A stretch of DNA of 64,000 nucleotides, taken from contig NIVC01002405.1 of the NCBI GenBank assembly GCA_002269645.1, forward strand, positions 62,001-126,000, in the 5' to 3' direction. Position 1 is the first letter of the stretch. Every line of letters begins with the position of its first letter. The stretch is from Macrostomum lignano (lineage: Eukaryota). The translations under genes were made by a program, and so were the position numbers. Positions 1 to 64,000 of this stretch are shown piece after piece. The notes beneath the pieces are model-generated. The model was given only the letters and a program-made list of their open reading frames with translations. It made no database searches and had not been told where the DNA came from.

Positions 1-3000
1 GCTGGCGGGCACTTCAGCCAGGCCGCCACCCCCGTCACCCGCTGCACCACCAGGCGGGACACCGACTTGTGGCTCCGGGCCCGGCAGCCCGACCCCTGCG
101 TCCTTGACGACGTCAGAGGGCTGCAACAGTGAGGGTGGACTGACTGACTGACTGACTGACTGACTGACTGACTGACTGACTGACTGACTGACTGACTGAC
201 TGACTGACTGACTGACTGACTGACTGACTGACTGACTGACTTACCTGAGCTGGAACTTCAGCCGGCTGAAGGCCCTGATGGTGAAATCGACCTCAGCATC
301 GCCGAACTGCGGCAGCAGCACGTAGCTCCCAGGCGGCAGGCTGGCCCCCAGGGTGATCACCGCCCGGCGCTCCATCGCCGCTCGCGCCACCAGCCGCGCG
401 GACGGCGGCCCGGCACCCAATGGCAGGCGGGTGTTGCGGTTGTCCTCAGCCCGCAGCAGCTCCAGGCCCATGGGCGCCAGCAGGTCGGGTCTGCAGGCCG
501 CCTCCGGCCCGCCCTGCTCCAGACAGACCGTCACCGTCTGGAAGCCGTCGCCGCGGACGCGCAAGAGGTACTGCGGCTCAGTTGGCGGATTGCCGGCGCC
601 CCGGCGGCCCTCCAGGCAGACTCGCTTCCAGTTGCGGCTTCCGTCGGGAGCCAGGCTCATGTCCAGGTCGCTGAACCTGGCCATCGCGTCCGTGAGGCTG
701 ATCCTGGAGTGTCCGGGACATGCAGCTTTTCAGTGTAACACAGATACAGGTGTCAACATGCAGCCATTGACAGTGTACATCAGAACATGCAGCCATTCCC
801 AGTGTACATTAAAACATGCAGCCATTCCCAGTGTACATCAGAACATGCAGCCATTCCCAGTGTACATCAAAACATGCAGCCATTCCCAGTGTACATCAGA
901 ACATGCAGCCATTCCCAGTGTACATCAAAACATGCAGCCATTCGCAGTGTACATCAGAACATGCAGCCATTCCCAGTGTACATTAAAACATGCAGCCATT
1001 CCCAGTGTACATTAAAACATGCAGCCATTCCCAGTGTACATCAGAACATGCAGCCATTCCCAGTGTACATCAAAACATGCAGCCATTCCCAGTGTACATC
1101 AGAACATGCAGCCATTACCAGTGTACATCAGAACATGCAGCCATTCCCAGAGTACAACAGAACATGCAGCCATTCCCAGTGTACATCAAAAACAGATGCA
1201 GCCATTCCCAGTGTAAATCGTCATGTACATAAGAAAACCCAGCTATTTTATTATTATAATACCAAAAAAACTACTTTTGCTACTAAAAAACAGTAGCTAG
1301 GTGAGCATGTTGCAAATGACATCTATTAGTTATTCCAGTCTCCGGCACTCACCAAAAAACGCAGTCATCTTTAAACCAGTGATTCACCCGGCTGGCCGAT
1401 TCAATGTCGAGCTGGCCCCACTCGGGCCCGCTGAAAGGGAATATTTTTGGCGGATGTCAGGCACTGACGTGTGAATAAAATGATCCCGGGGTTGCGATGA
1501 GAAGCCAGTCTCACCCGTCACGCCACGGCCCTTTCCACTCGCTGTTGTCATGAAAATGCGCCGTCTGCAGCTTGAGCAGCCACACTGGTGACCCGTCCTT
1601 CAGCCGCACCTGCTGCACATCGCTGAGCAGGTAGCCCCGGCCATAGACTAAATTATCCGCTGTGTAGTCGCCCGTCCGCCTGCCTTTGCCCTCGGGCTGA
1701 ATAATGAAGCAAAATGGCGATGGTCTGCGTCAGCTATGCGTCAGCTATGCGTCAGCTATGCGTCAGCTATGCGTCAGCTATGCGTCAGCTATGCGTCAGC
1801 TATGCGTCAGCTATGCGTCAGCTATGCGTCAGCTATGCGTCAGCTATGCGTCAGCTATGCGTCAGCTATGCGTCAGCTATGCGTCAGCTATGCGTCAGCT
1901 ATGCGTCAGCTATGCGTCAGCTATGCGTCAGCTATGCGTCAGCTATGCGTCAGCTATGCGTCAGCTATGCGTCAGCTATGCGTCAGCTATGCGTCAGCTA
2001 TGCGTCAGCTATGCGTCAGCTATGCGTCAGCTATGCGTCAGCTATGCGTCAGCTATGCGTCAGCTATGCGTCAGCTATGCGTCAGCTATGCGTCAGCTAT
2101 GCGTCAGCTATGCGTCAGCTATGCGTCAGCTATGCGTCAGCTATGCGTCAGCTATTTTAGTCAGTGTGAGATTTCGAGTATCACATGCGGCATGGGCGAG
2201 AGCTGAGGTGGCTGCGAGCTGCAGGGAGTCAGAAATTCAAGGACAGATTGAGCAGAACAGCTGAGGCCCCCGATCTCAAAGGCTGCATCTTGCCTGAGGC
2301 GGTGGCAGCAATAGGGGGGGGGGTAGGGCTGAACCAGAGGCGCCTTGAGCTTGTAATTTAATTTTCCAAAATTGAATTCTGGCGAGATCTCGGTGAAGAA
2401 AAGAATGGCGACCTCGCGATTCCGGCAGCAGTCAGGGAAAGAAACAAGGGCGTTCTGCGAATTTCAACAAAAAAGCAAAATGTCTGCCTTCCTGGCTGCC
2501 TGCTGCAAGTAATGCAGCTCTCTATGCTTAATTATATATATTTAGCGTGGCAGATGCGAAACCTTATAGTAGGTAAGTTAGTACGGGATGTACTTTTATA
2601 GATTAGCACTCAGTTAATGTTCCCTGAGAGTTCGGGACAGCCGTGTGACTGATAGCCACACCACTGCTCATCAGGTTACTCTTAACTTATCAGCTGCATC
2701 AGACTGAGACTCACTCCAGCTGCATCAACCGAGAGACTCACTCCAGCTGCATCAACCGAGAGACTCACTCCAGCTGCATCACCTGAGAGACTCACTCCAG
2801 CTGCATCATCTGAGAGACTCACTCCAGCTGCATCACCTGAGAGACTGACTCCAGCTGCATCACCTGAGAGACTCACTCCAGCTGCATCATCTGAGAGACT
2901 GACTCCAGCTGCATCACCTGAGAGACTCACTCCAGCTGCATCATCTGAGAGACTGACTCCAGCTGCATCATCTGAGAGACTCACTCCAGCTGCATCATCT

Positions 3001-4978
3001 GAGAGACTCACTCCAGCTGCATCATCTGAGAGACTGACTCCAGCTGCATCATCTAAGAGACTCACTCCAGCTGCATCACCTGAGAGACTCACTCCAGCTG
3101 CATCACCCGAGAGACTCACTCCAGCTGCATCAGGCTGAGAGACTCACTCCAGCTGCATCACCTGAGAGACTGACTCCAGCTGCATCACCCGAGAGACTCA
3201 CCCGCAGACTGAACAGCAGGATGCTGTCACGCCGAACGAAGCTCTGCAGAATTCGCGCCAGCCGATCCCGGGCCACGGGGTTCGTCAAGTCCACCTGAGC
3301 CTGCAGATGTCGGAGGTCCCAGCTGTCCGGGATGCCCCGGCAGAAGCTGGCAATGGCGTCGGCGATGCGGCCGTTCGCGAGAGCCGCGTAGCCACCATGG
3401 AGTCTGGGACGGGCGGGATGGTGCGGAGTTGGTAAGCAAGGTTGTTGCGGCCAGTCCTGCATCAGCTGAATCGGTGAGACGCTTATGAGACACTTCCCGG
3501 ACACTTCCCGGACATTTTATAGACAGTTTTATAGACATTTCTAGACATTTCGTGGACACTTCACAGAAAATTTCAAGCAACTGTCCTGACACTTTCCAGA
3601 TATTTTCTAGACACTTAACGGACATCTTCAGACAAATTCAAAGACATTTCTATGACACTTCTGGACATTTCTTAGACACTACCCGGGCATTACTCAAGCT
3701 ACTCGTACTTTCTAGAAACTTTCTGGACACTTCTCGACAACATCTCGGACACGTTCTGACATATACCGGGACATTTCCAAGACATTCCCTGGACACTTCC
3801 CAAAAATGTTGTAGATACTTACAAAGACACTTCCGGGAAATTTTATAGACACTTCCCAGACACTTCTCAGACACTTCCCGGACACTTCCCGGACACTCAC
3901 TTGGCGTAGGCTTTCTCCAGCAGAGCGCTCCAGAACTCGGCGCCGTCATCGGAGTGACAGCGGAGCAGCTGGCCACCCCGCGAGGGCAGTCGGTCATCGA
4001 CCACCACCCGGTAGGCGCGGCCCTGGCGGCCGAACTCGAACTGCAAGATGCCGGGGTGGAACTGGGTGCCGTAGTCCTGGTCGGCGTAGCTGGGGATCAG
4101 CTGGAGCAGCAGGCTGGGCCGCGCCGTCAGGACGGAGCAGGCGGTGGCGAACCAGGCCGAGGCGCCGCGCTCGCTGCCGACCACATCGGCGCCGGACACG
4201 CCGTCCGAGAGCAGGCGCGGCCCCACGGCGAGCTCCGACGGGCGGAGCCACTCAACGCCGTCGTTGTCGATGCCGGGCCCGGCCTCGAGAGGGAACTCAG
4301 GGTCTTCGAACTTCCGGCTGAAGGTGAGGTGGTTCCGGCGCAGCGTCTGCCGGAGCGGGACAGTCAGTTTGGGGTGGGAATATTCAGCATGGACTGCAAT
4401 GGACTCCCATGGACTACTATGGACCACTATGGACCGCCATAGACTACTATAGACTGCCATAGACTACTATGGACTACCATGGACTGCCATAGACTACTAT
4501 GGACTGACATGGACTACTATAGACTGCCATAGACTACTATGGACTACCATGAACTGCCATAGACTACTATGGACTGCCATGGACTGCCATAGACTGCCAT
4601 GGACTACAATGGACTGCCATGGATTGCTGCGGATTTCTGAAAACTACTATACCGGTAGAATGTCATGGACTCCTGGATTCTCCGATAACTCTCGGCTACT
4701 CAAACTTCCACCCAAGGACCCCCATTAGTTCTATTAGCAGCCTCCGCGAGAACTCAACACTTCAAATATTTATTTTAATTTATTAAAAAGCTCAATTTCG
4801 CTAGAAATCTAATTCAAGTGACGTCTACACGGATTCATAAATAGCTTTTTAATCCATCGTATCAAGTCAAGTTTTACCACGAATTTTTTTTAGAACACAT
4901 GCTCGCTTTCTTACCATATTTGAGATTCGATCAACTACTCACCTTGTAGTTCTGACTCTTGTACTTGACAACGGCCAT
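1..4978 (-). CDS. Calpain-family protein (CysPc + C2-like domain III), catalytically dead; 3' end beyond window
   Basis: Exons 4978-4943, 4346-3901, 3403-3202, 1696-1515, 1430-1353, 703-245, 120-<1. All introns are GT-AG and phases are consistent (0,2,0,2,2,2). Calpain motifs: FEDPEFP, VEWLRP, VVVDDRLP, EFWSALLEKAYAK|LHGGYAAL, EWKGPWRDG, VFWISL, domain III NPPTEPQYLL and LPPGSYVLLP. Confidence 0.92.
138..240. repeat. (GACT)n microsatellite filling a 124-bp calpain intron
   Basis: Pure GACT run starting at the GTAAGT donor (244) of intron 244-121. Confidence 0.97.
755..1215. repeat. 29-bp minisatellite (CATGCAGCCATTCCCAGTGTACATCAGAA) in calpain intron
   Basis: Direct tandem copies; the source of the spurious MQPFPVY ORFs. 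Confidence 0.95.
1726..2155. repeat. 11-bp minisatellite (GCGTCAGCTAT)x~39 in calpain intron
   Basis: Perfect tandem array ending about 30 nt from the acceptor at 1697. Confidence 0.97.
2690..3201. repeat. 27-bp minisatellite starting exactly at calpain splice donor
   Basis: Minus-strand unit GTGAGTCTCTCAGGTGATGCAGCTGGA; the first unit begins at the GT at 3201. Confidence 0.95.
3490..3898. repeat. Degenerate ~11-bp repeat (GGACACTTCCC-like) in calpain intron
   Basis: Recurrent GACACTT/GACATTT cores throughout intron 3900-3404. Confidence 0.8.
4388..4622. repeat. 10-bp minisatellite (ATGGACTACT/ATAGACTGCC)
   Basis: Tandem copies near the acceptor of calpain intron 1. Confidence 0.9.
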
Positions 4979-5394
4979 GCTGCAGTTAGTGGCCAAAATT
5001 TCAGCAAGACGCCTGTCAGAAAGAAGACTTGAACCATTGGGCATTTCGGACAATGCAGGGCGTCTGTTTTATGACAACCCCACCGAGTCGCGGGCGGGTG
5101 TACACTCGACAATGCGCAGCGGAGAACAGTGTGCAGCAGTTTGCACTGCCAGCGGCTACCCCTCCTCAGCAGGTGTCTTTCATCAAGATACCAGGGGCAG
5201 CGAACTCAGTGAGCTGCTGAGAATTCTCTTACTCTGTTGTCAAGCCAACGAGGGACGAGGGGCTTTGAGTGTACTCAGGGGCTGGAGGGGAGAGTGTGGG
5301 ACACTGTGCCAGTAGTTTGCATAGAAATGTATTCTTATGGGCGCCAGTGCTACCAAAAGGGCAATAAATTTAATTGGGTGACGAAAAAAACTAG

Positions 5395-5712
5395 ATGGCG
5401 CCAATGCTGATTAGGTGGCGCCAAGGCTAATTAGGTGGCACCAAGGCTAATTAGTTGGCGCCAACAAGGCTAATTAGGTGGCGCCAATGCCAATTAGTTG
5501 GCTCCAAGGCTAATTAGGTGGCGCCAAGGCTAATTAGTTGACGCCAAGGCTAATTAGGTGGCACCAAGGCTAATTAGGTGGTGCCAATGCCAATTAGTTA
5601 GCGCCAAGGCTAATTAGGTGGTGCCAATGCCAATTAGTTGGCGCCAAGACTAATTAGGTGGCGCCAAGGCTAATTAGGTGGCACCGACAAGGCTAATTAG
5701 GTGGCGCCAAAG
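5395..5712. repeat. 20-bp minisatellite with GGCGCC core (GGTGGCGCCAAGGCTAATTA)
   Basis: About 15 imperfect tandem copies. Confidence 0.9.
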
Positions 5713-6056
5713 CTACTAAGGTGTTGCCGGTCACCGGTTTTATCTGTATTCTGATAAGCACAAAGCTTGCCAAACAAATTGCTTCCTGAGCACAGAGAGC
5801 TCATCCCCGGGCGTGTCGATTCTTAAGTTGGCCACAAACTCTGGCCTTCGCCTCGCCTTTGCTCGGACAGCCGCTACAACGGCGAGCTTAGGGTCGGATA
5901 AATGCTCCCCGACATCAGGTAAACAGCTTCTCGTAGTTCGCTGTGGCCTTCACAGCTGCCGGCCTAATCCATGAGCTATTTTATGTTAATAATTAAGACT
6001 GCGGAAATTTCCCCGAGCACGCTTCTCTCCGCAACAGTTGCTAACTGCAATCAGCT

Positions 6057-7190
6057 GCCCCTCCCTCTGCTCCTCCCTCTGCTCCTCCCTCTGCTCCTCC
6101 CTCTGCTCCTCCCTCTGCTCCTGCCTCTGCTCTTCCCTCTGCTCCTGCCTCTGCTCCTGCCTCTGCTCCTCCCTCTGCTCCTGCCTCTGCTCCTCCCTCT
6201 GCTCCTGCCTCTGCTCCTCCCTCTGCTCCTGCCTCTGCTCCTGCCTCTGCTCCTCCCTCTGCTCCTGCCTCTGCTCCTGCCTCTGCTCCTGCCTCTGCTC
6301 CTCCCTCTGCTCCTCCCTCTGCTCCTGCCTCTGCTCCTCCCTCTGCTCCTCCCTCTGCTCCTCCCTCTGCTCCTGCCTCTGCTCCTCCCTCTGCTCCTCC
6401 CTCTGCTCCTGCCTCTGCTCCTCCCTCTGCTCCTGCCTCTGCTCCTCCCTCTGCTCCTGCCTCTGCTCCTGCCTCTGCTCCTCCCTCTGCTCCTCCCTCT
6501 GCTCCTCCCTCTGCTCCTGCCTCTGCTCCTCCCTCTGCTCCTGCCTCTGCTCCTGCCTGTGCTCCTGCCTCTGCTCCTCCCTCTGCTCCTCCCTCTGCTC
6601 CTCCCTCTGCTCCTGCCTCTGCTCCTGCCTCTGCTCCTGCCTGTGCTCCTGCCTGTGCTCCTGCCTCTGCTCCTGCCTCTGCTCCTCCCTCTGCTCCTGC
6701 CTCTGCTCCTGCCTCTGCTCCTGCCTCTGCTCCTCCCTCTGCTCCTCCCTCTGCTCCTGCCTCTGCTCCTGCCTCTGCTCCTCCCTCTGCTCCTCCCTCT
6801 GCTCCTGCCTCTGCCTCTGCCCCCTCTGCCATTGCCACTCCCTCCACCCTCTGCTCCTGCCTCTGCTCCTGCCTCTGCTCCTGCCTCTGCTCCTCCCTCT
6901 GCTCCTCCCTCTGCTCCTGCCTCTGCTCCTCCCTCTGCTCCTGCCTCTGCTCCTGCCTCTGCTCCTGCCTCTGCTCCTCCCTCTGCTCCTGCCTCTGCTC
7001 CTGCCTCTGCCCTCTGCCCCCCTCTGCCATTGCCACTCCCTCCACCCTCTGCTCCTGCCTCTGCCCTCTGCCTCTCTGCCATTGCCACTCCCTCCACCCT
7101 CTGCTCCTGCCTCTGCTCCTCCCTCTGCTCCTGCCTCTGCCCTCTGCCCCCTCTGCCATTGCCACTCGCTCCACCCTCTGCCTCTCTCTG
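6057..7190. repeat. 12-bp pyrimidine-rich minisatellite (CCTCTGCTCCTS)
   Basis: Long tandem array; produces the LLPL/GAEG/SRGR ORF artefacts. Confidence 0.97.
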
Positions 7191-8319
7191 GCACTCCTCC
7201 CAGCCACCAGTCAGAGAGAAATGGCTTGCAATGCCTCAGTTCATTGTGAATAATGGTGCAGCTGCCCGAACGTCACCTCCACTCCCGGTTGGGCCTACAT
7301 CTCATCTCTATATCTAGCGTATTCACCACTGAGTCTTAGCCTTATAATTCTGAAATGAGATAGCATCTCATCTTTCCTTGAGCAATTTTTTGCACTCGGT
7401 CCAGCCTCTCCAAGATGTACTGCATCCCTTTGCGCATGTCCCCCGCAATATTGCCTGCTTATTAACGGTGCAGCTGCCATCCGGTCTCTCGGTCAGCGGC
7501 CTGTGCCGGGTCTGTTTACTCTGCCTCCAGCCAGTAGTGATTTCTCAAACTGTGCTCGCCACGGCATCAGTGCGTGCTCACTGCCTGCAATGCTCAGCCT
7601 TGCCCCCCGAGCTGAGCACTATCTGGAAAAACACTGGGCCACCTTCTCCTTCAGATAATCTCCTCAATTGAACCTTTTATCTCCATTGTCCTGCGTTTTC
7701 CCACCTCCCCACCTCCCCTCTCCCCTCTCCCTCTCTCCCCCTTTCCCTCGCACATCTTCGCCCATTCCATCGGCTTCCCGTCATCTCCGACTTGAATCAG
7801 TACAAAATGCACTGCTGCAAGACTAAACCTGCAATAGCATGACGTGCCCTCATCCGTGGAGAAGAGTTTAAATAGTCACCCCTGCTAGCCGGGCAGACTG
7901 TATTTAATTACCGACTGTTCTAAAGGAGAGCTTGGAAGACCCAAAAATCTCCCAGGAAAAAGCCAGCCAGGGCGAGATTCTAAGAAAAGGCAGCTCCCGA
8001 TTGCTGTCAAATTTGTGAGAAATGACCTAAAAGGTTTTGTATTTTAGCACAGGAACGGAGGCTGAGGAAACTTCTATGCTGGTTCTATCGATCCACTCTG
8101 GATTCCTTGCTGCTTTTACATTCCCAACCCTCTCCTGCTCTACAGCTTGCTCGTCCGTCAACTCGGAGGCTTGATGGTCTTCAACCAGCTGGCCTGGAAA
8201 CTGAGTGTCCGACATGCGCGCGTGTTATCACGGATTTGTACCGATTTGTACTAATCCAAGATATTGGAGCTTTCCCCACTCTCACCTACCTTATCTCTTC
8301 CTCATTCTATGATCTCTGG

Positions 8320-8825
8320 CATACCTCTCACTTCTTGACCACCTCTTACTGCTTGCCCACCTCTCACTGCTTGTCCACCTCTCACTGCTTGTCCACCTCT
8401 TACTGCTTGCCCACCTCTCACTTCTTGCCCACCTCTTACTGCTTGCCCACCTCTCACTACTTGCCCACCTCTCACTGCTTGCCCACCTCTCACTTCTTGC
8501 CCACCTCTCACTTCTTGCCCACCTCTCACTTCTTGCCCACCTCTCACTTCTTGCCCACCTCTCACTTCTTGCCCACCTCTCACTGCTTGCCCACCTCTCA
8601 CTGCTTGTCCACCTCTCACTTCTTGCCCACCTCTCACTGCTTGTCCACCTCTCACTGCTTGTCCACCTCTCACTTCTTGCCCGCCTCTCACTTCTTGCCC
8701 ACCTCTCACTTCTTGCCCACCTCTCACTTCTTGCCCACCTCTCACTTCTTGCCCACCTCTCACTTCTTGCCCACCTCTCACTGCTTGCCCACCTCTCACT
8801 GCTTGCCCACCTCTCACTGCTTGCC
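8320..8825. repeat. 18-bp minisatellite (CCCACCTCTCACTTCTTG)
   Basis: Tandem copies. Confidence 0.95.
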
Positions 8826-9483
8826 CTTTTTAACTGATTAGGCAGTGCCATCTCCCTCTCTTCTCTTCCTCTCACTCTCCCCCTCTCCCTCTCCCATTTC
8901 CCTCTATCACTCTCCTTTCTACCTCTCCCCTTTCCCCCCTCTATCTCAACCTCTCTCCTTCTCCCGCTTTCCATCTTCCTCTTTTCCTTCCTTCAACCTC
9001 TCTCCCCTTGCAATCTCCCTTGCCCCAAAATCTCTTCAAATCCTTTTTGGCAGCGGCCGCTTCGTTGATTTTATAAACAGCTTGGAGGCGGGGTGACGCA
9101 AGCAGAACAGCTTCTGTCGCCCTGCGCCGGCCCCTCCACCCCTGCCTGGAGCCTTACTCAGTCCATTATCCCCGTCTCGAAACTGCCCCACGCGTGCCTC
9201 ATTAATGAGCTGATCCGGCCGGCTCTGCGGCGCTCAAACCGCAGCTGCAGTGCCCACATCAAAGTGGCAGAAGGAGCGGAATGGCGCAGAATATGCGCGG
9301 AAAACTTTGTAAACAAAGTGATACTTTTTTACTCTGTTGCTTACAAGCTGGACTTTGATTATAGGCCTGGGAGAGACCCAGGGGTGACTTGGAAATGGCG
9401 GATGAATCCGGTGACTCAGGCTCCAGGATCTCTCCTGGGGGATGCGGAGAGACACGCATAATGAACACGGTTCCGGCTCGTGT

Positions 9484-10611
<1,128 letters not shown>

Positions 10612-11039
10612 CTTAACTAGCCTTGCAACTAGCAGCACAAACCGGCAGTTTCAAGACAGGCAAAGCGGCTGAAAGCAGACTGGCTGGGGAGGGATATCGC
10701 TGGAATGAGGAGGAGGCGCATCCGGGCAGAGTGGGGGTAAGGGAGGCGGGCAGCAGAGTGCGCTCCTCCACTCCAATGGACGGTGGCCTGATACGTCCCT
10801 TCGCGTCCAGCTCGGGGGACCCGGCGACCCCCTCTGCCCCGACCGCACTCTGCCCGGCTGCAAAGCTCTCGCGCTCTCGGCCCGAAGCTGGCCGGGGATT
10901 CAGCCGGCGATTCACCGCTGCGAGCGACAGACAACCGCTGCCAGGCAGAGCCGATCCGCGCAACTGGGACGACAGCCCAACAGCAGGTGAGCCTGGGAGC
11001 TCGGGCTTCGCTTTTGGTGGCTTGTTGATCTAACAGGCT

Positions 11040-11630
11040 GAGCCTGAGGGAGGCTGAGAGAGAGACTGAGGAGACTGAAAGAGAGAGAGAGAGACTGGGA
11101 GTAGCGTAGCAGGGAGACTGAGAGGGAGACTGAGAGAGAGACTAAGCGGGAGGCTAAGAGGTAGCGTAGGAAGTAGACTGAGAGAGACTGAGAGTTAGGC
11201 CTGGGAGGGAGACTGAGGGAGACTGAGAGGGAGACTGAGGGAGACTGAGAGGGAGACTGAGAGGGAGACTGAGAGGGAGACTGAGAGGAGACTGAGAGGA
11301 GACTGAGAGGAGACTGAGAGGAGACTGAGAGGTAGGCCTGCGAGGCAGACTGAGAGGGAGACTGAGAGGAGACTGAGAGGGAGGCTGAGAGGTAGGCCTG
11401 GGAGGGAGACTGAGAGGAGACTGAGAGGGAGGCTGAGAGGTAGGCCTGGGAGGGAGAATGAGAGGTAGGCCTGCGAGGGAGACTGGGAGGGAGACTGGGA
11501 GGGAGACTGAGAGGTAGGCCTGGGAGGTAGGCCTGGGAGGGAGACTGAGAGGTAGGCCTGGGAGGGGAGACTGAGAGGTAGGCTGAGAGGGGAGGCTGAA
11601 AGGTAGGCTGAGAGGTAGGCTGAGGAGACT
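11040..11630. repeat. Purine-rich GAGACT/GGTAGGCCT low-complexity repeat
   Basis: Recurrent AGACTGAGAGG and GGTAGGCCTGGGAG units. Confidence 0.85.
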
Positions 11631-12558
11631 TGAGATCGACTGGCACTGAGGCAAAGGAAGCCGATAAGACCTGATTTTAGGGGCAGGGCCTCACAGAAAG
11701 GAGCAGCGCAGCCAGCTCGGGAACTGCCAAGCTTAACCAGGTCGCATCTCGGCAAAATTGGCAAGTCGCATTCAACCTGGTCCGGAAAGTGCACACAAGC
11801 CAGGCAGGTCTGCAGCCGCTGGGCCAAGTGCGCTTGCGCATGAGCGACTGCAGTGCAATGGCTGAACCGGGCATAGAGCGGGGTGCATGCAGGCGAAGGG
11901 AAGGCTGGGAGGATCAGAGTTCTGCCTTCCACTTTTGCTTCCCAAAATCGCTGCTCGCTTTCGCTTCCCATCTTCCCGCTCTCCCCTCCATTCTGAGAGC
12001 TCAACTGACTGGGGATTGGGAATCTGCTTGCTTTTGGTGTAGGAAAAAAATACGCCGAAGCCACTTTTCAGTCCTCCATCTTCTAATTCTTCATATCTGG
12101 GCATTCAACCGATTTTCAATTGGCACTTTAGCGCCAGTGCAGACTAAGGTGGTGGGGCTAAGCGTTGCAGCCAAGCCACGACCCCTGGACCCCGCATTCA
12201 GTTGGGGCTATCGTGTACGAAAGACTGGCTAGGGGTTAAGTTGCGTGCGAATCACACCCATGGGGGGCCAGCCCTTAAGGCACAGAGACTGTACATGCCT
12301 GATGGTTAGAAAGTCAGGGCCGCAGTACACTCTGTGTGTGACTGTCTTGAGTATCCGCGCGCTTGAATGTGCTCAGGAGCCAGCGGAATGGGCGATTGTC
12401 ACCCTGACCGGGTATACAAGGCGAAAGCCGCAACTCCCCAAAAATGCTAACACTGCATTAGCTGCACATCAGGCCTGTGTGTGCCCTAAATCCGCACATC
12501 GTTGCTCTTCGTTACTCAGGCAACTAAAGTGCATCTGCCCGTCAGCCACGCCGCAGCC

Positions 12559-16767
<4,209 letters not shown>

Positions 16768-16864
16768 TGCAGCAAAGACTTGTAATTGAGTTCCCCCTGG
16801 GGCCGAAAAGATTTATTTGTTAAAAGCGACACCAAAAAGTCCCTTCATGAGCTTGAATCAGTGA

Positions 16865-17560
16865 CCATGAGTCAGAGCATGAGTCAGTGCAGGATGTACC
16901 AGTTTTGGAGTATTAGTCAGTGCAGGAGGATATACCAGTTTTGGAGCATGAATCAGTGCAGGATGTACCAGTTTTGGAGCATGAGTCAGTGCAGGAGGAT
17001 GTACCAGTTTTGGAGCATGAATCAGTGCAGGAGGATGTACCAGTTTTGGAGCATGAATCAGTGCAGGATGTACCAGTTTTGGAGCATGAGTCAGTGCAGG
17101 AGGATGTACCAGTTTTGGAGCATGAATCAGTGCAGGATGTACCAGTTTTGGAGCATGAGTCAGTGCAGGAGGATGTACCAGTTTTGGAGCATGAATCAGT
17201 GCAGGATGTACCAGTTTTGGAGCATGAGTCAGTGCAGGAGGATGTACCAGTTTTGGAGCATGAATCAGTGCAGGATGTACCAGTTTTGGAGCATGAGTCA
17301 GTGCAGGAGGATGTACCAGTTTTGGAGCATGAGTCAGTGCAGGAGGATGTACCAGTTTTGGAGCATGAGTCAGTGCAGGAGGATGTACCAGTTTTGGAGC
17401 ATGAGTCAGTGCAGGAGGATGTACCAGTTTTGGAGCATGAGTCAGTGCAGGAGGATGTACCAGTTTTGGAGCATGAGTCAGTGCAGGAGGATGTACCAGT
17501 TTTGGAGCATGAGTCAGTGCAGGAGGATGTACCAGTTTTGAAGCATGATTCAGTGCAGGA
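16865..17560. repeat. 33/36-bp minisatellite (ATGAGTCAGTGCAGGAGGATGTACCAGTTTTGGAGC)
   Basis: About 20 tandem units of two length variants. Confidence 0.95.
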
Positions 17561-18469
17561 GAGTGTACTAGTTTTGGGTCAAAATAGTCAAGCTTGATTC
17601 CGCGCCAGGTGCAACAACTCTTCTCGCATCAGTGCATTGTAACTTATAGCCAATTCAGCTTTACATGTCCAATACATCACTGTGTTTCACAGTATATTTA
17701 TGAAATGAGTCGCGAACGACAGCCGTCTCATCATTCCTGTATTGGCAGGTTCTGAACTCTTTACTAATAATCACAGTCTGTGCATCGCTGGCTCCATCAG
17801 CACTACCAACTGAATTTGCCTGTAGCCATCACTGCTAAACCCCATATTTTCGCTTGTAAACAAAGCGTCCCTTTCGTGGACCAATGATAGTCCTGTCAGT
17901 ACTTCTGCCACCGCCACAGCATCACTAAACCAATTTTCCTTTTTAATGCAAGAAACCGAAGCACCTAAACTATCCTCTGCCTTTTATTTTTCAATTTTCG
18001 TGTCCAACTTGGTTGAAAAGTAATTAAATCCGTAAAAACCCGAACGACTCTACTCACAAGCAAGCGAGCGAATGCATCGCATACTTTAGTGTCTTTAGAA
18101 AATCATTTTGAAGACTCTTATTACAAGGAAAATAGAAATTATAGCGATATTAAGCATTGGGATTCAGAATATTTTGAACAGGTCCTTGTCTGATTTGTGC
18201 CAAAAAAGATTTTTCAACTGATGAAGTTTCTATAGTGGCCAGAAAAAGCGGGACGGAAATCATAATTAACGGGAAGTAAGTCAATCAGTTCGATTATCTA
18301 AGCTCGCAGATGAATAATATAATACATTACTATGCAAAAAATAGGCCTCCTCAGCATTGGTGCTCATATATGTGAGCGAAATCAGTCAGCGAAGTAGGGA
18401 TAAAAACCGCCCCAGTTACCATGCGGATGTGATGAATCAAGCAAAGCATAACGAGCGTAGCGAGTCAGC

Positions 18470-19600
18470 TTAGTCGCTGAAGTCAATCAGTGATGATTCG
18501 TTAGCTGTCGACTGTTGCTGAATACCTGGAGCTGCAACGGTCGGCGCGTTCCCCGATGCAGGCGCTCTTGTCGAGAAGCTAATCCCCTGGTCGTCGAACA
18601 GCACTCGCGGCAACGGCGGATCGCTGCCGCCAAGTCCGACTATGCCGTCGTCCTCTTCGTCGAAGTAGCCGGCGCAGCGGAGTCGTCGGAAGCGGGCCTC
18701 GCTTCGGCGGCGGCGGATCACCACAACCGCTACGCCGAAGATGACTGAGAGGACCAGCACCGATCCAAGAACTACAGCCGCTAGCTGACTGGGCCACCAG
18801 CACCGATCCAAGAACTACAGCCGCTAGCTGACTGGGCCACCGCCTCCACCTGCGTCTGGGCCCGTGGTTGCTGTGTCAGCAGAGCTTGTCCCTTGAGTTG
18901 GCTGTCTGGTTGTAGTTGTCGGTGAGATTGACTCGCTGGTTGTAGTTGTCGGTGAGATTGACTCGCTGGTTGTAGTTGTCGGTGAGATTGACTCGCTGGT
19001 TGTAGTTGTCGGCGAGATTGACTCGCTGGTTGTAGTTGTCGGCGATATTGACTCGCTGGTTGTAGTTGTCGGCGAGATTGACTCGCTGGTTGTAGTTGTC
19101 GGTGAGATTGACTCGCTGGTTGTAGTTGTCGGTGAGATTGACTCGCTGGTTGTAGTTGTCGGTGAGATTGACTCGCTGGTTGTAGTTGTCGGTGAGATTG
19201 ACTCGCTGGTTGTAGTTGTCGGTGAGATTGACTCGCTGGTTGTAGTTGTCGGTGAGATTGACTCGCTGGTTGTAGTTGTCGGCGATATTGACTCGCTGGT
19301 TGTAGTTGTCGGTGAGATTGACTCGCTGGTTGTAGTTGTCGGCGAGATTGACTCGCTGACTGTAGTTGTCGGCGAGATTGAATTGCTGTCTGTACTTTTT
19401 GGCGAAGAATCGACGAATTGTGTTGATTCCGTTTCAGTTTCCTGTGTTGTTTCTTCCACTGTAGAGTCCATTGTTGCTTGTCCTACTTCAACCGTAATAC
19501 CAGCTTCAAATTCTGTACCAGCTGCAACCCCGAGTTGAGGATTGCCATTGGCATCGCTGCATAGGAGAAGCAAAAGAAAGTATAAAATTGATATCTTCAT
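18470..19600 (-). CDS. Mucin-like type I membrane protein (signal peptide, ~16x ISPTTTTSES, TM helix, cytoplasmic tail); interrupted by a 43-bp duplication with two in-frame TAGs
   Basis: Signal peptide MKISILYFLLLLLCSDANG at 19600; 30-bp coding repeat 18905-19380; TM LAAVVLGSVLVLSVIFGVAVVVI followed by RRRR. The two ORFs are in the same frame, separated by stops at 18826-18824 and 18817-18815 that lie inside the duplication 18755-18797/18798-18840. Confidence 0.75.
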
Positions 19601-20534
19601 TTTGAGACTTAGGTCTCTCTTCCGGAATCCAACGCTTTGCAAATTACAGAGAATTTTTTGTAGTTATGAGCGTAGATCAATGTGGATCTTATGCTGACCA
19701 ACTGCAAACTGGAAGGGTTGGAAGAAAGGCTAACCGAGTCTATCTATGATTTTATGCAATTCCATACGCAACCGCCGGTTCGGGTTAGCAATATGATAAT
19801 GATTCGACCGAGGCGTGCACGGCTGGAAAAAGGTGAAATGAATTAAAACACCTCGACTTGCACAGATAAGAAACATGGCGTCCAACCAATCCTCTGAAAT
19901 GCGTGTATCTGGACTCTGTTTGCTAGATCTGTCTCAGTGCATTAGTAGTTTAAGCCAAACCAGAACCAGCAGCATTGCGGCTGTGAGTCATTATTACAAC
20001 GTCCCATAAAGCCCTCCGCTATTCCAATCTGCGAAATTGTGGTTCAAGTCGCTCGTAGATTGGCTGCTTGAGTATCCTGTAAAAGCAGGAGCTTTTGATC
20101 AGCCAGCTACGAACCTACGTTGAAGCAACTCCGACTGTTTTCTGGTGTGTCCAAAGAAGCGGACGGCCTGCGAATCAATGCTAACAGAAGCGCGCCAATG
20201 TCATCGACTTCTTAGGCTTAAAATTTTGTCTTAAAATAGTTTTAATGCTGCTCAATGTACTTGTTAGTTTTTGTGTATTGTCACTAGTAGCTATAGTCTC
20301 ACGGTCCGGGTTAGATTAAAAAGATTAGAGTGAACATTGCCTCCAAACAATGCAGTCGTTTTACAGGAAATGATGCAAAAAGGAGAAAAGCTTGGTTTCT
20401 TGGCTTACATGATTCAGCTGCAGGGAACTCCGGGCATCCGGATACCGGGGGGGCGTCAAAGCCCATTCCGCTAACCCCTGGCGATCACCACGGGCAGCTG
20501 GTCCTGCGGTTTCGCGCAGGGAAATCCGGTGGTG

Positions 20535-21141
20535 CCGGTGTTATGGTTTAGGATCTCCGGGGGTCCGGTCAGTTTAGGGTGTCCGGGGCGGAGACCCTAA
20601 ACGGTTTAGGATCTCCCCTGGAGACTTCTAACGGTTATGGGTCTCCGGGGTAGGAGATCTGAAACCGTTTAAGGGTCTCCGGGGGCATTTTCAGGTCTCC
20701 GCACCCGGAGATCTTAAACCAGTTTCTGATCTCCCCCCAGGAGACTCTAAACCAGTTTCAGCTCTCCGTCAGGGCCGCAAAAACAAAGTCCTGGTTTAGG
20801 ATCTCCGGTTTCCGATCTCCCCCCCCCATTTGTGTAAAACCAATGGTCATGGTATTGAACGCGTACATGTATAAGAAGTGGAAAGGCATTTTTATCATCA
20901 ACGTAGCATTAGTTTTATATGTATAGCTCGTATGCTCGCACAACTGTGTATTTAAATGGAAAACTGTTTACTGTTAAAGTAATGAAGTAAATGTCCGCTT
21001 AGTGAAAAACCGGTGATGCACTTTCAGCCGGTGTTATGGTTTCCGATCTCCGTGTGGGCGATCTTAAAATGACACAATTTTCAGTTTGTGATCTCCGGGC
21101 CGGAGACCCTAAAACGCGGAGATCCTAAACTCTAACACCGG
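20535..21141. mobile_element. MITE-like non-autonomous DNA transposon with 24-bp TIRs and internal GGAGAYC..GRTCTCC palindromes
   Basis: CCGGTGTTATGGTTTAGGATCTCC (20535-20558) matches GGAGATCCTAAACTCTAACACCGG (21118-21141) at 22/24 as an inverted repeat. No convincing TSD. Confidence 0.7.
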
Positions 21142-21663
21142 TCTGTCCAGCAGCCCTAAGGGTCTGCCTTGAGCACCCACGGGAACGTGAAGCATCGCAG
21201 ACCATAGCCTGTAAGCCTAGTCTATCTCATACAGGCCATGCTGAAACGCCAATCCAGCCCTTTTTATTGCATTTTCAGGGTTCAAAGTACGAGCTACTTC
21301 ACACTTTAAATTGCCCCTCTAGCACTGAGTGTCACCGGGGAAGAACGTCGCCACGGCCCAGGCCTACAAAGCAAATATGGCTTTCAAAATTTTAGTGTAT
21401 CCTTTTTCAAACAACGGCAAGCGAGCCTTGCAACCAGAACAAAAACGGCTGCTAAGGGGATAAAAGCGCCTGAAAACACAGCTTAAAAGCCATTTTGTTT
21501 GCCAAGAATGCCAACATTTATACTCCCGCTTATTTTAGATCGTATATTAGTATATTTTTGCTGGTGGAAACGATTTCGGGTACACTTTGGTTTTTCTTCA
21601 AGGGCCATCAGAACACAGAAATGTTTTGTTTCAGAAAAATTTGAATCCTAAGCAGGGAGTCCC

Positions 21664-22641
21664 TCAGCACATGCCGTCGAACTCGGCGAACTCTTCCTGA
21701 GAGACCTCCCTGGCCCAGTAAGCGAAGCAGAGCAGCCGGCCTTGCATAGCGTCGTTCACCGTTTCTCCGTGCTTGGCGCCCAGCTGGATGACGCTTCCAA
21801 TGGCGGTGGTGGAGGAAATGGTGCTGTACTGACTGACTGACTCCGATTTGCCGTTCAAGTAGGCGCTGTAGGCTCCGTTGTAGGAGATGCCAAACGAGTT
21901 GACAGACTTCGAGGCGGGAACCACGGGTCCCGTATAGTAATTCACGGTTACAGCTTTGCGGTTGCCAAACTTGATGCGTTGCGAGTCTTCGTAGGCCCAG
22001 AAGACAACCGTGTTCGAAGTGGACGCGGCCCTGACCAGGTAGGTTGAGTTGCCGCTCCTAGGCTGCCACTCGGCCTTGATAAACAGGGAAAACTGGCCGA
22101 GCGGGCCGGTCCTGGCCTCCAGACCGGAATCGTCGGGCGGCGGCAGCAGCAAGTAGGAGTCGCCCAGGCCGGAGGACAGGACGACTCCGCTGGCATTTCT
22201 CAGGGCGGCCGGCCCGACCAGCTCGGCCGGGCGGGCGCTGCTGTTGGCCAGGTTGCTCAGGGAGGCGCTCAGGCTCAGCCAGACCACCAGACGGTCAGTC
22301 AAGTTAGCTGGGGCTGTCGGCAGGCGGACCAGTGTGGCAGCTCCGTTGCTCTGACAACTTGACGAGGTTTTCCAAGCGTCTTGCCAATCGGATCGGGTGG
22401 CCAGGTAGCAGTCAGCGCCGAGGCGGTGCAGAGCGGAGCAGTTGGGCGACGCGGCGCACTCCACGGCGCAGGTGCTGGTAGCGACGATGCCACTGAGCCG
22501 CCTCGGCAAGGCCGAACGCTGCATCACGCTTGGACAGAACTGGCTGGCCTCAAACCGAACAGCGCCCGGCTGCTGCAGACCCAGCACCGCCTGCATCCGG
22601 CTGAAGAACAGTACAGTCAGCGGCACCACAGCTGGAAGCAT
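21664..22641 (-). CDS. Secreted protein with PAN/Apple-like and LamG/concanavalin-like domains, 325 aa, single coding exon
   Basis: Hydrophobic N-terminus. CAVECAASPNCSAL..CYL is the PAN/Apple cysteine pattern, and IQLGA..MQGRLLCFAYWAREVSQEEF resembles the LamG_3/pentraxin C-terminal motif. GC-rich codon usage. Confidence 0.8.
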   Translation of the reverse strand: MLPAVVPLTVLFFSRMQAVLGLQQPGAVRFEASQFCPSVMQRSALPRRLSGIVATSTCAVECAASPNCSALHRLGADCYLATRSDWQDAWKTSSSCQSNGAATLVRLPTAPANLTDRLVVWLSLSASLSNLANSSARPAELVGPAALRNASGVVLSSGLGDSYLLLPPPDDSGLEARTGPLGQFSLFIKAEWQPRSGNSTYLVRAASTSNTVVFWAYEDSQRIKFGNRKAVTVNYYTGPVVPASKSVNSFGISYNGAYSAYLNGKSESVSQYSTISSTTAIGSVIQLGAKHGETVNDAMQGRLLCFAYWAREVSQEEFAEFDGMC

Positions 22642-24272
22642 GACCTGATTCCTCGGTGTATTTTTCTCGCTAAAGTCAGGATATCCAGGATATAGTTTTG
22701 GCGATAATTTTTATGGAAAATCTGCTGTATTCATAATTTCGCTGGGAACAGGTCCGTTGCTTCTAGCCAATAAGCAAACTTTGCTTTCCTAGCTCTCAGG
22801 AAAGAGAGAGAGACAGAGAGCAGTTTCTCTCCCCAAGACAATACACCTATCGCCTATAGAAACCGCCAAACATTTGGTGAGGACAGAGTTGACAGATGCC
22901 TACTTACGCCAGCTACATCCGGGATATAATGAGCAAATAGCTGTCACCATTACAGGCTTACCTGGCCAGGCACATTACACAGCACTGTCGCTACAGGTGG
23001 GCTGAATTTTGGCTCAGCTCAGCCATGCGAAAAAACTCACCCCGAGAAAGCAAGCTTCATTTTTTCATAGGCATAACTGACAGCTGACACACTGCAGGGA
23101 AGGATAACAGAGAGACTGGAAGCCTGTCTCGTGATGGGATTGACAGCTCTTCAAGCTTGCTCAGCCATGCAAGTGACACACTGCAGCTCCGCATGCTCTG
23201 TCAAAATGGCTAAGGTGAGGTAAAAGCTTTTGCCCAAGGTGAGGCACAGTAATTATTGATAGCCCTCACTGTGGCCCATGTCACTGCTGGGAGGGCGAAA
23301 TTGGTAAGCAAATTTTGCTTTTTCGCAAATATAAAGCAGACTCGAGGCATTCAAAACCGCTACGGACTGTCTCGACGAAGCAGGTGCTGGCTGTCCGATG
23401 CAATCATCTTTTGCGAACTTTTGTGTGGACAATTGTATATGTTGGCGCCAATGCATTACCAAACTTTAATGCCATTTTATTAAACCAGCTAAAGCTATAC
23501 GGCTGAACCATGGGTGTATTATGTGCAACTATAATTTCAACATGCAACTTAGCAAGACCAAATTTTATAGCACAATTTAGCCAATTCATAAGTGCGTGAT
23601 AAAACAGAAAGTATTTTTTAAGCAGGAGAAGAGGCAGCCCCGGCCCGGCCACGCTCAAACACCACGGTTGGACGGAGGAGATCGATGCAGAGTGAGAGAC
23701 CAAAATTTAATGTTATCTAGTAGTTCTTCTCTTCTCCCGTTAGCCCTTCAAATAACTCCAAACCATCTGAATGAATGTACGTAAATCTATTAAGCACAGG
23801 CAATATTACTGTACAGTCTGCACTGTAGCAATTGAAACTTGCCCAGGCTTCACCAACAACACCGCATAAGCCCAACACCGAGGAGAAAAATGGAATGGAG
23901 ATTGAATGGCGTAAAATTGTAAATGAATCGCCATGTACGACGCAAAGAAGGGCCGTATTCCTTTATAAATATAAGTAATGAAGGAGCATTTAAATTCTAT
24001 TAACGAGTGGTTTTCACCCAACGCCTCTATCGGTCTTTCATATTAACGGTTTCGAAACCAGAATTTGTTTCAAAACTAACCTTTTAATTTAAAATACTAG
24101 CTCCGTTTTCTTGCAGAATCGGTTCCAGAGCCGTGTTCCAGTTCTGGAATTACATTGTCACATTTTCTGTAATGGCTGGCATAGTTTAAATAATGTCAAT
24201 GCTCTTCCTTTCCTATCAATTCTGGTTCTCAAAATAACAAAATTTCCGTGACAACCAATTCTCGTGACACGG

Positions 24273-24309
24273 CCAAGGACGACTTAAGTAGTCCTTAAGT
24301 CGTCCTTGG
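24273..24309. repeat. 37-bp perfect hairpin (16-bp arms, 5-nt loop) flanked by 6-bp direct repeat ACACGG
   Basis: CCAAGGACGACTTAAG-TAGTC-CTTAAGTCGTCCTTGG, with ACACGG at 24267-24272 and 24310-24315. Confidence 0.9.
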
Positions 24310-24605
24310 ACACGGCATGCTGGCAGTCCTAAAACAAACTTCTCGAATCGTCAATCCAATTAATCAATGTGTAAAAAATCAGACAAACTTTTATTCAGCA
24401 AAGAGAACTCCTAAAATTTTTACATACACAAAAGTTAGCTTTAAATTGTTTTACCCTTGTGTTTATCAAATTTTAATATTCAAGTAGTTGTTGTTTCCTA
24501 GAAAATGTGTCTGTAATTCCGACAGTACATTCCTATTCTCAGCTTACGTATTTCTTACTGTTACCTAACCTTCCTTGCTCGTTTTTATTTATATTTTAAT
24601 CCAGC

Positions 24606-24800
24606 ATGACTGCGATTATTAATAACATGCACTTTCGAATTTTCTTATTTTTATTGTCGATCGCGTGTTGCTTTGGACAGGCTCATGCATTCAATGCTGG
24701 TGACACAATCGCTTTGATTCTTGGATTGGCTATCGGGATCTTGGGAATTTGTGCGTGCATCGGCGTGTATGCCCGTAGAAAGGCAGGAAATTCTGGATGA
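24606..24800 (+). CDS. SMIM30: Small integral membrane protein 30 homolog (64 aa)
   Basis: AFNAGDTIALILGLAIGILGICACIGVYARRK matches my recall of human SMIM30 AVEAGDAIALLLGVVLSITGICACLGVYARKR. Acceptor CCAG lies just before the ATG, and a 3'UTR intron runs 24812 (GTAAGT) to 27256 (TTTCAG). Confidence 0.88.
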   Translation: MTAIINNMHFRIFLFLLSIACCFGQAHAFNAGDTIALILGLAIGILGICACIGVYARRKAGNSG

Positions 24801-25223
24801 ATGATAAAAATGTAAGTCATTTCAAATTTCCCTGCTTTTACATTGACCATAACACAATTATAAATTACAAACTTGTTGAGAATAAGTAGTGTTGGGCACC
24901 AGTCCATTAATAAGCATTAATCCATTAATAAGCATTAAGATTATTCATTAACATTAATAGACTGCCGTTAAGATTTTTTGCACTAATGGATTAACGAATT
25001 TGCATTAATATTTTTGTGAGTTAATGACAAATTGATTTGATTCAATTTGATTTGACCCTTTGATTCACTTCTTTCCCAATCTTTTGTAACTTTCTGTTAT
25101 GCCTGCTAATGCTACTGAAACAACCTTCCTATTTGTATTTTATTATAAACCAATAAAATTATTAATTATTAACTTTCAAGTTTCAAATAAATGAGTTACT
25201 TCTTTTACTATATGCTTACTTTT

Positions 25224-26804
25224 GGCAATTTTCCTCTTTCATTTGTTAAATTAATTTTTTTGTTTTAATATAATTATAAATAGTACTAACTTAAAATGAT
25301 AACAGTATGTCGTTAAAACCTTTATAGCATTTAGAAAAGCATGAAATTAAAATTGTGCCAAGGCGTGTAAGAAAGTGAAGCAGCAACTGTCTTTTAGCAA
25401 CTGTCTATAGTTAAAACTATGGGGATATCACTAGAAAATATGATGAACTTCAAAAGTCAAAACTTTGAAGTTTGGTTTATAGGGGGTAATAGTGGGCAAT
25501 CCAAAAGAGTATGTAGCCAAAAAGGTGTTCTGTGGGTGCATCTTCTGCCATATGAATTCCTTGAGATGTGACCTAAAGAGGGCCTAGCTTATACTATGAA
25601 TAGCTTGGAACTTTGCTTTACAGTGCGTCTACCACGGGGTATGTCCCTTTGATGAGGTTTGTGTGCACAGTTAACAGTTAAGTCTTGAGGATTGACAAAT
25701 GAGAGCTGGTGGTTGACAACAGCATGATTCTGGAGCTGGGCATATGCTTGCCATCTATCAGTAATTACACGTGTACCAGGGAGAATATGGCATTGATTGA
25801 ATCAAAGGTAGCAACATTGTAGCAGTGCAGTTAAGAATACTAATCATCACACACTTCCTGGCACTATATTCAACCATGCTTAGTACCTACTGTCCAGGCC
25901 AGTAGGCACCTTGGTGGTACTTTTGGTGAAAGAAATAGGATTTGTCTATCTCTATATCTCTATTAGGACCACCTAGTTCCACTGGATGGTCAATCAGGTA
26001 CTAAGAATAGATGTCTCTGATGAAGTTTTGCCAGTCAACAATAGCATTATGACCAATGTTGCATTGTCATTGACACTCACCCTGCTTTGCTTCTGTAGCC
26101 CACCACTAAATGAGATCCAGCAGCTGCTGCAGCATAAGATGACTAGCTTCAAAAAATGAGCCTTTCCGAACTGACACCTGGGCATGATAGCTGGTGCATG
26201 CCCATGCCAGTCCATCTAAGAATGGGTCACCCATACGTCGTTGCAATCGCATTTGTTGTGCCATTATATCGCCGACGCCACCTCCAGGGCAGGTCAAGCA
26301 AGACCATTGGTTTGCAATAAGATGGTATGTTGCCATCCACATGTCACACATGGATAATGTCTCAAGGTGTTGTGATAGTGGTGAGCTTCCGCATTGTGAA
26401 ATTAATGTTGCACAGCTCCAGTGCGGGATGCAATTGCCTAGGGGGTACTATAAATGTAGGTGCTACAGGGTGACCAGCCATGTTGTTGAATATAATTGTA
26501 TGTTTTTGAGAAGTAGCTGACTAAAAACTTAAGAGGACTTATAAATTATTTTCTTTGTACCCCCCTTCTAGTTTTCTAGTGATATCCCCACAGTTTTAAC
26601 CATAGACAGTTGCTAAAAGACAGTTGTTGCTTCACTTTCTTACACACCTTGGCGCAATTTTAATTTCATGCTTTTCTAAATGCTACAAAGGTCTCCATGA
26701 CATACTGTTATCATTTTTTGTTGTTTTATTTTAGTATATTAGAAGTTACTACTGTTTGTGTTCAAACAAAAAATTAATTTAACAAATAAAAGAGGAAAAT
26801 TGTC
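25224..26804 (-). mobile_element. Merlin (ISXO2/IS1016-like) DNA transposon, decayed
   Basis: About 215-230-bp imperfect TIRs (25224-25438 and 26572-26804) beginning GGCAATTTTCC; perfect 8-bp TSD TTACTTTT (25216-25223, 26805-26812). Confidence 0.92.
25500..26360 (-). pseudogene. Merlin/ISXO2-like DDE transposase remnant
   Basis: Fragments with stops and frameshifts: DGLAWAC..VSVRKGSFFEASHL, AIVDWQNFIRD, ELGGPNRDIEIDKS, ILPGTRVITDRWQAY, VVNHQLSFVNP, SHLKEFIW. These follow the order of ISXO2-like transposase motifs. Confidence 0.9.
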
Positions 26805-27909
26805 TTACTTTTAGTAGTATTATACATTCAAGTTTTTTAAATTATTATTTATTACTTTTTTAGCTTGTAAATCCCTTAGATGACCTCTGTGTTTTGCTAA
26901 AAAGGTGGAAAAGCAAAGACAGTACATTAAGGAAGTCTTCTGGAAAAAGTGTTAGATTTCTGTATTTTCTGTGTTAAATTCAATGGATTAATGCTTATTA
27001 ACAATTATCAGTTAACTTAACAAAATTAAGAGTTAATAAGTTAAGATTTTTTGTTTTAATGCTAACGCTTTTGCTATTAATAGAAGTTAAGATTTTGATT
27101 AATAGTGCCCAACACTTAGAATAAGAGCAGCAAGTCCTATTAATCACCAATTAGTGATTAAATCACCTATTAGACCAAAATATACAACAAAACCATATAC
27201 CCTAAAAATAAATGACTGATTCTCTTTATTTTCATGCATCCACTTTATACTTTCAGGCTATCAGACATCAAGTCCTTCAAATGCAAGGAGGTCCGTTTAT
27301 ATAAAACAGATGCACTTCTCAATTACATTATATTGTTTTTGGTGCTTATTCAGTATTGAGATTGTCTTATACTTTTTGATGATCAAGTGAAGGGAAGTTC
27401 ATCAAGTGAAGAAAGAATGTTTATTTTACATGTTAATTACTTATTTTGCAATAAAAACTGATTGTTTTAATAAAAATGATGTCCCAACTTTGACATATTC
27501 TTATACTTGTCTTTTTGATTGTTGCTATTAAACAAAGCCAACTAAATATTGATTATATATTTTTAAATGTCACAGATCTTTGTGATTTTTCAAGTATAAA
27601 TATATGAACTGATTTTTATCCTATTATGAATTGAGATTATATTTTGAGTATTTAATATTTGCTTTATTTTTTTAATTATGATATTTAATGTTACTAAAAA
27701 AGTGCAAAGGTATAGGTATCAAGAGATTGTTTATAGAAGAATTAAAAATGAAAAGATATGAAGGAAATCTCTTATAGTATATGCAAAAAACTGTGCACTG
27801 ATAGGCAGGTAAGAAGTTGAAATCTGAGCCTTGCCTTGGATAACAGACTGACAATATGTTAACACAATATATCAAGATTAGCAATGAATAATACAATGCA
27901 ATATTGCTG

Positions 27910-28320
27910 CAGTAGCCTAGTCTGTCTAAGCAACCTGTTGTGCCCTCAGTGACCCCAGCTAGTACAAGAGGTACTTACTGCTGACTCTGCCAGGGCTAGG
28001 TATACCCTGACAAAGATACCTAATGCTTTGTCAACTGCCATGCATAGATTTGATTATTGGAGCAGCCTATGTATAATAATCATTGATTACACCTACCCTA
28101 ATGGACAGGTGTGCAATTGACAGCCCAGCCTTAGCTATTGTGCCATGCATCTGAGGCTGCGTATGGCTGTTTAGTCCAAGGACTGGGAGGGGGTTCGCTA
28201 CACACCCAGCTAATGCTGGCACACTCATTTCACTGCTGGGTGAACTGAAGCAATGCAGAGTTAAGTGTCTTGCTCAAGGACACAAATTGCTGGATCGATA
28301 ATCGAACCCCCAAGAATTGG
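27910..28320 (+). mobile_element. SINE-like remnant
   Basis: Contains CACTCATTTCACTGCTGGGTGAACTG..AAGTGTCTTGCTCAAGGACAC (hairpin 28265-28283) and GACCCCAGCTAGTACAAGAGGTAC, resembling conserved central SINE domains (Deu/Meta type) as I recall them. No clear A/B boxes. Confidence 0.5.
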
Positions 28321-30117
28321 ATTGTAGACATGACTCTGTCACCTAACAGTAGAAACCTTCATATCCTCTATATTTCACATTGTCAAACAATCAAATTAGC
28401 ATGCCATTTCGCAACTCCAAAATTTTATAAGACTTATGAAAGTGGTTAAGTTAAGAAAGTGGATTTCATAACTTAAGTCTTAATTTATGAAATCGATAAC
28501 TTAATAATACAATAAAACTTGGTGCTGTGGAATTTAGATCATATGAATATGAAAGTTTGGTCTTGTTAAACTTACAGTGTATTCAGTTTTTTTCGGTAAG
28601 CGATAAATTTTTATCAAAGCTGCCTCTTTAGAACCACGCGTCTGTCAAGGCAGTAAGTACATGTACAACATTTGGTCAGTTCACATAGCCACCGCGAAGG
28701 TCTCTGCACTTTTCCCCCAAGTCGTATTCCCAGAGAGTATTCCACGTATTCCAGTAGATAAAGACTCGATCCTTCTCCAGCAGTTGCGGGCGCTTCCTAC
28801 ACGGATGGCATGTCGAAATTTCTCCTGAAGCAGCCAGCAAGTACATGTAGTTGCTGTTGACAGCTGCACCACCTGGCACCGGCCCAGCAGGACGCCGCCT
28901 CGCACATCAAAGAAAATCACGTGCATGACATCCAGTCACTGCCTGCGGCCTCCCAGATAATTCGTTTGTCCTTCCCTGAACAACCAGCTAGAACCGCTTT
29001 CGCCCGTCGGATCAGATTGAGCCAAAAGTCCGTATACACCGGTTGCAGCCGCCTTGCAAACCATTTCTGGCGTCCGCTTGCTCTGCAGAAACTGGAACTT
29101 CATCACGACGCGCAGATCGGGATTCGTGAACGATTGCTGCATGGCCATCACAGACAGCTGGGAAGCATAGTGTGGAAGCATAGACGTCGGAACGTTTTAA
29201 AAAGAATTGGCGTGTTCCCCCATAGCTTTTACTGGGCTGGGGACATGTCCCCCTGTACCCTCGGTAAGCGACGCTCCTGCATAGAATTATCTTTTTTTAT
29301 GAAGTCCTCATCCACTAATTTAAGCACTCTATTTGGAGGAAAATATATTAAAAATTGCTAAAAAAAGTGGTGGGGACATGCCCCCCCCACGCCCCCCCCT
29401 CATTCTGACACCTATATGTGGAAGGAAGGCTATCCGTCTTATTGAGATGCATGTCTTAATTACATTAAAGGAAGCTTTCAATAGCCTATATTAGCCCTCG
29501 TTTTTTGTGGCGACGTTTCATTCGTGAAAAATTCTGTTTAAGCAACTAGAATTGTTATGCTAGTGAACCAAAAGCTGGAGCACAGTACTGGCTGATACTA
29601 AAAAACGGTCGACTTTATTCGTGTCATTTAAAAAAATATTGCCACATGCAAATCTAGTCTGTAGTCAAGCGCTCTATTGTCTGTACCCACGTACTGCAAT
29701 TTTCCGTTGCAAAAATGTCTTACTTTCTACTACGAGTAGAATAATTAGCTATTTGAAGCCTACCCGAAATTGCAATTCAAGTGTTAAGATCTGATTTCTA
29801 TTGAGTTTTCGAAACAATGAAAATAGTGGAAATTTTATTGCCAAAATGAATTAATCGATTAGACACAAAACAAGTCATACGGGACCATTGCAAACTTTTT
29901 GGGGTAGATTAGTTAGTTAATAATGTGCATAGAAGTAATGAATCTCTATAAACGGGATTGAGAAATACATGCTTGAGACTCACTATACTGTAAGTGTACA
30001 TCGGGCAATATGGCGTGTACGCAGTTAAAAAATTAAATGCATCAACGGCAACAGTGCGTACAAATATCAGACCCCTCCGAGCAAGATGCTGCAAAAGCAC
30101 CATGAAAATATGACAAC

Positions 30118-30139
30118 GAAAGCGAAAATTTTCGATTTC
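30118..30139. promoter_or_regulatory. Back-to-back inverted pair of IRF-E/ISRE-like cores upstream of UBL gene 1
   Basis: GAAAGCGAAAA|TTTTCGATTTC: two GAAANNGAAA cores forming a near-perfect 22-bp palindrome. Confidence 0.55.
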
Positions 30140-30235
30140 AAAATAACACCGCTTCTGGATCTGACTCAGATGCTCCAGAAATAGATTTTTTATTAATATC
30201 ATAGCGGGACTGCAAGGTGGGGCATGAGTCCAATT

Positions 30236-30244
30236 TTCTTGGAA
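30236..30244. promoter_or_regulatory. GAS/STAT-type site TTCTTGGAA upstream of UBL gene 1
   Basis: Matches TTCYNRGAA; 215 bp upstream of the TATA box. Confidence 0.45.
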
Positions 30245-30427
30245 AATCCAAGCAACATTCAGCAACTTGCTGACAGAGTACACGGTCTTATTGGCTCTCA
30301 GTCTGCGCTGTTCTCTGCTGTCCAATTCGCCCTCCGCACCCGTACCGACAGTCCGTGGGAGCCCCAGTCCCAAGGTCGGAATTGCTCGCTTATGATGAAA
30401 CCGCCGCGTCATGTCTAAAATTGGCGC

Positions 30428-30458
30428 CGAAATCGAAAACGGCGACAGTCTATATAAA
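30428..30458 (+). promoter_or_regulatory. IRF-E/ISRE-like 13-mer CGAAATCGAAAAC plus TATA box (TATATAAA) of UBL gene 1
   Basis: 13-mer at 30428-30440 is identical to 32856-32868; TATA at 30451-30458, 96 nt before the ATG. Confidence 0.65.
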
Positions 30459-30546
30459 CACGGCAAGGAAATGCCGTGGAAGAGCTAAGCGAGTGCAAGG
30501 CTTCAACTTCTAAAAATCTTGAGAAGGTCTGCTTTTTTAAGAAAAT

Positions 30547-31029
30547 ATGTCAGCAACGGACAATGCACAAAGGCAGCTCATCCGAAGGGCCATCGACAGC
30601 ATCGCTGATGGCAGCGCAGGCCAAGCCGCTCACTTGGAGCAGGAGCGGAGACGAGCTCTCGAGCTCCAGGCGGAGCTCCAAGCTGGCCCCCAGCTGCGTC
30701 CCGGCCTGCTGTCCGAGGCCGAGTCCGTGGCCGAGAACTACCTGCGGCAAGTCGGTCGGCTGGCCCCGAACGAGACTCTGATCGGCAACATGTCGGTCCG
30801 CGTGCACGGCACTGACGGGCGGCCGATCCAGGTGTCGGTGCCCCGCTGGGAAACCATGGAGTGGCTTCAGGAGCGGATCGGCGGCGGCGGCCTCATCATG
30901 AACGGTCGGCCAGTGGCCAAGGACAAGCCACTATTTGATCTTTGGCTGCGCAACCAGCTGGGCAGCCTGACGGTTGCCAATGGCAGCCAGCCCAGAGTGC
31001 AAAGCACGGTGCGCAACGCCGGCGGATGA
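30547..31029 (+). CDS. Ubiquitin-like protein 1 (160 aa): helical N-terminal extension + UBL domain ending in free GG
   Basis: Intronless GC-rich ORF. MSVRVHGTDGRPIQVSVPRWETMEWLQERI..LIMNGRPVAKDKPLFDLWL..VQSTVRNAGG* follows the ubiquitin beta-grasp pattern. A paralog lies at 33003. Confidence 0.85.
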   Translation: MSATDNAQRQLIRRAIDSIADGSAGQAAHLEQERRRALELQAELQAGPQLRPGLLSEAESVAENYLRQVGRLAPNETLIGNMSVRVHGTDGRPIQVSVPRWETMEWLQERIGGGGLIMNGRPVAKDKPLFDLWLRNQLGSLTVANGSQPRVQSTVRNAGG

Positions 31030-31372
31030 GCTTGGCTGGCCACTCGGTTAACTAATTTTTTTGCTTTACCCTTTTTTGCTAGTAGTCTTTATGGCAGCGG
31101 TGATTTTTAACTAACTGTATGGAAACATATTAAAGTCCCAAATGATCACGCGGGAAAAAAATCCGACTCATTTCCTGGAGCTTCTGAAACTTCACCTGGC
31201 TGCCGGAAGCATCCCATTTATATAGATTTAGATGAGTTTCGTGCATGTTTTTGTGTTGCTATGCGATGCTATTTTCGATAGCAAGACCTGAATACACGAG
31301 TTCATCTATATCTTATAAATGTACTTTAGCTAAGCTAACTGTAGCCTATGAGATCGGTTAGTAGCGGTCTGG

Positions 31373-31750
31373 GGGCGAGAGAGCAAGCTGGTCTGGCCCA
31401 GCTGAGCGGCAGCCCCCGGGGCGACGGCGACCAGGTGAAGACGGGGGGCTTCCGGGAACTTGCGTCGGAATTTATCCCATATTTGTCAAAAGCACCGCTG
31501 CTGTAAAACTGCATGCTGGCCCACACGGGGCCTTGATTGATTTTATGCTTGCTTATATACTCTATTTACTCTCGACTTTGTCCGTATGACAAACCAAAAA
31601 ACTCGCGCGTTAATTTTTCTAATTGAAATAATTTCGCTTCTCGATTTCTGCCGAATCAAAGCGGCCGACAAAAAGATTTTTTGACCCTCCTCGACGTCAC
31701 CCCGGGGGCTGCCGCTGGCAGCTGCGCCAGACCAGCTTGCTCTCTCGCCC
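31373..31750. repeat. ~58-bp GC-rich inverted repeat pair between the two UBL genes (MITE-like)
   Basis: 31373-31430 (GGGCGAGAGAGCAAGCTGGTCTGG..) is the reverse complement of 31691-31750 with few mismatches. No TSD found. Confidence 0.7.
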
Positions 31751-32467
31751 GCGATTTCTACTGTGATTTGCGGAACATCTACTGATTATAACAATATTTA
31801 AGTTCTATTTCTTATAATGGACTTATTCAAGAATTTAAACTTCTGCTTACGTACGAGTCGGGTTTACTGTAGAAGCTCGCCCGAAAATTCAATAAATAAC
31901 TTGTTATTATTTACTCATGAACTTTCTATTAATTACTAAATAATCAAAATCCCGACCACCAAATGCTTCAAACGACATGTGTGAAAATATACAGAAATTT
32001 TACTATAGTCCACCAAATAATAAAAATCCTAAGAAGTTAAAAAATTGTCTTTGACTCCCACGCGTTGTTAATCTTTTATTCCACATATTTAGTTGCTGAG
32101 CAGGAGGCATTTGGCTAACTTGGAAAATCCAACCTACAATAATTGTTTAACCTTCGGGGTGCTAAAAATAGAACGATTGGACTGCAGCTGCAACACTGCA
32201 TTAAGCCATGCAGCGTACACTTCTGCTTACTGCCTCCGGCCGTTACAAAACGCCTACAAGGTGAAAAATTTCAATATTTTAAACCATCCTCTAATCACTC
32301 AAAGAACAAATCCGGTAAAATAAACTTTTATTCGTCAGAGCTTGGCGCCTTCAGTTCGTGGTAGAATTGAATTTTTAAATCATTTATCTCATGAGGTCAG
32401 CCTTATACATGTAGAAAGGCTTGGATGCTGTACTCGTAGTCTCATGGATGCATTCTTGTAGATTCTA

Positions 32468-32628
32468 CACGCAGGCCACATGTCAGCCGCGAAGCCTCTC
32501 TATCCGGCCCTCGGGTCCTTCGAAACTTCAAAATAGCAATCCGGCCTGCTCAATCTTCTCAGCTCTCTTCTCATCCCTTTCTTCTCTCCTCCTATTCTGT
32601 CTCTTATCTCTTCTCTCATCTCTCAAGG
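32468..32628 (-). mobile_element. Fragment of the hAT/Charlie-like MITE family also at 47290 and 50609
   Basis: GGCCACATG..GCCGCGAAGCCTCTCTATCCGGCCCTCGGGTCC..GAAACTT..AATAGCAATC is the reverse complement of segment 50990-51070. Confidence 0.7.
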
Positions 32629-32708
32629 CCATTGATTATTTATCTGGCCCTTGAAGTGTAGAAGCTGAATATAGAAGTGAGGATTTTTACACAAATTTTT
32701 CGAACAGT

Positions 32709-32747
32709 TTCTAGGAAATTGTCGTTTTCCTAAAACATTTCTAGGAA
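32709..32747. promoter_or_regulatory. Tandem GAS/STAT-type sites TTCTAGGAA x2 upstream of UBL gene 2
   Basis: Sites at 32709-32717 and 32739-32747, 227 and 197 bp upstream of the TATA box. Confidence 0.5.
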
Positions 32748-32855
32748 ATAGCAAACGGCATCTCTCATCCAAAAATAGGCATAGGAGGGCTACGCACGTT
32801 CACATACTGACGAATTTTTTTAAAAAACTGACACCGTCACTGCTAAACTTAGCAT

Positions 32856-32942
32856 CGAAATCGAAAACTCTGACTCATCTAGAGCCGATTCGAACTTCGA
32901 CACACAGAGTCGCAGCAGCCCCGGAGACTGTCATCTATAAAA
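32856..32942 (+). promoter_or_regulatory. IRF-E/ISRE-like 13-mer CGAAATCGAAAAC plus TATA box (TATAAAA) of UBL gene 2
   Basis: 13-mer at 32856-32868; TATA at 32936-32942, 67 nt before the ATG. Confidence 0.65.
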
Positions 32943-33002
32943 GCAGCCAGCCACAATGGCTCGGCCCTGTAAAATCCACGGACTGCTCCAACAGATTGAG
33001 AC

Positions 33003-33506
33003 ATGGCCAGCCGACAGCAGAGCGAGCAACTCACCCGTAGAGCCATTGCCAGCGTAGCCGACGGCAGTGCCGCCAAAGGGCCTGCATCGGAGGCTGCTGA
33101 GAACGAGCGGAGACGAGCTCAGGACCTGCAGTCGGAGCTTCAGGCCGGAGGGCGACCGCGGCCCGGCCTGCTGTCGGAGGCGCAGTCCTTGGCCGAGTCC
33201 TACCTGCGACTGGTGGGCCGCCTCGCGCCCGGAGAGAGCCTGCCGGACGCCATGACTGTCAGGGTTCGCCGAGCTGACGGTCGGGAGTTCGAGGTCCACG
33301 CGGCCAGGTGGGAGACGGTCGGCCGACTCAAGGAGCTCATCAGGCAGTGGCAGGGCAACTTCGGGGGCCTCACCGTACGCGGTGGGGCGCTGAATGACGA
33401 CGCCCGGCTGTTGTATGACATGTGGCTGCGCGATGAACTGGGCAGCAGGACCAGCCCGAACCCGCCCCCTGTGCAGCTCATTGTGACGGGCAACTACGGC
33501 GGCTGA
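33003..33506 (+). CDS. Ubiquitin-like protein 2 (167 aa), paralog of 30547-31029, ending in free GG
   Basis: MTVRVRRADGREFEVHAARWETVGRLKELI..LTVRGGALNDDARLLYDMWL..VQLIVTGNYGG*. It shares RRAI.S.ADGSA, ERRRA..LQ.ELQAG, RPGLLSEA.S.AE.YLR.VGRLAP with paralog 1. Confidence 0.87.
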   Translation: MASRQQSEQLTRRAIASVADGSAAKGPASEAAENERRRAQDLQSELQAGGRPRPGLLSEAQSLAESYLRLVGRLAPGESLPDAMTVRVRRADGREFEVHAARWETVGRLKELIRQWQGNFGGLTVRGGALNDDARLLYDMWLRDELGSRTSPNPPPVQLIVTGNYGG

Positions 33507-35301
33507 ACTGTAAGAGTACAGTTTGAAAACAATCTCCAAATAATTAAGACTTGTTAAACTTTCTGTTTCTATCGACTTGCTCGGTTTTATTCGTAATCTA
33601 GCATAACCGTACTTGTAATAAAAGAGTGATATTTTATGGAGTGCTTATCTACATGTTTGAAAACGTTGTACATATTGAGATATTGCAAATTAAAATTCTT
33701 CCATTTCTTGTTTGTTGTTTGTTAAAATTTCGTTTATAATACTTACTAGTAGGCTGGTTGGAAAAAGGCTGGTAATATTTTGGCTACATGGCAAAATGCT
33801 ACTAACTAACTCTGGTTCTTACCGCGTAGGTAAATTCAGTCATCAGTAAGAGAATCGATTATGCAGTCGCAGTCCTCTCGCGGTTTTGGCTACTGGTTTA
33901 ATTCTGATCTATCTTAGCGGACTAACTGGTCTTTAATTTGTAGGTTGCTGCCCACCAGGTTCCTGAGATTCCCTAATCCTAGTGTTTAGCGATTAAAGAA
34001 TTGAGAAAGGAATCCAGGAGATTATTTTTTTGAAAGATTTATAACAAGAATTCAATAGGTGGATATATTAATATTAATCCCCTCAGGTGCAAACTCCCCA
34101 ACTCTCTGTCTATCCATTAACATTTTCCAAGCTAAAACTACTGATGTACTGTTTAAAGCATATCTACCCTAATAAAATTAACTTACGTGTACATTGAAAC
34201 TGCGGTAGGCCCGAATGTAAAAAGTAATATAAGTAATATTTACATAGGCCCGAAATGTAAAAAACCGAAATATCGCAAGCCCGAGATACGAGCTATCCGA
34301 ACTAATCAACTCCGAAAACGAAAATAGCGTTGGGCGCTGCTAACACTTTCAGGTTTGTGATATTTCGGGTTCGTGATGCCCCGACTTACGAGTATCGAGT
34401 ACGTGTGCATTTAAACTTAGGCGCCAGAGCAATGACCCAATCTTCGATGACCTGTCTCCATGTATGACCCGAAGGCAATCAAAAAGGCACACCAAACGCG
34501 GGAGGGTCGATTTAGGCGAAGTCATCAAGCAGGAGCGTCGAGTCCAATGATTCGTAGCCATCCCGTTGCAAGGCAGCCTGAACAACAAAGACCAGACCAT
34601 CTCACGCGATCCCAATAGCCTTTTTGCTGCGGATAAACAAACGATCAAAGAACTGCATTTGGCGGCCCCTAAAAGAGTCTAGACCCTCTAGGCATAGATT
34701 TTATTTATTGATGAGCTGCCCAAAAATACGGCCCCATTCCAATCTTTTCAAGCTTCTTTGATAGCCGCAATGTGGCTTTGAATTTTGAGTTGTCCATCCA
34801 TCTGCCACTTTTCCAGTTATCCAATTTAGCTGCATCCTTTGATACACCCATCGGAGACAATTCCTTTGGGAATGCAGCACATGCTGCGATCGCACGGTGT
34901 GCCCCACCACCTACTCAATCCGGGCTTGTATATAAATTTCATCCCCAAGAATCCTGAGCGATGGGATAAAAAATTCATCCGCTCTCTACAGCAGTGTAGC
35001 CGGTAAGCTACTAACAGTGACATGATTTCGATCAGCACACACTGAACTGCTGGACTTTTTCAAGAACCGTCATGCAGAGCAGAGATACTCCAAAAGCATT
35101 TGCCTGCCCGCATTAGCAGGCGCTCCACTAAGAATTTTTATGCTCCCTGATTTTAAGAGCAAATGCTCTCAGAGCCGACAGTCTAGCTATTGCAGTTAAT
35201 GCACGATTTAAGCCATTGAAGCAAGGTACCCAGCTGCTACACTTCATCATTTTAAAAACTGAGACTAGGCTAATTTTACATTATTAACCCGCAGCGCATA
35301 C

Positions 35302-36396
35302 ATGAATTCCTCCGCGGCCAACGACTCGACAGGCAACGGCGCAGCCGGCCAGTACACGCCGTGGTACTGGGACCCCAGCTGGAACTTTTTCGTTCGCCAC
35401 GTCTTCTCTTGGCTCTTCCCAGTCCTGGTATTGAGCGGCGGTTTTCTTAATGCCGCTTGTTTCATCGTCACGGCTGCCAATAGAAAGTCATTTCCTAGAA
35501 ACAGCCGGCTTTACATGCTGATGATTAGCGCCACCGATACTGTGATCCTTCTGGCCCAGGGCCCAATCTACTACTTGGAGATCACGACTATCCTAGTCAC
35601 GAATCCGCAGTCCTGGTATCGGCCGGTGCGCAGTCTGAGCGCTGTAGTGATGCGCATCTATTACATCCTCACTTACCTGTTGGTGTTCGGGGCTCCGTTT
35701 TTGCAGCTGGGCCTCACAGTCGACCGCGCCGTCGCTGTCTGTTTTCCGTTGAAGGCCAAGCAGCTGATGAATCGACGAAACAGCGCCATCTTGCTAGCCA
35801 TCGTTCTGCTCCTGACCGTGTCCTTCCCCGCCCTGACCATCTACCTGATTGAGTGGGATCCGGAGCTTCGAGACGTGAGTGTAGTCGATGATGATGCGTA
35901 TTACATATTTTACACGCAGTACGAGCTCTATGTTGGCCGCCTGATGCTGGCCGTCCTGCTGCTGCTGGGCACCACGCTGATCTGCGTCATGCTGCTGCGC
36001 AGCGCCCGCGGCCTCGGCGAGACGAACGACGGCGACGACAAGAGGAAGAGTCGCGCCATTCGGCTCAGCCTGGTGCTGGTCATTCTCAACGTCAACTTCC
36101 TGATGTTCACGCTCCCATGGAGCCTGCTCAGCGCCACTGAGACATTTGGGGCCTTGGACTGGATACCCCTCAAAGATCGGAATCGCATCTTTGAGTACCT
36201 GAACGCGCTACTGTTTATGAATAACGCCTTCAACTGGATGGCCTACTTCATGGGCCAGGGGTTCCGCGCCAACTTCGTGGCCACGTTCCGCCTCGACCGC
36301 TGCTTCGGCAACCCGGGCGGCGGCCGGGGCCGCGCGGGCTCCACCTACACAGGGAAAACTTCGACCGTTTCAGGGCCCGCCGTCACAGCTACCTGA
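35302..36396 (+). CDS. Class A (rhodopsin-like) GPCR, peptide-receptor-like, intronless, 364 aa
   Basis: Seven hydrophobic segments. Motifs: TM1 GGFLN, TM2 ISATD, TM3 DRAVAVCFPL, TM6 FLMFTLPW, TM7 NNAFNWMAY, and helix 8 FRANF. N-terminal sequons NSS and NDS. Confidence 0.93.
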   Translation: MNSSAANDSTGNGAAGQYTPWYWDPSWNFFVRHVFSWLFPVLVLSGGFLNAACFIVTAANRKSFPRNSRLYMLMISATDTVILLAQGPIYYLEITTILVTNPQSWYRPVRSLSAVVMRIYYILTYLLVFGAPFLQLGLTVDRAVAVCFPLKAKQLMNRRNSAILLAIVLLLTVSFPALTIYLIEWDPELRDVSVVDDDAYYIFYTQYELYVGRLMLAVLLLLGTTLICVMLLRSARGLGETNDGDDKRKSRAIRLSLVLVILNVNFLMFTLPWSLLSATETFGALDWIPLKDRNRIFEYLNALLFMNNAFNWMAYFMGQGFRANFVATFRLDRCFGNPGGGRGRAGSTYTGKTSTVSGPAVTAT

Positions 36397-37069
36397 GCTG
36401 CATGCTGAAGCTGACTGACGTTGAACAATATTTTGCCAGCTGACTATGCATCGCAAATATTACATTTCCCACTCGAAACGCAAAAAATCTGCAACTTCTC
36501 TGACGAATAAATATTAGAGAAGTGATACTCAACCAAATGCGTTTCGTACTACTCGTTAGACGGATATATTGCAAACAAAAAATAAAATAAAAAATTCATA
36601 ACTTCAATACCTCATGTCCAATGCGTTCTTTCATTTCGTTTCAAGCGCAAATCTTAGAACACACAACAGACTTTTGATGGCTTAGCCTTTCAGAGATTCA
36701 CGTTTAGCAGAAATCGGAAGGAAGCAAGCAAAAGCATGAGGCAAAATATCTACCATCTTTCGCAGTGACAAAGACTTCAAACTTTTGTGACTTGACTTCT
36801 TGTGTCAAAAATAAAACCCCTCAGTGCAAGCGCAATCATCATTTATCAGTGGAAAATAATAAATTTTGATAGACTCCCGAATCATAACGAAAGAACGAAG
36901 CATTGATGGCTCTTGTCCCCTTTAGTCGCAACATAAAACTCCTGCATTATACTGGCTAACTCGTTTTATTGGTTTGCACTGCGGCCCGGGGACAATTGTT
37001 TTCGAAACTCCTGAACCCATTGGCTCCACATCCCAGCGGGCTGTGAGCTGATGTTAATGCTCCATTCTC

Positions 37070-38170
37070 CTTGTCCCCCCTGTGCCCTCTGTCCCCCCTG
37101 TGCCCTCTGTGTCCCCCTGTGCCCTCTGTCCCCCCTGTGCCCTCTGTGTCCCCCTGTGCCCTCTGTCCCCCCTGTGCCCTCTGTCCCCCCTGTGCCCTCT
37201 GTCCCCCCTGTGCCCTCTGTGTCCCCCCTGTGCCCTCTGTGTCCCTGTGCCCTCTGTCCCCCTGTGCCCTCTGTGTCCCCCTGTGCCCTCTGTGTCCCCC
37301 TGTGCCCTCTGTGTCCCCCTGTGCCCTCTGTGTCCCTGTGCCCTCTGTCCCCCCTGTGCCCTCTGTGTCCCGCTGTGCCCTCTGTGTCCCGCTGTGCCCT
37401 CTGTGTCCCCCTGTGCCCTCTGTGTCCCCCCTGTGCCCTCTGTGTCCCCTGTGCCCTCAGTGTACCCTAGCTGTGCCCTCTGTCCCCCCTGTGCCCTCTG
37501 TCCCCCTGTGCCCTCTGTGTCCCCTGTGCCCTCTGTGTCCCCCTGTGCCCTCTGTGTCCCCCTGTGCCCTCTGTCCCCCTGTGCCCTCTGTCCCCCTGTG
37601 CCCTCTGTGTCCCCCTGTGCCCTCTGTGTCCCCTGTGCCCTCTGTCCCCTGTGCCCTCTGTCCCCCCTGTGCCCTCTGTGTTCCCTAGCTGTGCCCTCTG
37701 TCCCCCCTGTGCCCTCTGTCCCCCTGTGCCCTCTGTGTCCCCCTGTGCCCTCTGTGTCCCCCTGTGCCCTCTGTCCCCCTGTGCCCTCTGTCCCCCCTGT
37801 GCCCTCTGTGTACCCTAGCTGTGCCCTCTGTCCCCCCTGTGCCCTCTGTCCCCCTGTGCCCTCTGTGTCCCCCTGTGCCCTCTGTGTCCCCCTGTGCCCT
37901 CTGTCCCCCTGTGCCCTCTGTGTCCCCCTGTGCCCTCTGTGTCCCCCTGTGCCCTCTGTGTCCCCCTGTGCCCTCTGTCCCCCCTGTGCCCTCTGTGTCC
38001 CCCTGTGCCCTCTGTGTCCCCCTGTGCCCTCTGTCCCCCCTGTGCCCTCTGTGTCCCCCTGTGCCCTCTGTCCCCCTGTGCCCTCTGTCCCCCCTGTGCC
38101 CTCTGTGTCCCCCTGTGCCCTCTGTCCCCCCTGTGCCCTCTGTCCACCTGTGCCCTCTGTCCCCCTGTCC
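37070..38170. repeat. ~16-19-bp minisatellite (CTGTGCCCTCTGTGTCCCC variants)
   Basis: Long tandem array; source of the PLCP/VPSV ORFs. Confidence 0.97.
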
Positions 38171-38829
38171 CCCTACTTACCCTCAGTTCCCTCTTTACCC
38201 TCTTTACCCTCCTTCGCTCCTCCTCTCTCAAACAATTTCAATTTTCCATCGTTTTGAAACTTGAAGCAAACGGTTAACGGCAAATCGGTTAGAGTGAAAA
38301 GGCTCATAATATTCGGTTTTAGAGCTGTTTCAGTTTGCACGAGACAAAACCAGATAAAAAAGGATGTTTACGGGCTAAAATTAAAGTTCAAGCTGGCTTT
38401 GTTTTGACGCGGACCAACCCCTCCCTACTCTCCGCCAGACTGGCGGACAGGCGGATCACGTGGCCTCGGCCATAGGTGGCCACACTGGGAAATATTCGCA
38501 ACAAAGCTATTAAAATTGTGTAGTCAAGAGATAAGAGCCGACTCCCAGATAAGGAGAATTAAAACTACCAGCGTATTTCGCATTAAGCTTCGCTCCAGAC
38601 CACACAAGTTGAATTTTGAGCTTCTGCCTGAGCCTGCCGGTGAATGCAAGAATGTGGGAGTGGGAGACAAGAGGCTGAGCTCAGCTCCTTGATCATTTCT
38701 GTCTGATGGCGTCCATACTTATTTGGGGCGCATTTAGTGCGGTCGTCTGGCGGGAACTCTGACCAATGAGACATTTAAGGTGAAGATAGAATAATACATT
38801 TTCAGGATACAAACAGGGAGAGAAGCTAG

Positions 38830-39120
38830 GCAGAGGGAGAGATTAGACAGAGGGAGAGAGGTTAGGCAGAGGGAGAGAGGGATAGGCAGAGGGAGAGAGG
38901 TTAGGCGGAGGGAGAGAGGTTAGGCAGAGGGAGAGAGGTTAGGCGGAGGGAGAGAGGTTACTCGTAGGCGGAGGGAGAGAGGTTAGGCAGAGGAAGAGAG
39001 GTTAGGCAGAGGGAGAGAGGTTAGGCAGAGGGAGAGAGGTTAGGCAGAGGGAGAGAGGTTAGGCGGAGGGAGAGAGGTTAGGCAGAGGGAGAGAGGTTAG
39101 GCAGAGGGAGAGAGAGAGAG
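38830..39120. repeat. 19-bp minisatellite (GGTTAGGCAGAGGGAGAGA)
   Basis: Tandem copies. Confidence 0.93.
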
Positions 39121-39899
39121 ATTAAGCAGAGGGAGTGAAACAGATTAGCGGGATATGGGTCACAGAGGCGAGGTCACTGCTGTGAATACCCATGAGTCAT
39201 GTTACCTGCATTGATGCGGAATGTCTATGGCCCAACCATCGCTTTCTCAAAGCAAATACGCAAAGCAGAGTTCACAACAGAGAAGCAAAGGATTCGAATG
39301 AGATGAGCATGCAGGGAGGCGGAAAGGAAGAAAGGGACGGCTGGGAAACAGAAGACAAAGCACATGGACATCTATCTGGTAGGTGAGATAATTTACCAAT
39401 TAGGGCAGCCTGTAGTAAAAAAGTGAAATTGAATTATCCATATCGGAACAGCTCAGGCCGGTGTGTGTTCTAATTTGGATCAAGTTACCGACAGGGCTAG
39501 AAAAAACTGTCTTAGGGCATAATTCCCTCAATTTAACTGCGGTCAGGCAGGCAGGCAGGCGGTCACAAAGACTGCATCGAGAGAGCGAAATGACAGACAT
39601 AATGTGAGAAACCCAACACCTTGGCGGGGTCATCATTTGGCACCTGGGAATCCGATAGCTGAGGGGGCATGAATTAAGGCAGCTGCCGTTCATTAGTGAC
39701 GTCATGGCTATGTTTATCAAGCAAATTTGCATTTCATTTATCATTTAAGACCGATAGAAACTCGATCTGCAAGTGTGCTGGGCACTGCTGAGTGCTGACC
39801 CCGGCACCCCAGCATGCCAGTTCACTAGCAATTTCATTTTCAGTTCAGATCTCGAACCCGAGCAAGAAACCCGCGATAAAACTGCTGCAAAACAGTAGC

Positions 39900-40240
39900 G
39901 GAACTGGCGCTAACAACTTATTTGAACTGGCGCCAACAACTCATCAGAACTGGCGCCAACAACTCATTTGAACTGGCGCCAACAACTCATCAGAACTGGC
40001 GCCAACAACTCATCAGAACTGGCGCCAACAACTCATCAGAACTGGCGCCAACAACTCATCAGAACTGGCGCCAACAACTCATCAGAACTGGCGCCAACAA
40101 CTCATCAGAACTGGCGCCAACAACTCATTTGAAGTGGCGCCAACAACTCATCAGAACTGGCGCCAACAACTCATCAGAACTGGCGCCAACAACTCATCAG
40201 AACAGGCGCCAACAACTCATTTGAACTGGCGCCAACAAAT
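39900..40240. repeat. 23-bp minisatellite (AACTGGCGCCAACAACTCATCAG)
   Basis: About 14 tandem copies with GGCGCC core. Confidence 0.95.
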
Positions 40241-40868
40241 AAGCAAAATTGGCAGTCCAAAATCTGAAAAGGTTGAGTTGAACTGTGAGCTGAGAAAGTC
40301 CCAAAAATATTGAATGGAGCCCGTAGCCGTTGTTGCATTTCGAGAAGTCACTAAAAGAAAATTCAAACCATCAATCTCTTGTGCGACTAAACTTGAATTT
40401 TGAATTTAGATTGTCCACAAATGCAGAACCCGTGTCACAAAATTGGAACGAGACGGAAACTGATCCCAACTTTCATTCATTCACCATCCATTTTATGCCG
40501 TGTCTGAGAGAAAAAATTAATTTATGATGAACGAACTAAGGAGCCATCCGAACTTTCATCATCAACTCTTTTTTGGTTTCAATCAAAGCAGCAAAGTAGC
40601 TCGTAGACGCACTGAAAAGTGGTTCGGATTTTTTTCGAGTTTCGCTACTTTTCTCCGTTGAAATTGCAATCCCGTTTTAACCGGGGGAGGCTGAGGCTCC
40701 AGCCTCCAGTCTAGACTGCGCGATCGGAAAGTAGGTCAATTCGGAGTCGAATCGAGTTCCTTTCGAGTTTTTGGAATTGGATTAGAATGGCTTGTTTGAC
40801 TGTGGCTGAGTTGCGCTGTAGTGGCATGGCCAAGCCAGAGAGTTCTTCTGGGGAGGATATCTGGACGG

Positions 40869-41722
40869 GTGGGGCTGGCTGAATTGAGGGGATGGCGCTG
40901 TGAATTGAGGGGATGGCACTGTGAATTGAGGGGATGGCGCTGTGAATTGAGAGGATGGCGCTGTGAATTGAGAGGATGGCGCTGTGAATTGAGGGGATGG
41001 CGCTGTGAATTGAGGGGATGGCACTGTGAATTGAGAGGATGGCGCTGTGAATTGAGGGGATGGCGCTGTGAATTGAGGGGATGGCGCTGTGAATTGAGGG
41101 ATGGCGCTGTGAATTGAGGGGATGGCGCTGTGAATTGAGGGGATGGCGCTGTGAATTGAGGGGATGGCGCTGTGAATTGAGGGGATGGCACTGTGAATTG
41201 AGGGATGGCGCTGTGAATTGAGGGGATGGCGCTGTGAATTGAGGGGATGGCGCTGTGAATTGAGGGGATGGCGCTGTGAATTGAGGGGATGGCACTGTGA
41301 ATTGAGGGGATGGCGCTGTGAATTGAGGGGATGGCGCTGTGAATTGAGGGGATGGCGCTGTGAATTGAGGGGATGGCACTGTGAATTGAGAGGATGGCGC
41401 TGTGAATTGAGGGGATGGCGCTGTGAATTGAGGGGATGGCGCTGTGAATTGAGGGATGGCGCTGTGAATTGAGGGGATGGCGCTGTGAATTGAGGGGATG
41501 GCGCTGTGAATTGAGGGGATGGCGCTGTGAATTGAGGGGATGGCGCTGTGAATTGAGGGGATGGCGCTGTGAATTGAGGGGATGGCGCTGTGAATTGAGG
41601 GGATGGCGCTGTGAATTGAGGGATGGCGCTGTGAATTGAGGGATGGCGCTGTGAATTGAGGGGATGGCGCTGTGAATTGAGGGGATGGCGCTGTGAATTG
41701 AGGGGATGGCGCTGTGAATTGA
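40869..41722. repeat. 21-bp minisatellite (GCTGTGAATTGAGGGGATGGC)
   Basis: About 40 tandem copies. Confidence 0.97.
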
Positions 41723-43490
41723 GGTGATGGTGCTGTGACTTGAGGCGTGAGGCGTGAATTGAGTGAACATTGTATTGTAGAAGAATATAGACCAAGGCCA
41801 GCAAAGAATCCGGAACTCCCTGGGCAAATGGTTTTTTCTTTTTTAAGTTCTCCAGTCCTGCTGCTATTTTGGGGCTCTGGTAAACCGAATTGGGGACAAG
41901 CCCCAGCGTGACCTGCTTACTGCACCATCTGCAGACCGGCTCTCCCGCTCGGCTCCGCACTGCTAAATAAAAGGATAAATCCCCGATCCCTCTTACCCTG
42001 CTTGTTTTTATTTTCAAAAGCAGACTAAAGAGACTTTGATGCTACAGCCTGTCGAGTCACAGGCTGGCAGGGCCGCCGCCCGCATCTCCCATGGCGTCGG
42101 TTGGGGGCGGTGGGGGCCGGGGCCCCGCAGCTCCCAACCCCCCCCCCCTGGTCGGGACATCTGTCTCGCTATAGACGCTTGGGGGGTGGGGGTCACCCGC
42201 AGCCAACCCCAGCTCGGGTCCTGGAGCGCCCACCACCCCCTCTCTGCCCCCCACTTCAGTATAATCAGTATAAGATCCGCCCTACCCCGCCCGCCGCTCC
42301 AGAACCAGAAGTAGGATTGAGGAGAGGCTACAAGTAGAAAAATAAGCACGCGAGCGGGCCAGTCCCCAGTAGTCAGCTAGAGGTCTTTGTCTTATAAATA
42401 TTCCAGAACAAAGCAGTCAAACGACTAAGACTTCTTCTGCCTTTGATAAAGCCTAAGCCGCTCCTACACTCAGTTTGACAATTCGGTAAGTTTTACAATG
42501 CATTTTTCTGCTTTTTTCAGAATTTAGCTGGCTAGGTTCTAGGTAGCATTAAGCTGTAAGACTGAGTTGCCTGCGTCGTATCGTGTTCAGAAACTGCAGG
42601 GATAGATAATAAAGACTTTGGGTACAAAGACCCAAAACACCCAACTTAATGGACTGCATGATGCCTATGAACTGCCGCAGTCTCTTGGGGCGACATCTGG
42701 CCCCTGGGTTCAAACTCGTAATGATTTATACCCCCAGTGTTAAACCTCCACCTCCCATCAGTGCCTTGGGGCTGTTTTTACGAAGATGGGAGGGACTCTA
42801 AAGAGGCTGTGGCCCAGTTAAGAGTTTGATGGAGATCCCAGGTGGAGATAAAGGAAGAACTGGAACTGCGAGTGGCGGGGCACTTTGCTAGAAATGGGAG
42901 TCTGGAGCGAGTATCTCGCCACAGCCATCTAAAGAAAGCCTCTGGACCCGAAACTGCAACTGCAATACCTGTGCTGCGTGGACCCTGGGAAATCTCCTCT
43001 GTCTAATACAGATAATTTACAACTCCGGCAGGCCCGGTTCCGCCTGGATACAAGATAACTAAGGCGCCACCGCAATCCCCTGATTGCTAAGCGGGGATTC
43101 TGTTTTGTTTTGTTTTGTGTAAGCAACAAAATTACCCCCCTCCTCATCACTAACTCGAATCCCTTGGGGGGGAGGTGCTTGCAGCGGAACTGGCAAGGGG
43201 TGATTAAATCAAAGCCGGGGATTTTACCCACGCCAGACCGGCTGCGCAACCTGCAGATCCCTTCAGGGAGTCGGGAATGAAGTTTGACAACACGGGGGAC
43301 AGCGTGTCCCAGCGGGGGCTCCGGGGATTTGGGGGTAACCGGGCGGACCAGGTAATCAGTAATCACTTCACAACTATCTTCTTATTGCTGTGCCCGTGGC
43401 CAGCTGGTTGCGTAAGAAGTTCTTTGTGCAGATTTTGGGGGCGACTCCAGGCTGCAGGAAGCGTGGCATGGCTGAGACTTTCGTCTCTTA

Positions 43491-43745
<255 letters not shown>

Positions 43746-44409
43746 TTACTCCAGTCTGTTCTCGCAGATCTTGACCATGACGCCTCATTGAGAGACAAAG
43801 GAAAATGATGGTACGAGTATTGCGGAAGTCGCTGTGACCACAGAGCTGCTTCAATATGGGCGGAAGTCAGCGAAGCGAGCAGACACTCCGGGTGGTAACT
43901 GTATGGGTGACAGCGCAGAGACAAGGAGGGAGATACTCGCCCCGTCCTGCTCAATCCTTGCGCTCTTGACTCGATTCGCATTCACGCCTGAGAGATGAAT
44001 TATTCATGAAGGCTGCGGGGATTCCTTGGCCAAGCTCGCGCCCAACACCCTCAGAGGATTTCAATTAAATGGGGACGCGGCTCGTTGACGAGCTCGAAGT
44101 GTATTAAAATCATTTGAAAATATGCCTTTGCTCAGGATTCTATAGTTAGAGAAGAGAAGTAAGGTGCGAGATTGGCGGCGCGGCTTAAAATTTTAGTTGC
44201 TAGGGCAGGTAATTAATGCATGCGGGCGGGTAATTATGAGGCGTTAACAGTTGTTTATTAGATCGATCGGATTAGCCTCGATAGTTGTCATGACTGTAGA
44301 TTTACTGCCTGTATTGCTGTAAAGACTCTGTCTTACAGCCTGAGGCACGCGAACCTATATTATATAGGCAGAAAAGCTTGAGTCTTCTCTGCTTGCAATG
44401 ACCCCTACC

Positions 44410-45225
44410 CCTATCTGGTACAGAGTCAGGTTCTATCTGGTACAGAGTCAGGTTCTATCTGGTACAGAGAGTCAGGTTCTATCTGGTACAGAGTCAGGTT
44501 CTATCTGGTACAGAGTCAGGTTCTATCTGGTACAGAGTCAGGTTCTATCTGGTACACAGAGTCAGGTTCTATCTGGTACAGAGAGTCAGGCTCTATCTGG
44601 TACAGAGAGTCAGGTTCTATCTGGTACAGAGTCAGGTTCTATCTGGTACAGAGTCAGGTTCTATCTGGTACAGAGTCAGGTTCTATCTGGTACAGAGAGT
44701 CAGGTTCTATCTGGTACAGAGAGTCAGGCTCTATCTGGTACAGAGAGTCAGGTTCTATCTGGTACAGAGTCAGGTTCTATCTGGTACAGAGAGTCAGGTT
44801 CTATCTGGTACAGAGAGTCAGGTTCTATCTGGTACAGAGAGTCAGGTTCTATCTGGTACAGAGTCAGGTTCTATCTGGTACAGAGAGTCAGGTTCTATCT
44901 GGTACAGAGAGTCAGGTTCTATCTGGTACAGAGAGTCAGGTTCTATCTGGTACAGAGAGTCAGGTTCTATCTGGTACAGAGTCAGGTTCTATCTGGTACA
45001 GAGAGTCAGGTTCTATCTGGTACAGAGAGTCAGGTTCTATCTGGTACAGAGTCAGGTTCTATCTGGTACAGAGAGTCAGGTTCTATCTGGTACAGAGAGT
45101 CAGGTTCTATCTGGTACAGAGAGTCAGGTTCTATCTGGTACAGAGAGTCAGGTTCTATCTGGTACAGAGAGTCAGGTTCTATCTGGTACAGAGAGTCAGG
45201 TTCTATCTGGTACAGAGTCAGGTCT
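44410..45225. repeat. 22/24-bp minisatellite (TCTGGTACAG[AG]AGTCAGGTTCTA)
   Basis: Tandem copies of two length variants. Confidence 0.96.
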
Positions 45226-45313
45226 TATCTTGTCGGGACATGATTTACCAAAATAGTAAAAAGCTTCGCCTCCTGTCCTGACTCCTAAACGATTCGCTCA
45301 GATCTTCGCCACC

Positions 45314-46485
45314 ATGACAATTGACGCATCAAGGATTCCCGTCTACCGTCGGCCATCTCGACGTCAGCTAATGAAGACGCTGCGCAAGCTGAAGAACATG
45401 CTGCCGCCAGTCTCATCCAACTCGGTGAGCTCAGCTGCTCAAAGTAGCATTTGATATTCTAAAACATTAATAGATTCGTTACTCTGCAAACCATCCTATC
45501 TCTTCAATTCCAGGAGCCCGGTGGCGACACCACCGAGGACGTCGCCGACTTTCTGGAGCGTCTGGTGGACTTTTGCGTCTCACCTGACTGCGCGATGGCG
45601 CCTGAGAGCGGTGAGGGGCAGGGAGAGAAGGGTGAAGGAACTGAGCAGAGGGGAGAGACAGGCGGGGAGGGAAGGGGGACAGGTGGGGAGGGAAGGGAGA
45701 CAGGTAGGGATGGAAGGGAGACAGGCAGGGAGGGAAGGGAGACAGGCGGGGAGGGAAGGGGGACAGGCGGGGAGGGAAGGGGGACAGGCGGGGAGGGAAG
45801 GGAGACAGGTGGGGATGGAAGGGAGACAGGCAGGGAGGGAAGGGAGACAGGCGGGGAGGGAAGGGAGACAGGCAGGGAGGGAAGGGAGACAGGTGGGGAT
45901 GGAAGGGAGACAGGCAGGGAGGGAAGGGAGACAGGCGGGGAGGGAAGGGGGACAGGCGGGGAGGGAAGGGAGACAGGCGGGGAGGGAAGGGAGACAGGCA
46001 GGGAGGGAAGGGAGACAGGCAGGGAGGGAAGGGAGACAGGCGGGGAGGGAAGGGGGACAGGCGGGGAGGGAAGGGAGACAGGCGGGGAGGGAAGGGAGAC
46101 AGGCAGGGAGGGAAGGGAGACAAGCGGGGAGGGAAGGGAGACAGGCAGGGAGGGAAGGGAGACAGGCGGGGAGGGAAGGGGGACAGGCGGGGAGGGAAGG
46201 GAGACAGGCAGGGAGGGAAGGGAGACAAGCGGGGAGGGAAGGGAGACAGGCGGGGAGGGAAGGGAGACAGGCGGAAGGCAGAGAATTAATCAGTGCAAGC
46301 AGACTTAAATGGAACAAGTCTATCGCAATATTTCAGTTCCAGCACTGCAAGAGCAGCGGCAGCCCGACAGTCAGGACTCGGAGTCAGCGGTGCCGCAGGC
46401 GGACGAGCTGACCTGCGTGTCATCTGCTGCCGTCAGCGACTTGACTGAGCTGCTCTGCGACCTGGGGCCGGTGCGACTGGGCTGA
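45314..46485 (+). CDS. Small (116 aa) Id/extramacrochaetae-like HLH protein, putative
   Basis: GCCACCATG start; exons 45314-45424, 45514-45610, 46343-46485 with GT-AG introns and consistent phases (0,1). LMKTLRKLKNMLP..VADFLERLVDFC resembles the emc/Id helices (EMKMYLSKLKDLVP..LEIIQHVIDYI). Absent from the ORF track because each exon is short. Confidence 0.6.
45650..46270. repeat. 21-bp purine-rich minisatellite (GGGAGACAGGCGGGGAGGGAA) in intron 2 of the HLH gene
   Basis: Tandem copies filling intron 45611-46342. Confidence 0.95.
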
Positions 46486-46511
46486 TCTGCCTTCGTCCTT
46501 CGATGAAATCA

Positions 46512-46640
46512 TTTACCAGCTTCTGACATTATCTATACGAGTGTCTGACAATATTTACCAGCTTCTGACATAATCTATACGAGTGTCTGACAATATTTAC
46601 CAGCTTCTGACATTGTCTATACGAGTGTCTGACAATATTT
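46512..46640. repeat. 42-bp unit x3 (ATTTACCAGCTTCTGACATWATCTATACGAGTGTCTGACAAT)
   Basis: Three near-identical tandem copies in the 3' flank of the HLH gene. Confidence 0.9.
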
Positions 46641-47029
46641 AGGGTCTATGTGTGTTTTTGTGGGTTAATGTGTGAAATAATGGGACAATTTTATATTTTT
46701 TTCAATGATTCATGCCATGCACTGTACACATTTGCTGTTCAACTTGCATGAGAATTAGCACAAATTACTTCAAATTTGGTTTTGTAAATATTGGTAAGCA
46801 GCTCTGTTAACGGCTGGCAATTTAAATTTGTTATTAGCTCATTTTGTTTTTTGTTTTAATCTGGCCAATGAGGCTGGAAACCAACCCGATTGTAAACACA
46901 AATTATAAACTGCTTTTATTTTTGCTAAACAACTCGAAGCATCTAAAAGGTCTTCCGCATTTTCGCAGTTCTTTAACTACCGTGGTACATCTTTCACGTC
47001 TTTCAAGTTCTGTGACTGATGGAACTGGC

Positions 47030-47195
47030 GATCCCTGACACCCACTGGTCATCCCTGACACCCGCCTTGGCCATCCCTGACACCCACTGGTCATCCCTGA
47101 CACCCCGCCTTGGCCATCCCTGACATCCGCCTTGGCCATCCCTGACACCCACTTTGACAATCCCTGACACCCACTTTGACAATCCCTGACACCCC
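47030..47195. repeat. ~20-bp minisatellite (CATCCCTGACACCC core)
   Basis: Tandem imperfect copies. Confidence 0.85.
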
Positions 47196-47289
47196 ACTGT
47201 ACACGTGTTTGATTCAGCTGGTTTAGTCTGAGGCTGCTTCGGACTTCATCAAACTGAAGTTTAGAAAACGCTACCGAGACCTGTGAGAA

Positions 47290-47425
47290 GAGGGGAGAGG
47301 AGAAAGCTGAGAAGAGAGCAAGCCAGATTGATATTGTGAAGTTTCAAAGGACCCGAGGGCCCCCGGATAGAGAGGCTAACGTGGCCGCATGTGGCCCGTG
47401 GGTCGGAGGTTGCCGACCCAGCTGA
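47290..47425 (+). mobile_element. 3' fragment of hAT/Charlie-like MITE
   Basis: Similar to 50990-51089 and ends GGTTGCCGACCC. Confidence 0.7.
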
Positions 47426-48784
47426 TTTAGATTAAGCGAACAGGCGGTTTGGAAAATAAAAACTCGAAAGAACACAGCATATAATAAAGAGTTGGGACGA
47501 TCCCGCATTGAAATCACAATCTCCTAGGGAAAATATCCCCCCTCGATATTCGTAGCCGGGGATCAAGAGCATAGAGACGGTGGAATATGTTGAATTGTCA
47601 CGCGCCCTAATCATATTTCTGTTGCCAGCGCCTGGGCGTATCCAAGGCTTAAACAGCCCCCCCACCCCCAGTTAGAGTAGGGAGCTTACGGACAAGGAGA
47701 TCGAATCCAACCATTCTGGTGATTAAAATTAATGGAATTTATGGTACGAAAAGGCTTTTTTGAACTTGGCTGTTGCCATTTCTCTTGTCTTACAGGAACA
47801 GCATAAAATGACTCAATTTATTTGTCTACAGATCGAACGCCTCTCGAGGTAAACATTTTGAATATGCGTATAAAATCTCTAAATATGGGAAGCGATCGGT
47901 TCAAGAACATGATAATTGCAAGAAAAGACAGTCATCGGGGTGATGATGGAATGTTTGAAAGACTGGCTGAGGATGTCCAGCAGTTGAGGCCTGATCAGCG
48001 AAACTAGAGAAATTCGCAACAGGGGTGTCCATAGTCACCTGGTGCCACCTGTTGAAGGTCCAGAAGCTCCGCCTGGGTGAAGACCAGTGACCAACGAAGT
48101 CAATTTTGCATAAAATGCTCAAAAATCATGTCTTTGAACTTTCCTAGAAAATATTGAACTCTTGGTGCTCAATTAGAGAATTCCGCACAGACCGCAAGGC
48201 TCCTCTGCCTGGCTTGCCAAGCTGTTTCTTTGAAAAGAAAAGCATAATCTTGGGCATAATTTTTGTAGGGATTGTCACTTTCATGTCTCCCGTGTTCCCT
48301 GGCCTGGGCTCCGGCTCTCCTGGAGCACGTATCACGGATCGACCCCGCTCTCAAGCTTGTTGCTAAGCGATATTGTTCGCGTGATCTGTCCTCGGGATCG
48401 AATATTTTTTGAGCCGATCTCAATCAAACACTTGACCTCCCCCCGGGCGGCAGATGGCGGCTCGCCATGGATGAGGTTGCCATGGCGCTCGGGGATCGGC
48501 TCGAACCCCCGGCCTGCACGCGCCGCCCGCATGGTCAGCGCAGAAAAGCTGACAGCCTGACAGCCTGACAGCCTGACAGACAGCCTCCTCCGCGCCAGCC
48601 ATTCCGTGTTTGCTTTGGCCGGGATCTGCGACCCATGCTGGAGCTGCTCACTTTTTTTTCAGAGACAAAGTGGCTCGAGGGTTTTCGTTTTTGATTGAAA
48701 AATGAAAATAGTTTTCCATTTTGAAATCATCGTTAATTACGTAGCCTTCTGCCCAAAATGTTGGCTCTACATGTAGTACATGTA

Positions 48785-48940
48785 CAGCGCATTTGACACT
48801 CTACATGTCTAATTTGACAGCGCATTTGACACTCTACATGTCTAATTTGACAGCGCATTTGACACTCTACATGTCTAATTTGACAGCGCATTTCACACTC
48901 TACATGTCTAATTTGACAGCGCATTTCCCACTCTACATGT
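48785..48940. repeat. 33-bp minisatellite x~5 (GACAGCGCATTTGACACTCTACATGTCTAATTT)
   Basis: Tandem copies. Confidence 0.9.
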
Positions 48941-49282
48941 CTGAATAGAGAGAGGAGCCAAACTCCACAAGTTACATTGAAGTTTTCACTCTTCACTGTA
49001 CAATTCAGCTTGTAAACTAAATTTACGCAATAAACATTTTGTTTAAGTAGATCTATATATAACTGTAGACTTCACTTACTACTTGCGTGAGTAGCAATGC
49101 ACGCTAGTAGTTGCAGTTATAACGTAGAATGTTAGGGAAATGATAAAAACATGGCGCAGAGAACGGCAATTCGATTTTGGTTTTGGAAGCCAGTCGAAAA
49201 TGAGTAAAAAAAAAAAGTGCTTTGAGTAAATAATTTGAGATCCTAAATCCTTTTTAAGTCTCCTCAGCTGCCCAGACGCTTC

Positions 49283-51410
49283 TCAGAGTCGCAAGTCCAG
49301 CATCTCCTGCGGCGAATCCGCCAGCGTCTCCCGCCGACGCGCCAGGCCTTCAAGGAGGCGCCGCCGCGGCCCCAGCGGCAGACCGAGGCTCTGCAGGTCC
49401 GGCTCGGAGCACAGGGCGAGCCCGTCCAGATCCAGGTGCTCGCGGGTCAGCAGGTGGTGGTAGTCGGCCAGGCCCAGGCACTCCAGGAACGTCTCCAGCG
49501 TCGACGGCTCCCCGTCAATGTCGTCTCCGTCGCCGAAATTCTCGAGGCCATCCATATCGTAGTCCGGCGCCAGCGTGGTGACGTCCGCCTCCGTCCACTG
49601 CATGTCGCGCCAGGGCTGCAGCACCAGGCTGGCCGAGGTGCCGATGGACTCCCGGCCGAGAGTCCGGTTGGGCGACGCCGGCGGAGGGAACAGCAGCTGC
49701 AGCGACTGGGGCAGCTGCGGCGAGTTCGGCGAGTTTGGAAACTGCGGCGAGTGCGGCGAGTGCGACGGGTGCGGATTCAACGAATTCGGCGACTGCGGCG
49801 ACTGCGGCTGCGGTGGTTGCAGGAAGGCGACGTTACCGAAGCCGGGCCGCTCGAAGAGGCCGGGGACGCCGCGCGGAGGCTCCGCCGCTGCCCCTGCTGC
49901 CGACGCTGCCGCGGAAGCTGAGGCGAGCGAGCGGCCGTCGGCCGAGCGGGCGTACATGATGTCCGCCTCGGGCATCGGGCTGCGCTGCAACTTCGGATTC
50001 GGCGACGTGGCCGACGAGAAAAATGCCCCGCCACCGGTTGCCGCAGCTCCGGACGGCGAGGGCGACCCGGCGACGATGTTGGAGTAGGGTCTCGCCGTCT
50101 GGTTGGTCCGCTCCAGCACCACGCTGACACCGTCGGCAACGGCGGAGGTCGATGCGGACCCCTGCGCGTGCCGGTAGTTGGGGTTGGTCGCCGACGGGTG
50201 CAGGTCGCAGGCGTCGCTGCTCTCCCTCGCAGCCCGCCGGTCGGCCTTCTTCATCAGCTTGTCCCGCTTCTTAGCTCGGCGCTGCGCCTCCAAGACGGCC
50301 TTCTCGCGCATCTTCGCCACCGTCCGCTTGTTCACCTCGGCCTGGCGGCCCGCCACGTCGTCCAGGAAGTCGACAATGTCGCGGTGCTCGTTCAGCGCTG
50401 CAAGGTCAAGCGCCGAGTGGAGATCGACGTCCAGCGTCCAGATGTTGGCGCCAAAGTTGACCAGGTAGGTGACGCAGTTCATGCGGCCGTTGAGGGCTGC
50501 AAAGTGCAGCGCCGTGCTGCCCATGTGATCTGCGCGGTCGGGGTCCGCGCTGTCAAAGAGGGCGATGGTAAAATTTGGTGATTTGCTTTGTCGAAGTTAG
50601 CATCTAGACAAGGGTCGGCAAACTTTTTCAACGTAAGGGTCAGATATAAAATCTAGCGCATGACTGCGGGCCAGAGAGTGAGGAGAGTAGAGAAGAGAGG
50701 AGATAAGAGAGGAGATAAGAGAGGAGATAAGAGAGGAGCGTGGAGATGAGAGGAGAGGGAAGAGAAGGGAGGCGTGGGGAGAGGGGAGAGAGGGAAGATG
50801 AGGGGAGAAAGGAGAGAAGAAAGAGGAGAGGGGAGAGAGGAAGGGGGAGAGGAGGGAAGGAATAGGAGAGGGGATATGTGGGGAGAGAAGATAGGCCAGA
50901 TGAGAGATGAGAGATGAGAGATGGGAGGGTAGATGAGTGGAGAGAAGAGAGGAGGGATAGGAGACCTGAGAAGAGACACAAACCTTGAGCGGGCCAGATT
51001 GCTATTGTAAAGTTTCATGGACCTGAGGGCTGGATAGAGAGGCTTCGCGAGCCGCATGTGGCCCGCGGGCCGGAGTTTGCCGACCCCTAATCTAGGGACA
51101 CACGGAAAGACATCTACTCGTGGAGACACGAAGAAATAAAAAAACGCAGAAAAATTGACAGACGCAGCACCCATAGAGACCCTCTCTGGGTCTAGAAACA
51201 CAGAGTGACATTCTGTAGACTCAATCGTCAGCCTCACCCGCGACCCATGAGGACTCGCAGTGCCTCCAGGTGACCATAGAACGCTGCCCACATCACCGGC
51301 GTCATGCCGTTATCGTCTACCGCGTCGCATTCGCTTCGGGTGGCCTCCCGCAGCAGGTCCAAATAGTTGTCCTTGGCTGCCTGGTGGAAGCGCTCCTTGT
51401 GGCGGGTCAT
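49283..51410 (-). CDS. USH1G: SANS/USH1G (ANKS4B family): ankyrin repeats, central Myo7-binding region, SAM domain; 479 aa
   Basis: Exons 51410-51238 and 50549-49283 with a phase-2 intron in GRG|G as I recall for human USH1G. Motifs: ERFHQAAKDNYLDLLREAT..GMTPVMWAAFYGHLE, LVNFGANIWTLD, central LFERPGFGNVAF, SAM LETFLECLGL..EHLDLDGLALCSEPDLQSLGLPLGPRRRLL. Confidence 0.93.
50609..51089 (+). mobile_element. hAT/Charlie-like MITE in USH1G intron
   Basis: Ends CAAGGGTCGGCAAACT and AGTTTGCCGACCCCTA; GGCCCGCGGGCC subterminal palindrome; flanks ATCTAGAC/ATCTAGGG resemble the NTCTAGAN Charlie target; internal purine-rich expansion. Confidence 0.8.
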
Positions 51411-51464
51411 CCCGCCGGCTTAACAGAAATTGCACGACCCGTGGACGGAAAACGACAGCGTGGT

Positions 51465-52055
51465 TGCTGCGGAGTGGGGTGGTTGCTGCGGAGTGGGGTG
51501 GTTGCTGCGGAGTGGGGTGGTTGCTGCGGAGTGGGATGGTTGCTGCGGAGTGGGATGGTTGCTGCGGAGTGGGGTGTTTGTTGCGGAGTGGGGTGGTTGT
51601 TGCGGAGTGGGGTGGTTACTGAGGAGTGGGGTGGTTGTTGCGGAGTGGTGTGGTTGTTGCGGAGTGGGGTGGTTACTGAGGAGTGGGGTGGTTACTGAGG
51701 AGTGGGGTGGTTGTTGCGGAGTGGGGTGTTTGTTGCGGAGTGGGGTGGTTACTGAGGAGTGGGGTGGTTACTGAGGAGTGGGGTGGTTGTTGCGGAGTGG
51801 TGTGGTTGTTGCGGAGTGGGGTGGTTACTGAGGAGTGGGGTGGTTACTGAGGAGTGGGGTGGTTGTTGCGGAGTGGGGTGTTTGTTGCGGAGTGGGGTGG
51901 TTACTGAGGAGTGGGGTGGTTACTGAGGAGTGGGGTGGTTGTTGCGGAGTGGGGTGGTTGTTGCGGAGTGGGTGGTTGTTTCGGAGTGGGGTGGTTGTTT
52001 CGGAGTGGGGTGGTTATTGAGGAGTGGGGTGGTTGCTGCGGAGTGGGGTGGTTTC
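51465..52055. repeat. 19-bp minisatellite (GGTTGYTGCGGAGTGGGGT)
   Basis: Tandem copies about 55 bp upstream of the USH1G ATG. Confidence 0.95.
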
Positions 52056-52464
52056 CATACAAAGCTAGTATGAAGATATATTTTAGAAGGATTTGGTATT
52101 ACTGGCAATCAAGAAAAAATTAGACACAGAGGAATTTATGACCGTTGAGGCAGAAAGATATTCGACACGGAGTTGGTAGCAAACTGCTGCAAGGACGGGG
52201 TTGGCGAGCTGGGGTTAGTAAGTTTTTTATTCGGCACAAAAAAAACTTGGATTTTGAAACTGTGGCCGGCGACCTCAAAAAGGGCTTTTTATTTAAAGAC
52301 GCCAGCAATGCTTTTTACTCGCCAAGCATTTACGTTGGCATATGGCTAACCTTCACAAACACTTGTGGGTGGGTGCTGGGGCTGCTTTTCCATTCAGATA
52401 CGATTGTTGACAGTGATGCTAAATATAGGTCTAATGGAATTTGAATGTTTAACTAGCGACATGC

Positions 52465-52925
<461 letters not shown>

Positions 52926-53669
52926 AAGGATAGAAGTGTCTCAGTGTCGTGACGCCTACCTGTTGTTCGAATCCTCAATAAGCCCTCTCTTGTCAGATTA
53001 GCCGAGAAAGACACTGCGATATCTGATGCAATGACCTCAAACCGACCAGCTGTTTCTCCTTCTCAAAGAGTTTGATTTGCGTCCACGCTGCGGGGAAGGT
53101 CTGTCGGGCCCTCGTGCTCCTCCTGTTGTCTCAATTTCATGCCAGAATATTTTGGCTTCAATGCCAGGCCGCCCGGATTGGCCGAAACTGATGAATTAAA
53201 AGTGGGGCAGAAGGGAGAGTGGGTAGGTCTCTAAGCCAAGTATTAGAGCTGGACAGGCATTCATTTGCAGTGCTCTGCGGTACCCACCCACCTGGTGAGT
53301 GCGGAAGGCGATGGGGCAGGGAGGCGAATTTGCGTGAGCGCACACGGGGGCAGCAGGCAGAAGCAGATATTGCTACTGCTGCACCGGGGGGGGGGTGGGC
53401 AGCTCAAGTTAGGCAGGCAAGCAGGCGCCAAAAGTGAAAAAAGAACTGAGCGCCCGCACAGAGCCGAACACGGAGGGTCCCGGCGCCGCCCCCGTAGCTT
53501 CTTTTTCTGCTGCATTTTATTGTTTCCGCTCTGAGGTAAACAGGCGGGGCAGCAGTGAGATTAAAACTATTCGATGCGGCCGCGTGAACTAGAAAGGACA
53601 TTGAAATGAGAAATTGCAAATAGCTTAACTTTTTTGAGTTTCATCTCAGCTCGTTATTCCTTCTGTCTC

Positions 53670-54150
53670 CCTCTACTGACTACTTCTCTAACCCTGTCTC
53701 TCTACTGACTACTTCTCTAACCCCTGTCTCCCTCTACTGACTACTTCTCTAACCCCTGTCTCTCTCTACTGACTACTCCTCTAACCCCTGTCTCTCTCTA
53801 CTGACTACTTCTCTAACCCCTGTCTCTCTCTACTGACTACTCCTCTAACCCCTGTCTCCCTCTACTGACTACTTCTCTAACCCCTGTCTCTCTCTACTGA
53901 CTACTCCTCTAACCCCTGTCTCTCTCTACTGACTACTCCTCTAACCACTGTCTCTCTCTACTGACTACTTCTCTAACCCCTGTCTCCCTCTACTTACTAC
54001 TTCTCTAACCCCTGTCTCCCTCTACTTACTACTTCTCTAACCCCTGTCTCCCTCTACTTACTACTTCTCTAACCCCTGTCTCCCTCTACTGACTACTTGT
54101 CCAACCCCTGTCTCGATCTCTACTGACTACTTCTCTAACTCATGTCCCTT
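53670..54150. repeat. ~31-bp minisatellite (CTCTACTGACTACTTCTCTAACCCCTGTCTC)
   Basis: About 15 tandem copies upstream of the ARHGEF10 coding exon. Confidence 0.95.
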
Positions 54151-54682
54151 TAATGACTACTTTTTAACATCGTATCTCCCTTTTCTTTCAATCTTAATAT
54201 TCGCTCTCAATGCATGTCACAAAAAGGCCAAGACATGCTTAAATGAGTGCCTATAAAATACCACGGAACATTTTTGCCCCCACATTAGAAATTGAAAATC
54301 AATTTTCAATATATACTACTGACAATTGCCCAACTCAGTAGGCCAGTTCGGGTAGTCATTCAATTATTTAGTTTGTTATTGTCAGCGGAAAACGTTGCGA
54401 AAATCAGGATGAAGTTGAGGCAGGCAGACAGGCAGATAACAGGGGAGGCCAAGCATGGCTGCGAGAGGCACAAGCAACACAGCGCATTTGCCTTAACGCA
54501 AAAGCCCGACTTTCAAGGCTAGCATTTTGGAACACACTATCCATAGCTACAAGATTCGTACCTGGCGCGCGCACCCGCTTATCTACTGATCGCTGGCCCC
54601 AGATAGACCCCCATTTTTAAACTGGCAGGCGGGCAGCTCGGACTGGAAAGTCAGCCGGCCAGCCACAGTACAAACCGAGCCA

Positions 54683-56065
54683 ATGGACCAGCTGAGCATG
54701 CAAGAGAAGGTGCGCCGCCTCGAGCAGGAGCTGCAGTTCCGCGTCCCGGGCAGCTTCAGCTTCGGGGCCGTCGGCGGCGGCTTCAACGTCCGCGGCAGCT
54801 GCGAGGCCTTGAACTATCGCTCGGCATATTACACCACCGCCCCGCCTGCGCCGCCAACCATTCAGTCGATGCAGACGCACGAGGCTCCGCCACCGCCGCA
54901 GCAGCCGCAGCCGCCGCCCGGCCTCCTGTGCGTGAGCAACGTGGCGAGCATCCAGGACGAGCCGCAGCAGGCGCCAGCTGCAGACGATGAAGCCGCTTCT
55001 TCTAGGGGCAACAGCCGACTCGTCAGCCAGGTGTTCAGCGACTTCACCGAAGACGAGGAGAGCGACGGGGGCGGAGGTGACGGCAGTGGACCTGGGCGAC
55101 GCTCGGAGAGTCCCGCGAGCGACTTCGAGGAGGTGCCGATCGACACCGCTGACGGAGGCGGCGGCAGTCGCATCGGCGCCTGGCGTTCAGCGGCTGCTGC
55201 AGCGGCCGCCGTCATGTCCGGACGGCCAGCCAGCAGCAGCGGCGGCGGCGGCGGCGGCGGCGGCGGGCGATCAACGGCAAAGTCGGCCGCATCGACAGCT
55301 GCCGCGGCAGGCCTCAGCGAGTACATCGACGTGAACATCAGCGACACGAAGCACCCGCCAGCGGTGCTGCCGCCACAGCCGGAGGGTCTTGCTGGCAATC
55401 GGCTGAAGCGGCGGAAGGTGTTCGAGAGCCTCCTGGCCACCGAGGCTTCCTACCTGGCTTCGCTGAGGGAGCTGCTGGATGTGTACGAGCAGCCGCTGCT
55501 GAAGCACAAGCCCAAGCTGCTGCCGAGGAGAGCCACCAGACTGATCTTCTACAAGGTTGTCCGCAGTAGCAGTAGCAGTAGCAGTAGCAATAGCAGTAGC
55601 AGTAGCAGTAGCAGTAGCAGTAGCAGTAGCAGTAGCAGTAGCAGTAGCAGTAGCAATAGCAGTAGCAGTAGCAGTAGCAATAGCAGTAGCAGTAGCAGTA
55701 GCAGTAGCAGTAGCAGTAGCAGTAGCAATAGCAGTAGCAGTAGCAGTAGCAGTAGCAGTAGCAGTAGCAGTAGCAGTAGCAATAGCAGTAGCAGTAGCAG
55801 TAGCAGTAGCAGTAGCAGTAGCAATAGCAGTAGCAGTAGCAGTAGCAGTAGCAGTAGCAGTAGCAGTAGCAGTAGCAGTAGCAATAGCAGTAGCAGTAGC
55901 AGTAGCAGTAGCAGTAGCAGTAGCAATAGCAGTAGCAGTAGCAGTAGCAATAGCAGTAGCAGTAGCAGTAGCAGTAGCAGTAGCAATAGCAGCAGCAGCA
56001 GCAGCAGCAGTAGCAGTAGCAGTAGCAGTAGCAGTAGCAGTAGCAGTAGCAGTAGCAGTAGCAAT

Positions 56066-56097
<32 letters not shown>

Positions 56098-59000
56098 CAG
56101 TAGCAGTAGCAGTAGCAATAGCAGTAGCAGTAGCAGTAGCAGCAGCAGTTGCAGAAGCAATAGCAGTAGCAGCAGCAGTTGCAGAAGCAATAACAGTAGC
56201 AGCAGCAGTTGCAGAAGCAATAGCAGCAGCAGAAGTTGCAATAGCAGTAAGCAAGCGCAATTCCCCATCCCCAGGTGCGCGAGCTGCACCAGATCCACCG
56301 CATCCTACAGATCTCGCTGCACGCCGCGGCCCTGTCCTGGGACACCAACGAGCAGGTTGGCCACATCCTGACCGCCTCCTTCTCCAAGAGCCTGGTGCTG
56401 AAGACCTACGCCGCCTTCATCAACACGTATCCGCGCGGCCTGGAGCTCGTCAGGCGCCAGATGAAGGACAACGCGCCGTTCGCCAGCTTCCTCGGCACGG
56501 CGCAGCGGCGCAGTTCGCACAAGCTGCCTCTGCTGGGCATCCTGGTGCGTCCGGTGCAGCGCTTCCCCCAGCTGCTGCTGGTGGTCAAGGACCTGCTGAA
56601 GTACACGGAGCCCGACCATCCTGACCGGTACGACCTGCTGTACGCGCAGACTCAGATCGAGCACCTGGCCAGCCAGCTCAACGACATCAAGCGCGACAGC
56701 GAGCAGCTCATCTCGGCGCGCCAGATGCTCCGCGCCCTGGGCGTCCACTCCAAGTCGGCGCTGAAAAACTCGCGAATCCGCATCGTCCGCGAGGATGACG
56801 TCAGCGAGCTCCGGGCAGACCGGCAGCAGCAGCACGCGGGCGGCATGCGGATCATCCTGACGACCTACTATGTCCTCTGCACGGGTGCCAGGCGCCGCGG
56901 CGGCCCACAGGAGCTGCTGTGGTACACCAAGCTGGAGGATGTCCGCCTGTCCGGGACCTCGCTAACGCCTGACATGAAGGTCTGTTCGAATTGAATTTTA
57001 GTTCAGTTTGCAGTCAGCAATTTCCAGGGGCGTCGCTATGGATTTTATGGTGGTGGGGGACCGAACTAAGAATTCTACACGTACGTGTACATTATTTTCA
57101 GAATTGGTGTTGTCAGCGCTTATTTTGGCGCCGCAGGCACTCATTTTGGCGCCGCAGGCTCTCATTTTGGCGCCGCAGGCACTCATTTTGGCGTCGCAGG
57201 CACTCATTTTGGCGCCGCAGGCACTCATTTTGGCGCCGCAGGCACTCATTTTGGCACCGAAGGCACTCATTTTGGCGCCGCAGGCACTCATTTTGGCGTC
57301 GCAGGCACTCATTTTGGTGCCGCAGGCACTCATTTTGGCGCCGCAGGCACTCATTTTGGCGCCGCAGGCACTCATTTTGGCGCCGCAGGCACTCATTTTG
57401 GCGTCGCAGGCACTCATTTTGGTGCCGCAGGCACTCATTTTGGCGCCGCAGGCACTCATTTTGGCGCCGCAGGCACTCATTTTGGCGCTGCAGGCACTCA
57501 TTTTGGCGCCGAGGGACTCATTTTGGCGCCGAAGGCACTCATTTTGGCGTCGCAGACACTCATTTTGGCGGCGAGGGACTCATTTTGGCGCCGAAGGCAC
57601 TCATTTTGGTGCCGCAGGCACTCATTTTGGCGTCGCAGGCACTCATTTTGGCGCCGAGGCACTCATTTTGGCGCCGAGGGACTCATTTTGGCGCCGCAGG
57701 CACTCATTTTGGCGCCGCAGGCACTCATTTTGGCGCCGAGGGACTCATTTTGGCGCCGAAGGCACTCATTTTGGCGCCGCAGGCACTCATTATGGCGCCG
57801 CAGGCACTCATTTTGGCGCCGCAGGCAATCATTTTGGAGCCACAGGCAATGATTTTAGCGCCACAGACAATAATTTTGGCGTCACAGGCACTCATTTTGG
57901 CGTCACAGGCACTCATATGGAATTATTATGGGAATTATTGATTTCCATAACGGATCACAAGGTTGGGTGGGGGGGGGGGCAAAGCATTGGAATATACCAG
58001 CTTCTCGTGACTAAACTGTATTTTGCCTAACCGGCAATTTGAGAAAGTGGCATCAGAGGGGATGTTGAACCATCCGAGTCTAAGAATGGAAGCAGGACTA
58101 TCAGCGGATGGCTCTGTTTGCAGTCTTGGTGATTACTGATGACTTCCTGACTAAGTTGGCATCCTCAAAAGGTGCAAAACAGGGAACTGATCAAAGTTCG
58201 CCAACCCATTCGCGACAGGTGAATCTGGAGGAGGTCAGCAACTACCTGAGGATTGTGTCGCAGCGCAGCACGGAGGTGCCAGAAGAGCTGGAGGAGATCT
58301 ACAACAGCCTGCACAGCCTGCTGCACGATCACGCGGTCCTGGTGAAGATCCTCAGCCTGGTCTCCACTCTCAACTTCATTTACCCGGACGTGCGGGAGGA
58401 CCGGCTGCAGGCGCTGCTTGGCAACATGCAGGTGGCCATCCAGCAGAAGAACGAGGAGCTGCGCGTGGCCCAGGGCACCGTGCTGGCGCTCACCGTCAGA
58501 CGGGGCATCCTCGGCGGCGGCGGCGGTGAAGTCAGCCAGTCGATCAGCAGGAAGGCATTCGACATGCGCAACAGCAGGGCCAGAGACGACTGGACCAGCG
58601 AGTTCACCATCCTGAGGCTGGCCCTGCAGCCGGAGAACAATGCGGCGTGGATCACCGAGATGCTGGACGACTTGGGCCTGCAGTCGCATCAGCGGACGCC
58701 GCTGCTGGTTGGCGTCAAGGCGTGCGACCTGAGCAGGTCGATGTTCCAGGTGGGCTGCTGGGGGCTACGCGGGTTTGCAGTGCGAACGCTTTTTTGAGAA
58801 AATTTTCTAGGGAGGAGAAAATAGCCGAAGATGTACATTTGCTAGGGGGAGAAAATAGCCGAAGATGTACATTTGCCAGGGAGGAGAGAAAATAGCCGAA
58901 GATGTACATTTGCTAGGGGGAGAAAATAGTAGCAGATGTACATTTGCTAGGGGGAGAAAATAGTAGCAGATGTACATTTGCCAGGGAGCAGAGAAAATAG

Positions 59001-61875
59001 CCGAAGATGTACATTTGCTAGGGGGGAGAAAATAGCCGAAGATGTACATTTGCTAGGGGGAGAAAATAGCCGAAGATGTACATTTGCCAGGGAGGAGAGA
59101 AAATAGCCGAAGATGTACATTTGCTAGGGGGAGAAAATAGTAGCAGATGTACATTTGCTAGGGGGAGAAAATAGTAGCAGATGTACATTTGCCAGGGAGC
59201 AGAGAAAATAGCCGAAGATGTACATTTGCTAGGGGGGAGAAAATAGCCGCAGATGTACATTTGCTAGGGGGAGAAAATAGCCGCAGATGTACATTTGCCA
59301 GGGGGGAGAGAAAATAGCCGAAGATGTACATTTGCTAGGGGGAGAAAATAGTAGCAGATGTACATTTGCCAGGGAGCAGAGAAAATAGCCGCAGATGTAC
59401 ATTTGCCAGGGGGGAGAGAAAATAGTAGCAGATGTACATTTTCCAGAGAGCAGAGAAAATAGCCGCAGATGTACATTTGCCAGGGGGAGAGAAAATAGCC
59501 GAAGATGTACATTTGCTAGGGGGAGAAAATAGTAGCAGATGTACATTTGCCAGGGAGCAGAGAAAATAGCCGCAGATGTACATTTGCTAGGGGGAGAAAA
59601 TAGTAGCAGATGTACATTTGCCAGGGAGCAGAGAAAATAGCCGCAGATGTACATTTGCTAGGGGGAGAAAATAGTAGCAGATGTACATTTGCCAGGGAGC
59701 AGAGAAAATAGCCGCAGATGTACATTTGCTAGGGGGGAGAGAAAATAGTAGCAGATGTACATTTTCCAGAGAGCAGAGAAAATAGCCGCAGATGTACATT
59801 TGCCAGGGGGAGAGAAAATAGCCGAAGATGTACATTTGCTAGGGGGAGAAAATAGTAGCAGATGTACATTTGCCAGGGAGCAGAGAAAATAGCCGCAGAT
59901 GTACATTTGCTAGGGGGAGAAAATAGTAGCAGATGTACATTTGCCAGGGAGCAGAGAAAATAGCCGCAGATGTACAATTGCTAGGGGGGAGAGAAAGTAG
60001 CTGAAGATGTACATTTGCCAGGGAGCAGAGAAAATAGCCGTAGATGTACATTTGCTAGGGGGGAGAGAAAATAGCAGAAGATGTACAATTGCTAGGGGGG
60101 AGAGAAAATAGCCGCAGATGTACATTTGCTAGTGGAAGAGAAAGTAGCTGAAGATGTACATTTGCCAGGGAGCAGAGAAAATAGCCGTAGATGTACATTT
60201 GCTAGGGGGGAGAGAAAATAGCAGAAGATTTAGCCAAAATAGCCGACTCCGGGCAATACCGCAGGTGACCTGCGCCACCCCGGTGTGCCTGCTCAACGGC
60301 AGCATCCTGAAGACGCACATCTGGTGCGCGGCCAGTGACGGCAGCGTGGCGGTGTTTTCACTCTACAACCAGAGCCTGGAGATGACGGAGACTTTCCGCC
60401 CGGTGGACGCCTACGTGACGGCAGCCGCGGTGGTGCCCGGCTGCCCGACCTCCAGCCAGAACAAGGAGGACGAGGTGTGGATGGCCACGGACACGGCCGA
60501 GATCTTCCTGCACAGCACCGTTGAGTCGAAGCGCCGCGAGCCTCGCAAGAAAGTTGACGTGCCCGCCACGGTGACCAGCATGCTGTGCTGGGACAAGAGC
60601 ATCTACTGCGGCGACGTCAGCGGCAACCTGCTGTGCTTCAACCAGAACCTGCTGGGCAACTGGAACCTGCAGGACCCGGAGGTGCAGAGCATCGCCGACT
60701 GGCCGCTGCGAAACCTCACCGTAAGTCAAGACGGCCAGCAGCTGCTGATGAGCAGCGGGCCCTGCATCATCTCCCTCGGCCTGGAGAGCCTGCGTCAACT
60801 CAGCCGCACCGACCTGTCGCTGGAGGACGCGGACGACAACGATGAGGCCACGAAGATGGGCGGCAGCGGCGGTGGTCACGTGCGCAGCTTCCTGCTGGCT
60901 GGCGAGGGCCTCTGGGTCTGCTTTGAGAACCGGCCGTACGTGCGGCTGTACTACCGGCCGGACATGCGCCTGGTGCAGACCTTCGACATCCGGCCCGCCT
61001 TCGCTAAGGTCAACGCCAAGACGCACCGCCATCCGGAGAGCACGGTGCCGGCCGCCACCGCCGTGGCCGTGACCCGAGGCCTGCTCTGGGTCGGCACCTC
61101 GGTCGGCCTGCTGTACCTGCTCAGGACGCCCCGACTCGACGGCGGAGTCCCCGTGGCCTTCGGTCCGCCACTGATCTGCTGCCACTCGCACCGCGGCCCG
61201 ATCACGGCGCTGCTCACCTACAGGAACATCAAGGACACGGTCGTGTCCACCGTCACCTTCGACGAGCAGGAGGCGGAGTCGGAGCCGGGCGCCGGCGAGG
61301 CAGACGGACGGGCGGCAACGCCATCTGACGCGGAGTCCTCCGGCGGGCTGGACAGCTCCGGCTCCACCAGCGGCCTCTACCGACTGAAGATGGTCGTCGA
61401 CGAAGCCGAAGCAGCCGATGCCGCCGATGATGCCGCCGCCGCAGCTATACGTCGAAAGTCGACCGCCGTGGCCAGGGTGTCGGTGGCGCCGAACATGCAA
61501 CGCTGGGCATCTAACCCCAACCTGCTGATCAGCGAACGGCTGCGCAACCAGCAGCTGCACACGCCAGAGACGGATGTGCGGAAGCTGTACGGCTCGCTGC
61601 TGCAGCTGGACTCTGGCTGCTCCCACCTGGTGGACATTGACTTTGGCGACGCTGCTGAAGCTTCGTCAGTAGTCGGGGCAGAGGACGAGAAGCTCAGCGA
61701 CATAGAGGAAGAGGAGGCGGTGAACGACGTCGTGGACGCGGCGGCGGCTGCCATCGGGCGGGTCGGGCCGGAAATCGTGGTGTCCTTCGGCCCGGGCTAC
61801 CGGGACATGCTGCACCGGCCGCAGTGCCCCGGGGAGGAGGGCGCCAGCCTGATGGCCTTTTACTCGACATCCTAG
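54683..61875 (+). CDS. ARHGEF10: Rho guanine nucleotide exchange factor ARHGEF10/10L family (DH, PH-like, WD40-like C-terminus), ~1239 aa; N-terminus may extend upstream
   Basis: Exons 54683-55555, 56275-56979, 58219-58749, 60265-61875, all phase-0 GT-AG. DH motifs RRKVFESLLATEASY, IFYK|VREL, SWD..VGHILTASFSKSLVL, PVQRFPQ, KYTEPDHPDR; also IQQKNEELRVA, LALQPENNAAW, PLLVG and LWVGTSVG. The frame is also open from an acceptor at about 54628. Confidence 0.92.
55563..56250. repeat. (AGTAGC)n/(AGC)n repeat filling ARHGEF10 intron 55556-56274
   Basis: Directly visible; reads as poly-Ser in the exon frame. Confidence 0.97.
57025..57980 (+). mobile_element. hAT-like MITE left end (CAGGGGCGTCGCT) with internal 20-bp minisatellite (TTTTGGCGCCGCAGGCACTCA) at 57120-57915
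   Basis: The left end matches the reverse complement of AGCGACGCTCCTG at 29267-29279 (12/13). The right TIR was not found, so the end coordinate is approximate. Confidence 0.55.
58810..60230. repeat. ~35-bp minisatellite (GATGTACATTTGCYAGGGGGAGAAAATAGCCGMA) in ARHGEF10 intron
   Basis: About 40 tandem variant copies. Confidence 0.96.
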
Positions 61876-62107
61876 CCTAGTGCCAGGGCTGTGCAAGACC
61901 AACCGAACTCTGTATTTTTATCCAGACTGCTAATTCCCATTTTGATTTCGCAATTAAAACTGCAATGGCTGCAAGTCTTCCATTTGATTTCCTGAAATTT
62001 TCTACTAAAGCAGAAGCAAACTAAAATAATATGCATTTGCGATAATCTGAACTCAATGAAGCAGTGAGCCAGACTGGCAGACATCCTCCTGTATCTGAGG
62101 GTGGCAG

Positions 62108-62890
62108 TGAGTTAGGGTGTCAGTGAGTCAGGGTGTCAGTGAGTCAGGGTGTCAGTGAGTCAGGGTGTCAGTGAGTCAGGGAGTCAGTGAGTCAGGGTGT
62201 CAGTGAGTCAGGGTGTCAGTGAGTCAGGGTGTCAGTAGTGAGTCAGGGTGTCAGTGAGTCAGGGTGTCAGTAGTGAGTCAGGGTGTCAGTGAGTCAGGGT
62301 GTCAGTAGTGAGTCAGGGTGTCAGTGAGTCAGGGTGTCAGTGAGTCAGGGTGTCAGTAGTGAGTCAGGGTGTCAGTAGTGAGTCAGGGTGTCAGTGAGTC
62401 AGGGTGTCAGTGAGTCAAGGTGTCAGTAGTGAGTCAGGGTGTCAGTGAGTCAGGGTGTCAGTAGTGAGTCAGGGTATCAGTGAGTCAGGGTGTCAGTGAG
62501 TCAGGGTGTCAGTGAGTCAGGATGTCAGTAGTGAGTCAGGGTGTCAGTGAGTCAGGGTGTCAGTGAGTCAGGGTGTCAGTGAGTCAGGATGTCAGTAGTG
62601 AGTCAGGGTGTCAGTGAGTCAGGGTGTCAGTAGTGAGTCAGGGTGTCAGTAGTGAGTCAGGGTGTCAGTAGTGAGTCAGGGTGTCAGTGAGTCAGGGTGT
62701 CAGTAGTGAGTCAGGGTGTCAGTGAGTCAGGGTGTCAGTGAGTCAGGGTGTCAGTAGTGAGTCAGGGTGTCAGTGAGTCAGGGTGTCAGTGAGTCAGGGT
62801 TTCAGTGAGTCAGGGTGTCAGTGAGTCAGGGTGTCAGTGAGTCAGGGTGTCAGTGAGTCAGGGTGTCAGTGAGTCAGGGTGTCAGTGAGT
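62108..62890. repeat. 16/19-bp minisatellite (CAGTGAGTCAGGGTGT) between converging 3' ends
   Basis: About 45 tandem copies, each containing TGAGTCA. Confidence 0.96.
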
Positions 62891-63487
62891 CTATGACCGG
62901 TAGTGATCATAATTGATATCAGCGCCAAATAAACATGAAAACAAAACATACAATGAATTTAGGATAATGTGACAGCACAATCAGCAGCTGTAATTAATCT
63001 CGCCCAGAGCAGCAGCAGAACAAAGTACGAGTATATATTTAAAGTTAAACGAGCAGACAAACAAAGCTGCCAGCCTACAATGATCAACAGCTGACATGCG
63101 GGCCTCAGCAGCCAGAGATCTCGCATCAATAAGAAAATGGTACAAATAAGTTCAACGCGCTTATATTGTAAAAACTGTAAGCCATTGGGAAAACAATGCA
63201 TAAATTAAAAGGAATAAACAAAAAAACACAGGGACAACCGGACATGGACAGACGGGAATACAGAGACATAACTATTGCGCAAATTGACTATTAATAAATG
63301 TTATTGACAATAAAATTAATGCATATAAAAAACCGCAGACAAGATGAATAACCAAGAATGCTTTCGTTTTCAAATTGCAGCTTAATTTTTCGCATAATAA
63401 AAAAACTGAGGGAATGCAGGTAAAAAAACCGAGATAAGTTAATAACAATGGGATATGTTGAGCATTCCAGCTGCCCAGAGCAGCGCA

Positions 63488-63796
63488 TCAGGCAAAGTAC
63501 ATCACCCGCATGGTCTCCGGGTGCACCGTGACCGCCCGCAGCATTGCCGTGGGGGTCCGCTCGTCAGAGTTGCCGCTCTTCTGCGAGCCCTCGCCCGAGT
63601 CGATCTCCTTCTCAACCAGGTGGTAGCGAGCTCGAAAGGCCACCAGGTGAGCATAGTAGGCTGGGGCCGGGATGCTCACGGAGCGGGTGCAGCGGACGTA
63701 GGTGTGGCACAGCTGGTACGTCAGCACCTGCAGCTCGTCAGCCGTGAACCGGTTATCGTCCCACAGCACGTGATAGTGCGAGGGTCGGCTCGTGCC
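63488..63796 (-). CDS. AGO: Argonaute (AGO clade) last coding exon, PIWI C-terminus; rest of gene beyond window
   Basis: [64 protein letters not shown]. Acceptor CCGCAG at 63797, phase 0 before GTSRP. Confidence 0.97.
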
Positions 63797-63814
63797 CTGC
63801 GGAGCGGATCGGGC

Positions 63815-64000
63815 GACTCTCAGTGAGACTGAAGGGCGACTCTCAGTGAGACTGGAGGGCGACTCTCAGTGAGACTGGAGGGCGACTCTCAGTGAGACTG
63901 GAGGGCGACTCTCAGTGAGACTGGAGGGCGACTCTCAGTGAGACTGGAGGGCGACTCTCAGTGAGACTGGAGGGCGACTCTCAGTGAGACTGGAGGGCGA
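63815..64000. repeat. 23-bp minisatellite (GACTCTCAGTGAGACTGGAGGGC) in Argonaute intron
   Basis: Tandem copies running to the window end. Confidence 0.95.

What the first reader, a model, noticed from the sequence alone, without database searches (positions are those of the whole stretch)
30118..32942. Shared ISRE/IRF-E + GAS promoter footprint on both UBL genes: an ISG15/FAT10-like inducible system in an invertebrate?
Seen in sequence: the two promoters show no overall similarity that I can detect, but both contain the identical 13-mer CGAAATCGAAAAC just upstream of a TATA box (30428-30440 before TATA 30451; 32856-32868 before TATA 32936). Gene 1 also has an inverted pair GAAAGCGAAAA|TTTTCGATTTC (30118-30139). 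Both have TTCYNRGAA sites about 200-230 bp above the TATA: TTCTTGGAA at 30236, and TTCTAGGAA at 32709 and 32739. Established knowledge: GAAANNGAAA is the IRF-binding core of ISREs (the human ISG15 ISRE reads GAAACCGAAAC), TTCN3GAA is the STAT GAS element, and the vertebrate immune UBLs ISG15 and FAT10 are IRF/STAT-induced. Inference: these genes are immune- or stress-inducible UBL modifiers that converge on ISG15 logic without interferon. Caveats: four IRF cores in about 1 kb of promoter far exceeds my rough expectation of well under one. However, I also saw incidental cores at 33560 and 34314 and GAS-like 9-mers near 24495 and inside the GPCR CDS, so single motifs are not proof. Whether this organism has IRF and STAT genes is unverified.
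Basis: partly seen in the sequence, partly recalled or inferred. Interest (0 to 1): 0.9.

Follow-up and report, generated by a model that had tools for sequence, protein, structure and literature searches.

The report
Conserved promoter motifs on flatworm ubiquitin-like genes
Two neighbouring ubiquitin-like genes of the flatworm Macrostomum lignano keep short promoter blocks that resemble IRF and STAT binding sites although the rest of their promoters has diverged, so the blocks are probably real regulatory elements, but nothing here shows which factor binds them or that the genes respond to infection.

Summary
The shared 13-mer is not chance (2 found, 0.02 expected) and is neither a dispersed repeat nor a general core-promoter word (43 genome hits against 31 for the reversed control).

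It is the core of a 34-35-bp block conserved between two old paralogs. Four GAAAKCGAAAA sites cluster in about 1.2 kb.

The GAS-like palindrome of gene 1 sits in a 28-bp block that is 24/28 identical to the promoter of a third, remote paralog. Variation among the three genomic copies avoids these elements.

The genome is Macrostomum lignano. It encodes about seven groups of IRF-domain loci and one divergent STAT-like gene. The proteins model as three N-terminal helices plus one ubiquitin-type beta-grasp, and all six copies end in Gly-Gly.

Against the interpretation:
- GAAAKCGAAAA is not enriched before TATA boxes genome-wide.
- TTTCYNRGAAA is an 11.6-fold over-represented genomic word that also builds minisatellites.
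- The proteins are not di-UBLs like ISG15 or FAT10.
- Induction and factor binding are untested.

Verdict: real conserved cis-elements. IRF/STAT control is plausible but unproven.

The parts
30118..30139 (.). Gene 1 distal element: imperfect 22-bp palindrome GAAAGCGAAAA|TTTTCGATTTC, that is two head-to-head GAAAKCGAAAA (IRF-E-like) sites
   Evidence: No variable position among the three genomic copies.
30162..30168 (.). TGACTCA (AP-1/TRE consensus) inside the shared 9-mer TCTGACTCA. Weak evidence.
   Evidence: Sharing this 9-mer is not significant on its own.
30232..30259 (+). Block A: AATTTTCTTGGAAAATCCAAGCAACATT with the GAS-like palindrome ATTTTC-TTG-GAAAAT (core 30235-30245)
   Evidence: 24/28 identical to the promoter of the remote paralog at L085 2222-2249. 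Score 36 against a null of 21 +/- 2.1, maximum 27. None of 334 real controls reaches 36. Invariant in the three copies.
30407..30440 (+). Block B plus 13-mer: CGTCATGTCTAAAATTGGCGCCGAAATCGAAAAC. It holds a CRE-like half site, a TATA-like remnant and the GAAATCGAAAAC element at 30428-30440.
   Evidence: Invariant in the three copies.
30451..30457 (+). TATA box (TATATAA) of gene 1, 96 bp before the ATG
30547..31029 (+). Gene 1: intronless ORF of 160 aa, ubiquitin-fold protein ending ...VRNAGG-stop. ATTAAA at 31129.
   Evidence: dN/dS among copies is 0.26-0.42. A copy is deposited as PAA83748.1, a hypothetical protein of M. lignano.
32708..32748 (.). Gene 2 distal cluster: TTTCTAGGAAA at 32708 and 32738, with a degenerate TTTTCCTAAAA at 32725 between them (GAS-like, TTCYNRGAA)
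   Evidence: The only change among copies is G>A in the spacer, giving TTTCTAAGAAA, which keeps the consensus.
32835..32868 (+). Block B plus 13-mer of gene 2: CGTCACTGCTAAACTTAGCATCGAAATCGAAAAC (13-mer at 32856-32868)
   Evidence: No variable position inside the block among the three copies; the only nearby change is at 32834, the base just before it.
32871..32877 (.). TGACTCA (AP-1/TRE consensus), 2 bp after the 13-mer. Weak evidence.
32936..32942 (+). TATA box (TATAAAA) of gene 2, 67 bp before the ATG
33003..33506 (+). Gene 2: intronless ORF of 167 aa, ubiquitin-fold protein ending ...TGNYGG-stop. AATAAA at 33617.
   Evidence: A copy is deposited as PAA53219.1 / UniProt A0A267DXA5, 'Ubiquitin-like domain-containing protein'.

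Best explanation
The locus holds a tandem pair of old paralogs. Each is a compact, intronless, TATA-driven gene for a Macrostomum-restricted protein with three N-terminal helices, one ubiquitin-type beta-grasp domain and a free C-terminal Gly-Gly.

Shown: the promoters have diverged to randomness except for short blocks that are conserved between paralogs and spared by variation among the three genomic copies. These blocks are:
- a proximal block ending in GAAATCGAAAAC, a tandem GAAA-N2-GAAA that matches the IRF-E/ISRE core;
- in gene 1, a palindromic double copy of that site;
- distal TTTC-N3-GAAA palindromes of the GAS type. The gene 1 palindrome is shared with the promoter of a third, remote paralog.

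Inferred: these are binding sites that co-regulate the family. The best candidate for the GAAA repeats is one of the roughly seven groups of IRF-domain loci, which keep the GAAA-contacting Arg and Cys of the recognition helix. The best candidate for the palindromes is the divergent STAT-like protein. Together with the TATA boxes and the lack of introns, this predicts signal-induced rather than constitutive expression. That would be ISG15-like regulatory logic acting on an unrelated, single-domain UBL.

I put the blocks being functional cis-elements at about 0.75, IRF binding at about 0.35, STAT binding at about 0.3, and immune or stress induction at about 0.35.
For: - The 13-mer occurs twice against 0.02 expected.
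- The 34-35-bp block scores 36 against 20.4 +/- 2.3 for shuffles, and none of 334 real-sequence controls reaches 36.
- The paralogs are old: 51% amino-acid identity, and 4-fold sites are 51% identical against 35% expected from composition. No alignable 3' flank remains.
- Gene 1 and the third paralog share the 28-bp GAS-like block (24/28) and a collinear CGTCAwGTCTA(T)AAAT block.
- Among the three copies, variable columns number 0 in 99 bp of gene 1 elements (6.5 expected) and 2 in 82 bp of gene 2 elements (3.5 expected). One of those two keeps TTCYNRGAA.
- Four GAAAKCGAAAA sites lie in 1.2 kb against a background of 0.113 per kb.
- The 13-mer is rare genome-wide, and its other copies have unrelated flanks.
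- IRF domain: 19 exon hits over the Pfam cut-off. A conceptual protein scores 65.9 bits. The recognition helices read FRCALNG and FRCALRG.
- STAT-like gene: collinear matches to human STAT3 residues 92-126 (E 4e-7) and 525-651 (E 8.5e-8), plus an SH2 domain.
- A shrimp IRF activates and binds ISRE-containing promoters, so the specificity is conserved in protostomes (PMC4602278).
- The UBL fold and the GG end are supported.
Against: - No expression, accessibility or binding data were available.
- GAAAKCGAAAA followed within 5-35 bp by TATAWAA is not enriched genome-wide (45 against 66 for the reversed control). The other hits have no obvious downstream ORF, so no wider regulon is visible.
- The third paralog has no GAAANNGAAA in 1.5 kb upstream.
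- The flanks of the site match the ISRE and IRF-E consensus only partly: GAAATCGAAAAC against GAAANNGAAACT and GAAASYGAAASY (consensus recalled from memory).
- TTTCYNRGAAA has 34,245 genomic copies and builds tandem arrays, so it may serve a factor or process unrelated to STAT.
- The STAT-like gene has no recognisable DNA-binding domain.
- A planarian IRF3/4-like gene had no effect in the one immune-type assay reported (PMC13563047).
Confidence: 0.4

Rival explanations
1. The blocks are real cis-elements but are read by other factors and specify tissue- or stage-specific expression, not immune or stress induction. This would fit a young, lineage-restricted gene family expressed in a gland, the epidermis or the gonad. 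The likeness to ISRE and GAS would then be coincidental. Candidate binders are bZIP factors on CGTCA and TGACTCA, a PRDM1- or zinc-finger-type GAAA binder, and a BCL6/BTB-ZF-like or Rel/NFAT-like factor on TTTC-N3-GAAA.
For: - The conservation evidence is the same as for the main explanation, and it does not identify the binding factor.
- There is no genome-wide ISRE-plus-TATA enrichment.
- The conserved block also carries CGTCA and a TATA-like remnant, and both promoters have TGACTCA.
- The abundance of the GAS-like word suggests a very widely used factor.
- The STAT-like DNA-binding domain is unrecognisable.
Against: - Tandem GAAA-N2-GAAA in four copies is the textbook IRF arrangement, and IRF genes are present.
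- TTCYNRGAA is the textbook STAT5-type site, and a STAT-like gene is present.
- No alternative factor was tested either.
Confidence: 0.35
2. The GAS-like palindromes are local instances of an abundant genomic word, TTTCYNRGAAA, with 34,245 copies. It spreads through minisatellite arrays, repeats or an architectural DNA-binding protein, and it has no gene-specific regulatory role at this locus.
For: - ATTTCTAGGAAAT occurs 465 times against 8 for the control, and TTTCYNRGAAA 34,245 times against 2,947.
- Arrays with the same core and different spacers occur on C527, C51, C70 and C1.
- The gene 2 sites form a mini-array with a period of about 15 bp.
- The 11-mer also lies inside the GPCR coding sequence at 35491.
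Against: - The gene 1 palindrome is embedded in a 28-bp block shared with a paralog whose protein is only 31-32% identical.
- That 16-mer has only 15 genomic copies.
- Single dispersed sites have unrelated flanks, so they are not parts of a transposable element.
- Variation among the copies preserves the consensus.
- At a genome density of 0.045 per kb, finding one 157-227 bp upstream of the TATA in all three family members is unlikely.
Confidence: 0.2
3. The shared 13-mer is a neutral accident: chance identity, slippage of a CGAAAW unit, or a short gene-conversion tract between the tandem paralogs.
For: - The 13-mer is two tandem CGAAAW units, and (CGAAAT)n microsatellites exist in this genome (L017 and L042).
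- The paralogs lie only 2.4 kb apart, so gene conversion is possible.
- Gene 2 coding dS among the copies is oddly low.
Against: - The expected chance count is 0.02.
- Identity decays gradually into a 34-35-bp block (28 identical positions). That looks like old homology under unequal constraint, not a fresh conversion tract.
- The coding regions are only 63% identical in DNA.
- Two more copies of the same 11-mer form a palindrome in gene 1.
- Variation among the copies avoids all of these elements.
Confidence: 0.08

Closest known systems
Human ISG15 gene and its ISRE-driven promoter
   Same: Both have a ubiquitin-fold product with a C-terminal GG and a proximal tandem GAAA-N2-GAAA element close to the start site. 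ISG15 C-terminal domains are the top Foldseek hits (TM 0.71-0.77).
   Different: ISG15 has two tandem UBL domains and ends in LRLRGG, followed by a propeptide. Here there is one beta-grasp plus three N-terminal helices, and the tails read NAGG and NYGG directly before the stop. Sequence identity is only 19-22%, no better than to ubiquitin or NEDD8. No interferon is known in flatworms, and induction was not tested.
FAT10 (UBD)
   Same: Both are made with a free GG end that needs no processing.
   Different: FAT10 is a di-UBL. No specific sequence or fold match was found, and the UBA6/USE1 pathway was not examined.
Ubiquitin / NEDD8 (Pfam PF00240)
   Same: The beta-beta-alpha-beta-beta-alpha-beta grasp fold is shared. 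Weak profile similarity covers residues 78-136.
   Different: The match is below the Pfam cut-off (13.1 bits against 25.4). It reaches significance only by summing over polyubiquitin repeats. There is an extra 75-residue helical N-terminus, and no relatives were found outside M. lignano among 1.84 billion representative proteins.
Invertebrate IRF-to-ISRE regulation (shrimp IRF on Vago4; oyster IRFs)
   Same: A protostome IRF with a conserved DNA-binding domain acts on GAAA-repeat elements of an inducible gene (PMC4602278).
   Different: Those cases have EMSA, reporter and knock-down evidence, whereas this one rests on sequence alone. The only flatworm IRF tested so far, in a planarian, showed no phenotype in its assay (PMC13563047).
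STAT5-type GAS elements (TTCYNRGAA, e.g. the beta-casein site TTCTAGGAA; Drosophila STAT92E TTCNNNGAA). Recalled from memory.
   Same: TTCTAGGAA and TTCTTGGAA fit the consensus exactly, occur in clusters, and lie about 200 bp upstream of the TATA box.
   Different: In this genome the extended word is 11.6-fold over-represented and builds minisatellites, which is not a known property of GAS sites. The candidate STAT has no recognisable DNA-binding domain.

Membership tests
ISRE / IRF-E cis-element | Tandem GAAA cores spaced by 2 nt (GAAANNGAAA) | tested here: met
   Four sites share GAAAKCGAAAA, at 30118, 30130 (minus strand), 30429 and 32857.
ISRE / IRF-E cis-element | Flanks fit the consensus (ISRE GAAANNGAAACT; IRF-E GAAASYGAAASY; both from memory) | tested here: inconclusive
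   GAAATCGAAAAC and GAAAGCGAAAAT match 10-11 of 12 positions. The 3' AC or AT differs from the CT of the ISRE consensus.
ISRE / IRF-E cis-element | The organism encodes IRF proteins with an intact DNA-binding domain | tested here: met
   PF00605 gives 19 exon hits over the cut-off, in about 7 groups of loci. A conceptual protein scores 65.9 bits. The recognition helices FRCALNG and FRCALRG keep Arg and Cys, and one also keeps Asn.
ISRE / IRF-E cis-element | Bound by an IRF and needed for induced transcription | not testable with these tools
   This needs EMSA or DAP-seq, reporter mutation and RNAi.
ISRE / IRF-E cis-element | Marks a regulon: the motif is enriched in promoters of co-induced genes | tested here: not met
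   GAAAKCGAAAA-N5-35-TATAWAA occurs 45 times against 66 for the reversed control, and the other hits lack downstream ORFs. This was a strict-motif test only.
GAS / STAT site | TTCN3GAA palindrome | tested here: met
   Present at 30236, 32709 and 32739. The extended form TTTCN3GAAA occurs 7 times against 0.97 expected in the window.
GAS / STAT site | The organism encodes a STAT with a DNA-binding domain | tested here: inconclusive
   Pfam STAT_bind gives no hit. A gene on C521 (two more copies elsewhere) matches the STAT3 N-terminal domain (E 4e-7) and linker plus SH2 (E 8.5e-8), and has an SH2 domain at 24.6 bits. The DNA-binding part matches only at an SLPVV motif.
GAS / STAT site | Site-specific rather than a generic genomic word | tested here: not met
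   TTTCYNRGAAA has 34,245 copies against 2,947 for the control, and occurs in arrays with varied spacers.
ISG15 / FAT10 (di-UBL immune modifiers) | Two tandem ubiquitin-like domains | tested here: not met
   The AlphaFold2 model has helices at 4-20, 30-47 and 56-70, then one beta-grasp at 83-162.
ISG15 / FAT10 (di-UBL immune modifiers) | Specific sequence or structure relationship | tested here: not met
   Foldseek E-values are about 5e-4 to 4e-3 for ISG15, NEDD8 and ubiquitin alike, at 16-22% identity. Profile searches find only polyubiquitin.
Conjugatable ubiquitin-like modifier (type I UBL) | Beta-grasp fold | tested here: met
   The model has mean pLDDT 70. Foldseek gives probability 1.00 and target TM 0.71-0.80 to ubiquitin-family chains. 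Confidence is moderate.
Conjugatable ubiquitin-like modifier (type I UBL) | Flexible C-terminal tail ending in Gly-Gly | tested here: met
   All six copies of genes 1 and 2 end in GG followed by the stop codon. The tail has pLDDT below 50. The remote paralog ends in GSG.
Conjugatable ubiquitin-like modifier (type I UBL) | Activated by an E1 and attached to substrates | not testable with these tools
   Neither a dedicated E1/E2 nor conjugates were examined.

The most novel reading that the evidence does not exclude
Macrostomum lignano has evolved its own ubiquitin-like modifier family, with a helical N-terminus, a single beta-grasp domain and a free GG end. The family would be switched on by IRF-type and STAT-type factors through ISRE-like and GAS-like promoter modules. 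That would be a convergent, interferon-independent counterpart of the vertebrate ISG15/FAT10 response in a lophotrochozoan. In addition, the GAS-like palindrome TTTCYNRGAAA, with about 34,000 copies and self-propagating arrays, would mark the cistrome of a dominant and so far unknown DNA-binding factor of this genome.
Probability: 0.15. Interest if true: 0.8.

Novelty: new variant of a known kind. Interest (0 to 1): 0.5.

Why it matters
ISG15 and FAT10 are regarded as vertebrate inventions, and how invertebrate IRFs and STATs choose their targets is poorly known. No IRF target gene is known in flatworms.

This locus gives a small, concrete test case: two roughly 600-nt genes with mapped candidate elements of 13 to 35 bp. 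They lie in the one flatworm where stable transgenesis and reporters with mutated cis-elements already work (10.1101/151654; PMC12801592).

If the elements respond to immune stimuli through IRF or STAT, they would be the first defined IRF/STAT targets in Platyhelminthes and an example of convergent 'inducible UBL' logic. If they do not, the locus is still a clean example of paralog footprinting, and it exposes an unexplained, highly over-represented palindromic word in this genome.

Tried and rejected
- Dispersed repeat or general core-promoter element for the 13-mer: rejected. There are 43 genome hits against 31 for the control. Six are the three copies of this locus, and the rest sit in coding sequence or microsatellites with unrelated flanks.
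- Heat-shock control: rejected. There is no canonical HSE (nGAAnnTTCnnGAAn, the regular expression of PMC12801592) anywhere in the window, and no TTCnnGAA in either promoter.
- NF-kB control: no kB-like site in either promoter.
- Structured RNA: no Rfam family in 29000-35000.
- More family members for footprinting: genome searches with both proteins found only the six copies. Exhaustive HMMER found only polyubiquitins and one remote paralog, P0044, whose locus I then used.
- AP-1: both promoters have TGACTCA within the shared 9-mer TCTGACTCA. Sharing 9-mers at this level is within chance once the 13-mer is removed, so I list it only as weak.
- A 15-mer shared by the gene 2 5'UTR and the paralog block is not significant (score 25 against a null maximum of 34).
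- 'No STAT in the genome': first suggested by Pfam, then overturned by a full-length STAT3 query.
- My first estimate of the 11-mer density in held loci was inflated by copies of this same locus and was corrected.
- Literature searches for the gene identifiers and for the motif found nothing.


Full report
**Organism and locus**

The window is G000:C2405:62001-126000 in a genome of 764.4 Mb and 5,269 contigs. The near-identical copies of both proteins are deposited as hypothetical proteins of Macrostomum lignano: PAA53219.1 (UniProt 'Ubiquitin-like domain-containing protein') and PAA83748.1. The assembly size equals that of Mlig_3_7 (10.1101/151654).

The species is described as allotetraploid with a redundant assembly (PMC12801592). 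This explains why the locus exists three times, on C2405, C406 and C3112, at 96-97% DNA identity.

**The observation**

- The 13-mer CGAAATCGAAAAC occurs exactly twice in the window against 0.02 expected.
- GAAANNGAAA occurs 11 times against 1.9 expected. Four of these lie in the two promoters, and all four share GAAAKCGAAAA. The background in 159 kb of unrelated loci from the same genome is 0.113 per kb.
- TTCNNNGAA as a 9-mer is at chance (17 against 18). The extended palindrome TTTCNNNGAAA is not (7 against 0.97).

**Is the 13-mer a repeat or a general promoter word?**

It is neither. Genome-wide it has 43 hits against 31 for the reversed control. Six of them are the three copies of this locus. 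The rest lie in coding sequence, (CGAAAT)n microsatellites or unrelated DNA, with no shared flanks.

GAAAKCGAAAA followed within 5-35 bp by TATAWAA is not enriched (45 against 66 for the control). The other hits show no convincing downstream ORF. Equally, no wider ISRE-plus-TATA regulon is visible with this strict motif.

**Evidence for constraint**

The two proteins are 51% identical. At 4-fold degenerate sites their identity is 51% against 35% expected from composition, and the 3' flanks no longer align. Neutral sequence between them is therefore close to saturated.

- gene 1: CGTCA-TGTCTAAAATTGGCGCCGAAATCGAAAAC
- gene 2: CGTCACTG-CTAAACTTAGCATCGAAATCGAAAAC

It scores 36 against 20.4 +/- 2.3 for shuffles. 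None of 334 real 600-bp segments reaches that score with the gene 1 promoter as query.

Exhaustive HMMER against 1.84 billion representative proteins found one remote relative, P0044. It is a M. lignano hypothetical protein that is 31-32% identical to gene 2, and its gene has introns. Its promoter shares two collinear features with gene 1:

- a 28-bp block, 24/28 identical, centred on the GAS-like palindrome (AATTTTCYTGGAAAATCCAMGMAAYATT; 30232-30259 aligns with L085 2222-2249; score 36 against a null maximum of 27);
- 140-170 bp further on, CGTCAwGTCTA(T)AAAT, which in the remote gene contains its TATA box.

The 16-mer of that block has only 15 genomic copies against 0 for the control. It is therefore not a high-copy repeat.

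Variation among the three genomic copies also avoids the elements. There are 0 variable columns in 99 bp of gene 1 elements (6.5 expected) and 2 in 82 bp of gene 2 elements (3.5 expected). One of those two is a G>A change in the palindrome spacer that keeps TTCYNRGAA.

Together these results make functional cis-elements the best reading, at about 0.75. Gradual decay of identity around the 13-mer argues against a recent gene-conversion tract.

**Candidate factors**

IRF: Pfam PF00605 gives 19 exon hits over the cut-off, falling into about seven groups of loci. A conceptual protein from C199 scores 65.9 bits. The recognition helices read FRCALRG (C199) and FRCALNG (C899). They keep the Arg and Cys, and in one case the Asn, that contact GAAA in solved IRF-DNA complexes (the structural knowledge is from memory). 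A shrimp IRF activates and binds ISRE promoters (PMC4602278), so the specificity is conserved in protostomes.

STAT: Pfam STAT_bind gave no hit and STAT_alpha only a weak coiled-coil match.

- the end of the N-terminal domain (46% identity over 35 residues, E 4e-7);
- the linker plus SH2 region (residues 525-651, E 8.5e-8);
- an SH2 domain over the Pfam cut-off.

Its DNA-binding part is barely recognisable. A STAT-like gene therefore exists, but its DNA specificity cannot be inferred.

No canonical heat-shock element or kB site is present in either promoter, and there is no Rfam match.

**The GAS-like word is a genome-wide oddity**

ATTTCTAGGAAAT occurs 465 times against 8 for the reversed control. 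TTTCYNRGAAA occurs 34,245 times against 2,947, an 11.6-fold excess.

Dispersed single sites have unrelated flanks. Several tandem arrays share the same 11-mer core with quite different spacers, with periods of 21, 24 and 25 bp and spacings of about 36 and 53 bp between sites in two arrays on C1.

This cuts both ways. It suggests a dedicated and heavily used binding factor. It also means that a TTTC-N3-GAAA site is a common object in this genome, at about 0.045 per kb.

**The proteins**

Both ORFs are intact in all three copies and end in GG followed directly by the stop codon. dN/dS among the copies is 0.26-0.53, as expected for genes under purifying selection.

AlphaFold2 (mean pLDDT 70) predicts three N-terminal helices and a beta-grasp domain at residues 83-162 with a disordered tail. 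Foldseek matches ubiquitin-family chains with probability 1.00 and target TM 0.71-0.80. ISG15 C-terminal domains come first, but they are not separable from NEDD8 or ubiquitin (E 5e-4 to 4e-3, 16-22% identity).

Sequence similarity to ubiquitin is below the Pfam cut-off. It becomes significant only when summed over polyubiquitin repeats. The proteins are therefore single-domain UBLs with a novel N-terminus. They are not members of the ISG15 or FAT10 di-UBL families.

**Verdict**

- The elements are real and most likely regulatory.
- Both transcription-factor families are present in the genome.
- The products look like conjugatable UBLs.
- IRF or STAT binding and immune or stress induction remain inference, at about 0.3-0.4.
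- The strict ISRE-plus-TATA combination marks no wider regulon.
- The GAS-like motif is a generic, abundant word of this genome.

The case is directly testable, because cis-element reporter transgenesis already works in M. lignano (PMC12801592).

Noticed in passing
genome-wide; window 24494, 32708, 32738, 35491, 48140; L081 (C527:282300-283100), L082 (C51:112900-113500), L083 (C70:666400-667300): The palindromic word TTTCYNRGAAA is 11.6-fold over-represented (34,245 against 2,947), and ATTTCTAGGAAAT occurs 465 times against 8. Several minisatellite arrays with periods of 21, 24 and 25 bp (and two on C1 with sites about 36 and 53 bp apart) share this exact core but have unrelated spacers. Dispersed single sites have unrelated flanks. 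The cause is unknown.
   Followed up: partly
G000: C166:335776, C304:38308, C337:262324, C640:278687, C750:20850, C850:71326, C915:112119, C1238:290287, C1269:156441, C1827:195189: Ten further genomic copies of the 16-mer TTTTCTTGGAAAATCC (block A of gene 1), probably 3-4 loci present in about three copies each. They may mark more genes with the same element.
   Followed up: no
L084 (G000:C521:203500-213499), 3513-7521 on the + strand; sites at 5936 and 5977: A divergent STAT-like gene with an N-terminal domain, linker and SH2, but a DNA-binding domain that Pfam does not recognise. Two TTTCTAAGAAA sites lie 41 bp apart in the gap just before the ORF segment that starts at 6035, which could mean autoregulation.
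   Followed up: partly
window 31373-31750: A foldback or MITE-like element lies between the two UBL genes. Its terminal inverted repeats are about 63 bp long (arms 31373-31435 and 31686-31750, 87-97% complementary). It lies within the stretches that align to both other copies.
   Followed up: partly
L045 (C406) and L046 (C3112) compared with window 31790-32290: Structural differences between the genomic copies. C406 carries an insertion of about 2 kb between the two genes, and C3112 lacks about 214 bp there.
   Followed up: no
window 33003-33506 compared with 30547-31029: Synonymous divergence among the three copies is 0.008-0.023 for gene 2 but 0.08-0.10 for gene 1, and about 3-4% in the flanks. 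This suggests gene conversion or synonymous constraint acting on gene 2 only.
   Followed up: no
proteins of window 30547-31029 and 33003-33506, residues 44-81: In profile alignments to polyubiquitin, the stretch before the beta-grasp domain aligns across a ubiquitin-ubiquitin junction, onto the C-terminal half of the preceding unit. This hints at descent from a di- or poly-ubiquitin gene. Each stretch scores only 6-9 bits.
   Followed up: no
window 24606-24800: A small ORF of 64 aa with a signal-peptide-like start and a hydrophobic segment (MTAIINNMHFRIFLFLLSIACCFGQAHA...). TTTCCTAGAAA lies about 110 bp upstream of it, in an AT-rich region of 33-35% GC.
   Followed up: no
window 35302-36396: An intronless rhodopsin-family GPCR (7tm_1, E 2e-10) lies 1.8 kb downstream of gene 2. 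It contains the 11-mer TTTCCTAGAAA inside its coding sequence at 35491.
   Followed up: no
whole window, e.g. 755-1219, 6055-7140, 9484-10611, 16875-17577, 37072-38211, 58802-60229, 62098-62891: The 64-kb window holds about 30 different micro- and minisatellite arrays with periods of 4-37 bp, many of them 0.5-1.4 kb long. Two of them (16875-17577 and 62098-62891) carry TGAGTCA in every unit.
   Followed up: no
L085 (G000:C1930:26000-33200): The deposited remote paralog (BOX15_Mlig019373g1, partial) probably starts at its Met30 (MAPRE...). Its first 29 residues have no in-frame ATG and look like translated 5'UTR. The protein ends in GSG, not GG. About 400-bp units are repeated three times upstream of its promoter.
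   Followed up: partly

Follow-up and report, generated by a model that had tools for sequence, protein, structure and literature searches.

Two tandem Macrostomum lignano genes encode diverged ubiquitin-like proteins with a free C-terminal diglycine and a helical N-terminal domain

Does the flatworm Macrostomum lignano have a ubiquitin-like modifier (UBL) of its own? This question is raised by two neighboring genes, here P1 and P2, in a 64-kb stretch of its genome (assembly GCA_002269645.1; 64,000 nucleotides; here, the window), which an initial annotation had described from the sequence alone as intronless paralogs. Using the sequence and the list of open reading frames (ORFs), we confirmed both coding sequences on the forward strand, P1 at 30547 to 31029 (160 aa plus stop, ending in TVRNAGG) and P2 at 33003 to 33506 (167 aa plus stop, ending in VTGNYGG), and both are indeed intronless. 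The two proteins are 51% identical over their full length (E 5e-43), and the window contains no further copy. Between each start codon and the preceding in-frame stop lies no other possible start, which leaves splicing as the only route to a longer N terminus. Between the paralogs, a comparison that the initial annotation had proposed, dN/dS is 0.36 at a dS of ~1.07 (Nei-Gojobori), i.e., purifying selection, while comparisons of P1 and P2 with a relative from another data set gave 0.27 to 0.36. The homeologous P1 copies have a dN/dS of 0.26, and across all these comparisons dS reaches ~1.2. Between homeologous P2 copies, the single difference is a synonymous change. Calculated by half, dN/dS is 0.30 for the N-terminal domain and 0.43 for the UBL, indicating purifying selection on both. 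Because dN/dS is well below 1, P1 and P2 are real coding sequences under purifying selection. GC3 is 78 to 80% within both genes, and the flanks are AT-richer.

The tandem pair is retained on three M. lignano genomic copies (NIVC01002405, NIVC01000406, and NIVC01003112), and the reading frames are intact in all three as well as in the relative, which derives from an SRA run. The P2 sequence (P0001) is present on two M. lignano contigs. A GenBank cluster of M. lignano proteins, BOX15_Mlig027467g2 among them, has the same sequence as P1, and the P2 cluster mate PAA53219.1 corresponds to UniProt A0A267DXA5; the GenBank proteins that match P1 and P2 exactly or nearly are labelled hypothetical proteins. 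The GenBank annotation of M. lignano was derived from RNA-seq-guided transcripts (PMC5730564). Both genes are expressed and intronless and form a tandem duplication. Their products are small and soluble (maximum Kyte-Doolittle(19) value, 0.42), with neither a signal peptide nor a membrane segment. We considered that they might be lysine deserts (two Lys each in P1 and P2, none in the SRA relative) and dismissed this idea, as neighboring ORFs also contain only 2 to 2.6% Lys. Long antisense ORFs overlap both genes, e.g., one of 202 aa at 32931 to 33539 on the minus strand. Rfam identified no structured RNA in the region from 29000 to 35000.

The known family comprises only P1, P2, a third, distantly related paralog in M. 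lignano with the C terminus GRCGSG, and the SRA-run relative ending in VRNVGG. In a word-indexed search of 5.8 billion proteins, P2 as sole query retrieved no sequence but its own and failed to detect P1; the only addition from profile searches of the same 5.8 billion proteins was a single Logan contig. The members were found only in Macrostomum-type data, in agreement with the lineage restriction proposed previously. The third paralog, unlike P1 and P2, carries introns. In UniProt, it has 189 aa and starts with MAPR; the apparent signal peptide of its GenBank model was rejected, as the real ATG lies farther downstream and the hydrophobic residues come from translation of the 5' UTR. The description of the pair as novel holds in that we found no paper on the proteins, although GenBank already lists them as hypothetical proteins and UniProt labels P2 and the third paralog automatically as "Ubiquitin-like domain-containing protein". 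Searches of full texts and of the supplements of M. lignano papers gave no match for the five GenBank gene identifiers or for the SRA run, and no paper or expression table mentioning the genes was found.

The C-terminal halves had been read as a ubiquitin beta-grasp. We assigned this domain in P2 to aa 83 to 167 (33249 to 33503, + strand; tail, GNYGG) using AF2, Foldseek, and HMMER, and in P1 to aa 80 to 160 (30784 to 31026, + strand; end, R-N-A-G-G) by homology to the modelled P2 domain. The AF2 model of P2, built from a two-sequence alignment (mean pLDDT, 70.5), has the order bb-a-bb-a-b following three helices, with strands at 83 to 89, 95 to 101, 122 to 125, and 157 to 162 and helices at 106 to 117 and 137 to 148; pLDDT is 50 to 76 in the UBL half and 49 to 57 across the last strand and tail. 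Foldseek matched this model to the ISG15 C-terminal domain, NEDD8, ubiquitin, and SUMO with a probability of 1.00, TM scores of 0.71 to 0.81 on the target, and E values of 2e-4 to 1e-3. Thus, both the fold and the strand-helix order of the beta-grasp superfamily are present in the model, and together with the profile matches these data bear out the earlier reading, which a failure of this half to model as a ubiquitin-type beta-grasp had been expected to overturn.

Matches to ubiquitin profiles remained below the curated threshold. PF00240 reached an E value of 0.081 and 13.1 bits relative to a cutoff of 25.4, and with P2-type members only; when all members were searched at E up to 10, sub-threshold Pfam matches (ubiquitin, Ubiquitin_4, and EACC1) fell on the first strand-helix region. 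A Pfam Spc29 match to one member was judged spurious, and a match to Prp3, the sole PDB sequence result with P2 alone, was attributed to chance. Using HMMER, the family profile matched polyubiquitin-like proteins among 1.84 billion representatives at 6e-14 to 1e-4, with large scores that are sums over many repeats of ~9 bits each, and matched di-ubiquitin (3e-5), mono-ubiquitin (6e-3), and ISG15 (0.01) in the PDB. hhalign aligned the family profile to ubiquitin residues 1 to 60 (P 9e-4). At the level of a single domain, the similarity to ubiquitin is weak. All family members have Leu and Gly at the equivalents of ubiquitin L43 and G47; the position aligned to I44 is T, I, I, or L, and the Ile44-patch positions are not conserved.

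The N-terminal region, which the initial annotation had described as conserved between the copies and unrecognizable, was so on both counts. It spans aa 1 to 79 in P1 (30547 to 30783, + strand), which align with the three-helix region of P2 (aa 1 to 82; 33003 to 33248, + strand), and P1 and P2 share the block RRAI.S.ADGSA...ERRRA..LQ.ELQAG..RPGLLSEA.S.AE.YLR.VGRLAP. The proposed fold check of both halves gave, besides the C-terminal beta-grasp, a confident three-helix bundle (pLDDT 84, pTM 0.69) with helices at 2 to 20, 30 to 47, and 56 to 70 in P2. No Pfam family matched this domain in any family member at E up to 10, and Foldseek gave no PDB fold match below E 1.7. The best candidate, at E 1.7, was the HSP70 lid domain.

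Both proteins end in a free Gly-Gly with no propeptide, as described before: the codons GGC GGA (31021 to 31026, + strand) in P1 and GGC GGC (33498 to 33503, + strand) in P2 are each followed by TGA. Across four lineages with a divergence of dS >1 or a protein identity of only 25 to 33%, the tails stop after NAGG (P1), NYGG (P2), NVGG (SRA relative), and GSG (third paralog), and the last two codons (GGC GGA, GGC GGC, GGA GGC, and AGC GGC) document synonymous Gly turnover. In this small sample of three paralog groups of one species and one SRA-run sequence, every lineage has the last Gly and the same stop position, and three of the four also have Gly at the penultimate position. The idea of selection on the diglycine is therefore only partly borne out, given the Ser at the penultimate position in the third paralog. 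Gly makes up ~11% of these proteins, so that a terminal Gly-Gly, with a chance of ~1% per protein, is not rare by itself. Retention of the Gly-Gly by a pair with 51% identity argues only modestly for selection; stronger evidence is that four diverged lineages stop right after a Gly at the apparent equivalent of ubiquitin residue 76.

In the P2 model, the tail extends 5 to 6 residues past the last predicted strand with a pLDDT of ~50 and is predicted to be flexible. Hence, two features of type-I, i.e., conjugated, UBLs were found, namely an exposed C-terminal Gly on a flexible tail past the last strand in this model and a terminal Gly that is kept among relatives. Counting back from the C terminus, the ubiquitin-72 position is Arg in P1 and Gly in P2, as stated in the initial annotation. 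In the family alignment, the P1 tail is one residue shorter than that of P2, and the tail could be shifted by one residue against ubiquitin owing to the two-sequence alignment and the low pLDDT of the last strand and tail.

The upstream regions contain TATA boxes at 30451 to 30458 (TATATAAA, + strand; 96 nt upstream of the P1 ATG) and at 32936 to 32943 (TATAAAAG, + strand; 67 nt upstream of the P2 ATG), and the 5' end of the P1 transcript lies downstream of its TATA box (GenBank partial model P0060). Based on motif counts and block identity, we identified a conserved promoter block at 30407 to 30440 of P1 that is 79% identical to 32835 to 32868 of P2 (both + strand); each block ends in the IRF/ISRE-like CGAAATCGAAAAC, which occurs four times in the window versus 0.01 expected. 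CGAAANCGAAAA was found four times versus 0.01 expected, with three of the four within the P1/P2 promoters, and TTTCNNGGAAA six times versus 0.73 expected, with half of these in the same promoters. TTTCNNGGAAA is also present upstream of the third paralog, at 285 nt from its ATG. Farther upstream of P1 are a distal palindromic pair, CGAAAGCGAAAATTTTCGATTTC (30117 to 30140, + strand), and the palindrome TTTCTTGGAAAATCCAAG (30235 to 30252, + strand), which is STAT-GAS-like and Rel/NFAT-like; nearly the same 26 nt are found upstream of the third paralog. Upstream of P2, two TTTCTAGGAAA palindromes lie 30 nt apart (32708 to 32748, + strand). TATA boxes and STAT/Rel-like and IRF-like motifs are common to all three paralog promoters, where the transcription factor labels (STAT, Rel, and IRF) are presumed from resemblance to consensus sequences. 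These motifs hint at inducible (stimulus-driven) rather than constitutive expression of the family. Likely poly(A) signals are ATTAAA at 31129 to 31134 for P1 (100 nt after the stop) and AATAAA at 33617 to 33622 for P2 (111 nt after the stop), both on the + strand.

P1 and P2 combine a three-helix bundle, a strongly diverged beta-grasp, and a short flexible tail with a free Gly-Gly. We give about even chances to the reading that they are genus-restricted, conjugation-competent type-I modifiers that are made already mature. An E1 would adenylate their terminal Gly and take up the protein as a thioester; an E2, possibly with an E3, would then pass it to target lysines, and the target would gain the helical domain as an added interaction surface. 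Expression may be stimulus induced, as suggested by the TATA promoters with STAT/Rel-like and IRF-like motifs. Several observations count against this reading: the Ser at the penultimate position in the third paralog, a 64-kb window that contains no E1- or E2-like gene, the weak single-domain similarity to ubiquitin, the two-sequence alignment and low tail pLDDT of the model, and the variable Ile44-patch positions. The farther-reaching idea that Macrostomum flatworms evolved an inducible tagging system of their own, functionally parallel to vertebrate ISG15/FAT10, in which infection, wounding, or stress would act via the IRF-, STAT-, or Rel-like promoter elements to induce an already mature tag with a novel three-helix "cargo" domain, which an existing or a dedicated E1/E2 would attach to targets by its terminal Gly, we regard as unlikely.

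The penultimate Ser and the lack of evident partner enzyme genes nearby would fit a non-conjugated (type-II) UBL-domain protein, the main alternative and the kind to which most UBL-containing proteins belong. Here, the beta-grasp would dock noncovalently to, e.g., a proteasome receptor, a chaperone, or a lineage-specific protein, the bundle would bind something else, and the Gly-Gly would be inherited or structurally convenient; in a special case, the protein would be a decoy occupying an E1 or a deubiquitinase with no transfer. The variable hydrophobic-patch positions and an N-terminal domain whose conservation equals or exceeds that of the UBL (dN/dS of 0.30 versus 0.43), which fits a two-module adaptor, also favor this explanation, and we consider it a serious possibility, if below an even chance. 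However, an unused tail would not be expected to stop exactly after the equivalent of ubiquitin Gly-76 in four lineages, Pfam gave no UBX, UBA, or BAG match at E 10, and no UBX domain was among the top 50 fold matches. To our knowledge, typical adaptor UBLs have no terminal Gly-Gly, and the domain is usually N-terminal or internal.

That P1 and P2 are a degenerating relic of ubiquitin or a UBL, e.g., a retrocopy fused to unrelated sequence with a leftover Gly-Gly that is transcribed but serves no selected function, could account for their lack of introns next to an intron-bearing distant paralog, for a tiny family in one genus-level lineage, and for the very low similarity to ubiquitin. We consider this improbable given that both halves are under purifying selection (dN/dS of 0.27 to 0.43) across saturating synonymous divergence, that the homeologous P2 copies are nearly identical with frames intact in all copies and the SRA relative, and that the promoter blocks are conserved. 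The long antisense ORFs over both genes illustrate that the base composition of this GC-rich DNA yields spurious ORFs; still, chance frames would hardly give 51% protein identity at a dS of ~1 with dN/dS well below 1, a foldable two-domain model (pLDDT 70 to 84), GenBank models built on transcripts, and a homologous sequence in independent data, and we reject this explanation as having a negligible probability.

New ubiquitin-like modifiers are rare, and lineage-restricted ones such as ISG15 and FAT10 mark specialized biology, notably antiviral defense and immune proteolysis. If conjugated, a flatworm-only UBL with a ready Gly-Gly and an unrecognized helical domain would be a compact case for the origin of new conjugation substrates and E1 specificities, and M. 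lignano is the one flatworm with established transgenesis (PMC5730564). If not conjugated, P1 and P2 would be ordinary orphan UBL-domain proteins of local interest.

Among known systems, membership of P1 and P2 in the UBX/UBA, ATG8/ATG12, and URM1 groups was tested and rejected. As in UBA-UBX and UBL-UBA adaptors, a small helical bundle and a beta-grasp occur in one polypeptide; however, Pfam found no UBA, UBX, or BAG domain in the family even at E 10, and the P2 beta-grasp matches modifiers rather than UBX within the top 50 fold matches. The FPR loop that links strands 3 and 4 in UBX domains is absent; at this site, the family has RGGALND, NGRPVAK, GGRPLNP, and NGAAVSN, with no UBX profile match, and the bundle helices comprise 15 to 19 residues over ~70 residues versus the ~40-residue UBA. 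ATG8 and ATG12 also have a helical or extended N-terminal addition before the beta-grasp and a C-terminal Gly as attachment point. As a single terminal Gly is sufficient in these proteins, the GSG end of the third paralog would fit this pattern; however, their addition is two short helices packed on the UBL rather than an independent 80-residue bundle, and neither Pfam (Atg8/APG12, E 10) nor the top 50 Foldseek matches contained them. URM1, like FAT10, is translated with a free Gly-Gly that needs no processing, as in P1 and P2, but it lacks an N-terminal domain and occurs in all eukaryotes, and no URM1, MoaD, or ThiS match to the family was found by sequence (Pfam) or fold (Foldseek).

The ISG15 C-terminal domain is the best fold match of P2 (E 2e-4; profile E 0.01), although the fold scores do not separate it from NEDD8, ubiquitin, and SUMO. 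P1 and P2 share with ISG15/FAT10 the size of ~160 aa, an N-terminal module ahead of the (conjugating) UBL, lineage restriction, and promoter motifs (GAAANNGAAA and TTCNNNGAA) that resemble ISRE and GAS consensus sequences. Instead of two tandem UBL domains, they have a three-helix bundle as N-terminal half, and their tails are VRNAGG and TGNYGG rather than the LRLRGG or CYCIGG of ISG15/FAT10; we found no evidence that they are orthologs of ISG15/FAT10, that they have an E1 of the UBA7/UBA6 type, or that they are induced in an immune response. With ubiquitin and NEDD8, P1 and P2 have in common the beta-grasp (TM 0.72 to 0.81 on the target; profile alignment to ubiquitin residues 1 to 60) and a flexible tail ending in Gly-Gly at the equivalent of residues 75 and 76. 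In contrast to ubiquitin and NEDD8, to which their identity is ~15 to 21% with a Pfam ubiquitin score of the family below threshold, they end in RNAGG and GNYGG rather than LRLRGG and LALRGG, have no C-terminal propeptide or fusion partner, are confined to one flatworm lineage, and carry an ~11-residue insertion before the last strand and an extra 80-residue N-terminal helical domain.

P1 and P2, two intronless genes arranged in tandem on the + strand, are located at 30547-31029 and 33003-33506 and encode proteins of 160 and 167 aa that end TVRNAGG* and VTGNYGG*, respectively. Both ORFs are present exactly as the initial annotation described them in coordinates, lengths, and GG ends, and the locus fetched from the record of Macrostomum lignano contig NIVC01002405.1 (assembly GCA_002269645.1), to which the window belongs, matches window positions 23003-43506 base for base. 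In each gene, the start codon is the first possible one after an in-frame stop; TATA boxes were identified at 30451 (P1) and 32936 (P2), with poly(A) signals downstream at 31129 and 33617. Full-length identity between the two proteins is 51% (E 5e-43); they have no hydrophobic segment and no third copy in the 64-kb window. Antisense ORFs on the − strand overlap both genes (32931-33539, 202 aa; 30550-30807, 85 aa) and are most likely by-products of a coding strand with 78-80% GC3 rather than genes.

Using the Nei-Gojobori method, we obtained a P1-P2 dN/dS of 0.36 at a dS of ~1.07, with values of 0.30 for the N-terminal and 0.43 for the C-terminal half. The tandem pair is also present on two homeologous contigs of this neopolyploid genome, NIVC01000406.1 (L002) and NIVC01003112.1 (L005); the P2 copies are one synonymous base apart, while the P1 copies are 17 bases apart, with a dN/dS of 0.26 and an unchanged tail. 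The start-to-start distance is 2456 nt in the window (span compared, 30547-33506), 2266 nt in L005 (3735-6504), and 4418 nt in L002 (5583-10504), and one homeologous copy therefore has ~2 kb of inserted sequence between the genes. P1 and P2 match the GenBank proteins BOX15_Mlig030606g2, Mlig027467g2, and Mlig033779g1. The M. lignano annotation (PMC5730564) is based on TransDecoder ORFs in a genome-guided RNA-seq transcriptome, so these loci are transcribed into mRNA with the same C-terminus; splicing to a different C-terminus, raised earlier as evidence that would count against the proposal, is not what these RNA-seq-based models display. dN/dS, the additional copies, the GenBank models, and the TATA and poly(A) signals establish P1 and P2 as genes, and the signals of selection make it unlikely that either is a non-gene or a relic in decay.

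The interval between P1 and P2 also holds a 378-nt element (31373-31750) with terminal inverted repeats of ~64 nt (97% and 87% complementary), which folds at −189 kcal/mol (z −10), has no match in Rfam, and looks like a MITE.

Exhaustive HMMER searches of 1.84 billion representatives and word-indexed searches of 5.8 billion clusters recovered just four lineages, i.e., P1, P2, a third M. lignano paralog, and P0064, and no relatives in any other animal; the family is restricted to Macrostomum-type data. P0064 (165 aa, ending TVRNVGG*) is encoded at 46-543 of a 1.3-kb Logan contig (L004) from SRA run SRR28338163; it shares 59% identity with P1 and 51% with P2, with dN/dS values of 0.27 and 0.36, respectively, at a dS of 1.1-1.2. 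Weak likeness to the arms of the 378-nt element was noted ~310 nt downstream of this gene (L004 854-878 and 1022-1038). The third paralog (P0023/P0063, corresponding to Mlig019373g1 and Mlig025000g1) maps to NIVC01001929.1 (L003 10001-13266) and is 33% identical to P2 over helix 3 and the ubiquitin-like domain (UBL). Two introns interrupt its gene, one falling exactly where the UBL begins, and its true product is a 189-aa protein that starts MAPR and ends QQVGRCGSG*. The "signal peptide" of its GenBank partial model was rejected as translated 5' UTR, which gives a false hydrophobic N-terminus. Intron 1 is almost wholly a (TATC)n microsatellite of ~1.9 kb, and intron 2 holds a tRNA-like stretch (~12690-12770 of L003), possibly a SINE. 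P1, P2, and P0064 contain 2, 2, and 0 Lys, respectively, in 160-167 residues, 17-21 Arg, and no Cys, compared with 8 Lys and 4 Cys in the third paralog; the Lys depletion is mild because neighboring ORFs also have just 2-2.6% Lys. Beyond Arg149, P2 carries neither Arg nor Lys; in P1, Arg156 directly precedes the terminal NAGG.

An AlphaFold2 model of P2, built on a two-sequence alignment (mean pLDDT 70.5, pTM 0.63), comprises helices at residues 2-20, 30-47, and 56-70, followed by strand, strand, helix, strand, helix, and strand. In Foldseek searches against PDB, its C-terminal half matched the ISG15 C-terminal domain, NEDD8, ubiquitin, and SUMO over ~87-97 columns (E 2e-4 to 1e-3, probability 1.00, target-normalized TM 0.71-0.81). 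At the sequence level, the Pfam ubiquitin score is under threshold (E 0.08), the family profile detects di-ubiquitin (3e-5), mono-ubiquitin (E 6e-3), and ISG15 (0.01) in PDB, and hhalign against ubiquitin residues 1-60 gives a P of 9e-4. Polyubiquitin-like repeat proteins came up in the exhaustive HMMER search (6e-14 to 1e-4), with scores that sum over repeats contributing ~9 bits each. Taken per single domain, the sequence evidence is weak, but it is in line with the fold, and the proposal that the C-terminal half is a ubiquitin beta-grasp is therefore supported. For the last strand and the tail, the register comes from a region modeled with low confidence (pLDDT ~50).

P2 residues 1-82 modeled alone are confidently predicted to form a three-helix bundle (pLDDT 84, pTM 0.69). 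This domain matched nothing in Pfam, and its best structural match (E 1.7) was not significant; it is not a UBA or BAG domain.

The family alignment shows that the last Gly, directly followed by the stop codon, is invariant in 4/4 lineages, whereas at the penultimate position three lineages have Gly and the third paralog has Ser. The Gly-Gly codons vary synonymously (GGC GGA, GGC GGC, and GGA GGC), and the tail extends 5-6 residues past the last predicted strand, a length like that of ubiquitin-type modifiers. A Gly-stop is the least that a modifier needs, and ATG8, ATG12, and UFM1 have it, as do GG-ended modifiers. The initial annotation had proposed selection on the diglycine; this is partly borne out, in that conservation covers the Gly-stop at the ubiquitin-76 position but not the penultimate Gly. 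That two 51%-identical paralogs both keep GG is unremarkable alone; the shared end point across four lineages is more telling.

The P1 and P2 promoters share a 34-nt block that is 79% identical (30407-30440 and 32835-32868); its end is CGAAATCGAAAAC, located 118 nt (P1) and 146 nt (P2) before the ATG. CGAAANCGAAAA occurs four times in the window versus 0.01 expected, and three of these occurrences are in the P1/P2 promoters; a fourth CGAAAACGAAAA, at 34313, lies within a small inverted repeat (34262-34371). TTTCNNGGAAA, present six times versus 0.73 expected, is found 265-313 nt ahead of each ATG: at 312 nt in P1, at 295 and 265 nt in P2, and at 285 nt in the third paralog (L003). A 26-nt version, AATTTTCYTGGAAAATCCAMG, is common to P1 and the third paralog. 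Promoter motifs (window 30117-30140, 30235-30252, and 32708-32748, in addition to the 34-nt blocks; L003 9803-9820) are common to all three paralog groups and kept in all homeologous copies. The motifs resemble IRF/ISRE (GAAANNGAAA), STAT GAS (TTCN3GAA), and Rel/NFAT (GGAAAATCC) sites. As a hypothesis only, compact intronless TATA genes with such motifs would fit inducible expression. In the planarian Schmidtea, seven Rel-homology factors and one diverged homolog of IRF have been reported (PMC13563047); such regulators are therefore conceivable in flatworms, a finding that is silent on the P1/P2 family genes. A TTTCTAGGAAA motif at 24494 lies near a called 64-aa gene with a precomputed Pfam DUF4730 match (24606-24800, + strand; L001, the locus matching window 23003-43506, 1604-1798).

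Just downstream of the pair, an intronless gene (35302-36396, + strand; 364-aa ORF) encodes a GPCR with matches to rhodopsin-family 7TM receptors (7tm_1, E 2e-10; also Srg and Srx chemoreceptor profiles). The window also contains an ankyrin-repeat and SAM ORF (49283-50524, − strand), a weak Laminin_G_3 ORF (21664-22641, − strand), and PH_19 (58108-58797, + strand) and WD40_2/LRRK2-type propeller (60154-61875, + strand) ORFs, the latter two probably exons of one gene. None of these four ORFs is related to ubiquitin enzymes, and the window genes offer nothing helpful regarding partner enzymes. Three blocks (6001-8000, 10001-12000, and 36001-38000) show extreme strand skew, with GC skews of −0.49, +0.40, and −0.28 and matching AT skew; their several long overlapping ORFs in multiple frames on both strands point to low-complexity or satellite DNA.

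P1 and P2 are soluble two-domain proteins that have a ubiquitin-type fold and are made with their terminal Gly-Gly already free, so that no processing is needed. An E1 would adenylate the terminal Gly and then form a thioester, and the UBL would pass to lysines, so that targets would carry the helical domain. We consider the chances that P1 and P2 are conjugation-competent to be even. The main alternative, to which we give an appreciable but less than even probability, is that they are non-conjugated UBL-domain proteins acting as adaptors or decoys. Three features favor the non-conjugated alternative: the distant paralog has a penultimate Ser, the residue aligned with ubiquitin Ile44 varies (T/I/I/L), and the helical domain is strongly conserved. 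The family is tiny and does not keep the diglycine strictly, and the case for conjugation is entirely inferential. If confirmed, conjugation would make these proteins a notable new modifier, and a transgenic model is available for testing the hypothesis.

Public databases already list these sequences as hypothetical proteins, two of them auto-labeled "Ubiquitin-like domain-containing protein" in UniProt, and our literature search found no publication on them. Judged by sequence, the family appears to match the UBL superfamily and the type-I modifiers, which are attached via a terminal Gly, in their structural features. It lacks the defining features of each specific known family: its tail motifs are unlike those of known modifier families, and it has no profile or fold match to Atg8, APG12, URM1, UBX, or UBA. 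By fold, it is nearest to ubiquitin, NEDD8, and the C-terminal domain of ISG15; in its synthesis in mature form, to FAT10 and URM1; in its N-terminal helical addition, to ATG8; and in combining an extra N-terminal module with lineage restriction, to ISG15 and FAT10, from which it differs in having no second UBL. What sets it apart is that an orphan three-helix domain is combined with a highly diverged UBL that ends in a free GG.
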